A program made the position numbers and the translations under genes. A stretch of DNA of 64,000 nucleotides from Deltaproteobacteria bacterium YD0425bin50 (GTDB lineage Bacteria; Desulfobacterota; Desulfobacteria; Desulfobacterales; YD0425bin50): assembly GCA_002753105.1 (NCBI GenBank), contig PDZT01000003.1, positions 1,059 through 65,058 on the forward strand, given 5' to 3'. The notes under the pieces are model-generated. The model was not told the origin of the DNA and did no database searches. It saw only the letters and a program-made list of their open reading frames with translations. The stretch's first letter is position 1; the number at the start of each line of letters is the position of its first letter. Below are positions 1-64,000 of this stretch, one piece after another.

Positions 1-968
1 TTGTTCATGGTTCTTTTGTTTAAATTCAGAATATCCGATTGAATTTTGGAAAGCAGCGTATCTTCTTCTAGTGATTCAAACAGATCGATATCACCCATAT
101 CACCGTATTGATTAATAATTAAACTGAAAAATTCCCTTCCAGATTGACCCAACGCAGAAAGCAGACTATTTTCTACATTGAAATATTGGTCTTCATCAGT
201 CATTCCCTGAACAGCAATGCGATCTAATTGTTTAGCTGAATAAGCAAGTTCCCAATATTCTCTACATGGATTCAGATAGTAAAAATCGACTTGAATTTGA
301 TATGAAAGTGCATAAAAAATTTCCATATAATAGGGGGGTAAAAAAGAAATACCAAAAATTGACACACGCTTTGGTATTCCTTGAATAGGTAAACCCTGTT
401 GAATGTGTTGAATCAATGTAGATTTTAACGCAGCAGAATGGGGTTGCTGATAGGTTTCTGATAATTGCTGCCAAAGTAACATTTGCCAAGACGAATGAAC
501 CCACTCCTGATGATGATTTTCCCCGCGATCCCATTCAAGTATCATCTCAGGGCGAAAAATCAGATAGTTATCAAAGGTTTGTGCAATTTTTTGAGCAAGT
601 TGAAAACGGTTAATTTCCGGATTGATTCCTTGAAGATAGTAATGAATCGGCTCAAAATCGGGTTTATGAATCATTTCCGGAAGGAGTTTCATGATGTTCC
701 ATGTCATGATCTCGATTGAGTAGGGTGTTATTTCATCGAGTGAAAGGATAGCACGAAACAGTCTATACACAAAGGCTCTTGGAAAAGGATATTCTATATT
801 CGCAGCAATGCTGTTATATCGAGCGATTTCTGTATTTAACCATCGTTCCATTCCTTTACTTTGAACAATAATTATTTCTTTTTCAAATGGTGCGAGAATG
901 GATTCGGTTAGGTTTAGGCTGAGTTGTTGAGCAAGTCGTTCAATACGATTGCTAGTATAAAGATTCAT
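1..968 (-). CDS. recC: Exodeoxyribonuclease V gamma subunit, N-terminal part (runs off window edge; absent from ORF track)
   Basis: Manual translation from ATG at 968: MNLYTSNRIERL...EIIIVQSKGMERWL...AANIEYPFP...FDNYLIFRPEMILEWD...RVSIFGISFLPPYY...YLNPCREYW, all matching RecC motifs. Confidence 0.92.
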   Translation of the reverse strand, partial: MNLYTSNRIERLAQQLSLNLTESILAPFEKEIIIVQSKGMERWLNTEIARYNSIAANIEYPFPRAFVYRLFRAILSLDEITPYSIEIMTWNIMKLLPEMIHKPDFEPIHYYLQGINPEINRFQLAQKIAQTFDNYLIFRPEMILEWDRGENHHQEWVHSSWQMLLWQQLSETYQQPHSAALKSTLIQHIQQGLPIQGIPKRVSIFGISFLPPYYMEIFYALSYQIQVDFYYLNPCREYWELAYSAKQLDRIAVQGMTDEDQYFNVENSLLSALGQSGREFFSLIINQYGDMGDIDLFESLEEDTLLSKIQSDILNLNKRTMN

Positions 969-999
969 CCGATATGCTCAATAAAAGACGAGGAATGAT

Positions 1000-1362
1000 T
1001 CAAGATTCATTCATAAATTGGTTCAACTTCATTAAAAGTGTGTTCAGCAGTTCTGTTAACTCATCAACTGTTTTACCTGCATGAGAAAGATTATTTTTAT
1101 CTCCCATTTCCTGTAATGAAAAAGCCAGTTCTTTGCCGGAAATTGAAAAATAACTGATCATTCCTTTAAAGGCATGTGCAGAATGTTTAAGTTTATCCGC
1201 ATCCCCATTGTCAATTGAAGTTTGAATATCCTTAATATATTGGGAATAATTATCTAAAAACATTTGTACAAGTCTGCATGCAAGGGTTCTATTATTATTA
1301 ACCGCATCTAAAAACATCGCTTGATTGAAAATTTCTTCTTGTTGAATTGTCTTTTGCATCAT
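1000..1362 (-). CDS. Hpt (histidine phosphotransfer) domain protein
   Basis: 120 aa, helical, LKHSAHAFKG phospho-His motif. Confidence 0.88.
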   Translation of the reverse strand: MMQKTIQQEEIFNQAMFLDAVNNNRTLACRLVQMFLDNYSQYIKDIQTSIDNGDADKLKHSAHAFKGMISYFSISGKELAFSLQEMGDKNNLSHAGKTVDELTELLNTLLMKLNQFMNES

Positions 1363-1399
1363 TCACTATTCACTATTCATTATGCATTATTCATTATTG

Positions 1400-1882
1400 T
1401 TATCCAAATCCCGATAAATAGGAGAGTTTAACAAATGCGTTGTTCATTTTGTCTAACCGGTTGATTAATTTTTCAATAATTCTGTCTTTTAATTTTTCTC
1501 GAATTTCAGGAGTCAGTTTTTCAAGAAAGAGTTTATCTACCATGATAACGAGTGATTTTTCATTTGAAATCACATTGGACGTTCTTAAGGTATTGGTTAA
1601 AAAAGATATTTCACCAAAAATATCACCGGGTTGAATCTGAGCGATTTCGACTTGTTGATTGCCCATATTCTTGGTTATTGAAACAGAACCTGCCAAAAGA
1701 ATATAAAATGCATTGTCATTTAAACCTTCTTGAATAATTGTTTCATCTTTTTCATACATGATAAAATGAGAATGAAATTCAAGAATCCGTTGTTTTTCTG
1801 ATCGTAAAAAATTATCAAAAAAATCCAGTTGTTTAATAGTCGTCCATATTTTTTCTAAGTCAATATTTTCAGCAGGTTTCAT
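1400..1882 (-). CDS. Cyclic nucleotide-binding domain protein
   Basis: IIQEG...FYILLAGSVSI...GDIFGEISFL...RTSNV signature; no HTH. Confidence 0.9.
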   Translation of the reverse strand: MKPAENIDLEKIWTTIKQLDFFDNFLRSEKQRILEFHSHFIMYEKDETIIQEGLNDNAFYILLAGSVSITKNMGNQQVEIAQIQPGDIFGEISFLTNTLRTSNVISNEKSLVIMVDKLFLEKLTPEIREKLKDRIIEKLINRLDKMNNAFVKLSYLSGFG

Positions 1883-1901
1883 TCAGTCATAAATATATTA
1901 G

Positions 1902-1942
1902 AACACGCATGATCAAAGATTATAATCCTGATCATACGTGTT
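1902..1942 (-). terminator. Putative stem-loop downstream of the beta-helix gene
   Basis: aacacgcatgatca...tgatcatacgtgtt imperfect inverted repeat. Confidence 0.35.
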
Positions 1943-1959
1943 TATTTTTTATATAGTTT

Positions 1960-3459
1960 TTATTTTATGGTCAATTCACCTTCAAAATTTGTCATATTTC
2001 CCCAGAAATTAATGATAGATGGCGACCATACTTTCCAAGAATAAGTACCGGGAGTTAACTTTAATTTTGCAAGTGAAAATTGATGTAAATTTTCTCCATA
2101 GGCCACACCTTTATTTTTTGAAACTGAGACGTTATGTGTGTCATAAATATCTACCCAGTAAAATGTGTCATCTGCCCTGTAATCCCATTGAATCAAATCA
2201 GAAGTTGATTTATACGGAAAATAATCCGCTTCATTGAATTGATATGCTCCGATGTCTATTGATGCGATGTCGGTACATTCAGAATCCGTTGTTTCGTCGT
2301 TTTCAGCATCCGCATCACATGAAGGATTATTTACTTCTACTTGCATATCAATACATGGAGATTCGGGTTTTAATCTATAATTCCCATTTAGTGGATCAAT
2401 GAATTGGGGCGGGGCATTGATATTGCCATATCCGACACATCCACCTTCTATATCAGAATAAGACGCATTCAGAACAAAACCGCCAATTTCGCTAGGCCGG
2501 TCATCCCAGAGAATACTTTGGGTAACATAAGGGCCGGAACCTTCAGCATACATAGCGCCGCCATCAATACCAGCAATATTTTCGCTAAACGTGCAGTTTT
2601 CAAAGACAGATGAAGAACAGGAAACAGAATAGTACAACCCAGCACCGTATCGACATGCAACATTGGATACAAAAAGGCTATCTTTGGCATATAAGGAAGC
2701 GCAACTCGTTACATAATACATCCCCCCACCATCAACAAAAGCGACATTACTTCGCAATCGGGTGCTGTATAAACTTAACGTTGAACTGGGTAACATGGTT
2801 CCATAAATTCCACCACCACTATTACATGCAGTGTTGTTGTTAATTGTACAATTGGTTAATATCAATGAGGATATACTGCAAGGCGCAGAATAATGAATTC
2901 CGCCGCCATTAAATATTGCCAAGTTGTTGTTCATAATACAATTTTCAAACTGTATTAATGGAAATAAAAAAGACGATTTACATGAGTAGTCAATATATAC
3001 TGCACCACCCTGATTCGCTGAATTATAACTCATGATACAATTCATAATTTTTGGAGCAGATTGTTCGATCAGCATTGCACCGCCCATATCCACATGTCCA
3101 TTGATAATGGTAAATCCAGAAATTATTGTTGTATCTCGTTCTCCAGAATGGAAATAAAATCCACGTCCGTTGTTTTCACAATCAATAATACAGGTTGAAG
3201 GCCCATTTTCTGAATGTAATGTGATTTTTTTACCCAATAAATCAATATTGGTATTTCCTTTTCCTTTGTATGTCCCACTGTAAACGATTACCACATCACC
3301 ATCTTTTGCTGCAATGATTGCGGATTGAATTGTTGCATACATGTATGGAACACTAATCAGACGAGCATGTACTGTTGATCCTACTACTGAATATGACACA
3401 CACAAAATCAGTATCAACCAAAACCAATTTTTTTTAACACATGATTTCATTTTTCCCAT
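1960..3459 (-). CDS. Secreted right-handed beta-helix (pectin-lyase-like) repeat protein
   Basis: Signal peptide; TIQSAIIAAKDGDVVIV..GTY; repeated N.A..GG(A/G)I motifs; PQFIDPLNGNYRLKPESPCID...DIGAY C-terminal motif. Confidence 0.8.
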   Translation of the reverse strand: MGKMKSCVKKNWFWLILILCVSYSVVGSTVHARLISVPYMYATIQSAIIAAKDGDVVIVYSGTYKGKGNTNIDLLGKKITLHSENGPSTCIIDCENNGRGFYFHSGERDTTIISGFTIINGHVDMGGAMLIEQSAPKIMNCIMSYNSANQGGAVYIDYSCKSSFLFPLIQFENCIMNNNLAIFNGGGIHYSAPCSISSLILTNCTINNNTACNSGGGIYGTMLPSSTLSLYSTRLRSNVAFVDGGGMYYVTSCASLYAKDSLFVSNVACRYGAGLYYSVSCSSSVFENCTFSENIAGIDGGAMYAEGSGPYVTQSILWDDRPSEIGGFVLNASYSDIEGGCVGYGNINAPPQFIDPLNGNYRLKPESPCIDMQVEVNNPSCDADAENDETTDSECTDIASIDIGAYQFNEADYFPYKSTSDLIQWDYRADDTFYWVDIYDTHNVSVSKNKGVAYGENLHQFSLAKLKLTPGTYSWKVWSPSIINFWGNMTNFEGELTIK

Positions 3460-3612
3460 AATCCGTAATCCTTTCTTAATAATTTGATGCCATAAAATTA
3501 AATACTACTAGGTTATTTCTACAGTTACACGTTTTGTATTTTTGGGTTTAAAAAATGTTTGATGTTTACTTCTGTATTAAATCAATTTTAGCCTTAACAC
3601 AAGCCATATCAT

Positions 3613-3641
3613 TTGACAAGTATATAACATATACATATACA
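3613..3641 (+). promoter_or_regulatory. Candidate sigma70 promoter
   Basis: TTGACA(3613-3618)-N17-TATACA(3636-3641). Confidence 0.4.
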
Positions 3642-3766
3642 CTAACTCTTAAACTTTTTATTCCATCGCAAGGAGGACGATTAAATGCGTAACTTCTTAT
3701 TTTTTATTTACTTTTTTTTCATCATGCGGTAATGCCTTTGATCACTAAATTTGATACAGAGATATT

Positions 3767-3873
3767 TACAGACTTTCAGATAATTAATTACACAAGGCTA
3801 GAGGGAGGAGATAATACATTTTAGTATATCTCTGACTGATAACGCAGTGAAATTATTTATCTGAAAATCTATA
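3767..3873. repeat. ~105-bp palindromic MITE-like element, family A, copy 1
   Basis: Terminal IR AGACTTTCAGATAA...TTATCTGAAAATCT; near-identical to 29234-29339. Confidence 0.85.
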
Positions 3874-4712
3874 TGATATGGAGCGTTACAATGACAGATA
3901 ATAATCAACCCCCAAAACCCGGAATAGATTTTGACAAGTTAGATTTATCTATTTTTGAATCGTTTGGGATGAAAACCAAGCCACAGTTCTCTACAAATGA
4001 ATCGAACACATCGGCTGAAGATATTATTTTGAATATCCATAAGCCAAAATCGTCTAGCTTAAAGCTTCCAATAATCATCATTTCTGTGATTATTTTTGTA
4101 GCCGTAACTATAGCCATTGTGATTTATAAAACTAAGGATAATCCAGCCGATAATCTCAGTGTCCCCGGACTTCTGTGTAAAAATTCAAAGGATTCTGCTG
4201 ATGCATTACTTGATTCTATGATCGAATTAAGCAGGCTCGCTAAAGATGACATATCCGTGTCCAAAATAGATGCTGTTTTAGATGTTATTGATAAAGCCCA
4301 AGCTAATCTAAAAGAATATGAAAAAAATGTTCAGATATTCGTTTCAAGTATTTCGAATTATCAACCTAAAGAGCGAGACATAATTTATGATACTTATGTA
4401 AAAGTAGCTAAATATTATCTGCTCGATTTTGAAAAAGCCTATAATGATGCATTGATTGACTATTTAAAAACATTTAAAAAAGTATTAGAATATCAAAGTC
4501 AATACAAAAATGAAATCCAGAATGGGGTTCAGCCTCAACGCTCCACTTATGAAACATATAATTTTAAACACCAATTTTCAAACAAAACCTACCAAGCTGT
4601 GAATAGTAATCGAATCAAACAAATAAAGAAATTTATTAGTGAAGATCCAGCCCTTGGAGCGTATTTGCCAAGTACCAATGCTCCGACATGGTTTACGTTT
4701 CCGAATAGTTAA
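3873..4712 (+). CDS. Hypothetical single-pass membrane protein (true start probably 3891)
   Basis: One hydrophobic segment (LPIIIISVIIFVAVTIAIVIY) followed by a helical domain. Confidence 0.7.
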   Translation: MIWSVTMTDNNQPPKPGIDFDKLDLSIFESFGMKTKPQFSTNESNTSAEDIILNIHKPKSSSLKLPIIIISVIIFVAVTIAIVIYKTKDNPADNLSVPGLLCKNSKDSADALLDSMIELSRLAKDDISVSKIDAVLDVIDKAQANLKEYEKNVQIFVSSISNYQPKERDIIYDTYVKVAKYYLLDFEKAYNDALIDYLKTFKKVLEYQSQYKNEIQNGVQPQRSTYETYNFKHQFSNKTYQAVNSNRIKQIKKFISEDPALGAYLPSTNAPTWFTFPNS

Positions 4713-4799
4713 TAATCTTTGTTAAGTTTCAAGCTACCTTTTTTCAAACTACGCTGCATCATGTAATCTCAATTTATGCTTAAGGATCAAAAAAAAAAC

Positions 4800-5648
4800 A
4801 TGACCATACCCATAATTGATTGTCATACGCATATTTTTCCAAAAGAAATTCGGGAGAGCCGGGAAAATTATTTAGTTGATGAGCCGGCGTTTAATATACT
4901 TTATCATTCTCCAAAATCGAAACTTTGTGGGGCGGCTGAATTGATTCAAATGATGGATGAACAAGAGATTCAAACATCCATTGTGTTGGGTTTTCCATGG
5001 AAAAAAAAAGATACATTTCAGCGTCATAATGATTATCTGTTGGAATCTGTAATGAAATATAAAGGTCGATTGATTGGGCTTTGCTGTTTTGATTTATGGA
5101 ACCCTCACGCTGCTGATGAATTAGAACGATGTCTGCAGGCAGGCCTTTCGGGAGCAGGTGAGCTTGCTTTTTATGATGATTCTTTTGACCAGTATGCTCA
5201 AAGCATGCTTCCTCAAATTATGGATATATGCAGAGAAAAAAATGTCCCAATGATGTTGCATACCAATGAACCGGTTGGTCATGCATATCATGGAAAAACA
5301 AATATGCAATTACCCCATTTGTATAAACTGATTCAGCAGTTTAAGCAGAACACTATTATTTTAGCACACTGGGGAGGTGGTATATTTTTCTACAATTTAA
5401 TGAAACGTGACGTGAAAGAAACCTTAAGTAATGTTTATTTGGATACAGCCGCATCGCCTTATTTGTACGATCCCTCAATATATGCCTGCGCAATTCAAGT
5501 TTTTGGAAGTCAAAAAATTCTTTTCGGCAGTGATTATCCCTTGATAAAACCCAAACGGTATGTTCAGGAAATGGAGCAGGCAAATCTATCCCAACAGGAC
5601 TTTATAGCAATATGTTCAGATAATGCCCGAAAGCTATTTAACCAATGA
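4800..5648 (+). CDS. Amidohydrolase family protein (Amidohydro_2-like)
   Basis: IIDCHTH, MLH, ILAHWGGG, YLDTA and LFGSDYP motifs. Confidence 0.9.
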   Translation: MTIPIIDCHTHIFPKEIRESRENYLVDEPAFNILYHSPKSKLCGAAELIQMMDEQEIQTSIVLGFPWKKKDTFQRHNDYLLESVMKYKGRLIGLCCFDLWNPHAADELERCLQAGLSGAGELAFYDDSFDQYAQSMLPQIMDICREKNVPMMLHTNEPVGHAYHGKTNMQLPHLYKLIQQFKQNTIILAHWGGGIFFYNLMKRDVKETLSNVYLDTAASPYLYDPSIYACAIQVFGSQKILFGSDYPLIKPKRYVQEMEQANLSQQDFIAICSDNARKLFNQ

Positions 5649-5654
5649 GATATT

Positions 5655-5921
5655 ATGCTAGAAAAAGCGAAACAACAAATCAAAGAAGCCGCATTCAGTT
5701 TAGGTACTGGAGATCGATTCCGTATTGATCTGGTCAGAAAGCGTACGGATTTACCCCAAAAAGTTTTTGATAAAACCTTGCGCTATCTCAATGATATCGG
5801 TGAAATCGAACTTTATACCGGCGATACAGATGATCTCTCTGATCATCAACTCAGTAATCTTCTCTCTAAAAACCAAAAACAATACGTTTTTTTTTCATAT
5901 GTGTTGGGTAGGGAAGAATAA
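5655..5921 (+). CDS. Small hypothetical protein, possibly winged-helix
   Basis: 88-aa ORF 6 nt downstream of amidohydrolase; helix-helix-strand pattern. Confidence 0.55.
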   Translation: MLEKAKQQIKEAAFSLGTGDRFRIDLVRKRTDLPQKVFDKTLRYLNDIGEIELYTGDTDDLSDHQLSNLLSKNQKQYVFFSYVLGREE

Positions 5922-8036
5922 TTATTCGCCTTCTCGTTTCAATTGATCTAAATTTTTTTTGGCGTTCTGATTTTCTGGCCATAAAGCAATAGATCGAAGT
6001 AAGACTTCTTTTGCTTTATCTTTTTGCTGAAGCTCAAGATGACATATCGCTAAATTGTTGAGTATTCGTGACAAAATATGAGAGTTCCCTTTGGACAAAT
6101 CTATGGATTCGGATAGGTTGAACGCTTCCTCAAATTGTTTTTGTTCAATTAAAATAGAAGTTAAATTCAATACAGCCATAGATGCAGTCTTGTCTTTCTC
6201 AATACATTTTTCAAAATACATTTTGGCTTCATTAAGTTTCCCTAACCTTCGTAATACATAGCCCTTGTCATTTAACCTTTCAGTATCATTTGAATCAAAC
6301 AGATGCTTTTCAAATCCCTCATTGAGTTTGTCCAATGCTTGCTGATCTTGTTTATCTTGAATGAGTGCCTGAATGAGCGCGAGTAAATCCCGGGAATTTA
6401 AAGGTTCACGGTAATATGCTTGGGTAAATGCGTTGACCGCTTCTGAATATTGTCCTTTGGCAGTGGTTAATCTGCCGTATAAATAATATCCGCCATCAAA
6501 TTCAGGCATGTCAGAACAAAGCTGCTTTGCAATTGTTTCTACTGCTTGAAAATCACTCTCACCCATCAACACCAATCCTTTGACCAGCAGATATTCTTTA
6601 TGAAGCTTGGCATCATACTGCACACGATCTAAGTATGATTTGGCCTCATTCAGTTGATTTCTGTCTAAAGCCACAATAGCTAAACCTAAATAAGTTAAGG
6701 TTGAAGGTGCAATGGAAAGCGCTTTATGAAAAACTTCAGCAGCTTCTTGTTGACGATTTGCTTTCAGCAGGCTCATTCCAAAATTGGTTTGCGCTCGGGA
6801 ACATGAGGGATTTACTTGAACATTATGTTTCCAAAATTCCATTTCAGATAACCAATAATGAATTTCTGACTGGGTTTTGAATCCTAACAGGCAGGTACCT
6901 ATACAGCAAACAAAAGCAGCAATCCGTAATATACGCAAATGATATTTTGTCAAATAGACGATAATACCGATGATTGAAATCCATAAGCCAACGATAGGAA
7001 GATATAAATAATGTAATGCGAACCGCTCAACATGCGGAATGATATTGCTCATGGGTAACATAATCATCAGGTAAAACAGCCAGCCAAAAGCAATCTGACG
7101 TAATCCATTTTGTCTTTTATCATTAGAATCCAGAAGAATATACATAGAAATACCAGACAATAGAAAAACCGAGCACAACGATAACCATGCATGAATATCA
7201 GAGACATTGATCAATGGAATAGCATGATAACTATAATCTGCAGCAAGGTTTATAGGAAAAAAAACCACAGAAATATAGTTAAGTAAAAGCACGCTCACGT
7301 TTAACAGATGTGTCCAAAAATTTCCGCCCATAAATCCAGCCTGTAATACTGGATAGGCTTGGCCTAATAAATGAATCCATAACCCGATAAGCAGGATCAT
7401 CATGAAAGTCAAAACAATGAATTTGCCTTTTTTGATGTGTATTGAATGTTGGGGTATCGTGTTGTACTGCCAAATCATCAGGATGCCTCCCATTAAAGGA
7501 AGTGTTATCCCAGATTCTTTTGATGACATAGACAAGGCTGTAAACAGAACAAGCATGATCCATCTGTGATTCGTGGATAAGATAAATACAAGTAATCCAG
7601 ATAAATAAAAAAATGAATATAAAAGATCGCGTCTGCCAGAAATATATACAACGGATTCGATTTGTACTGGATGAATAGCAAAAGCGACAAGTATGCTCAT
7701 ATGAAACAGCCAGTCTGGTGTTGATTTAGGTAAGAAGATTTTTTGTAAAAGAATATGTAGCAACAGAATATTGATGCTATGATAAATGAGGTTTGCGATA
7801 TGAAATGTTCTGGGTTCAAAAGCGCCAAATTGAAGATCAATGAGATAAGATAGATTGCGTAATGGACGGTAACTTGATATCCAGTGAATCGGATTCTTTA
7901 TAAATGGAGTATTGACGAGAACATGCCAATCATCAAATAAAAAAGGGCCGTTCATTCCAGACAAAAATACTACATTCGTCAACCAGAGAATCAATAACAG
8001 AACAATCGCTTGATAGATGATATACGGCTGTTTCAT
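5922..8036 (-). CDS. TMTC-like multi-pass membrane glycosyltransferase with C-terminal TPRs
   Basis: FLFDD, YRPL, FAIHPVQIESVVYISGRRDLL, SKESGITLP, ERFALHYLYLP motifs; TPR tail. Confidence 0.85.
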   Translation of the reverse strand: MKQPYIIYQAIVLLLILWLTNVVFLSGMNGPFLFDDWHVLVNTPFIKNPIHWISSYRPLRNLSYLIDLQFGAFEPRTFHIANLIYHSINILLLHILLQKIFLPKSTPDWLFHMSILVAFAIHPVQIESVVYISGRRDLLYSFFYLSGLLVFILSTNHRWIMLVLFTALSMSSKESGITLPLMGGILMIWQYNTIPQHSIHIKKGKFIVLTFMMILLIGLWIHLLGQAYPVLQAGFMGGNFWTHLLNVSVLLLNYISVVFFPINLAADYSYHAIPLINVSDIHAWLSLCSVFLLSGISMYILLDSNDKRQNGLRQIAFGWLFYLMIMLPMSNIIPHVERFALHYLYLPIVGLWISIIGIIVYLTKYHLRILRIAAFVCCIGTCLLGFKTQSEIHYWLSEMEFWKHNVQVNPSCSRAQTNFGMSLLKANRQQEAAEVFHKALSIAPSTLTYLGLAIVALDRNQLNEAKSYLDRVQYDAKLHKEYLLVKGLVLMGESDFQAVETIAKQLCSDMPEFDGGYYLYGRLTTAKGQYSEAVNAFTQAYYREPLNSRDLLALIQALIQDKQDQQALDKLNEGFEKHLFDSNDTERLNDKGYVLRRLGKLNEAKMYFEKCIEKDKTASMAVLNLTSILIEQKQFEEAFNLSESIDLSKGNSHILSRILNNLAICHLELQQKDKAKEVLLRSIALWPENQNAKKNLDQLKREGE

Positions 8037-8167
8037 TTTTCTTTACTGTATGCGTTTCGGTAAGGAGTAGGTTGTAACTTTATTTTTTTTTATATCATCA
8101 TAGAAAATTTTTACATGCAATAAATTTGTAAGTGTGGCATGAATCATAAAAGTTTTATCAAAAAAAT

Positions 8168-8272
8168 TATAGTTTTTCAGAAAAGAATTTTGGCAAGGCA
8201 GCAGGGAGGAAGGTGTATACCTAATACATCGACGACCGATAACGCAGCAAAAAACTTTTCTGGAAAGCTATA
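8168..8272. repeat. Diverged family A palindromic element
   Basis: TATAGTTTTTCAGAAAAG...CTTTTCTGGAAAGCTATA termini; internal CAAGGC..GGGAGGA...GACCGATAACGCAG shared with other copies. Confidence 0.7.
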
Positions 8273-8298
8273 GTTCGTTATTTTTTTTTTGATGAATC

Positions 8299-8312
8299 TT
8301 GATCTATGTCAA
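8299..8312 (+). promoter_or_regulatory. Crp/Fnr-family (HcpR/Dnr-type) binding site upstream of hcp
   Basis: TTGAT-CTAT-GTCAA, one mismatch from TTGAT-N4-ATCAA, ~80 bp before the hcp start. Confidence 0.6.
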
Positions 8313-8393
8313 AGAAAGTGATGATTTTTTCGTGTATCAATGTATTTAATCTGGAACGAACATCATCAACAACAAAAAAAAATGGAGGGTAAC

Positions 8394-10022
8394 ATGTTTT
8401 GTTTTCAATGTGAACAAACAGCAAAAGGTGAAGGGTGTACAAAAGTAGGTGTATGCGGAAAACAACCTGAAGTCGCAGCATTACAGGATTTGCTTATTTA
8501 TTCAGTCAAGGGATTATCTGTGTATGCTGTCGAAGCCAGAAAAAAAGGAATTATTGATGATAATATCAATCGATTTACCTGTGAAGCTATTTTTTCAACA
8601 TTAACCAATGTAGATTTTGATCCAAATCGGTTTGTAGAATGGATTCACCAGAGCGTGGCTTATCGGGATGCATTAAAACACAAACTGACGGCTGCCGGTG
8701 CTTCTATAAGCGTTTCTTCCGGACCTGTTACATTTCAACCAGAAAAAACAATTCAAGGCTTGATCAAACAAGGCGAAACGGTTGGAGTTCAATCGGATCC
8801 AACACTGGACCGCAATATTTTATCATTAAGAGAACTTCTGGTTTATGGACTCAAAGGCGTTGCCGCTTATGCTGATCATGCTGCAATTTTAGGGAAAAAA
8901 GAGGATAAAGTGTTTGCTTTTATTCATGAAGCAATGGCTTCAACGTTAAATACATCTTTGACTGTCAACGAGTTGATTGGGTTGGTACTCAAATGCGGTG
9001 AAATCAATTTACTGGCAATGGAGTTATTGGATGCAGGCAATACAGGCGCTTATGGACATCCAGTTCCTACAAGTGTTCCACTTGGCGCTAAAAAAGGAAA
9101 GGCAATTCTGGTATCAGGTCATGATCTCAAGGATTTAGAAGTTCTGTTAAAGCAAACCGAAAATACAGGTATCACTATTTATACACATGGAGAGATGTTA
9201 CCATCTCATGGGTATCCAGAATTGAAAAAATATAAACACTTTTATGGCCATTATGGAACTGCATGGCAAAATCAGCAAAAAGAATTTGATGCATTTCCGG
9301 GCGCAATTCTCATGACAACCAATTGTATTCAAAAACCAAAAGACACCTATAAGGATCATATTTTCACAACTGGTCTTGTTGGGTTTCCGGGCGTTACGCA
9401 TGTTGCAGTAAAAGATTTTACGCCAGTGATTGAACGTGCAAAAGCGCTTCCCGGATTTGCAAATGATGAAGACAAAGGGTCAGTGATGGTCGGTTTTGCC
9501 CGAAATGCAGTTTTAGGTGTGGCAGATAAAGTGATTGATGCGGTCAAACAAAAAGCCATCCGTCATTTCTTTTTAGTTGCTGGATGTGACGGTGCAAAAC
9601 CGGGTCGAAATTACTACACTGAATTTGTGGAAAAAGTACCTAATGATTGTATTGTTCTTACACTTGCATGTGGTAAATTTAGATTTTTTGATAAAAATTT
9701 AGGTACTATTGGTGGAATTCCAAGGCTTCTTGATATCGGTCAATGTAATGATGCATATTCTGCAATTCAAATTGCACTAGCGCTTGCAAATGCCTTTGGT
9801 TGTGGCGTGAATGATCTGCCGTTATCCATGATTCTATCGTGGTATGAACAAAAGGCTGTTGCAATACTATTAACATTACTATATTTAGGGATTAAAGATA
9901 TCCGTTTGGGCCCATCACTCCCAGCATTTATTTCTCCAGATGTTTTAAATGTTCTTGTAAACCAATTTAATATCATGCCCATTAAAACACCGGATGAGGA
10001 TTTAAAAGCGATTTTAGGATAA
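8394..10022 (+). CDS. hcp: Hybrid cluster protein (hydroxylamine reductase)
   Basis: MFCFQCEQTAKGEGCTKVGVCGK, SGHDL, THGEMLP, GCDG, GQCNDAYSA, SWYEQKA; GGAGG RBS before ATG 8394. Confidence 0.98.
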   Translation: MFCFQCEQTAKGEGCTKVGVCGKQPEVAALQDLLIYSVKGLSVYAVEARKKGIIDDNINRFTCEAIFSTLTNVDFDPNRFVEWIHQSVAYRDALKHKLTAAGASISVSSGPVTFQPEKTIQGLIKQGETVGVQSDPTLDRNILSLRELLVYGLKGVAAYADHAAILGKKEDKVFAFIHEAMASTLNTSLTVNELIGLVLKCGEINLLAMELLDAGNTGAYGHPVPTSVPLGAKKGKAILVSGHDLKDLEVLLKQTENTGITIYTHGEMLPSHGYPELKKYKHFYGHYGTAWQNQQKEFDAFPGAILMTTNCIQKPKDTYKDHIFTTGLVGFPGVTHVAVKDFTPVIERAKALPGFANDEDKGSVMVGFARNAVLGVADKVIDAVKQKAIRHFFLVAGCDGAKPGRNYYTEFVEKVPNDCIVLTLACGKFRFFDKNLGTIGGIPRLLDIGQCNDAYSAIQIALALANAFGCGVNDLPLSMILSWYEQKAVAILLTLLYLGIKDIRLGPSLPAFISPDVLNVLVNQFNIMPIKTPDEDLKAILG

Positions 10023-10032
10023 TGTTGATAAT

Positions 10033-10064
10033 AGGGTAGGGCGATGAAAAGTCGTCCCTATCCA
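10033..10064 (+). terminator. Stem-loop after hcp
   Basis: gggtagggcgatgaaaagtcgtccctatcc hairpin; no strong U-tract. Confidence 0.4.
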
Positions 10065-10093
10065 TAAAAGACAAAACATAAGGAGACATCTCC

Positions 10094-10831
10094 ATGAAAT
10101 GCCCCGGTCAAGACAGTCGTTACTGGAAGCAAAGTGCTATCTTTGATGCTAAGTGTCCGAACTGTGGTAAGACAGTAGAATTTTTCAAGGATGACACAAC
10201 ACGAAAATGCCCGCATTGCAGTCACCGATTTGTTAATCCCGGTATGGATTTTGGCTGTGCTGCGTATTGTCCATTTGCAGAGCAGTGTATTGGCACGTTA
10301 CCAGAAGAAGTCGCTGTTAAACAACAGGCTGATTTTCTTAAAGACCGTGTTGCATTGGAAATGAAGCAGTATTTTAAATCGGATTTTAAACGAATCGGTC
10401 ATGCGACACGCGTAGCCCGATACGCTGAACGAATTGGGAAAAAGCTTGGCGCTAACATGGCTGTGGTGTTATGTGCAGCATATTTACATGATATTGGTCT
10501 TCATGAAGCGCAACAGAAATACAATAATGCAGATCAATACCATGAAGCAGAAGGACCAATGATCGCCAAATCTATCCTGTTAAAATTAAATGCCAAAACT
10601 GCACTGATCGATGAAGTCTGTGATATTATTGCTCATCACCATCATCCAAAAACAGAAGAAAGCTTAAGCTTTAAAGTAGTATATGATGCGGATTTAATAG
10701 CAAATATTGAAGATAATTTTAAAGATCAAGCCATAGATCATGCAAAAATCGAAAACATCATAGCCAATCGTTTTCTTACTGAAATAGGAAAAGCAGAAGC
10801 ACGAGAACGTTTTTCCCTGAACAATAACTAA
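10094..10831 (+). CDS. HD-domain phosphohydrolase with Cys-rich N-terminus
   Basis: CPNC/CPHC/CAAYC N-terminus; H..RV...LHDIG...HHH...DAD. Confidence 0.88.
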   Translation: MKCPGQDSRYWKQSAIFDAKCPNCGKTVEFFKDDTTRKCPHCSHRFVNPGMDFGCAAYCPFAEQCIGTLPEEVAVKQQADFLKDRVALEMKQYFKSDFKRIGHATRVARYAERIGKKLGANMAVVLCAAYLHDIGLHEAQQKYNNADQYHEAEGPMIAKSILLKLNAKTALIDEVCDIIAHHHHPKTEESLSFKVVYDADLIANIEDNFKDQAIDHAKIENIIANRFLTEIGKAEARERFSLNNN

Positions 10832-10858
10832 TCAAAGATCAAAAAAGGAGACTTTTCC

Positions 10859-11599
10859 ATGAAGGTTTTACGAAAAATTATTCAAATCGATGAGGAACGC
10901 TGTGATGGATGTGGATTATGCGCTACTTCTTGCGCAGAAGGTGCATTGGCAATTGTTCAAGGAAAAGCGAAAGTGGTAAAAGATTCATTCTGCGATGGTC
11001 TTGGCGCTTGTATTGGAGAATGTCCAAAACAAGCCTTAACCATTACTGAAAGAGTGACTGATGAATTTGATGAAGTTGCAGTAACAGCCCATTTATCAGA
11101 ACATCAACATCATGTGAAAAATCATCAGACTTGTCCATCAGCAACTCCACAACAATGGAAAACGGAAACATCATGTGCTTGTGAATCCGCACAAAACCCT
11201 CGTACTATTGCTTCCAATGCAACAGCGCTAACGCATTGGCCAATTCAAATCCGTTTAATTCCAAAAACAGCCCCATTTTTAAAAAAGGCACATCTATTAA
11301 TACTAGCAGATTGCTGCGCAGTTGCATTGCCCAACTTACATAAAGACGTGCTACAGGGTAAAGTGGTGATGATGGGATGTCCAAAATTTGATCCGATTGA
11401 CATGTATGTTCAGAAATTTAAAGAAATTTTTGAAGTTGCAGGTATTCAAAGCCTTACAACAGTAGTGATGGAAGTGCCTTGTTGCAGTGGATTACCTGCT
11501 ATTGTACAAAAAGGGATGAGTGCAGCCAATTGTTCGTTACCCATAAACCAAATTGTCGTTAGCGCAAAAGGACATATTCTTTCTGAAACCACAACATAA
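10859..11599 (+). CDS. 4Fe-4S dicluster iron-sulfur protein (hcp-associated)
   Basis: CDGCGLCATSC and CDGLGACIGECP; WPIQI, ADC, GCPK, MEVPCC. Confidence 0.9.
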   Translation: MKVLRKIIQIDEERCDGCGLCATSCAEGALAIVQGKAKVVKDSFCDGLGACIGECPKQALTITERVTDEFDEVAVTAHLSEHQHHVKNHQTCPSATPQQWKTETSCACESAQNPRTIASNATALTHWPIQIRLIPKTAPFLKKAHLLILADCCAVALPNLHKDVLQGKVVMMGCPKFDPIDMYVQKFKEIFEVAGIQSLTTVVMEVPCCSGLPAIVQKGMSAANCSLPINQIVVSAKGHILSETTT

Positions 11600-11719
11600 C
11601 TGATTATTCAGATGTTCATATATTAAATTTTACAATTGAGATTAAAAGGGAAAATATTGAATTGAACTGTGATAGATTCGTGGTTGAATTGCCAACCCTG
11701 AAAAAATTGGAAATCCAAA

Positions 11720-12622
11720 ATGAAAAATCCCTATGAAATTCTTGGCGTAACAAAAAACACGACAGATGATGAGATAAAAAACGCGTACAGAATACTCGCG
11801 AAAAAATATCATCCTGACCTGAATCCTACAAAAAAAGGCGCCGAACAAAAATTTAAAGAAATCAGTGTTGCCTATAAATTAATTAAAAATAAAGAGGCCC
11901 GTGAAAAATTCGAGAAAGGTAGTTATGACGAGAAATTCACAGAGGCTTCGTTTAGAAGCGAACCATTTAACAGTGAATTTCAGGAAAGTAGAAGGCGCTA
12001 TACATATCATTTTGATGAAAACTCCGATGCCGATGACGACCTTTTTAAATCATTTTTTTCAGGAACCAGAGGCAATGGCGGAGGAATAGATATACGTGGA
12101 CAGGATCATCTATACAGTATGGAGATAGACCTTAGAGATGCCATACGTGGTACAGAGCGGGAAATTATGCTGACTGAAGGCAAGAAATTAAAGGTTAAGA
12201 TTCCTGCTGGCATTAATAACAAAGAAAAATTGCGGTTTAAACACCAGGGAGGACTTGGCATAGGTAAAGGGAAACCGGGGGACGCCTTTGTGGAGATAGT
12301 CATTACTCCTTCCAGTACTTTTAAAATAAACGGCAGCAATCTTGAAATTGAAGTACCATTAAGTCTTGATGAGGCTATCAACGGCTCGAAGATCAAGGTT
12401 CCAACAATAGATGGGATAGTTATGCTGACTGTCCCGCCAGGTGTAAATACCGGGACAAAAATTCGAATAAAGGAGAAAGGAATGCCTATAGGAAAAGGTA
12501 ATGACTATGGCGACCAGATTGTTATTGTAAGGGTAGTTTTGCCGAAAAATATGGATGCTGAATTCAGGGAATTTATAAAAAACTGGAGCAAGAATCATCC
12601 CTATAATCCTAGAGAAATATGA
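11720..12622 (+). CDS. cbpA: DnaJ-class co-chaperone (CbpA-like, no Zn finger)
   Basis: J-domain with HPD; DnaJ C-terminal domain; no CxxCxGxG repeats. Confidence 0.85.
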   Translation: MKNPYEILGVTKNTTDDEIKNAYRILAKKYHPDLNPTKKGAEQKFKEISVAYKLIKNKEAREKFEKGSYDEKFTEASFRSEPFNSEFQESRRRYTYHFDENSDADDDLFKSFFSGTRGNGGGIDIRGQDHLYSMEIDLRDAIRGTEREIMLTEGKKLKVKIPAGINNKEKLRFKHQGGLGIGKGKPGDAFVEIVITPSSTFKINGSNLEIEVPLSLDEAINGSKIKVPTIDGIVMLTVPPGVNTGTKIRIKEKGMPIGKGNDYGDQIVIVRVVLPKNMDAEFREFIKNWSKNHPYNPREI

Positions 12623-12706
12623 TCCCTGAGTTTACATGCTCTTGTGACGTACATGACGTCTTCCTTGCTCGAATCGATAGCTGATTAATCGTCCTCCCAT
12701 GCGCAC

Positions 12707-12773
12707 TCATTCCCGCGAAAGCGGGAATCCAGTAAAATCAAGCATTCTGGATTCCCACTTTCGTGGGAATGAC
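12707..12773. repeat. REP doublet of ATTCCC-N8-GGGAAT type
   Basis: TCATTCCCGCGAAAGCGGGAATCCAG...CTGGATTCCCACTTTCGTGGGAATGAC. Confidence 0.85.
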
Positions 12774-12880
12774 AAAAAATGCAAAACTATAGAGAATAAC
12801 TTATCCTATCCTAATCCTACCTTTAAAAAAATATAAAAAAAATCGAAAATCTGAAAAATGAATATTCATACTATTTTCTA

Positions 12881-12931
12881 TTGACACCATTCAGATCATG
12901 ATTTATAAAAAAAATCGACTGAGTACTCAGT
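12881..12931 (+). promoter_or_regulatory. Sigma70 promoter with downstream palindromic operator (probable TetR autoregulation)
   Basis: TTGACA(12881)-N17-TATAAA(12904); perfect palindrome ACTGAGTACTCAGT at 12918-12931; related ATGAATATTCAT at 12858-12869. Confidence 0.7.
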
Positions 12932-12973
12932 ATAAATTTTGATGCCCAATACACTGTTACAAAGGTTTATGAC

Positions 12974-13564
12974 ATGTCAAAAAAAGAAGCTATTTTATCA
13001 ATCGCTGCGAAATTATTTGCTGAAAAAGGCTTTAAAGATACATCAATGGCTGAAATATCCAAATTAACTGGTGCAGCAGAAGGTACCATCTTTTACCATT
13101 TCAAGACCAAAGATGACTTGCTTATCGCTATTCTTGAAATGGTCAAAACTGGAATTGTTCAGGAATTTGAAAGCTATGTTGGTGAACGTAGTTCTAGTTC
13201 TGGATTAGAAATGATTGAAGATGCGATAGCCTTTTACCTGTATATGGCTACCAAACGCGAAGAATGGTTTTTATTGCTCAATCGCTACTATATTTATGAG
13301 CTTGCACGGGTAAATGAAACTACCCGAAAGCATTTGGAAGCAATATACACATGTTTTGTAGATATTTTTGATAAGGGGATCACATTAGGGCTAGAAGATC
13401 AATCCATTATTAATTCCGCAAGTCGTAAAACTGCGCTTATTATTTTTTCAATGGTGCACGGTCTCGTATGGTTCAAACATCATGATCTGTATGATGCCAG
13501 TGCATTGTATCATGAACTGATAACCTGCTGTCGTCACATGTTAACCCGTTCAACTGTGGTGTAA
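12974..13564 (+). CDS. TetR/AcrR family regulator
   Basis: AAKLFAEKGFKDTSMAEISKLTGAAEGTIFYHFKTKDDL HTH. Confidence 0.95.
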   Translation: MSKKEAILSIAAKLFAEKGFKDTSMAEISKLTGAAEGTIFYHFKTKDDLLIAILEMVKTGIVQEFESYVGERSSSSGLEMIEDAIAFYLYMATKREEWFLLLNRYYIYELARVNETTRKHLEAIYTCFVDIFDKGITLGLEDQSIINSASRKTALIIFSMVHGLVWFKHHDLYDASALYHELITCCRHMLTRSTVV

Positions 13565-13584
13565 TGTGTAATAAGGAGATTCTC

Positions 13585-15723
13585 ATGTTAGTTAGATTTT
13601 TTCCGTTTCTTGCATGGTTCAAAAGCTATACTGTCCAAACATTACGAAATGATGGTCTGGCTGGCTTAACAGTTGCGCTCGTTCTTATTCCGCAATCCAT
13701 GGCATATGCTCAACTTGCTGGACTGCCTCCTTATTATGGCCTATATGCTGCATTTCTGCCGCCAATGCTTGCTGCGTTGTTTGGTTCAAGCCGCCAGCTC
13801 GCCACAGGGCCTGTCGCGGTTGTTTCCTTAATGACAGCGGCTTCGCTTGAACCGCTTGCCACAAAAGGGAGTCCGGGCTATATATCCTATGCAATAGTAT
13901 TAGCATTAATGGTTGGTGGTTTCCAGTTTTTGCTAGGAATATTACGTTTGGGCTTAGTGGTCAATTTCCTTTCCCATCCTGTCGTGAACGGTTTTACCAA
14001 TGCCGCCGCCATTATTATTGCAACGTCTCAGTTGTCAAAAATGTTTGGCGTTTCTGTTGATGAAGCGACCCATCATTATGAAACCATTATACGCGTTTTA
14101 AAGGCTTCTTATCATTACACGCACTGGCCCACCTTTTTCATGGGCGCATTTGCTTTTACGATTATGTACGGGCTAAAACGGCTGAACCCCAAAATACCCA
14201 ATGTGCTTGTCGCTGTTGTGGTTACAACAGTTATTTCATGGGCAACTGGTTTTGAACATAACATGAGTGTTGAAATACATGCCATTCAGGATGTTCAGGT
14301 GCAAGACAATATTCAACGGTTTAACAACGCCTTGGCAGATATTGAACCTCTATCAAAAAAACGGACAGAACTGACAAAACTTTTAGAACAAGAAAAATCA
14401 CACCATAATCTGATCAATATTGAAGAGACACTAAGTGATCTTAAAATCATAAATATTCAAATTAATCTTTTAAAAAAAGAAGCGGGGCTACAAAAAGAAA
14501 CATTACGTTCTTATTTATTTGACGGTGTAAAAAAAAGTGATACTATCTATCAGTTTTTTCCTAAAGGTCAACAATCCAATAATGTGGAAACAGATGGGCG
14601 GACATGGCGACTCAGAGTGGGTAACAATCCTTTAAAAATTAATTCGTTAACCATGATGTCCGGTGGACAGGTTGTCGGTACGATTCCTAAAGGGTTGCCT
14701 CAATTTTCCATGCCAGAACTCCAATTGAATATTGTGCTCAACCTTCTTCCATTTGCTGCAATTATTTCTTTATTAGGGTTTATGGAAGCCATTTCTATTG
14801 CAAAAGCAATGGCTGCAATCACAGGACAGCGGTTAGACCCAAATCAGGAATTAATTGGTCAAGGTATCGCAAATATGCTTGGTGCTTTTGGACAGAGTTA
14901 TCCATCTTCAGGGTCATTTTCGCGTTCAGCAGTGAATTTACAATCTGGCGCTGTTACAGGTCTGTCGAGCGTGTTTACGAGTTTTGCTGTAGTGATCACG
15001 CTATTATGTTTAACGCCGTTATTATATCATTTACCTCAATCTGTACTTGCTGCAGTGATCATGATGGCTGTCATTGGTCTCATTAATATTTCAGGTTTTG
15101 TTCATGCATGGCGTGCTCAACGCCACGATGGAATTATTTCCATTATTTCATTTGTGTGTACACTGATTTTTGCACCGCATCTGGATAAAGGGATTATGGT
15201 TGGCGTTGTGCTTTCGTTAGGTGTGTTTTTGTATAAAAATATGCGTCCCAAAGTGGCTTCATTATCACGTCATGACGATGAAACGCTCAAAGATGCACTG
15301 ACGCATAACCTGATGGAATGTAAGTATATTGATCTAATTAGTTTTGAAGGCACCCTGTTTTTTGCCAATGCAAGTTATTTAGAGGACAAAATCAACGAAC
15401 GTATTCAAAACAATAAAACATTAAACCATATTATTATTGCTGCAAATGGGATTAATGATATGGATGCATCAGGTGAAGAAACGCTATCACTTATTGTGGA
15501 TAGGCTCAGAAGTGCGCGTATTGATGTCTCGTTTTGCGGGATAAACGAAACGGTCATGACAGTACTCAAACGAACTCACTTATACGAAAAAATTGGCCAA
15601 GACCATTTTTATCCAAGTATGGAGACAGCAATCTATTCTGTTTATGAAACTGCTCATCGGGATTCAAAAGAAAAAGACTGCCCATTAGCTGTGGTTTGCC
15701 GTCTGATTAGACAGGAAAAATAA
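13585..15723 (+). CDS. SulP-family anion transporter with STAS domain
   Basis: AGLTVALVLIPQSMAYAQLAG, GSSRQLATGP, NQELIGQG, GSFSRSAVN; STAS LFFANA...DASG; AAGGAG RBS before 13585. Confidence 0.95.
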   Translation: MLVRFFPFLAWFKSYTVQTLRNDGLAGLTVALVLIPQSMAYAQLAGLPPYYGLYAAFLPPMLAALFGSSRQLATGPVAVVSLMTAASLEPLATKGSPGYISYAIVLALMVGGFQFLLGILRLGLVVNFLSHPVVNGFTNAAAIIIATSQLSKMFGVSVDEATHHYETIIRVLKASYHYTHWPTFFMGAFAFTIMYGLKRLNPKIPNVLVAVVVTTVISWATGFEHNMSVEIHAIQDVQVQDNIQRFNNALADIEPLSKKRTELTKLLEQEKSHHNLINIEETLSDLKIINIQINLLKKEAGLQKETLRSYLFDGVKKSDTIYQFFPKGQQSNNVETDGRTWRLRVGNNPLKINSLTMMSGGQVVGTIPKGLPQFSMPELQLNIVLNLLPFAAIISLLGFMEAISIAKAMAAITGQRLDPNQELIGQGIANMLGAFGQSYPSSGSFSRSAVNLQSGAVTGLSSVFTSFAVVITLLCLTPLLYHLPQSVLAAVIMMAVIGLINISGFVHAWRAQRHDGIISIISFVCTLIFAPHLDKGIMVGVVLSLGVFLYKNMRPKVASLSRHDDETLKDALTHNLMECKYIDLISFEGTLFFANASYLEDKINERIQNNKTLNHIIIAANGINDMDASGEETLSLIVDRLRSARIDVSFCGINETVMTVLKRTHLYEKIGQDHFYPSMETAIYSVYETAHRDSKEKDCPLAVVCRLIRQEK

Positions 15724-15739
15724 TAAAGGAGATAAGAAT

Positions 15740-16966
15740 ATGTCTGTAATTACGATATTTACTGGAGATTATTGTCAATCTGAACCCGTGATTGAGAAAA
15801 TAGCAACACATACAGGATATGCGCGTATTAATGACCATGATGTCATTCAATTAGCAAGTCATATTTCTCATGAGTCTGACAAAAAATTCATTCAGGCATT
15901 GCAAAGCAAAGTCTCTGTATTTAACAAATTTACTCATGAAAAAGAACGTGCTGTCGCATGGTTGAGACTCGCATTGGCAGAAAAGCTTGCGAATGACAGC
16001 CTTCTTATTGAAGGACTATGTACTCATCTTATTCCTAGAGAAATTAGCCATGTACTGCGTATTTGTTTAATATCAGATACAAAATATCGAAGCAATTATG
16101 CGATGGAACTGCAAAAAATTTCTGAAAAAGACGCTGTTAATCTGGTGCATCGTCTTGATGAAGAAAAAGCGTCATGGGTATATCATCTCTTTCGTATGAA
16201 AGACCCATGGGATGTATCGTTGTATGATATTGTCGTGCCTACAGACAAAATGACACCTGATGACATTTTCGCTTTAATTGAAAAAAATCTCAGGCTTGAA
16301 GTGATTAAACCAACACAATCATCTCAAAAAGCAGCTCAAGACTTTATGCTGAGTTCTCAAATTGAAGTTGCTCTGACCAAAGAAGGCCACACGGTTGGTG
16401 TCAGTGCCCGGGATGGTGCTGTAACCCTTACCATTAACAAGCATGTATTGATGTTGAGCCGTTTAGAAGAAGAACTGAAATCTATTGTTGAAAAAATTAA
16501 TGGTGTAAAATCTGTAGAAACCCGTGTAGGTAAAGGGTATCATCAAACTGATATCTATCGGAAGTATGATTTTGAAGCCCCCAAAGTATTGCTTGTAGAT
16601 GATGAACGGGAATTTGTACAAACCTTATCTGAAAGACTTTCTTATCGGGAAATGGGACCTGCGGTAGCTTATGACGGCGAATCTGCCCTTTCAATGATCA
16701 ATGATGAAGACCCTGATGTCATGATTTTAGACCTCAAAATGCCGGGTATTGATGGTATTGAAGTACTCAGACGAGTCAAACAGACCAAGCCTGAAATTGA
16801 AGTCATTATTCTGACAGGACATGGAACTGAAGCAGACAGAAAACAATGTATGGAACTAGGCGCTTTTGCCTATTTTCATAAGCCAGTAAATATTGATTTG
16901 TTAAGTCAGACACTAAAACAAGCTAAAGATAAAATGCGTGCAAATTTACAACATTCAAAAAAATAA
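15740..16966 (+). CDS. Cytidylate-kinase-like domain fused to C-terminal receiver domain
   Basis: N-terminal MSVITI...HVLRICLI...YDIVV pattern; C-terminal VLLVDDE...LDLKMPG...LTGHG...KP. Confidence 0.8.
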   Translation: MSVITIFTGDYCQSEPVIEKIATHTGYARINDHDVIQLASHISHESDKKFIQALQSKVSVFNKFTHEKERAVAWLRLALAEKLANDSLLIEGLCTHLIPREISHVLRICLISDTKYRSNYAMELQKISEKDAVNLVHRLDEEKASWVYHLFRMKDPWDVSLYDIVVPTDKMTPDDIFALIEKNLRLEVIKPTQSSQKAAQDFMLSSQIEVALTKEGHTVGVSARDGAVTLTINKHVLMLSRLEEELKSIVEKINGVKSVETRVGKGYHQTDIYRKYDFEAPKVLLVDDEREFVQTLSERLSYREMGPAVAYDGESALSMINDEDPDVMILDLKMPGIDGIEVLRRVKQTKPEIEVIILTGHGTEADRKQCMELGAFAYFHKPVNIDLLSQTLKQAKDKMRANLQHSKK

Positions 16967-17002
16967 TACATCATTGTAGATGGTACATAGGTAATCGTTT
17001 CT

Positions 17003-18742
17003 ATGGCATTCACATTTAAAGATAAAGTATCCTTAACATTTTGGGATCACCAGGAAATATCCTCAGGGCCTTATCGGTCAAGATACAATTTAAGAAGTCT
17101 CTGGAAACAAACGGTTATGATCTCGATTCTGATTGTACTTATCCCATTAATTGGGTTAACTTGCTTTGATTATACAATCACTGAAGAGGCGTATGAATCA
17201 GAAATCATGTTGAGAACATCGCGTTTTGTTTCAAATATACGACGTACCATTGCATTTTTTCTTTCAGAACGAAGTTTTGCATTAAACTTTATTATACAGG
17301 ATAATACTTATGAAGAGCTAAGTGAAGCTAAAAGACTATCGTATATTTTAAATAATTTAAAACAAAGTTTAGGTGGTTTTACTGACCTTGGGGTTATTGA
17401 TCAAACTGGAAAACAACACACCTATGTAGGACCTTATGCATTTAAAGATCTTTATTACAAGGATGCAGCATGGTTTAAACAGGTGGTTCATCAAGGTAAT
17501 TATATCAGTGATGTGTTTAAAGGGTATCGTAATGCCCCTCATCTTGTTGTAGCAATTAAAAAAGAACTTCCCAATGGGGGATTTTTTATTTTACGATCAT
17601 CTCTTGACAACGAACGGTTCAATGAAATGCTGTCTCATCTTGAAATCAGCGGATTAGGAGATGCGTTTCTCGTCAATGAGGAAGGCATTCTTCAAACGCC
17701 TTCACGGCTTTTTGGTGATGTGCTCCAGTTGATGCCATTACCTGTACCAAAGCCTTCTGTAAACACAGAAGTGTTAGAAATGAAAAACGCTAAAACGGGA
17801 AATTCTCTATTTGTTGGCTATACATATATTAGCGATACTCCCTATATTCTTATGGTGGTCATGAACAAACAGGAAGCGTTAAAGCCATGGCATACCACAA
17901 GGATAAAACTGATTAGTGTTTTAATTGCAACTGTTATCATTATATTACTTGTGATTCTTATTATGGTGACATATTTGGTGAATAATATATTTTTAGCCGA
18001 TCGAAAACGCGCAGAAATTTTACACCATGTTGAATATTCAAATAAAATGGCATCTATTGGTCGAATGGCCGCAGGTGTTGCTCATGAAATTAACAACCCG
18101 CTTGCAATTATTAATGAAAAAGCTGGATTAATCATGGACCTGTTTACCTATCGGGACGAATATACCAAAGATGGGAAATTACTTGAGCTGATCAAATCCA
18201 TTATTTCATCAGTTGAGCGATGCGCTGTGATTACAAAACGATTGCTTAGTTTTGCCAGAAACATTGATGTATCGGTCTTCCAACCGATCCGTCTTAAAGA
18301 ATTTGTTTTTGAAGTACTCGGTTTTTTAGGCAAAGAAGCCGAATACCGTTCTATTCAGATTGATGTAAGTGTTGCCGAAGATATTGATGAATTTTTATCT
18401 GATAAGGGTAAATTACAGCAAATTTTTTTAAATTTATTTAATAATTCAATGGCAGCATTATATGATGGCGGTCGTTTAGAAATCAACGCCGTGAAGAAGA
18501 ATAAAGAAACCATTTTGATTACGATTGCAGACAGTGGCTGTGGGATTTCGGAAAAAGACCTAAAGCGCATATTTGAACCATTCTTTACAACCAAACGGAA
18601 TAAAGGCGGAACTGGTTTAGGCCTTTCGATTACCTATAATCTTGTACAGGAATTAGGCGGCAATATTTCAGTTGAGAGTAAAGTAGATGAAGGAACACGT
18701 TTTTCTATTTTATTACCTTATAAATTAAAAAATGGATCATAA
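17003..18742 (+). CDS. Sensor histidine kinase (Cache-like periplasmic domain)
   Basis: Two TM segments; AHEINNP H-box; N, G1, F, G2 boxes. Confidence 0.93.
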   Translation: MAFTFKDKVSLTFWDHQEISSGPYRSRYNLRSLWKQTVMISILIVLIPLIGLTCFDYTITEEAYESEIMLRTSRFVSNIRRTIAFFLSERSFALNFIIQDNTYEELSEAKRLSYILNNLKQSLGGFTDLGVIDQTGKQHTYVGPYAFKDLYYKDAAWFKQVVHQGNYISDVFKGYRNAPHLVVAIKKELPNGGFFILRSSLDNERFNEMLSHLEISGLGDAFLVNEEGILQTPSRLFGDVLQLMPLPVPKPSVNTEVLEMKNAKTGNSLFVGYTYISDTPYILMVVMNKQEALKPWHTTRIKLISVLIATVIIILLVILIMVTYLVNNIFLADRKRAEILHHVEYSNKMASIGRMAAGVAHEINNPLAIINEKAGLIMDLFTYRDEYTKDGKLLELIKSIISSVERCAVITKRLLSFARNIDVSVFQPIRLKEFVFEVLGFLGKEAEYRSIQIDVSVAEDIDEFLSDKGKLQQIFLNLFNNSMAALYDGGRLEINAVKKNKETILITIADSGCGISEKDLKRIFEPFFTTKRNKGGTGLGLSITYNLVQELGGNISVESKVDEGTRFSILLPYKLKNGS

Positions 18743-18744
18743 CC

Positions 18745-19110
18745 ATGCGAATCTTACTTGTTGATGATGAAAAAGAACTCGTATCAACCTTAGCAGAGCG
18801 TCTTCAACTACGAGGGATTGAAGCAGATTGGGTTACCCAGCCTGAAAAAGCCTTGAAGTTAACTGAAGAGAAGCAATATGATATCGCTGTGTTAGACATA
18901 AAAATGCCAAAAATTGGCGGTTTGCAATTAAAAAAAATATTACAGAAAAAATGGCCGAACATGAAATTTATTTTTTTAACAGGTCATGGCTCAGAAGATG
19001 ATTATCGTGCAGGATCGGCTGAAGCTGGTGCTCAATTCTATTTGGTGAAGCCAGTTAAAATTGAATCACTGATTGAAAAAATGAAAACTGTATTAAACTC
19101 AAACACATAA
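18745..19110 (+). CDS. Single-domain response regulator
   Basis: LLVDDE...LDIKMP...LTGHG...KP. Confidence 0.93.
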   Translation: MRILLVDDEKELVSTLAERLQLRGIEADWVTQPEKALKLTEEKQYDIAVLDIKMPKIGGLQLKKILQKKWPNMKFIFLTGHGSEDDYRAGSAEAGAQFYLVKPVKIESLIEKMKTVLNSNT

Positions 19111-19121
19111 GGTACATATAC

Positions 19122-19775
19122 ATGGAATATAATGGTATAATTGGGAAATCGGGACTACAGTTTTTTGGCAAGATTTCTGCCTCAATATCGCATGAAATTA
19201 AAAATGCGCTTGCCATCATCAATGAAAATGCTGGGTTGTTAGAAGATTTTGTATTGATGGCAGAACAAGGACTGCCTCTGGACCCGGAACGCATCAAAAC
19301 GCTGTCATCCAAGATCATGAAACAGATTCAGCGTGCAGATACCATTATTAAAAACATGAATCAATTTGCTCATAGTATTGATGCAGATGAAAAAAATATT
19401 GATATAAACATGATCCTTGAGCTTATTATCGCTCTTTCCGCAAGAGCTGCAAGCATGAAAGGCGTAACGCTAGTTTTTTTACCCGCTTCACGATCTCTTA
19501 GTATTGAGACCAACCCGTTTTTTCTGTTGAATCTGATGCATTCTCTGATTATTACATCCTTGGACCATCTCGGTGGGAATAAACAGCTAACCATTTCGAG
19601 CCGATCCTTTTTGGATTGTGGTTGTATTGAATTATGTGGAATTGAACGACTGGAAAGCGAATCTCTGTTGAATCATCCAGAACGCACAGCTATTGCCTCG
19701 TTGATTCAGGCAAACGTTGTTGCCAATATCCAAAACCATAAAATTGAAATTTATTTACCTTGTAAACCTGCTTAA
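19122..19775 (+). CDS. HisKA-domain protein with degenerate ATPase domain
   Basis: SHEIKNALAIINENAG H-box; no DxGxG or GxGLG boxes. Confidence 0.75.
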   Translation: MEYNGIIGKSGLQFFGKISASISHEIKNALAIINENAGLLEDFVLMAEQGLPLDPERIKTLSSKIMKQIQRADTIIKNMNQFAHSIDADEKNIDINMILELIIALSARAASMKGVTLVFLPASRSLSIETNPFFLLNLMHSLIITSLDHLGGNKQLTISSRSFLDCGCIELCGIERLESESLLNHPERTAIASLIQANVVANIQNHKIEIYLPCKPA

Positions 19776-19801
19776 CTCAAAAAAAAAAAACTGAAGGAGA
19801 A

Positions 19802-20233
19802 ATGATCATGGAAAGAATTTTATTGGTAGATGATGAAAAAGAATTTATTGAACCGCTTGCAGAAAGAATGCGCAATCGTGGTATGAACGTATCAACCAGC
19901 ACATGTGCCAAGGAGGCTATCAAAAAAGTTCAACAGGAAACGTATGATGCAATCATTTTGGATTTAAGAATGCCTGAAATGGATGGGATCGAAGCGTTAT
20001 CTGTTCTAAAAGAAAAAAATCCGGATTTGCAAGTCATTTTACTGACAGGCCATGCCACTGTTGAACAAGGTGTACAAGCCATGAAACTTGGCGCTATGGA
20101 TTTTTTAGAAAAACCGATTGATATTAAAGTGCTCAGTGAAAAAATCAAAAAAGCAAAAGCAGAAAAGATGATTCTTGTGGAAAAACGATCAGAAGAAAAG
20201 ATAAAAAAGATTATGATAGAAAAGGGATGGTAG
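19802..20233 (+). CDS. Response regulator (receiver)
   Basis: LLVDDE...LDLRMP...LTGHA...KP. Confidence 0.93.
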   Translation: MIMERILLVDDEKEFIEPLAERMRNRGMNVSTSTCAKEAIKKVQQETYDAIILDLRMPEMDGIEALSVLKEKNPDLQVILLTGHATVEQGVQAMKLGAMDFLEKPIDIKVLSEKIKKAKAEKMILVEKRSEEKIKKIMIEKGW

Positions 20234-20246
20234 GTTTTTGTCCCCC

Positions 20247-20317
20247 TTCTTGCTCTTACTCTTGCTCTTACTCTTCATTGTAATTCACAATTTGCGATCA
20301 AGAGTAAGAGCAAGAAG
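20247..20317. repeat. Inverted repeat made of (A/G)CTCTT hexamers between convergent genes
   Basis: ttcttgctcttactcttg...caagagtaagagcaagaa. Confidence 0.6.
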
Positions 20318-20327
20318 AGCAAAAAAA

Positions 20328-21641
20328 TCAAGTTATTAAATTAGTAAGCTCGTCTATCTCGTAATATGGTTTATTTGCTTTTATGGAAATAAATTTTTTT
20401 TCTGGATACTGCAATGCGGTTAAAGCCCCTCCAAAAACACAACCTGTATCGATATTGACGGTGCGGTTGAACCATTGTGGTTTTTCAACAGGAATATGTC
20501 CATAGACAATACGAGCATCACCTGAGTGTTTAGCTGGCCATTCTGGTTGATATGAAGGAACAATACCCAGTTGTGGCTCACTTATATTTTCTCCATACAA
20601 ACAAAAATGGTTGACTGCCTTCGAAATTCTGCCTTGCATATTCTGTAACATTCCAGCATGTGAAACAATTAAGTTGCCGTGATCAAATAGATAATGATAG
20701 CTTAACTGTTCTAAAAACTGCTGAATATATTGCATATAAAGGTAATGGATTCCTATGGGAATGGATTCAAATGCTTGAAGCGTCTTTTTTAAAGAGCTGT
20801 GACAATTTTTTCCGCAAGACTTAAACCAATTCAATAAAAACCGTTCATGGTCACCCAAAATACAATACGCATTCCCTTCATGAACCATGTTTGAAATTAA
20901 TGATATAGTTTCAAGAATTTTCGGGCCATAATTCACAACATCGCCTATAAAAATTACTTTTCGGTTAGTTGGATGCTTGTAGAAAAGATTATATTCTTGA
21001 AAAATAGGCGAGGCTATCAGGTGTTGTTGATAGCCAAGCTTTTCAAGTAAAACGATCAATTCATCATAGCATCCATGTATATCACCAATGATGTCAAACG
21101 GTCCTTCGATAAGGTGACGATCACATGCAAGTGGTTCTAGTTCCACATGAATTTCATCTACTGAAGTGTCATCGTTAATATAGTATATTTTATGAAATCC
21201 TTCATTTACAATCTCGATAAGCGAATTTTGGAGCTGATAGTGCTGTCTATGAATAATAAACGGATCAACTTGCCGATCAAATCGCAATTGATTTCTATCT
21301 TGACATGTCTTTTCAGAAAAATTAAACACAATTGCTATGGGTAATATGTGATACGACTTTGCGAATTTCAGTAGAGGTTGCCGAGCAGCTTTAAGAACAT
21401 TTGTGGAATCGATGATTGTTAATTTCCCTTTTTTAAGCCTGTTTTGGGCAATAAAGTCAAGAATTTCAAAGGCTTCACCTGTAACAGTCTGATCATTTTC
21501 ATCATCTGAAATCATCCCGCGAAAAAAGTCTGAGGAGAGGATTGAAGTAGATTGGAAATGCTTTTTCGCAAAACTTGTTTTGCCAGAACCAGAAGGGCCA
21601 ATTAGAATAACAAGTGCTAATTGGGGGATATTAATTTTCAT
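20328..21641 (-). CDS. Polynucleotide kinase-phosphatase (Pnkp-like) lacking the ligase domain
   Basis: GPSGSGKT P-loop, LSSDFFR, DSTN kinase motifs; GPFDIIGDIHGC, HAG, YGH, IDTGCVFGGALTAL phosphoesterase motifs; ends at 437 aa. Confidence 0.88.
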   Translation of the reverse strand: MKINIPQLALVILIGPSGSGKTSFAKKHFQSTSILSSDFFRGMISDDENDQTVTGEAFEILDFIAQNRLKKGKLTIIDSTNVLKAARQPLLKFAKSYHILPIAIVFNFSEKTCQDRNQLRFDRQVDPFIIHRQHYQLQNSLIEIVNEGFHKIYYINDDTSVDEIHVELEPLACDRHLIEGPFDIIGDIHGCYDELIVLLEKLGYQQHLIASPIFQEYNLFYKHPTNRKVIFIGDVVNYGPKILETISLISNMVHEGNAYCILGDHERFLLNWFKSCGKNCHSSLKKTLQAFESIPIGIHYLYMQYIQQFLEQLSYHYLFDHGNLIVSHAGMLQNMQGRISKAVNHFCLYGENISEPQLGIVPSYQPEWPAKHSGDARIVYGHIPVEKPQWFNRTVNIDTGCVFGGALTALQYPEKKFISIKANKPYYEIDELTNLIT

Positions 21642-21808
21642 TTTTTACCTTTGTTTTTTACAAAATAATTGAATTCTTGCGTAAGTCAATATTCTGAAAA
21701 TGAATTTAACTTCTTGTACTATATCGATTATTTTGATATACGATTTTTTTTAATTAAAGGGCAAGCATAAGTTAAGTCAAATGTAAAAAATTCAATAAGG
21801 AGAAAATT

Positions 21809-24800
21809 ATGATAATCGCGGGTGAATTGATAGCGGAAAGCCCAATATATCGGGGGAATTCTCGAAAAACTCTTTTTACCAGAGATGGGGATGGAACACA
21901 GCGTTTGGTATCTTTAGCCGGAGAAATATCGGGCACAGCTCAGGCACTTATGGATGCTTTTATTGGTAGATCAAAAAATTCCAAAAATATGGGGCTGATT
22001 AATCGACTTTGGGAGAGATTATACAAATCGCCTTTTCCAGACGGACTTATTTCAAAGATAGATTGCAAATTAAGAGCGGATTATTATCCTAAAAATAAAC
22101 TGTTTGATTTACGCATGGGAATCAAACTAGATGACGATCGTTGGGCAATTGAGGCTCATAAAAATTACAAAATCGAAACATTATATCGTAATTCAGTTTT
22201 TGATTTTGCAATGTATGTCAATGATGGAATGGCACAACGAGATAACAATATGGTTAAGCTATATTTTATTTTAGATGAGTTGAAGGCAGGAAGATTTTGG
22301 TTTGGGGCTGGCAAAAGTAAAGGATTGGGAAGATGTAAATTAAAGTTGAATACAAAATTAGAAGCCCCCAAACAATTACCCCAGATCAATTCACAGGCAA
22401 ATCATTTATGCATTCAAATGACTATTGATTCGCAAAATCCTATTTTGATTGGCTGGCCTTGGGGAAAATTAGACCCGGACACACCTGCATTCGCTAACGT
22501 TAAAGGAAAATTTCTTATCGAAGGCTTAAGCGAGCTGCCTGATACTCTTTCGAGTCGTCTATCCACAAGTATTGGAGGGTCAATATCGGATATGAACGAC
22601 TGGAAAAAGAAGTTTGCAGAAAGTCTTCCGCAGGCGATGATATATGCGTTGTTGGATCAGCCCACAAGCACACAGGTTAAATATATTTTACCGAAAACTT
22701 CAGTTAACAAACTGGCGAAAGGTAAGTATCCAATTGCTCAAAAGATTCTTGATAAGCTTGCACCTGTTCTTGATAAAGAATATGACAGTCAGGAAGACAG
22801 CATTGCTGAAATTAATGAACTTTTAGGAAAAGAGGCTTCTAAAATAATAAAACGCGTAGAATCTTTGTTTGAAAATAAAACAATCACTGGAAAAAGCATA
22901 AATAAAAATAATTTACAATCCATTACGACTTCTTTTGGATTATTGCCGGATCAACTACAGTCTATTGAAAGTGCGGGAGTTGATGAAGCCAAACTAAAAC
23001 CGATTATATCTGAAATTTGCAAAAAGGTACTCCCCCGATTATATCAAGGGATTGATCGTCAGGTAAAGATGCTGCAAAGTGATCTTTGGGTTGACACAGA
23101 AATCACAGGGCGTCGAGAGCATTTGCAAATCAAAGAAATGTTGTTAAACGGAAAAATTACAGAAAGGGATTGGGATAATTTTTCAAAACCCCCTGCGAGT
23201 ATTAAAGAAACAGTTTGGCGTCAGTTTAAGAAAGAACATGAGAATGTTCGGTATAAATTCATGATGAACATGCAAAATCTCAAAAAAAGTATTCAAAATG
23301 ACAAGAACTATATTGAATTTTTGGAGGTTTTTCGTAATCAGGTTCGTCAGGAACTGAGTCAGCTTAACAATATTGATTTTCGTTCTGGAGGGCCAGATCA
23401 TGAAATTTCCAAAAAATATGGTAAGCCATATGATAATATGTTTATGCGCATGATGATATGGGCACCTTCTCAACAGAAAAAAGGTGAATGGGAAATTTTT
23501 ATTCCGGGGTCAACGCTAAAAGGTGCATTTCGAAAACGGGCAAGTATGCTCTTAAATACGATTATGGGTGACCGAAGACGAGGTCAATTCATTATCGATC
23601 GGTTATTTGGAAAACAAGGGAGTACAGGTCTTCTCTTTTTTTCAGATGCATATTTGGTAAACCCAAAAGACATTAATACAAAATTTTGTTCATTAGATGG
23701 CATTCGCATGGACCCCGCAACTGGCACTCCAGTTGAAGAAGCCAAAGCTGATTTCTTATTTACTTATGGAAGTGATCTTAAATTTGCTTTTCGACTCGAT
23801 TTGCAGGATATTACTGAAGCAGATTCAGATTCTCTTGCAGTATTTGGTTATTTGCTGAACGATTTTGGCCGTGGAGATATTCCTATTGGATCATTAAAAA
23901 CATCTGGATTTGGATGGGTGAAATCATCCATTGACAATATTGAATGGTTAACGCTTTCCAATCGTGGTATCCATCAAAAATTCTTCGGCAAACTTAAATC
24001 ATCTGGTCAATCAGGTCTGTGGAGTCAGACACTGATTAAAGGTCAGGAAATCACTACATTGATTCAAAGCATGCAAGCCGAAAAACTGTCCCAAAAAGAA
24101 ACTGAGGCTATTTGTCCCATTCCAAGAGCAAGAGAAGGCTTTATTTCTCATAGTGCTTTTGGCGGATATTGTGGCCATCTAAATGTAATCGGAGAAATCG
24201 TTACGCCAATCTCTATTTGTGAAAGTGGAGAACCGACCTTTCAGAAAAAAATTGAAAATTCGCTTGTCAAAGGCTGGGACTTTTTTTCATTTAGTGCGCC
24301 AGAAGCCAATTCGCGCAGTACTGAAAAAAACTATGCCATTCCAAGTAAAAGCCTCAAAGGAATGATCCGGCATATTTATGCGATAACGAGCAATTCTACA
24401 AAAGAAACTCCAGATATCAGCCGGCTGAATCCCACGGATAGTTTATTCGGCTGGGTTGGTAAACGGCCAAACGAAGCCATTATGGGAAGAATTTCTATTG
24501 ATTTCGGAAAATTTACGGATACCCGGCTTTCATGGTATAAAATCCCCTATCCGTATGGATCATGGCAATTTAAAAATAACCAATGGCAACAAATTGAAAA
24601 AGGGTCTGTTCAAAAAATTCAAGTTAATAATCAATGGCGCATATTTCCAAATGTTCCCCTTGCACCCTGTGTTTATCAATTAAACGATGATTTCCAGCCG
24701 GATACACCTCAAGCTGCATATGTTCATGCGATGCTTCCCGGTGTACCCTTTACATTCTCTATTCGTTTCTGGAACCTTGAAAAAGAAGAATTACAAAGAT

Positions 24801-25036
24801 TAATCTGGTGCATCCAGTTAGATAATTCAATGGCTCATAAAATTGGCAATCATCGATATCTGGGCTTAGGAACGGTTCGTTTTCAAATTTCACCAGAAAG
24901 TCATTTAATTGATTGGAAAGCCCGTTATGAAGGTCGATCTGATAAAACGTGGCAAATTCCTATAACCGTATCTGAATGGATCAATCCTAAGGTACTTTCC
25001 AATTTATCCACTTTGCAGCAATTGCTAAAATGTTAA
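21809..25036 (+). CDS. Type III CRISPR-associated RAMP fusion with three Cas7 domains
   Basis: Three RAMP start strands (ESPIYRG, QNPILIG, VTPISI); IPGSTLKGAFR and IPSKSLKGMIR; LFG motifs; three G-rich loops (FGAGKSKGLG, IGSLKTSGFG, IGNHRYLGLG). Confidence 0.88.
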   Translation: MIIAGELIAESPIYRGNSRKTLFTRDGDGTQRLVSLAGEISGTAQALMDAFIGRSKNSKNMGLINRLWERLYKSPFPDGLISKIDCKLRADYYPKNKLFDLRMGIKLDDDRWAIEAHKNYKIETLYRNSVFDFAMYVNDGMAQRDNNMVKLYFILDELKAGRFWFGAGKSKGLGRCKLKLNTKLEAPKQLPQINSQANHLCIQMTIDSQNPILIGWPWGKLDPDTPAFANVKGKFLIEGLSELPDTLSSRLSTSIGGSISDMNDWKKKFAESLPQAMIYALLDQPTSTQVKYILPKTSVNKLAKGKYPIAQKILDKLAPVLDKEYDSQEDSIAEINELLGKEASKIIKRVESLFENKTITGKSINKNNLQSITTSFGLLPDQLQSIESAGVDEAKLKPIISEICKKVLPRLYQGIDRQVKMLQSDLWVDTEITGRREHLQIKEMLLNGKITERDWDNFSKPPASIKETVWRQFKKEHENVRYKFMMNMQNLKKSIQNDKNYIEFLEVFRNQVRQELSQLNNIDFRSGGPDHEISKKYGKPYDNMFMRMMIWAPSQQKKGEWEIFIPGSTLKGAFRKRASMLLNTIMGDRRRGQFIIDRLFGKQGSTGLLFFSDAYLVNPKDINTKFCSLDGIRMDPATGTPVEEAKADFLFTYGSDLKFAFRLDLQDITEADSDSLAVFGYLLNDFGRGDIPIGSLKTSGFGWVKSSIDNIEWLTLSNRGIHQKFFGKLKSSGQSGLWSQTLIKGQEITTLIQSMQAEKLSQKETEAICPIPRAREGFISHSAFGGYCGHLNVIGEIVTPISICESGEPTFQKKIENSLVKGWDFFSFSAPEANSRSTEKNYAIPSKSLKGMIRHIYAITSNSTKETPDISRLNPTDSLFGWVGKRPNEAIMGRISIDFGKFTDTRLSWYKIPYPYGSWQFKNNQWQQIEKGSVQKIQVNNQWRIFPNVPLAPCVYQLNDDFQPDTPQAAYVHAMLPGVPFTFSIRFWNLEKEELQRLIWCIQLDNSMAHKIGNHRYLGLGTVRFQISPESHLIDWKARYEGRSDKTWQIPITVSEWINPKVLSNLSTLQQLLKC

Positions 25037-25908
25037 CTGAATTTGATCTATTAAGGCGGTCTCAATCTGGTCTGGAATTATTGGCTATACTGACATTGCT
25101 AAACAAAGGGCCTTCCATTTTATCAATGCAAATGGAATTGGGACCGCCTTATTCAATTTTAAATGGCCCTTGTACAAAATGCTGGTTAAACGTTAGAGAA
25201 GCTGAACACATGTACTGCGAGCTTTGTTTAAGTATCATGGAATATAAAAAAGGAGTTGGGAAGTACATACGTAACACCGCAGTTATATGGGGATATCTCA
25301 ATAGGATTCCTGAGTATTTTCATGAAAATATGTGGAAAACTGGTAATAAACCATCAGGAATTTATATTCATCCACCATCTTCTTTTTTGTTAATGATTCC
25401 AAAGGATGAAATCAGGCTGTTTTTAAAAGAGCTGACGCTTCGCTATGGAGATGATATTCAAGGACTACTTCAGATTTTTCCGACCTCGGGGATGAAACGG
25501 ATAACCATGGGAGAAGCTTTATGCCGAGCTATTCATTATGAAAATTGTTACCCACTGGACAATCTGAGGATTCGTTTCTATTCTAATCCATTACAGCTTA
25601 ATCGTCCGCATATCAGGGATAGTAAAGGAATGTTGACTTTTGAAATCTGTGAATTTTTGGATTTATTAGAAATGGCCAGTATATTTCGGTCTTTACTTAC
25701 AAAAGACCAGCAAATTGATTTGTATGAAATTTTTACCAAATGTGAAGATGTCAGGGAACTCAGCTTTTTTTGGGGACGTTTTTATGGTGTAATTGGTGAA
25801 AAAGCTAAAGATATGTTGTCAACCTGGGACATTAGACAATGGTCTCAAAATAAATTTGAATTAATTTATGAATTAAGGGATTATGTGGCCTTTTCAAAAA
25901 CAGATTAG
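25030..25908 (+). CDS. Zn-finger protein; possible highly reduced Cas10-like subunit
   Basis: CTKC...CELC; start overlaps the RAMP gene stop by 7 nt; no HD or GGDD motif. Cas10 call is inference from layout and context. Confidence 0.5.
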   Translation: MLTEFDLLRRSQSGLELLAILTLLNKGPSILSMQMELGPPYSILNGPCTKCWLNVREAEHMYCELCLSIMEYKKGVGKYIRNTAVIWGYLNRIPEYFHENMWKTGNKPSGIYIHPPSSFLLMIPKDEIRLFLKELTLRYGDDIQGLLQIFPTSGMKRITMGEALCRAIHYENCYPLDNLRIRFYSNPLQLNRPHIRDSKGMLTFEICEFLDLLEMASIFRSLLTKDQQIDLYEIFTKCEDVRELSFFWGRFYGVIGEKAKDMLSTWDIRQWSQNKFELIYELRDYVAFSKTD

Positions 25909-26941
25909 AATGATTCGATATTTGTGTTTCTGGCGTGTTAATTCTTCATTGGCTGTCTTACCCAATCCCTTTTCAGTGGAATTATCGAAAGTTTTATGTA
26001 CAATCATTTCTTCAAGGCTACCCACAAGAGATGCTGGAAAATGGAAAAAATGTTTACTTGCATATGATAACTTTATTGAAACTGTAAAAAGCCAACAAGC
26101 TCCCAAAACATCAGAACTGACACCTGAACTTTCATGGCCAATTCAAAGTGTACTTTTTGTTTATCCATGTAAAAATATCTATGGAAATGGGGAAAAGATT
26201 GTTTGGGAACTTAAATTATTTGGAGAAGATGCAAGCCATGAATTTTTTATTGAAGTTATCTTGCCAGCAATGGAAGAAGCAAGTCTAAGAACGGATTCAT
26301 CTTGGAATTATCGAAATTGTATTTGGGGGAACTTTGATATTGAAGCGATCTATCTTGCTAATCAAGATAGGTGGGACCCACTCGTTTCAGAAGGCAGACT
26401 GGATTTACAATACAACGTCACATCACTTCAATATACTGATGATATTTTTAATAAATATTCGGATCCTATTAAGTATAATTATCGAAAAATCGTATGGTTA
26501 ACTCCGTTTGATTTTTCGTCAATCTTCAGTAGTACCAAAAAATATGTGCAGACGGATGTATTACCGGTCATTGATGCAACACCAACTCTGTACGGAATTG
26601 TAGATGCACTGTTATACCGATTACATTCTATTTTAGAAGGGAAACGGACTGCACCTGAAAATGTCTGGAATTGTTTTTCAGAACAAGAAACGAATCAGTT
26701 ACATACATTGATGGATGAAATTAAGCGTATTAATACGACAAATACTGATATTCTTCCCTCTCAACATGTAATTGGACACTGGATTGGACATCAGACTTTT
26801 GCTCGAATTCCATACACGATTTATCCTTATCTGGAATTAGCATCCATGCTCCATATTGGCCGACAAACTCATGTAGGCTGCGGAACTTTTCAAATCGTTA
26901 AATATCCGGCTAAGTATGATTCAAATTCTTTAAACACCTAA
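25883..26941 (+). CDS. cas6: Cas6-like crRNA-processing endoribonuclease
   Basis: C-terminal G-rich loop LHIGRQTHVGCGTFQI; WLTP strand; WELKLFG; located in RAMP operon. Confidence 0.72.
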   Translation: MWPFQKQIRMIRYLCFWRVNSSLAVLPNPFSVELSKVLCTIISSRLPTRDAGKWKKCLLAYDNFIETVKSQQAPKTSELTPELSWPIQSVLFVYPCKNIYGNGEKIVWELKLFGEDASHEFFIEVILPAMEEASLRTDSSWNYRNCIWGNFDIEAIYLANQDRWDPLVSEGRLDLQYNVTSLQYTDDIFNKYSDPIKYNYRKIVWLTPFDFSSIFSSTKKYVQTDVLPVIDATPTLYGIVDALLYRLHSILEGKRTAPENVWNCFSEQETNQLHTLMDEIKRINTTNTDILPSQHVIGHWIGHQTFARIPYTIYPYLELASMLHIGRQTHVGCGTFQIVKYPAKYDSNSLNT

Positions 26942-26964
26942 TTACATAGTATTGAGTTATTCTT

Positions 26965-29151
26965 ATGATTCTTGAAGAAATAAAAGATACAATTGAGTTC
27001 ATTAAATCGGATCTTTGTAAACAAGTTGAAGAAGTTGTCAATCAATCCATTCATAGCATTGTTCGAATTCCTCTTGAAATGAACCATCTTCTACTCCCAT
27101 TGCATATCATTCAGCATGCATTGCCTTCAAACAGCAGATGCTGGTATGTTTCACCTGAGGATCGGCTAAGTCAATTTAAAACCTCAGTTATGCTTAATCA
27201 TTTCAAAGAAGGCATAGTTGATGTGAACACCTACTGGCAAATTGATGGATATCAAAAAACAGTAGTTTTCTGGTCAACAGAAAGCCTTGTGGATCATTTG
27301 ATCGAAATAGAATCTAATGATATGCAATATCCTGATTTTATTGTATTTGATGAAATGGACATCGTTACTCCTGAGATTAATTCACGTATGGTGGAGTTAC
27401 TGTTACGAATTAATACACGTGTTCACCTATTTTTTTGTGTATCGTATGAGCGCAATATTAATCAGGTAACACACTGGATAGAACAGATTTTAAAACAACC
27501 CTATCAGATGATTCTTTTAAATACGACACCGAACAAATTCTTACCTGTGCTTTTGGGTTCATGGGATTTAATCCCGTTTATTGATAAAAAACGCGTTGCA
27601 TTAAAAGCGAAGCGCTATTTAAAAGAAAATCCAGATATTATCAAAGTGAATGATCACAAATTTCGATATGAACTGGTTGACTATTTAAGAAAGAAAAATT
27701 TTACTCCCTGTATTGTTATATTGAATTCATCGGAGGATTGCGATTCTTGGGTAAAAACTGCATCTAAGAAACCAACACACCATGAAAATGTGGAATCGAT
27801 ATTAAACCATTTTAAATGGAAAACAGGAATAGAATTTGACCCTTCAGAGCTAACAGATTTACTAAATAAAAAACTCGGCGCTATACATTCCAAATTGCAT
27901 TATCGGTGGGCAGAACTCATTGAATACTTGTTTTTTTATAATATTATTGATGTACTATTTACCACACTGAACTATAGTGAACACATCCATGCACATGCTA
28001 AAACCATAGTTATATGCACTACGAATCGTGAAGTTGTTCAAAATTCTAATCCAGATGTCATGAATTCTGTAGATACATATCACATCAAGCGATTGGCTAC
28101 GAGACATAATACCGAAAACATTAATCACATTATAGCGCTTCATACCCGAGACATGGATATCACGCACCTTAAAGATATGCTTGTTTCACCACCATCAACG
28201 TTTAATTATCCTTTACACGTTGGATTTCCATTCTTGCTTGGCTTAATGTCGCTTTTAGACAAAGATCCAATTGAAATCGTTCATGATGTTTTTCAGTGGG
28301 AGCCCATCGATGATGAAACAGGTACAAGACTTTTGGCCATGTTTGATGAAATCAAAACAGAATTACCCGAAGCAAATTGTGGCTCTTCATTGGCAACACT
28401 GAAACTAAGAGATATCATGTTTAGATTACAACAACAGATCAATGATGTTGAAAATAAAATTAAACACGAACAGAAAAATAAATTCGGCAGGTTATATGAG
28501 CAGCAGCTTCAGGAATTATTAAATGAAATTGAGTTATTACCATGCAATTCATGCCCTAATTATCAAATCTGTCATCGGAGATCGCACCGTAAATTACGAA
28601 ATTTATTTGATGAATACTTCCAATTGAACCGAAAAATATTTAAAAGTTTTGCATTTTCTCAAATTGAAATAAGCGATTATGTAAATTGCCTAAGACATGT
28701 GAATGCCATTGATGAAAAAAACCAATTAACCCATTTCGGGCGTCTGTCATCGAGATTTTCTCTTACCTTTCCTATGTTACTTGCAACGTGCATTGAACAA
28801 GACATGTTCAAAAAACAATCGGATTCAAGCCTCAATGTTGCATTTGCGGGGAGTTTTTCGGAAAGCGATCTCTCTATACCTATGGGGAAATATGATGATT
28901 TTGTCTTTCAGGATATTATCAATGGGTATGATCAGATTATTGATCTGATCACTCCAATGAGACGCTCCATCTATAAATATGGTTTTGTACCCAATAAGCC
29001 TTCATTACTTTTCGGGATGATACTAATGGCTTGGCAATCAGGAATGGATATCCATTATATTGTAAGCCGATTGAATATCTCAGAAGGTGCGTTTATTAAT
29101 TTATTTTATAAAGCAAATTATTTATATCATCGAATCACTACTGCATTGTAA
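26965..29151 (+). CDS. Ski2/HelY-like SF2 helicase, catalytically degenerate
   Basis: IVFDEMD (motif II variant); PCIVILNSSEDCD; GAIHSKLHYRWAELIEYLF...VLFTT; LPCNSC; LTHFGR; C-terminal AWQSG...ISEGAFI resembling DSHCT; no recognisable GKT Walker A. Confidence 0.72.
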   Translation: MILEEIKDTIEFIKSDLCKQVEEVVNQSIHSIVRIPLEMNHLLLPLHIIQHALPSNSRCWYVSPEDRLSQFKTSVMLNHFKEGIVDVNTYWQIDGYQKTVVFWSTESLVDHLIEIESNDMQYPDFIVFDEMDIVTPEINSRMVELLLRINTRVHLFFCVSYERNINQVTHWIEQILKQPYQMILLNTTPNKFLPVLLGSWDLIPFIDKKRVALKAKRYLKENPDIIKVNDHKFRYELVDYLRKKNFTPCIVILNSSEDCDSWVKTASKKPTHHENVESILNHFKWKTGIEFDPSELTDLLNKKLGAIHSKLHYRWAELIEYLFFYNIIDVLFTTLNYSEHIHAHAKTIVICTTNREVVQNSNPDVMNSVDTYHIKRLATRHNTENINHIIALHTRDMDITHLKDMLVSPPSTFNYPLHVGFPFLLGLMSLLDKDPIEIVHDVFQWEPIDDETGTRLLAMFDEIKTELPEANCGSSLATLKLRDIMFRLQQQINDVENKIKHEQKNKFGRLYEQQLQELLNEIELLPCNSCPNYQICHRRSHRKLRNLFDEYFQLNRKIFKSFAFSQIEISDYVNCLRHVNAIDEKNQLTHFGRLSSRFSLTFPMLLATCIEQDMFKKQSDSSLNVAFAGSFSESDLSIPMGKYDDFVFQDIINGYDQIIDLITPMRRSIYKYGFVPNKPSLLFGMILMAWQSGMDIHYIVSRLNISEGAFINLFYKANYLYHRITTAL

Positions 29152-29233
29152 ACAGTAGTGAAATGGTGTATGTGTGTAAATAAATTAAGTGTTTCCCTCC
29201 ATACGATAAGACAACAATTTTTTATAGAAAAGT

Positions 29234-29339
29234 TATAGACTTTCAGATAATTCATTTCACAAGGCTAGAGGAGGAGATAATACATTTTAGTATATCTCCG
29301 ACCGATAACGCTGTGAAATTATTTATCTGAAAGTCTATA
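29234..29339. repeat. Family A palindromic element, copy with perfect termini
   Basis: TATAGACTTTCAGATAA...TTATCTGAAAGTCTATA. Confidence 0.88.
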
Positions 29340-29397
29340 AATAAAATTATCAGGTGTATTTTCATTAACCCTTAAATCCATCTAATAAGGAGAACCA

Positions 29398-31296
29398 ATG
29401 GAACAAGTACCTATCCTCAAAAAACAAGGTTTTTTATTGAATCCAAAACTACAAAAAATGCTCAATCTGATTAACATCATCACTATTCTTGTGATTGTGG
29501 TGGTAATACCTATTGTGATGATTACGGGAATTACAGATACGTTTGTTACGACACTTACCCAAACGGTAATTATTCCTCAGGCGAATCTCTTTATGAAAAA
29601 TAATCCTGAATTTTTAAGTGATATTGGGAAAAAAATCGATAAAGTATCGCTGATTACGATGGTGAATCGTCTGTTAAAAGATGAACCCGGCGTTATTAAT
29701 GGCTACATCCAACCGTTGGATACCGATTCTCTGGCCAATGCACTAAATATTGTTATCCGTGAAAATCCCAAATTAGCCAGCCAGTTGGTCAATGGCTTAG
29801 ATGCCCAAGCATTAGGAACACTCATCAATAATATTCTACAAAACAATCAGGTATTTACTCAGAATCTTATTTCAGCTTTAGATAAAAAAGCATTAGTTGA
29901 AGTGATTAATGCAATACTTGAAAAAAATGGCGATCTGATTATCGCAATTGTTTCAGGACTAAATCCACAGGTTGTTTCTGGTATTATCAATCAAATATTA
30001 AAAGAACATGCTGATGTCATCTCTGCATTAGTTGGTTCTATGGATGCTAAAGCCCTAGGCCAACTTGTAACGCGCCTATTAACCGAACACAGCGATTTTT
30101 TAAATCAATTACTCGCTGGACTTGATCCCAAAATAGTAGGTTCAGCCATAAACCGGATTACATCTGAACAACCTGAATTCATTATTGGTTTAATCAATGC
30201 ATTAGATGCAAAATCAATTGGAAATGTTCTGAACACCATATTAGACAAAAATAAACCATTTGTGCTTGCACTTGTAAAACATATAAACACAGGATTATTG
30301 GCTAATTTAATCAATGGTATTCTTGAAAATCAACCCACGCTACTTTCGGATTTGCTTGGTCAGTTAAATCCTCAACTGCTTGCCAAAACACTGAATCTGA
30401 TTCTTGAAAAAAACGCGAATTTTGTAAGCAGTCTTATTGGGTCTTTAAATGTAAATGCACTGGGAAATACGGTAAACCGAATTCTGAAAGACCATCCGAG
30501 TTTTGCAAATCAATTAATTTCTTCTTTAGATGCAGGTCTCTTGGCTCACACGTTGAATGGCATTTTAAAAGCCAATCCATTATTCATGCCTAATATCATT
30601 GGTGGATTAGAACCTGAACTGCTTGCCCAACTGATCAATACCATATTAGATCAGCATTCAGGGCGTGTCAGCATACTTATCGGTAAGCTTAATATGCCCT
30701 CTTTGGCAAAGCTATTGAATAGCGTATTACGTGAGAATCCAGACATGCTCGTATCGCTCATACGTAATCTTGATGCAGGTATTTTAGCCGCATCACTGAA
30801 TAGCGTATTAACCCAAACATCAGAGTTTGCAAGTAAACTGGTAGGTTCGCTTGATGCCAAAGCCATTGCACAGATTGCAAACAGATTATTAAAGGAACAT
30901 CCAGAATTCGTTTCTAATCTGGTCGGCGGTATGGAACCAGCCATATTAGGGAAATGTATAAATAGATTACTTAAAGACCAGCCTGTATTTTTAGGCGAAC
31001 TGATCGCCAATATTGATACAAAAATACTTGCCAATACAGTGAATAACCTTTTAACCAAAAATCCCAATCTTGTTAAACAACTTATACCAGAACTGAATCC
31101 TTCTGCTGTCAGCAAGCTGTTAAACAACGCTGAAAAAGAAGTGTTAGCCTTAGCCAAAGAATTAATGCAGGGACAAAATATGCTTGCCCGAATTGGATTT
31201 ATTCATAAAAGTAATTTAGGTACGGGACCGGGGATTCCAGCGGTAACAGCAACAACCACATTGGTTGAATTGATTACCACAGAAACGAAACGTTAA
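29398..31296 (+). CDS. Membrane-anchored protein with ~18 tandem 27-aa helical repeats
   Basis: N-terminal TM helix; consensus L(D/N)xxxLxxx(I/L)Nx(I/L)LxxxPxFxxxL(I/V)xx; AAGGAG RBS. Confidence 0.85.
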   Translation: MEQVPILKKQGFLLNPKLQKMLNLINIITILVIVVVIPIVMITGITDTFVTTLTQTVIIPQANLFMKNNPEFLSDIGKKIDKVSLITMVNRLLKDEPGVINGYIQPLDTDSLANALNIVIRENPKLASQLVNGLDAQALGTLINNILQNNQVFTQNLISALDKKALVEVINAILEKNGDLIIAIVSGLNPQVVSGIINQILKEHADVISALVGSMDAKALGQLVTRLLTEHSDFLNQLLAGLDPKIVGSAINRITSEQPEFIIGLINALDAKSIGNVLNTILDKNKPFVLALVKHINTGLLANLINGILENQPTLLSDLLGQLNPQLLAKTLNLILEKNANFVSSLIGSLNVNALGNTVNRILKDHPSFANQLISSLDAGLLAHTLNGILKANPLFMPNIIGGLEPELLAQLINTILDQHSGRVSILIGKLNMPSLAKLLNSVLRENPDMLVSLIRNLDAGILAASLNSVLTQTSEFASKLVGSLDAKAIAQIANRLLKEHPEFVSNLVGGMEPAILGKCINRLLKDQPVFLGELIANIDTKILANTVNNLLTKNPNLVKQLIPELNPSAVSKLLNNAEKEVLALAKELMQGQNMLARIGFIHKSNLGTGPGIPAVTATTTLVELITTETKR

Positions 31297-31453
31297 TTAT
31301 TTTTATGGCATTGTTCAACATTAGAACTACTGAAAAGTGTTGATTTCAGTTAATACCTTATAGTAGAAGTAAAAGCATCATAGCTACTCAAAATATCGGT
31401 TCCACAGATGAAGTTGTCCAATTTATTATTGTTGCACAAGGAGATATCAAGGA

Positions 31454-34400
31454 ATGAAATGTTTATTTAAACAAAAAATAGTAACCTATTCCATTCTTAT
31501 GGGTTTATTATTATGGAATCATCATCCTAATGCATTGGCGATAGATACATGGAATACATCAACGATTGGAGTTGATATTAAAACCGATGTTACGAGTATT
31601 GGGCCTTCCACTGGACGAACTTTAAATATAAGTATCTTTGGCTTGGATCGTCAAGGTAATATTGATGTATATGGGGAATCCGGTGGTTCTTCAATTATTG
31701 CATCTGTAACAACTTTATTAGGAAATTCTGTGTATGGAAACACATCTCCCAAACAAGCATCAGGTAATACATCGACGTTAGGAACATTCGCAACCACGGT
31801 TGGATATATTCGGCTTTCACATGGTATTGGTTTAACTCATATTACTTATCCCAACGATGTAAGCGGCAAAGACACGGTTAAAGTCGTATTGTTTGAAACC
31901 AGAACAGATGAAAGCGGAGTGAATGTCCAGACACGCCAAATTGAAATGAAATCCATCACTATTGATGTAGCTCAAGCAGACCCAGCAGTAAGCATTTTAA
32001 ATATTGAATCATTTACCAAAACATCATCGGATACATATGGTCAAAGTGAAACCTACCCTCAGAATCCAACAAATGAAGATGGGGACTCAGGATTACGTGA
32101 AGGATATGCAAAAGTTTCAGTAAACAGGGCCGGGGGGCTTTTTGTTGTAAAGGCATATCATATCAAACCTGACCGATCGTACCAGCTTGCAACCACAGCC
32201 ACTGGACTGGTAACTATGACGTTAACGGGTTACTCTGATGCATATGAATCAGATGGAGATAATGTAGCCAAGGAAAGCTATGTCTATACGATGACCGGAC
32301 AAATGAGAGATGGCCAAGCTTCTCTTTCTATACCCACGGGTATTACTAAAGCAGGCCGATACAGAGTTGCTGCAACCATGAGTACCATCAGTTCTATCAA
32401 TCATCGATTAACCAATAATAAAAATAATGTGGATTACCTTGATGTGCTTCCAGATATCTACTCAGCATCCATTAAATTGACCTGTAACATGAGCGTTGTA
32501 TCCAATACTCCAGCTAATAATCAAACCCCAGACGCTGATGATGATGGTATTGTGTTTGATCCAACATTTACAGCATCACTTTTAGATCAATATGGGAATT
32601 ATGTGAATAAAACCGCAAACATGGGGGTAGATGTAAAAATCAGTGATGCTCAATCTAAAATTGCTAATTTTACAATAACGATACCAGCAAATGCAAATAC
32701 CGCGAGTTTATTAGTGGATAGCAGCACATTTTCTATAGGAACTTCATTACTGACTGCAACTGTACCCTTAAATTCAAGAATCCAGCCATCTTCAGAACTC
32801 AAATTAAAAATCGTATCATCAGATAATCAGCTTGCAATGGCTTATAGTCCTTTGATTGAAGGTGATCGAGATTTGTACCCAAATGCTGTAACAGCCGGGT
32901 CTGCTTTTGATTTTGCTCAGACATTTATTGGAGTTGATACCAATTCAGATGGTGATGCTTCTGACGGAATTGAGAATACAAGATTAACAAACACAGATCA
33001 ACTGTTGATCACAAACCTGCGTAAAGAAGAAACCATATCCGTTTGGGTACTGGATGGAACTCCAGATCAAATCCGTGCAGCCTTTACAAAGGTATGCAGC
33101 AAAACTGATTTGCAAACCTATGGGGTTCTCATTCATCATAAATCAGAAAGTTATGCAGATTGTATTGTATATCCATCTACTTCGTCGAATCTTGAAATTA
33201 CTACAGGCTCGCCTTATAAAGCCTATATAAAAGACTACTCTGGTAATATTGTTACAGAAGCTATCCCAAAAGTCGGTACAACCGGTTCGTTTACATTGAT
33301 ACTCAACGCATCCCGTGTTTCTTTTGAAGATGCTTTTGGCAATATTTGCAATACAGGAAACATACGGATTGCAACGGATAAAGGAACCGCCACCGATCCA
33401 GTTGCGATTGGTTCTGCAACAAAATATATTACTGTCACCTATGGGGGGACTTCTGTAGGTGAAGACCAACTCAACATTACATTTACCCAACCGGGAATAC
33501 AATCTATCAATAATGGTGCAGGCTTAAAGGTGAAATTCCCAAAATCAAACAACACGCTTGCCACATTTGAAGTGTATCCAAAACCATCAACAAATATTAT
33601 CGTTCTGCCAATCAATGGCACTATACCCATTACGATTTTACCCAAAGATTCCGCTGGCAATAACGTTACATTAACGAACGGAATGTTTATTGATTATGAT
33701 GTAGCCGGCATGTCGCTATATGTATTAAATTCCACGACACCTATCGTATCTGGCGATCTGATTGGTATTAATATGGATCGACTGCCATTAAAAGTTGAGG
33801 CGAAAACAACGAGTGGGACGTATTCCATAAAATTACGCAGCTATGACAGCCTGAAAAGAAAAACCATCAATGTCAAAGTGCAGCCCTATAACGTACCACT
33901 TCAGGTATCTTCTCAAAACGTATCAATTGTATTGGGAGATACTGAAACCATTTCGATTTTTGGTGGCATCCCGCCCTATTCTTTATCAATACCAATAGAA
34001 TCCCAACAGTTTATTTCTGCAATTCTTGCTGAATCGACTGTTCAAATCAGACCCTTTAATCTATCAGATGCCCCAGTAGTCTTGACAATTATGGATAAGA
34101 ATAAAACTCAAGTGAATGTTTCCATTACCATTTCCAGACCTCCTCAAGAATATTTTGTGGGGCCGTCATTACTAAAGCTTGAAGAAGGACAAACTGGCAT
34201 TGTGAACGTGTTATACGGTAGTCCACCCTATACGATTAGCCTAGAAGGATCAGATTATATCCGCTTAAGCACATTTCATTTACCAGAAGATGGGCAAATC
34301 ACGGTTACAGGTTTACGAACAGGGAATGGAAGAATTACTGTTACTGATCAGGCGAATAAAGAATCTGTTGTAGATGTTACTGTCATTAATGCAAGTGTAG

Positions 34401-34891
34401 TGATTCAAACTCCAACTGCTCCTGTAATTCAGATGCCAACTACACCCGATCAAATTACCAAACTATCCCCTTTAAGCATTGGTTCTTTAATTACTAATCC
34501 AGCAATTCCGGGGCATCTAAAGATTAATGATACCATCGGTCTTTCTGTGAAATTTGGTAAATATAGTGAAGAAATGAAATTGTTTATATGTATTGGATTC
34601 CCTCCGGATCCAACCAGTACGGCAAATATTTTAATTCTGAATAGTAATCATGAATTTATACCCTTAGAATCTACTGGATTTATTCCATTTGCTACAGGTA
34701 TTGGACCATTTGTGGAAACCATTTTTAAACCTGCTCCAATTTGTACACCATTTGGACCTTCCATTCCAGAAGGCACATGGCTGATCGCATGGATTGTTAT
34801 TCCTTCAACTCAGGACATTCATACAGTAAATTGGGCAAAAGACGCGCTCTTTTTTGGTATGTATTCCTTTGATGTTTCGTGTACACCATAG
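31454..34891 (+). CDS. Large secreted beta-rich (Ig-like) surface protein
   Basis: Signal peptide; Ser/Thr-rich beta strands; D.YGN/DAFGN/DSAGN turns; two G..PPY(S/T) modules. Confidence 0.7.
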   Translation: MKCLFKQKIVTYSILMGLLLWNHHPNALAIDTWNTSTIGVDIKTDVTSIGPSTGRTLNISIFGLDRQGNIDVYGESGGSSIIASVTTLLGNSVYGNTSPKQASGNTSTLGTFATTVGYIRLSHGIGLTHITYPNDVSGKDTVKVVLFETRTDESGVNVQTRQIEMKSITIDVAQADPAVSILNIESFTKTSSDTYGQSETYPQNPTNEDGDSGLREGYAKVSVNRAGGLFVVKAYHIKPDRSYQLATTATGLVTMTLTGYSDAYESDGDNVAKESYVYTMTGQMRDGQASLSIPTGITKAGRYRVAATMSTISSINHRLTNNKNNVDYLDVLPDIYSASIKLTCNMSVVSNTPANNQTPDADDDGIVFDPTFTASLLDQYGNYVNKTANMGVDVKISDAQSKIANFTITIPANANTASLLVDSSTFSIGTSLLTATVPLNSRIQPSSELKLKIVSSDNQLAMAYSPLIEGDRDLYPNAVTAGSAFDFAQTFIGVDTNSDGDASDGIENTRLTNTDQLLITNLRKEETISVWVLDGTPDQIRAAFTKVCSKTDLQTYGVLIHHKSESYADCIVYPSTSSNLEITTGSPYKAYIKDYSGNIVTEAIPKVGTTGSFTLILNASRVSFEDAFGNICNTGNIRIATDKGTATDPVAIGSATKYITVTYGGTSVGEDQLNITFTQPGIQSINNGAGLKVKFPKSNNTLATFEVYPKPSTNIIVLPINGTIPITILPKDSAGNNVTLTNGMFIDYDVAGMSLYVLNSTTPIVSGDLIGINMDRLPLKVEAKTTSGTYSIKLRSYDSLKRKTINVKVQPYNVPLQVSSQNVSIVLGDTETISIFGGIPPYSLSIPIESQQFISAILAESTVQIRPFNLSDAPVVLTIMDKNKTQVNVSITISRPPQEYFVGPSLLKLEEGQTGIVNVLYGSPPYTISLEGSDYIRLSTFHLPEDGQITVTGLRTGNGRITVTDQANKESVVDVTVINASVVIQTPTAPVIQMPTTPDQITKLSPLSIGSLITNPAIPGHLKINDTIGLSVKFGKYSEEMKLFICIGFPPDPTSTANILILNSNHEFIPLESTGFIPFATGIGPFVETIFKPAPICTPFGPSIPEGTWLIAWIVIPSTQDIHTVNWAKDALFFGMYSFDVSCTP

Positions 34892-34912
34892 AGCGTAGTA
34901 TAAGGCAGAAAG

Positions 34913-35617
34913 ATGAAGTATTATCCGATTCAGTTAGATGTTCGTGAAAAGAAGTGTTTAATTATTGGTGGTGGAAGTGTTGGAACACGCAAGGCAGCTA
35001 CACTGATTAACTGTGGTGCAAAGGTTACGATTGTTAGTCCTGAAATCACCGATGTTATTGAATCCATGTCAACCGATGGAATGATACAATTACAAAAACG
35101 TGAATATCAGTCTTCTGATATTCATGGTATGTTTCTTGTCATTGGTGCAACAAACAACGAAATATTAAATCGACAAATTTCTAATGATGCACAGGAACAT
35201 AATATCCCATGTAATATTGTTGATCGTCCGGAATTGTGTTCATTTATTCTGCCCGCAATTGTTGAACAAGGTGATTTGACCATAACCATCTCAACATCAG
35301 GTCAAAGTCCAGCATTTGCCAAACATTTACGACGGGAATTAGAAAAACAGTTTGGACATGAATATGCGATTTTCCTTAAATGTATGGGCGAAATTCGTAA
35401 ATACGTGCTGAATTCCAATTTAGAACTGAATACGCATCAACACATATTTGAAACAGTGATTCAACGTGGATTATTGGATTTAATTCGTCAACATCAATAC
35501 ACAGAAATCAACACCTTATTGCATGATCTACATATTGAATTAGATTCTAAAACACTAATAGAACTAAACATAGGTGAGAATTATCAACCAACCCGCAAAC
35601 CTTCTAAAGCTTTCTAA
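34913..35617 (+). CDS. sirC: Precorrin-2 dehydrogenase / sirohydrochlorin ferrochelatase (CysG N-terminal-like)
   Basis: YYPIQL...LIIGGGSVGTRK; CNIVDRPELCSFILPA; ISTSGQSPAFAK. Confidence 0.88.
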   Translation: MKYYPIQLDVREKKCLIIGGGSVGTRKAATLINCGAKVTIVSPEITDVIESMSTDGMIQLQKREYQSSDIHGMFLVIGATNNEILNRQISNDAQEHNIPCNIVDRPELCSFILPAIVEQGDLTITISTSGQSPAFAKHLRRELEKQFGHEYAIFLKCMGEIRKYVLNSNLELNTHQHIFETVIQRGLLDLIRQHQYTEINTLLHDLHIELDSKTLIELNIGENYQPTRKPSKAF

Positions 35618-35623
35618 AATCCG

Positions 35624-38017
35624 ATGAAAATTCTTGACGTTATTCAAAAGTATCGCAAGCAAACTATTGCTTTTATTTTTAAACATACAGTCTATTTCGG
35701 AATCTTTAGCTTATGTATAGGCTATAGTATTTTTTTACTTATTCCGGATTGGCTTATTCAATTCAATATTATTTCGTACAGTTCAATCACTCTGATCATT
35801 GTTATCAGTTTTTTGTTTCCTTTGTGCAGTTTAGTTTACCATTACCCTGTTTTGGGTAATAGTTTTCTCAAAAAAACACTAACTTCGCCTTTTTCAATTG
35901 GTGATATTCGATCAGCCATTGAAATTGAGCTTGGAAAAGCATATCCTGTATCGTTTCAACAACAAAGTATCTCCTTTGAATTGTCTTCTGCATTTTCTGA
36001 TAAGGTCGCTAGGTCAATTTGTCTTGAACTCAACAAAAAACGTTCTTTTTTTACTAAAAAACTGCTTCTATGGGTATTCATAGGAATAGTTACATTATGT
36101 GGGATATTATCGTATTTTCGATCCCATTTTTTAATGGATATGTGGACTGCTTTAACCATGGGCATTCCTTTACAGTTTATTTCTATTGGTCCACCTTTAG
36201 AATTTGAAAAATTTGAAGCGCATATTTTACCACCAGCATACTTAAATCAAGACCAAATAACTCGTATTGACCTCAAACAAACACTTAAAATTGAAGTCTT
36301 ACAAGGATCCAAGCTTGTTCTCAAAGGAACGTTGTCAGACTGCCAATCAGGGCAACTGATGATTTTTACGCCTAAAGGTTTGGAATATTTTCCTGTTACA
36401 CTACCTGAAAAAAACCAATTTGAAGTATCGTTTATCGTTTCTATAGAAAGTGTGTTTGCATTATCTTTTAAACGAGCAATACTTGGAAAACATAATGAAA
36501 AAAGCCGTATATACAAAATTTCAGTATTGACCGATCAACCACCGAGCATCCAAATCCATGCTCCTGAAAAATACCATACGATAACCTATGGCCAGCCTTT
36601 CGAAATCATCATGAGCGCTAGTGATGATTACGGCATTCTTGAAATTACACTGTATCATCGGGCGGCTGGCACAACAACAGAATATCACCGACAACTGATC
36701 GCTCGTTTTCCACGAGAAGCTCCAAAAGATTACAACACCTCCTATTGGTGGAATCCAATATTTATTGAAGGAGAAACCTATAATCAGTTAGCGTATGATA
36801 TTGGAACTGAAAACATTGAATATTATATTGAAGTCCGCGATATTAACCTGTTTTCACCACAGTCCACTACCAAAAGTGATCTACACTATATTCGTTTTGA
36901 AAACGTTCTTGCAGGTTATATACAACTTAGACAAATTATTCTTGATTTGATCAAAGAAGGAAAGGCGATTGATCTTAAACGTCAACCCGGCGTAACCAAT
37001 TATCAAAACCAACTGGCAAAAGCCTTGACACTATTTACAACAACGTTTAAGGATGTACTGCCATCGAGTCGGCTTATTGAAGAAACGCAAAAAATGCTTC
37101 ATCTATTATCGCTTGGAATGAATCTCAATATTCAAGACATGCTGAATGAGTATATTCACTTTCTTGAACGGTATTTGCTTTTGCTCGAAATGGTCAAACA
37201 AGTCGAAGGAATGGATTTTGCCTCAAAGGAAATGGCAAAAATTTCATCCGAACTGAATAAAGGTGATATCCGTCAGGCATTTAAAAAAATGCTATCTTTA
37301 ACCGAGTGGTTTGAACAGGAGTTTACGAATGAACTTAAAGAAATCCAAGACCTTTTGGAAAAAGGGGATATGGAGTTAGCCAAAAAAAAATTAGAAGAAC
37401 TGCTTGACAAAATGAGAGAGAGTTTATCGGAGCGTTTTAAAGCAGCGCAATCCATGTTTCGTCAACTGATGGAAAAACTCTTAAAACAACTTCAGGGTCT
37501 TACTGAAAAAGCGATGGCATGTCACAAACAACAAAGCGCAAACCTACCGGTTACTGAATCTGAAGAATGGGATACTGCGAAAACCTCTCAGAAGTCTATA
37601 AATAACAATATATATGATCTCAAAACAGAAACGGATGAACTTAAAGAACAATATCCTGTTGTATTTGACATGACATCTGAGAATGCACGTTCAGCACATC
37701 TCTTTGGAATGGAAGCGTTGGCTAATTTACAACAAAAATTGCTTTCACAATCGCTCAAATCAGAAAATAATGTGCTTACTTATTTAGAAAAATTTATGAA
37801 TCAATTGTCTCAGCAAACGCAAAAGATTAAGCAATATTCAAAGGGAAATTTTCAAGACCTGATGTCAAGCATGTCTCAAACAAGTTTTGTCTATATACCT
37901 AAAGATGCCTTGTATCCCGTACCTGTTGAATATAAAGATAAAATTATTGAACTTAGCAAAAAACGAAACAAAATTGATCAAAATACTCTTTTATTCTGGA
38001 GAGATGTTTTACAATAA
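35624..38017 (+). CDS. Membrane protein with Ig-like and coiled-coil regions (DUF4175-like)
   Basis: Three TM segments; DQPPSIQI...ASDDYGI motif; coiled-coil C-terminus; directly upstream of MoxR. Confidence 0.65.
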   Translation: MKILDVIQKYRKQTIAFIFKHTVYFGIFSLCIGYSIFLLIPDWLIQFNIISYSSITLIIVISFLFPLCSLVYHYPVLGNSFLKKTLTSPFSIGDIRSAIEIELGKAYPVSFQQQSISFELSSAFSDKVARSICLELNKKRSFFTKKLLLWVFIGIVTLCGILSYFRSHFLMDMWTALTMGIPLQFISIGPPLEFEKFEAHILPPAYLNQDQITRIDLKQTLKIEVLQGSKLVLKGTLSDCQSGQLMIFTPKGLEYFPVTLPEKNQFEVSFIVSIESVFALSFKRAILGKHNEKSRIYKISVLTDQPPSIQIHAPEKYHTITYGQPFEIIMSASDDYGILEITLYHRAAGTTTEYHRQLIARFPREAPKDYNTSYWWNPIFIEGETYNQLAYDIGTENIEYYIEVRDINLFSPQSTTKSDLHYIRFENVLAGYIQLRQIILDLIKEGKAIDLKRQPGVTNYQNQLAKALTLFTTTFKDVLPSSRLIEETQKMLHLLSLGMNLNIQDMLNEYIHFLERYLLLLEMVKQVEGMDFASKEMAKISSELNKGDIRQAFKKMLSLTEWFEQEFTNELKEIQDLLEKGDMELAKKKLEELLDKMRESLSERFKAAQSMFRQLMEKLLKQLQGLTEKAMACHKQQSANLPVTESEEWDTAKTSQKSINNNIYDLKTETDELKEQYPVVFDMTSENARSAHLFGMEALANLQQKLLSQSLKSENNVLTYLEKFMNQLSQQTQKIKQYSKGNFQDLMSSMSQTSFVYIPKDALYPVPVEYKDKIIELSKKRNKIDQNTLLFWRDVLQ

Positions 38018-38036
38018 AAAAATAGGTGGAAATTAT

Positions 38037-39008
38037 ATGCAAAGCATGGTTGAACAGTTAAAACACGATTTTCGAAATGCATTTGATCAAGTCAGCCAAG
38101 TCATTATTGGTCAGGAAAACATGTTAAAATTGATCTATACAGCTATTTTAGCATGTGGTCACACGCTGCTTACAGGCGCGCCCGGCCTTGCAAAAACATT
38201 ATCTGTCAAAGCTGTATCCAAGGTCTTAGGCGTTGATTCTTCTCGAATTCAGTTTACGCCGGATTTAATGCCGGGTGATATTATTGGTGTAGAAATTCTG
38301 GATTTTGATCCAGAAACCAAACAAAAACAATTTCGATACATTCAGGGGCCTGTATTTACAAATATATTGCTTGCCGATGAAATCAATCGGGCAACTCCGC
38401 GTACTCAAAGCGCTCTTCTTGAAGCAATGCAGGAAAAATCGGTTACGTTAGGTGGAAAGCGATATATTCTGGATGCGCCTTTTATTGTTTTTGCAACACG
38501 TAATCCGATAGATTATGAAGGGGTATATCCCTTACCTGAAGCCCAGTTAGACCGGTTTATGATGGAAATTAATGTTGATTATCCTAGTATGGAACAGGAA
38601 ATATTAATTGCAACTCAGGATTTCAGTCAATCTATTGATACCATCAAACCTGTCTTAGGCAAAGACCAATTGAGAACCTATCAGGCACTTGTGGATCAAG
38701 TCCCTATACCTGAATCTGTATTAAAAAAAGCAATCGCATGGATACGCAAAACCAGACCCCAAGACCCGAGCTCCCCAGAGTCTGTTCGGGATTTTCTCCA
38801 ATGGGGAGCAGGCCCGAGAGCTGGATACCATCTGATGCATACGGCTCGCGCCCATGCGTTACTTTATGGACATGGTGTTGTTACTGAAAATGATATCCGA
38901 TCTGTTTTTCCTAATGTGTTGCGTCATCGAATTATTCCTTCTGCCATTTTTAACCGTTCTTTTAGAGACATTGATGAATTCATTTCCACCATCATCGCTG
39001 ATGCATAA
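38037..39008 (+). CDS. MoxR-family AAA+ ATPase
   Basis: GAPGLAKT, RIQFTPDLMPGDIIG, LADEINRATPRTQSALLEAMQE, LPEAQLDRF. Confidence 0.95.
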   Translation: MQSMVEQLKHDFRNAFDQVSQVIIGQENMLKLIYTAILACGHTLLTGAPGLAKTLSVKAVSKVLGVDSSRIQFTPDLMPGDIIGVEILDFDPETKQKQFRYIQGPVFTNILLADEINRATPRTQSALLEAMQEKSVTLGGKRYILDAPFIVFATRNPIDYEGVYPLPEAQLDRFMMEINVDYPSMEQEILIATQDFSQSIDTIKPVLGKDQLRTYQALVDQVPIPESVLKKAIAWIRKTRPQDPSSPESVRDFLQWGAGPRAGYHLMHTARAHALLYGHGVVTENDIRSVFPNVLRHRIIPSAIFNRSFRDIDEFISTIIADA

Positions 39009-39828
39009 TATTTCACGGTATCGTATTGATTCCCGAATTGGTAAGTTTTTAATGAACTTGCAAGGATCAAGCATTCGTTTTGGTGAACATGTTTCTCATA
39101 CTCCGGGATACAGTCCTGAATTTTTGGATTATCGAAATTACCGACATGGCGACCCATTAAAAGATATTGACTGGAAATTATCCGCTAGAACTGAAAAAGT
39201 ATTTATAAAAATTCGGGAAAGCCATCGAAAAACAAACATGGTTATTGCTGTAGATGGTTCTGAATCGATGCGGGTAAACTATTCTGCATCAAATTCATCA
39301 AAATGGATCAGCGCGCTGACATGCGCCTATATTTGTGCCAAAATTGGGCTTAAAAGCAGAGATCAAATTTATTTAAAATCAAATACTGACAATATGATAT
39401 TATCTTCTGAACAAAACTTAATGAGAGCCTTACTTCAATTGGAATCCTCAACTTTTATAGACCATTTTTGGGACAACCCTATTGAACACGGTGAACATTT
39501 ATTTATGTTTAGCGATTTTTTTGTAGATATAGAACGTCTGTTGGCATTTTTAAAGTCCACATCTCATAAAATGAAAAAAATTGTTGCATTTATTGTTCAG
39601 GATGCTTATGAAAAAGAGTTATCTTTTACAGGAAGATATCAGCTTTTAGACCCAGAATCTGATAAAAAAATCCTTTGTCGCATGAATGAAATCAAACCGA
39701 AATATCACCGTATGTATCAACATCATTTTGCACAGGTCATGCATATCTTTAAATCGTTTGGTATTCAAAGCATCTTTATTTTAACGGATACAGACCCGCT
39801 TACACAATTTTTAAAAATTCAGACATGA
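39001..39828 (+). CDS. DUF58 / vWA-like MoxR partner
   Basis: EFLDYRNYRHGDPLKDIDWK; VDGSESM; FSDF. Confidence 0.88.
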   Translation: MHNISRYRIDSRIGKFLMNLQGSSIRFGEHVSHTPGYSPEFLDYRNYRHGDPLKDIDWKLSARTEKVFIKIRESHRKTNMVIAVDGSESMRVNYSASNSSKWISALTCAYICAKIGLKSRDQIYLKSNTDNMILSSEQNLMRALLQLESSTFIDHFWDNPIEHGEHLFMFSDFFVDIERLLAFLKSTSHKMKKIVAFIVQDAYEKELSFTGRYQLLDPESDKKILCRMNEIKPKYHRMYQHHFAQVMHIFKSFGIQSIFILTDTDPLTQFLKIQT

Positions 39829-39856
39829 TCGTTTTATTGCTAAACAACAACGTATC

Positions 39857-39896
39857 AAAAAAAAGGCAGGATTAACCACATATCCCGCCTTTTTTT
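39857..39896. terminator. Bidirectional intrinsic terminator
   Basis: A-run GGCAGGAT...ATCCCGCC T-run between convergent genes. Confidence 0.75.
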
Positions 39897-39926
39897 AAAG
39901 ATATTTTTTAGCTAATAGTTACGTGA

Positions 39927-40958
39927 CTAAAATCGAATTTCCCATTTTGCGCCACCATAAATACAACTGGATTTTTCATCATCCCCTTTGTTATTGTCTA
40001 AATAATCAATATAACCAACTTCCGGGACAATAAACACACCCGTTGCCAAATCAATTTTTGCCTGAGCATATACGCATAGCGTATCATCAGGATCGGAGCC
40101 TTTTGTATCGAGTTCATGACTCTGATAACCAGCGCCAGTTTCTACAGTCATGGTATCCGTTGCTTTGAATCCAAATACGCCGGCCACACCGTAAGAATTA
40201 CAATCTTTAACATCATCATTAACTACAACAGCGGATCTGGCACCTTTTCCTGATAAACCAAATTGATCCGCATTCGTTGAAAAATAGGCGGTACCTTTAA
40301 TATAAGCCGGGCCTGTCTTTAATTCAAGATGAGACCCAACAAGAAAAGCATTTACATCTAGATCTTTTTTGGGGGTTTCAATGGAATAATATTGATAGCC
40401 TAAAAATGGAATAACTTTTAAATTATTGACTGCCAATTCATAGCAGGCTTCAAGTTTAGGGAATAAGCTATCCACATCTCCTTTAGTTCCTAAATCAGAT
40501 GATTTGGGTTTAATCAGAGCAATTTTTGCTCCGGACATGGAAACTTGTAACATGGGTTGTCTGCCAATATAAGCCTGACCATAATTCAAAAGCCCATCAT
40601 CATCATTATATGCTTGACTACTTATAGCATAATATGAGGGTGTGTAATCCTGACCAACTTTGAGCTCTCCAGCACCGAAATTCCATGTACCAAATAATCT
40701 TCTCAGATTTGGAGCACTTCCATATTCAAAACAACCACCTATGTTGTCATTTTTTGCAGTAGCTCCGATACGGGCATTGGATTGTAAATCCCATCTTGTA
40801 CTTGCATCATGTTTGTCGTTTATTTTTTCATCTTGATAAAAAGTTGTCATTCGAGCATGACCATAAAATTTCCATTCTGCTGCCATTGAAGTACTAACCC
40901 ATAATAAAGCAATGAAACCTATTGTCACAATCCAGAGTAAATGTTTTGGATTTTTCAT
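39927..40958 (-). CDS. Outer-membrane porin
   Basis: Signal peptide; alternating beta strands; C-terminal GAKWEIRF ending in Phe. Confidence 0.85.
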   Translation of the reverse strand: MKNPKHLLWIVTIGFIALLWVSTSMAAEWKFYGHARMTTFYQDEKINDKHDASTRWDLQSNARIGATAKNDNIGGCFEYGSAPNLRRLFGTWNFGAGELKVGQDYTPSYYAISSQAYNDDDGLLNYGQAYIGRQPMLQVSMSGAKIALIKPKSSDLGTKGDVDSLFPKLEACYELAVNNLKVIPFLGYQYYSIETPKKDLDVNAFLVGSHLELKTGPAYIKGTAYFSTNADQFGLSGKGARSAVVVNDDVKDCNSYGVAGVFGFKATDTMTVETGAGYQSHELDTKGSDPDDTLCVYAQAKIDLATGVFIVPEVGYIDYLDNNKGDDEKSSCIYGGAKWEIRF

Positions 40959-41274
40959 TATAATTTTGCTCCTCTTTTTTGTTGTAAACTCAAAAATCAT
41001 TACATGATAAGAAATTGATATTTATTTACTCTTACCTTGCCATAGCAAAATCTACTACCTTATTCTTTTTTCACCTCCTTTCTAAACTTGTCCTCGAATA
41101 ATCAAAAGCACAACCATTTGACTTTCTGTCTAAAATTCCTTATTAAAAAAGTATTATTAACATAATCATTATTTTTTTTCAATAACATTTTAATAAGTTA
41201 CATTAATCAACGTATCATTTTCCCAGCGTGTAACCCAGACTGGGAAAAGGGTTTCTCTGTTTTAGCAGTTTCCT

Positions 41275-44200
41275 TTATTTGAGATAATATTGCGTGAGCA
41301 ACGGGAAATCATCCTTGTGTTGCAGGAGCACTTGTTCCATTCTGTCAAAAAATTCAGTACTAGGAATTTTGTCCTGTTCGTGGTCGAATTCTAGCTGTGC
41401 CTGCATTGCTTCCTGAGCTGAGCTGGTATTGCCGTTTTTAAAATCTACCATTTCAGGGCACCATTCTGTCGAATCAATAAATTTACTGACCTCATCAATT
41501 AATTTAAAAAAAATATCATTATCAGGGGTAAATGAATTATCTCCTGAGGTAACAATTTTTTGCATCATCCATAGTTTATCTGTTTTATACCCATCTTTTC
41601 CATAAACGCGGATAATATCGAGTGAATCTACAGATTGAAGAATACCCGCCTCTACATTATCAACCCGGCCATCTTCTCGGTGCACAACGCATCCCCGGGC
41701 ACTATCAAGATACGGCTGACTGTCTATGCCCTGTGAAGCCAGATATTCCTGCAGCTTATTTCCGCTTTGGGATTCAAACACGTCTTCCCCTTCTTTTTCT
41801 CTGCCAGAATCATGAAATGCCACAGCTCGATATAAAGCATACGTATCCACTTGTATCCCTTTTTCTTGCAGCATATTGACAAGCGCATTAGTATAAATAA
41901 GGGCACGGCAAATATGCCGACGGCCGTGAGTCCCGTCCAGTTCAGTATGCAGCGTTCTTTGTGTCTGATATACATCCAAAATATTAGGAAGCTCTCTCCG
42001 AAACCCTTCAAAAGACTTATCAACAGGTTTTCCCGGATCCGGAAATGGAGCTTGAATAAATTCAGTTTTTGTTGAGTAAAGCTCAAGGGGTGCGTTTAAT
42101 GCCGTTGCTAATTTTTGCGCACGCTCAAGGTCTCCGGGCTGGAGTTCATCCTCACATATATGCAATGCTTTAATATCTTTAGTTAAATCAATTCCGCCAA
42201 ACACTTGCCCCTCGACATATTCGCTGATATTCGTTGAAAGTGTCTGATCTTTTTTGGCCTGCTCACTAATGTCATCAATCATGCCCCGTTGCATATCTCC
42301 GATTACATTTCCCAATCGATTGAATGAAGTTGCATACTGCGGCCCCGTACTTTCAAGAACAAAAGATTCCCAGATAACATTCATCAGGCGTTCATTATCT
42401 ACTTGATATTGTGGACTTGTTGGCAATGATTTAAGGCCTGAGTTGGGTAACAGCTCAGGGAGTAGCATGACATATTCGCTATCTGGTGGCCTACCTATTG
42501 TAAATTCCTGCCCCTTCATTCCGCTAAAATGGTGAAGAAGCCTCGCCTTGTTTTCCTCATTAAGCATTTGTTTCATTTCAGGGCCTGCGCTCTGTAAAAA
42601 AGTGTCAAGTTTAGTGCTGAAATTTTCAAGAGTTTTATCGCTGATCATATGCCGGAATGAAGAAAATGAAGCCTGCGGTAAATAAGCTACACGCTCTTGT
42701 TTTACGTTATCTTTCAGCGCAACATAACTCCGGCCGTAGCTCGGTGCAGAGCCTTCCTTCATTCTGCCAACATTAAGCGCACCGGATAACGGAAAAAATG
42801 AAGGGCTATCAGGTCTGCCATCTACTTCTTTTAGAGTTGGATAACGGGTTTCTTCAACAAACTGACGGTGGTCATTATAGGTTTTTTTGCTTTCTGTCTG
42901 AGCTGTTAGTTGAGCAAGCTCAAAGGTATTTTTTAATTTCAGGTTTTCAGGAATGAGATTGCCATGTTTGTCAAAAAATGGCGAATCTTTTCCGCATAAC
43001 GTTTGGGTACCGAGATTAAGCGTAAAATCAGCATCCTGTAACACTTTTAAAAATTGCTGGGCGGTAACGCCTTGTTTTGATACTTTTGTTTCAGCTCTTG
43101 GGTCAAACCTTACTGAAGTATCTGCACCTTTCAGATATTCATCACTCTGAAACGACAATTCTTGTTTTGAAGCAGTTTTTTCAATATCTGCAAGCACATG
43201 CAGATGCGCTGTTTTTAAATCATCCGGCTTTGCAGGCTTGGTTTCGGAGTCTGGAATAACAGCTCGTTGTGCAACTTCCATATTGATCATGCCCTCGATG
43301 GTATTTAAGTCGCCGAGAAGATTATCTGATAGAAAACTATTTTCGCCGGCAAGCTGCAGACGGAGATCAAGCATCTGGTGAGAAAGCGTGCCACGATAGA
43401 GTGACAGTAGATCGCTGTTTTTCATTTCTCCTAAAGAATGGGCTAAAGCGCCCTGCAATAGATTATCGAAACGGCCTTGATCTTCAGCTTTGTAAGAATA
43501 ACCAGAGTGATTTCGCAGTTCTTCAAGTGAGCTTTTCAGTGCTTTCATACTTTCAGGGTCGTTGGGTTTGTTTATAGCGTCAAGAACTTTACTGGACACG
43601 ATATTAATTGCAGACTGCATGATCGCATCTGTTCGGCTTTGCATGGCTTTACTGATCGTTTCACGATTTTCCGGTAAAATAGAATCAGGCGAATCAAAGC
43701 GGATCGGTTTTTCCACTGGGATATCCATAGCTCGGCTTTGCATTTCTCTTGAAACCGCCTGCTTTAGTTCCATAATGTGTGCCCCTGCATAAGCCAGATC
43801 AGTCTGGGCAAGCTTTCTAAATGCGCAAACTCCAGGATCATGTTGATTACTCACCGATATGCCAGCAATAAGATTCTGCATTTCATGCGAACCCAAATTT
43901 TCATGAAGACGTAAAAGCTGTTCGTTATTCAGGTCTTTCAGCGGTACTGCCATTGCTTCTGTTGATAACGCTTCCGGCTTTCCTTTTTCAGTTTTAATGC
44001 TAAGATTCAGGGAGATGGCATCCATAACTACTGATGATTTATCAACCACCTTACGGGATAAATCTGCAACCATCGAATTCAGCGCATCCCCAGAATTAGA
44101 AATGGTTTCAGGCCGATTCGGTACTTTACCTGAACGAACTTCGGCAATATCTGTAACAAAATCGCTAATCATTTGCTGGGCAAAGGCTTTTGCTTCAGTT

Positions 44201-44751
44201 GGCGATGAAAAAGCGTTTACATCGGATGAGTTTCCGCCGCCATAACCCAATTTTTCAAAAAGCTTATCCTTAAACGCACCCAAATCCTTCGCGTTGATAT
44301 CTGAAAGATCAACATCATGCCTGACTGAACATTCAGTCTTTGCACCATCCAGCAACCCCTCAAAATCAACAGAATGCGACAGCATCCGGTTCGAAGCCAA
44401 AATTTCACTTTTAGGTCGCATCTGATCTGCTGAGGTTTTGGTCATTACTTCTGATATTACACGACCTGTCAAAGCTGAACCATCCTGTAGTTTTTTGTTC
44501 AGTAACTGACCAGCCATATTGCCGACCTGTTCTCCGTATTCTTCACGCATGGTGCGGATAAATGACTGCATCACTGCACGATTATCTTCAGCGAGTTTAG
44601 CGCCAGAAAATGTCTTCATCCAGCCAACCTTCATGGCACCGAAAAAAGGTTTATTTCCATAGACGGTAAGATGTTCTTGATTTCCTGCATCCAGACGTAA
44701 TTGTCCGCCTGTCTGTGCCACCTGTTTAAAGGAGTCAATCGTTAAGGGCAT
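41275..44751 (-). CDS. Putative secreted effector: shared N-terminal domain + DUF3626-like + HD-like domain
   Basis: N-terminus aligns with 48411 and 46883 proteins; GALN...SAPSYGRSYVALK...EYVEGQVFGGIDL; HGRRHICR...FHDSGR...DSLDIIRV. Confidence 0.7.
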   Translation of the reverse strand: MPLTIDSFKQVAQTGGQLRLDAGNQEHLTVYGNKPFFGAMKVGWMKTFSGAKLAEDNRAVMQSFIRTMREEYGEQVGNMAGQLLNKKLQDGSALTGRVISEVMTKTSADQMRPKSEILASNRMLSHSVDFEGLLDGAKTECSVRHDVDLSDINAKDLGAFKDKLFEKLGYGGGNSSDVNAFSSPTEAKAFAQQMISDFVTDIAEVRSGKVPNRPETISNSGDALNSMVADLSRKVVDKSSVVMDAISLNLSIKTEKGKPEALSTEAMAVPLKDLNNEQLLRLHENLGSHEMQNLIAGISVSNQHDPGVCAFRKLAQTDLAYAGAHIMELKQAVSREMQSRAMDIPVEKPIRFDSPDSILPENRETISKAMQSRTDAIMQSAINIVSSKVLDAINKPNDPESMKALKSSLEELRNHSGYSYKAEDQGRFDNLLQGALAHSLGEMKNSDLLSLYRGTLSHQMLDLRLQLAGENSFLSDNLLGDLNTIEGMINMEVAQRAVIPDSETKPAKPDDLKTAHLHVLADIEKTASKQELSFQSDEYLKGADTSVRFDPRAETKVSKQGVTAQQFLKVLQDADFTLNLGTQTLCGKDSPFFDKHGNLIPENLKLKNTFELAQLTAQTESKKTYNDHRQFVEETRYPTLKEVDGRPDSPSFFPLSGALNVGRMKEGSAPSYGRSYVALKDNVKQERVAYLPQASFSSFRHMISDKTLENFSTKLDTFLQSAGPEMKQMLNEENKARLLHHFSGMKGQEFTIGRPPDSEYVMLLPELLPNSGLKSLPTSPQYQVDNERLMNVIWESFVLESTGPQYATSFNRLGNVIGDMQRGMIDDISEQAKKDQTLSTNISEYVEGQVFGGIDLTKDIKALHICEDELQPGDLERAQKLATALNAPLELYSTKTEFIQAPFPDPGKPVDKSFEGFRRELPNILDVYQTQRTLHTELDGTHGRRHICRALIYTNALVNMLQEKGIQVDTYALYRAVAFHDSGREKEGEDVFESQSGNKLQEYLASQGIDSQPYLDSARGCVVHREDGRVDNVEAGILQSVDSLDIIRVYGKDGYKTDKLWMMQKIVTSGDNSFTPDNDIFFKLIDEVSKFIDSTEWCPEMVDFKNGNTSSAQEAMQAQLEFDHEQDKIPSTEFFDRMEQVLLQHKDDFPLLTQYYLK

Positions 44752-44778
44752 AATTATTTCCTTTATTTCCTAAGTATA

Positions 44779-46410
44779 TTAATGTGGGTTAACTGCAAGT
44801 AAATTATTTTTTATAAGCCAGAGCAGTGTAACCATAAATTTGTCTTGTGTTGTAGCTGTTTTTTTCATTAAAACACCAACCTGTTGAGTACATTGGGCAT
44901 CTGCAAGAAGTTGGAAAACGAGATATGTATCAAGCTTTCCATCATGCATTTTGTAAACAAATGGATCTTCAATGGCTTCGGCCACCATCTTTCCGCGCTC
45001 TGTAATAACAACAAAATCCGTTTCAGATATGATATGACTTGCATAATGTCCAAAGACATTAAAATAGCCAAGAAATCCATGAGAAACGCTCGATCTGTTC
45101 CATGGAATTGTCTCGGCATGAAGCTTCAATTCACGCCATAGTTCACGATACTGCCGTATAACATGAGACCATGAAAACAATGAAAGCGCTCTGCTACGAG
45201 CATGTTCACCCATTGAATGCCGTAATTCTTGACTGGCAAGAAGCCGTTTAAGACGGTCAATCATTACTCCCACATCCACAGCCACGGATTGTGAAATGGA
45301 AAACAACGCTTCACTTGTCTGATAAAATGCAATGGGGCTTATGCTATTGTCGCACTCAGCCCAATAGGTTGGAATTAAATATCCGCTAACACCATCTTCA
45401 ACTAAGTCCCGATATCCGCTCCAGTATGACAACACAACTGGACGCTGTGCCATCATTGCTTCGACGGGCACGATACCGAACGTCTCCTGTACATTGTCAG
45501 CAGCAGATAAAACAATGTCAGCCGCTGCATATATCTGATATTTTTGTTCAGAAGAAAAATTAAAATTAAAAAAGAGATGATCTGAAATCCCCATATTACG
45601 CGCCTGACTTACAATTGCATGCAGGTAAGTATTGTCAGCATGCGTTGAACCTGCAATCAGAAGCGCAGTATCCTTAAATTCTTCTTGTGTAATTATTTCC
45701 TTCAATGCAAGCAGCACCGGATACAGATCCATTTTGGTGAGCACGGATATCCTGCCGGGGCAAACGATGAGCCTACGGTTTATGGGAAGATTGAGCGCAT
45801 CTCTTGCAGATTTTTTGTCTATTGTCAAAAAATCCTGCGGTTCAACCCCCAAAGGTATAACATCCAGTCTTCCCCAGTATGAAAAATTTCCCCCCTTAGT
45901 ATCACCCGCATTTGCCCGCAGCATGACTTGAGAAAAAATATGTTCCATTGCTTTTTTCCCGCTTTGGCTCGTACATATAATACTGTCGCAAGGCAGATGA
46001 GGGGACACCATAATATTTTGAAAATTGTCCATAGCAGGTTCCATGCTTAGACTGTGAGTAACCCCAGTAACTGGAAAAAGAATATTCGAGTAGCAACGTC
46101 TCAAATAGCACAAGTTTGCAATATAGGGATCAGAAGCATGAAAAACATCATATTCCAAGCGGCTAAGGCATCCCGGAAGTTCTCGAATACGAAATGCCTT
46201 CATTTTTACAGGGTGATCGAGAGTATCAAGGAAAGTCTGATATGTATCGCAGAATTCATGCAGTTTCTGATCATTCAGAAAAAAATGATACTCGTCAAAT
46301 TCACCATAGCGTAGCAGCGCATGTAAAAAACCTCTGGAAGCTACCCGCATGCCATAAATAATCTGATGGCTGTCATCATGATAATTGATTACACTTCCGT
46401 ATATTGACAT
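44779..46410 (-). CDS. GT4-family (GT-B) glycosyltransferase
   Basis: VIPLGV; GRIS..TK; DNVQETFGIVPVEAM...PVVLSYWSGYRDLV; FSW. Confidence 0.88.
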   Translation of the reverse strand: MSIYGSVINYHDDSHQIIYGMRVASRGFLHALLRYGEFDEYHFFLNDQKLHEFCDTYQTFLDTLDHPVKMKAFRIRELPGCLSRLEYDVFHASDPYIANLCYLRRCYSNILFPVTGVTHSLSMEPAMDNFQNIMVSPHLPCDSIICTSQSGKKAMEHIFSQVMLRANAGDTKGGNFSYWGRLDVIPLGVEPQDFLTIDKKSARDALNLPINRRLIVCPGRISVLTKMDLYPVLLALKEIITQEEFKDTALLIAGSTHADNTYLHAIVSQARNMGISDHLFFNFNFSSEQKYQIYAAADIVLSAADNVQETFGIVPVEAMMAQRPVVLSYWSGYRDLVEDGVSGYLIPTYWAECDNSISPIAFYQTSEALFSISQSVAVDVGVMIDRLKRLLASQELRHSMGEHARSRALSLFSWSHVIRQYRELWRELKLHAETIPWNRSSVSHGFLGYFNVFGHYASHIISETDFVVITERGKMVAEAIEDPFVYKMHDGKLDTYLVFQLLADAQCTQQVGVLMKKTATTQDKFMVTLLWLIKNNLLAVNPH

Positions 46411-46463
46411 AGGTAGGTCTCGCAAAAAATATTAGGGTTCCGTGACAGAGAATTTATGGATTC

Positions 46464-46607
46464 GATCATCGTTTCGGCCAGTTGTCCTGAACACGATTAA
46501 AGGATTTAAGGATAGACAGGATTTAAGAACTTGCTAATCATAGCAATCATGTAATCATATAAATCGTGTTCAGACAATTAACAAATGGCATCAACAATGA
46601 TAAGGCC
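46464..46607. repeat. Family B composite palindromic element
   Basis: GATCATCGTTTCGGCC + TTGTCCTGAACACGATT...AATCGTGTTCAGACAA; near-identical to 53571-53724. Confidence 0.8.
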
Positions 46608-46622
46608 AAAAGCCAACATATA

Positions 46623-46883
46623 TCAAGATGTTGGATACAGCCATTCTCTTACTTTTTGAATTTCTTCCTCAGTTATCTTTCGTCCATCATCATGAAAGCC
46701 AATCGGGTAGGTGAATTTATCGCTTTCTTCTTGCCTTTTATGTTCTCTGGAGGGCTGTTTTTGAACTTCTTCCAGATATTCGCTTTCAGTAATGGGTATT
46801 TCCTCAATGCTGCCATCTTCAAAACACCTCACTTTAATATAGTCTGTTTCGGTTTGATACACTTTTTCAGCCATGACGATCAT
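46623..46883 (-). CDS. Small acidic hypothetical protein coupled to the ART gene
   Basis: Start overlaps the ART stop codon at 46883; GGAGG RBS lies within the ART 3' end. Confidence 0.6.
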   Translation of the reverse strand: MIVMAEKVYQTETDYIKVRCFEDGSIEEIPITESEYLEEVQKQPSREHKRQEESDKFTYPIGFHDDGRKITEEEIQKVREWLYPTS

Positions 46884-47899
46884 TATTCAACCTCCCTCAT
46901 TTTTATGACAAGAAAACCACTCTGATTCGTAAATCGGTCTGTCACTTCAAATTTAGTTAGGGGCTTGTACAACACTTCTTCTTCATCTTTAAATGCAGAA
47001 AGGCCTGAAACATCTTTACCATGCCGTCCTTCAATAATAAGAACTGGCTGTCTCATGTTTTCAGGATTATCGCCTTTCTTTTCCGCATGTTCCCACTTAT
47101 GAGTACTTGTAAAAGCAAGCTCAGTTACAACCGATCCTTTTTGATATTGATCTAAAAATGGGCCGGGTTTGACAGTTCTATAACACAAGCCTCCTTTATC
47201 TGTAAAATCTGGAAGCTTTTCCATCCCAGTGGCTGCTGCTTTTATTGCTGGTCGGAGATAGTCATAGTTTGTATCTTCAGGATTCCGTAAAGCACTGTTC
47301 ATGAAATTAAAACCAATACGAGTTTGACTCGTGGTATAGGAATAAATTGATGCCAGTTCACCTTTGTTTAAAGATGACACATCCATCTTATTCGATCTAG
47401 CATTGAGTTCTGCATCGAAATAAAAAATCGCACCGTGTCCCAATGATAGTTGAACATCACGCTCCATTGGGGGTTTCTGTTGTAGTTTAGGCTTTGGTTC
47501 AATTTTGGTCTCGGTTTTCACTTCTACCTGCTCTACATGCTCTGTCTGCTTTTGCGGAGGAAGAGATTTTGCCTTCAACTGTTCTGCTAAATCAATGACT
47601 TCATGAATTCTTCGGCCGGTCAACGGTTTACCTTTGTCCAGATGGGAAGCCAATCCTGCTGTAGCCATATCTCCAACATCAGGATACGCATCCTTAACCC
47701 GAGAAACAAATTCCCGAACTGTTTCTTTATTTGCTTTGACTTCAGAGTTACTGCGGGTTAGCCAGTTCCATAACTTGCCTAAAGCACTAGAGGGTTGGGA
47801 ACTAGATGCTTTTACTTCATCATTCATTGAATCGTATTGAACACGAGCTGCACCAGTAAATGCACTGAAATCTTTTAATGCTTCCATTTCATGTCCCAT
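46883..47899 (-). CDS. Putative secreted R-S-E class ADP-ribosyltransferase
   Basis: IYSYT...MNSALR; CYRTV (R); FTSTH (STS-like); GKDVSGLSAFKDEEEVL (ExE); shared effector N-terminus. Confidence 0.85.
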   Translation of the reverse strand: MGHEMEALKDFSAFTGAARVQYDSMNDEVKASSSQPSSALGKLWNWLTRSNSEVKANKETVREFVSRVKDAYPDVGDMATAGLASHLDKGKPLTGRRIHEVIDLAEQLKAKSLPPQKQTEHVEQVEVKTETKIEPKPKLQQKPPMERDVQLSLGHGAIFYFDAELNARSNKMDVSSLNKGELASIYSYTTSQTRIGFNFMNSALRNPEDTNYDYLRPAIKAAATGMEKLPDFTDKGGLCYRTVKPGPFLDQYQKGSVVTELAFTSTHKWEHAEKKGDNPENMRQPVLIIEGRHGKDVSGLSAFKDEEEVLYKPLTKFEVTDRFTNQSGFLVIKMREVE

Positions 47900-47922
47900 C
47901 AGACGTCTCCTTTGTTATCCTA

Positions 47923-48390
47923 TTAAACCATTACGCCATGCAGGGGTAATGTTGAGGAATCAGTAATAACATCTTGAGTCCCTTTCTGCGTTATTTCGAC
48001 AATTCGATGAATCCATATCTCGGCTGTATTGATAAATGTTTGCAGCATCGTAAGAAAATGATGAAAATCCATCAAACCAAGCGGTTGTTTATACGCCATA
48101 AGAATCGTTTTATGTTCGGAATTGATACCTAATGTGGCTCCACCAGTGCCGCTCCAAAAATAATTGGCTTCCAGCACTGCCTTAAATATCTCGGTTTGTG
48201 TATAGTCGTCATAACAGCCTACTTCACAGTAAACCGTAACAAAATCGCTATCCGGATCACGGAAGAGCGTTATCAACAATGTTTCATCAATTTTTAAAAA
48301 GCAGTATTCATCCTCATCTATGCTGAGATTAGGAATACCTATGGAATTCCCCAACTCAGCAATCAAGTTCATAAAATTTTCCTTTGCCAT
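47923..48390 (-). CDS. CesT/SycE-type type III secretion chaperone
   Basis: 155 aa, acidic; LSIDEDEYCFLKID; LEANYFWSGTGGATLG; C-terminal amphipathic FINTAEIW. Confidence 0.88.
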   Translation of the reverse strand: MAKENFMNLIAELGNSIGIPNLSIDEDEYCFLKIDETLLITLFRDPDSDFVTVYCEVGCYDDYTQTEIFKAVLEANYFWSGTGGATLGINSEHKTILMAYKQPLGLMDFHHFLTMLQTFINTAEIWIHRIVEITQKGTQDVITDSSTLPLHGVMV

Positions 48391-48410
48391 AGAACGCTTC
48401 TCCTTATACC

Positions 48411-64000: not shown

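Follow-up and report, generated by a model that had tools for sequence, protein, structure and literature searches.

A type III-I CRISPR-Cas cassette and a candidate pseudo-helicase accessory in a desulfobacterial genome

Can a CRISPR operon with no repeat-spacer array beside it be an intact system, and does a helicase-like gene at its end belong to it? These questions are raised by four closely packed genes in a 64,000-nucleotide stretch (the window) of the genome of Deltaproteobacteria bacterium YD0425bin50. The initial annotation described them as co-directional genes for a Cas7x3 fusion, a Cas10-like remnant, a Cas6 and a dead Ski2-like helicase. All four open reading frames are on the + strand, and their positions match the ORF list exactly (Table 1).

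Table 1. Genes of the locus and its divergent neighbour. Positions are those of the window.
Gene	Position	Strand	Product length	Basis
cas7-11i	21809-25036	+	1075 aa	ORF list; NF049957
cas10i	25030-25908	+	292 aa	ORF list; NF049958
cas6i	25883-26941	+	352 aa	ORF list; NF049959
pseudo-helicase, Ski2/Mtr4/HelY-like	26965-29151	+	728 aa	homology, fold likeness, motifs
Pnkp-like kinase-phosphatase, short	20328-21641	-	437 aa	TIGR04075, AAA_33, Metallophos

The genes cas7-11i and cas10i overlap by 7 nt and cas10i and cas6i by 26 nt. A gap of 23 nt separates cas6i from the pseudo-helicase gene, and no terminator-like site was found in it. A good ribosome-binding site (AAGGAG) precedes cas7-11i, and 167 bp separate cas7-11i from the divergent Pnkp-like gene. 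Subtype III-I (Makarova et al. 2025, PMC12669027) was defined through comparative genomics only. The label III-I, with a Cas7-11i and a diverged Cas10, had been suggested in the initial annotation; the curated NCBIfam III-I models and the published description agree with it. Since the subtype was published in 2025, the label is correct and the core was already known. On sequence grounds, positions 21809-26941 are a genuine, intact type III-I CRISPR-Cas cassette of cas7-11i, cas10i and cas6i. The III-I exemplar of PMC12669027, from Desulfonema magnum, has the same three genes in the same order. No other paper on III-I was found in the literature searched. The core is thus a known, published subtype; the pseudo-helicase is a candidate accessory which was not found described in the literature text searched.

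Of the window's 50 ORFs with a length of 100 aa or more, 15 within 13564-44751 were scanned for cas5, csx19 and CARF genes: the cas trio, the pseudo-helicase gene and 11 neighbours, none of which is a cas gene. The window lacks cas1, as had been noted, and the Cas1 of this genome was found on contig C417 only. An Rfam scan of 15000-45000 gave nothing above a gathering score and no candidate non-CRISPR RNA.

For Cas7-11i, the match with NF049957 spans residues 1-1074 of 1075 and scores 1663.9 bits (cut-off 800). Cas7/Csm3 models match three separate regions of the protein (approximately 95-186, 520-718 and 797-1049), and the two results together bear out the Cas7x3 fusion. It is accordingly classed, by homology, as the predicted single-protein gRAMP effector of III-I with three Cas7 domains. 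The helical region between Cas7 domains (approximately 230-545) is described as Cas11-like in the literature. Among solved structures, the Cas7-11i profile finds Cas7-11e and III-D proteins, solely through local similarity. The protein is 48-50% identical to most relatives, the exemplar group included, and 60% identical to L194, the homologue on a metagenome contig, with which it forms a separate pair. It is the most divergent member of its set: of the 324 family columns with a conservation of 95% or more, it keeps 297 and has mismatches at 27. The retained columns include D26, D28, D613 and D824, each shared by 95% or more of 80 relatives; D222 is nearly invariant (10 sequences). These aspartates are putative catalytic-loop residues.

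Cas10i scores 367.1 bits with NF049958 (cut-off 175), in keeping with the Cas10-like remnant first proposed. It appears to be a short, very diverged Cas10 derivative with a conserved four-cysteine motif; all of 51 sequences have C48, C51, C63 and C66, and the window protein keeps 30 of 33 conserved family columns. A profile of these 51 sequences has no sequence match with solved Cas10. PMC12669027 likewise reports no sequence similarity to Cas10 for this protein, and states that its enzymatic parts have been lost. The Cas6 call also stands: Cas6i matches NF049959 with 254.9 bits (cut-off 160) over residues 2-211, and its C-terminal part, including the G-rich loop, gives weak Cas6 matches. With 31 of 34 conserved family columns kept, H119 among them, Cas6i is the predicted pre-crRNA processing endoribonuclease of III-I.

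The III-I three-gene unit recurs across several phyla. In 80 related loci, Cas7-11i is present in 80, Cas10i in 79 and Cas6i in 75, the misses being mostly at contig ends; no family besides the cas trio is conserved at these loci. Broken III-I copies are exceptional (L033, L037 and G726). The absence of an array was confirmed across the 64 kb with Tandem Repeats Finder and a direct-repeat search. Arrays are also absent from all 80 related loci (1,225,672 bases searched), from the further loci fetched, and from within 10 kb of the exemplar locus; as a positive control, the search recovered the known array of C417. The window's own genome encodes a type I-E system with Cas1e, Cas2e and an array, a type III-B system and a further type III fragment. 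Of 33 III-I-positive genomes, 27 encode a Cas1 away from the III-I locus and six have no Cas1 at all; of 47 III-I-negative genomes, 23 encode one. The earlier suggestion that guides are made elsewhere fits these Cas1 counts and the lack of arrays at all related loci examined. III-I guides probably come in trans.

The 728-aa product of the fourth gene is related to Ski2-like helicases. A phmmer search against solved structures finds FRH, MTR4, DOB1 and SKI2 at E 1.6e-9 to 2e-5, and the family profile finds SKI2 and MTR4 at E 2e-58. The Atlas model of the protein aligns with HelY/DEAD+DSHCT clusters at TM 0.72-0.74 over approximately 611-656 residues. It has two RecA-like domains and a DSHCT-like C-terminus; DSHCT reaches 14.3 bits in the window protein, below the Pfam cut-off of 22.7, and passes with 26.9 in family member P0014. 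With motifs named as in the helicase literature, the protein has IPLEMNH at the Walker A position, DEMD as motif II, VSY as motif III and LATRHNT as motif VI. Throughout the family, motifs III and VI have degenerated, and a clear GxGKT is retained in 6 of 28 aligned rows, as read by eye. Neither the Walker A GKT, the DExH nor the motif VI arginines are intact, and the protein is therefore not classed as an active helicase. Homology, fold and motifs thus agree with the dead Ski2-like helicase of the initial annotation. Ski2/Mtr4/HelY relatives of approximately 900 aa have a long arch insertion; the window protein instead has a short stretch closed by four cysteines (C472, C527, C530 and C536), which are invariant in the family. 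Approximately 30 full-length relatives were found at E<=1e-30 among 1.84 billion representatives. The family derives from HelY-type helicases; these are near-universal in the order, with profile matches at E<=1e-10 in 362 of 401 genomes.

The distribution of the family follows that of III-I. In the same 401-genome sample, with two first-look candidates scored per genome, it is found in 17 of 33 III-I-positive genomes versus 0 of 368 III-I-negative ones. A re-run in which every candidate was scored gave 0 of 45 for III-I-negative genomes of the same six families, with both positive controls recovered (2/2). In each of five genera (g379, g340, g51, g328 and g382), the sole III-I-positive species is also the sole carrier. 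Being related, the sampled genomes do not count as independent cases, and a single family (f175) holds 8 of the 17 positives. III-I functions, or is at least maintained, in genomes without the pseudo-helicase family: 16 of the 33 III-I-positive genomes lack it, including the complete chromosome of the exemplar. Among 62 III-I-positive genomes outside the delta-proteobacterial groups, as judged by genome title, none has it.

The expectation that the four genes are conserved together was upheld in part. A metagenome contig of 59% GC (L193/L194) repeats the order Pnkp-like gene, cas7-11i, cas10i, cas6i, pseudo-helicase. The five-gene order is common to this organism and the 36% GC organism of the window despite protein identities of 34-62% (Cas7-11i 60%, Cas10i 51%, Cas6i 62%, pseudo-helicase 34%, Pnkp-like protein 48%). 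What did not hold is adjacency at other genome loci. No pseudo-helicase was found in the flanks of 80, 5 and 7 other III-I loci, bar one marginal match (1e-4) at a contig edge, and the other 16 family-carrying genomes of the order sample have the pseudo-helicase and III-I on different contigs. Where its neighbours were examined, they are of housekeeping type: CysS, radical SAM, M20 peptidase, glycosyltransferase and NmrA-like proteins. In a mirror-tree comparison of 16 genomes, pseudo-helicase and Cas7-11i distances correlate with r 0.74, and with r 0.60 after removal of RpoB (permutation p 2e-4); a 12-genome subset gives a partial r of 0.56 (p 8e-4). The correlation of pseudo-helicase with RpoB distances is 0.63 in the full set, and part of the signal follows species phylogeny. 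The pseudo-helicase family is a candidate III-I accessory whose gene usually lies away from the III-I locus and here forms part of the operon.

The Pnkp-like protein contains kinase and phosphatase domains (AAA_33 and Metallophos by Pfam) without a ligase domain. It was rejected as a full bacterial Pnkp (kinase-phosphatase-ligase): TIGR04075 is matched over model positions 1-419 of 851, at 493.9 bits, under the cut-off of 750. It has the kinase and phosphatase domains in common with the bacterial Pnkp that belongs to Pnkp/Hen1 RNA repair; it differs in the missing ligase half and in adjoining a CRISPR effector gene. On the metagenome contig, the Pnkp-like homologue immediately precedes cas7-11i and shares its strand. 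Homologues (E<=1e-20) are present in 6 of 33 III-I-positive versus 0 of 47 III-I-negative genomes. In those six they are unlinked to III-I, and three of the six genomes belong to one family (f10). None of the 80 other III-I loci has one. This gene, too, is a candidate III-I accessory, with a weaker link than that of the pseudo-helicase.

Two related subtypes were considered for the cassette and rejected. Type III-E (Cas7-11e/gRAMP with Csx29, 'Craspase') also has a single fused multi-Cas7 effector with predicted crRNA-guided RNA cutting, and its structure 7yn9 is locally similar to the C-terminal Cas7 domain of the window protein (1.4e-15). However, NF041225 gives 62.2 bits against a cut-off of 700, and no Csx29-like protein is encoded among the neighbours scanned; the window effector has three Cas7 domains rather than four, and a Cas10 derivative is retained. 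For III-D, TIGR03986 gives 105.6 bits (cut-off 161.35), and there is no full Cas10 or Cas5 at the locus. In III-E as in III-I, a protein partner may substitute for cyclic-oligoadenylate signalling. Compared with the III-I exemplar, the window has two further genes, the pseudo-helicase gene after cas6i and the Pnkp-like gene upstream.

Judging from the known families, an array elsewhere in the genome would supply pre-crRNA, which would be cut by Cas6i. The crRNA would be bound by Cas7-11i jointly with Cas10i, and complementary RNA would be cleaved by the three Cas7 domains via their conserved aspartates. Cyclic-oligoadenylate signalling would not be expected, because Cas10i is without a cyclase or HD part. 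In this lineage, two RNA-handling genes would extend the cassette. The pseudo-helicase would probably bind RNA rather than unwind it; it could retain the target or what cleavage leaves of it, or link the effector with RNA decay. The cuts would leave 5'-OH and 2',3'-cyclic-phosphate ends, which the Pnkp-like enzyme could heal. Cas6/Cas7 cleavage is known to produce such ends, and Pnkp to heal them. As a whole explanation, an intact III-I cassette with the pseudo-helicase as accessory and a Pnkp-like extension is given a probability of roughly 0.7. A more ambitious version is conceivable and is offered tentatively: the eroded Ski2/Mtr4/HelY-like protein, confined to III-I hosts, would be the RNA-holding partner in an undescribed III-I accessory arm, which the Pnkp-like end-healer joins here. 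Guided cuts would then lead to full decay or to controlled repair of the target RNA, replacing the lost signalling of Cas10i. The loose parallels are Csx29 partnering Cas7-11e and Ski2/Mtr4 feeding the exosome.

The least probable alternative, and a very improbable one, is that the locus is a decaying, non-functional remnant of a fuller type III-D-like system. The array, cas5 and the adaptation module are all missing, and Cas7-11i is the most divergent of its set, with its 27 mismatches at conserved columns. However, all four frames are open, approximately 91% of conserved columns are kept (aspartates and cysteines included), the same three-gene unit is found in several phyla, and broken copies stand out as exceptions. 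It is also unlikely, although less so, that the cassette has left adaptive immunity and now serves as a machine for RNA binding or regulation, either RNA-guided or independent of guides, possibly together with a non-CRISPR RNA. The pseudo-helicase and Pnkp-like protein would then belong to an RNA-processing pathway. Arrays are missing from all loci examined and adaptation genes from this one, the enzymatic parts of Cas10i are lost (according to PMC12669027), and six III-I genomes lack any Cas1. Yet 75 of 80 loci retain a dedicated Cas6, which favours the processing of CRISPR repeats; Cas1 is more frequent with III-I, and the Rfam scan offered no alternative RNA.

A slightly stronger competitor, still improbable, accepts the III-I cassette and regards the pseudo-helicase and Pnkp-like genes as chromosomal bystanders whose co-occurrence reflects shared ancestry or ecology. 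Non-adjacency at the other genome loci searched, the housekeeping-like neighbours, the near-universal HelY-type ancestors and the eight positives in one family are all compatible with it. It is opposed by the family's absence from the 368 III-I-negative genomes, and from the 45 with all candidates scored, as well as by the five within-genus contrasts, the gene order shared by organisms so different in GC content and protein sequence, and the partial mirror-tree correlation of 0.56-0.60.

There is practical interest in compact RNA-targeting effectors that consist of one protein, and for an array-less system the source of guides is the experimenter's first need; array absence held at every III-I locus examined, across several phyla. 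The pseudo-helicase tracks III-I across genomes and is operonic in two distant organisms, and it is thus a concrete, testable partner in a system where the customary outputs of Cas10 are gone. If the accessory role is true, a dead helicase would have been recruited as a CRISPR accessory, and an accessory encoded away from its cas operon would be discoverable from its phyletic pattern instead of its gene neighbourhood.

The window carries a type III-I CRISPR-Cas locus at 21809-26941, followed by a gene for a helicase-like protein. Subtype III-I was defined by Makarova et al. (Nat Microbiol 2025, PMC12669027). In the parts of that paper drawn on here, two features define it: an effector, Cas7-11i, with three Cas7 domains and a Cas11 domain, and an extremely diverged Cas10 in which the N-terminal cyclase domain is absent and kinship is revealed by structure alone. 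According to the same parts, over 160 genomes, chiefly of Thermodesulfobacteriota and Chloroflexota, carry the subtype, and RNA cleavage is predicted there from conserved aspartates; their text on III-I does not mention arrays, Cas6 or a helicase. A literature search for the name Cas7-11i or for a description of the subtype returned nothing besides this paper.

Genes of the III-I locus and the adjoining Pnkp-like gene (window coordinates)
Feature	Position	Strand	Product and model match
Pnkp-like gene	20328-21641	-	bacterial Pnkp model (851 positions) matched at 1-419, under cut-off
cas7-11i	21809-25036	+	1075 aa; NF049957 'type III-I gRAMP effector Cas7-11i', 1663.9 bits (cut-off 800), whole length
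cas10i	25030-25908	+	292 aa; NF049958 'Cas10i', 367.1 bits (cut-off 175)
cas6i	25883-26941	+	352 aa; NF049959 'type III-I Cas6', 254.9 bits (cut-off 160)
pseudo-helicase	26965-29151	+	728 aa; co-directional with the three cas genes

The four co-directional ORFs reported at 21809-29151 in the initial annotation are returned with identical coordinates by the ORF listing. The cas genes overlap by 7 nt (cas7-11i/cas10i) and 26 nt (cas10i/cas6i), and a 23-nt gap precedes the pseudo-helicase gene. The III-I label proposed in the initial annotation is correct, and the core is already known, because the three NCBIfam III-I models pass their cut-offs and the published definition exists. Models of related subtypes fall below threshold on the large protein: the NCBIfam III-E model scores 62.2 against a cut-off of 700, and the III-D-type RAMP model TIGR03986 scores 105.6 against 161.35. 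Pfam recognises nothing beyond a RAMP domain and, weakly, Cas6, and the Cas7/Csm3 models of PADLOC match three separate regions of Cas7-11i. The pseudo-helicase belongs to no Pfam, NCBIfam or PADLOC family at the usual thresholds. The core is thus a known subtype, to which the locus adds a new member.

The window proteins were aligned with up to 80 relatives and compared at conserved columns (for Cas7-11i, those at least 95% conserved). Cas7-11i matches 297 of 324 such columns, D26, D28, D613 and D824 among them; it is also the most divergent of the aligned set, with 48-50% identity to the rest. Cas10i matches 30 of 33, including C48, C51, C63 and C66, which are invariant in 51 sequences, and Cas6i matches 31 of 34, H119 included. 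Against solved structures, the Cas10i profile finds no Cas10 by sequence, in agreement with the account of III-I in PMC12669027, and the matches of the Cas7-11i profile are just local ones, with Cas7-11e and III-D proteins. Relatives occasionally have broken copies: two other loci (L033, 577-987; L037, 3930-4947) have a split or truncated Cas6i, and Cas7-11i is split into two frames in genome G726 (contig C35, 10365-13587).

The whole 64 kb was searched for repeat-spacer arrays and none was found, as had been read from the sequence. A related-locus search started from one Cas7-11i protein gave no match. Ten Cas7-11i sequences used as patterns in a scan of species-representative genomes gave 194 relatives, and 80 of the loci were kept, with flanks of at most 10 kb. 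Their titles include Chloroflexota, KSB1, Gemmatimonadota, Poribacteria, Desulfobacterales and others, as well as the published exemplar. Of the 80 loci, all have Cas7-11i, 79 have Cas10i and 75 have Cas6i, the misses lying mostly at contig ends. When all ORFs in the flanks were clustered, no further conserved family emerged; the remaining clusters are alternative-frame ORFs over the three cas genes. An array finder reports a CRISPR array in none of the 80 loci (1,225,672 bases); the same finder recovered, as a control, a known array on another contig of the window's genome (C417). Arrays are likewise absent from 11 further loci found by genome search, 13 from pseudo-helicase-bearing genomes and two metagenome records; these locus sets overlap, with at least eight rows identical between them. 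The window core is therefore intact and array-less, and, with the trio in nearly all loci and neither another conserved family nor an array beside it, III-I appears, wherever a locus was examined, to be a module of three genes that is self-contained and has no array.

Five array candidates were rejected. Two are at locus L016, where a 66-nt repeat at 1175-1772 is coding and the 67-nt units of a tandem repeat at 17238-17438 are identical; at L070, 2223-2445 holds three palindromic 25-mers about 100 nt apart. The other two lie in the genome that bears the exemplar, which has long, near-perfect 56- and 67-nt tandem repeats in intergenic DNA that a naive finder mistakes for arrays: a 56-nt repeat at the exemplar locus (L133, 5968-6605), 98% identical throughout, and a 67-nt repeat at L202 (18096-18598), both with no variable spacers.

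Guides made elsewhere had been proposed. The assembly, which is 75% complete in 589 contigs, holds an array in a type I-E locus on C417. The I-E genes are Cas7e, Cas5e, Cas1e and Cas2e, in that order (L025, 4-3368), followed by the array of at least eight repeats at the contig end. The cas5e and cas1e frames overlap, no cas6e lies between them, and the casE model matches nothing in the 75%-complete assembly; another Cas6, that of III-B or Cas6i, might process the I-E array. The III-B operon, with its own Cas6, encodes Cas6, Cmr1, Cas10/Cmr2, Cmr3 and Cmr4 and runs off the end of contig C398 (L023, 9569-16213). A second type III fragment, with a Cas10-like protein and RAMPs, lies on contig C485 (L024). 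The genome thus has at least three CRISPR-Cas types besides III-I. Among 80 genomes of the order, Cas1 is present in 27 of 33 that carry Cas7-11i (III-I-positive) versus 23 of 47 III-I-negative ones. This distribution and the other CRISPR systems make it plausible that guides are supplied to III-I in trans.

Directly downstream of cas6i is encoded a Ski2/HelY-like protein without Walker A. By phmmer against solved structures it is related to FRH, MTR4, DOB1 and SKI2 (E 1.6e-9 to 2e-5). The first homologue search returned the protein itself alone, so an exhaustive search was needed; over 1.84 billion representatives it gives 133 relatives at E<=1e-3 and 30 at E<=1e-30, most of about 720-760 aa. 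A profile of 28 members of this family matches SKI2 and MTR4 at 2e-58, and the Atlas model of the window protein (pTM 0.72) aligns to HelY and DEAD+DSHCT helicase clusters with TM 0.72-0.74 over about 611-656 residues. In the columns that we take, from the helicase literature, to be Walker A, DExH, SAT and motif VI, the window protein has IPLEMNH at the GKT position, DEMD, VSY and LATRHNT. GxGKT is kept in some relatives and lost in most; canonical motif VI is found in none. Four cysteines (C472, C527, C530 and C536) are invariant in the family, and the 28-row alignment is too variable for pattern scanning. The eroded motifs together with the helicase homology support, at the level of sequence, the earlier description of a dead Ski2-like helicase. 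In one genus, a family member (P0014; L072, 9107-13924) reads into an M1 aminopeptidase in a 1605-aa frame (Peptidase_M1_N, Peptidase_M1, ERAP1_C); either a fusion or an overlooked stop codon could explain this.

The pseudo-helicase family is strictly nested within III-I-positive genomes. In one sample of 401 genomes from the order to which the window belongs, 17 have a full-length member (E<=1e-120) and 33 have Cas7-11i (E<=1e-100), the 33 including all 17 (17 both, 16 III-I alone, 0 family alone, 368 neither). Because just two first-look candidates were scored per genome in these counts, every candidate was then scored in 45 III-I-negative genomes from the six taxonomic families in question; the pseudo-helicase family was found in 0/45, with positive controls 2/2. 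In five genera (g379, g340, g51, g328 and g382) the sole III-I-positive species is the sole carrier. Across the 80 III-I-positive species representatives there are 12 carriers: 12 of the 18 with delta-proteobacterial-type titles and none of the 62 others. Five Chloroflexota or KSB1 III-I genomes have no match even at 1e-10, and five III-I-positive genomes from other orders yield just the ordinary helicase of about 900 aa.

Physical linkage is rare, and the initial grouping of four genes holds in part. The family profile finds no member in the flanks of other III-I loci (sets of 80, 5 and 7), with one marginal 1e-4 match at a contig edge. The 16 other genomes of the order sample that have the family all carry it on a different contig from III-I, and at 13 other family loci the neighbours are housekeeping-like, with no cas gene among them. 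The order is repeated once independently, on a 59% GC contig (two records, L193 and L194) found when metagenomes were scanned with the family's three closest members. It reads Pnkp-like, Cas7-11i, Cas10i, Cas6i, pseudo-helicase (48%, 60%, 51%, 62% and 34% identity to the window proteins); the overlap between cas6i and the pseudo-helicase gene is 46 nt, all three cas proteins exceed the NCBIfam cut-offs, and there is no array on the contig. In a Cas7-11i tree of 93 rows, with eight duplicate rows removed, the window and this contig form a fully supported sister pair.

Patristic distances of pseudo-helicase and Cas7-11i are correlated (r 0.74, 16 genomes; partial r given RpoB 0.60, permutation p 2e-4). 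Without the near-duplicates G598, G631, G683 and G726, r is 0.58 for 12 genomes versus 0.33 for pseudo-helicase and RpoB (partial r 0.56, p 8e-4). G726 is excluded from the Cas7-11i tree since its gene is split, and the window's genome from the RpoB comparisons since its assembly has no rpoB. This co-divergence is supportive but not decisive, since part of it comes from shared phylogeny and long branches. The pseudo-helicase is clearly dispensable for III-I. The family is missing from 16 of the 33 III-I-positive genomes of the order, including the complete chromosome holding the exemplar, and from all non-delta hosts examined; it is at most a lineage-restricted accessory.

The Pnkp-like protein has kinase and phosphatase domains and lacks the ligase domain. 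Homologues (E<=1e-20) occur in 6 of 33 III-I-positive versus 0 of 47 III-I-negative genomes. Its link to III-I is weaker than that of the pseudo-helicase and is held more loosely, because three of the six genomes are of one family and the gene is unlinked to III-I outside the window and the metagenome contig. A hairpin at 20245-20327, between the convergent genes at 19802-20233 and 20328-21641, is probably a bidirectional terminator; it has only sub-threshold, microRNA-like Rfam matches, and a scan of 15000-45000 likewise gave only sub-threshold, chance-like ones.

The spacer after the pseudo-helicase gene is filled by a palindromic element of about 107 nt (29234-29339; predicted hairpin -48 kcal/mol), also found at 3770-3873 and, in copies 92-99% identical, on about 50 of the genome's contigs; it resembles a MITE or REP-type repeat. 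Two large ORFs follow (29398-34891; 632 and 1145 aa) and are adjacent to III-I in 0/80 other loci. The 1145-aa protein has no relative among solved structures and a weak lead to Ig-like (Big_2/NUP210-type) repeats. A Wadjet/Mks-like defence system after 29398 was considered and rejected: the PADLOC matches are faint, and 34913-35617 is siroheme-synthase-like.

The initial interpretation of the locus as an array-less minimal type III operon is supported. Cas6i would make crRNAs from arrays elsewhere, with which Cas7-11i and Cas10i would cut complementary RNA. The pseudo-helicase may work with this effector as a putative RNA-binding partner, and the Pnkp-like enzyme may act on the ends of the cleavage products. 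Extension of the locus by a III-I-restricted pseudo-helicase, possibly together with the Pnkp-like enzyme, is a variant for which no description was found in the literature text searched. It is this extension, not the known III-I core, that deserves follow-up.
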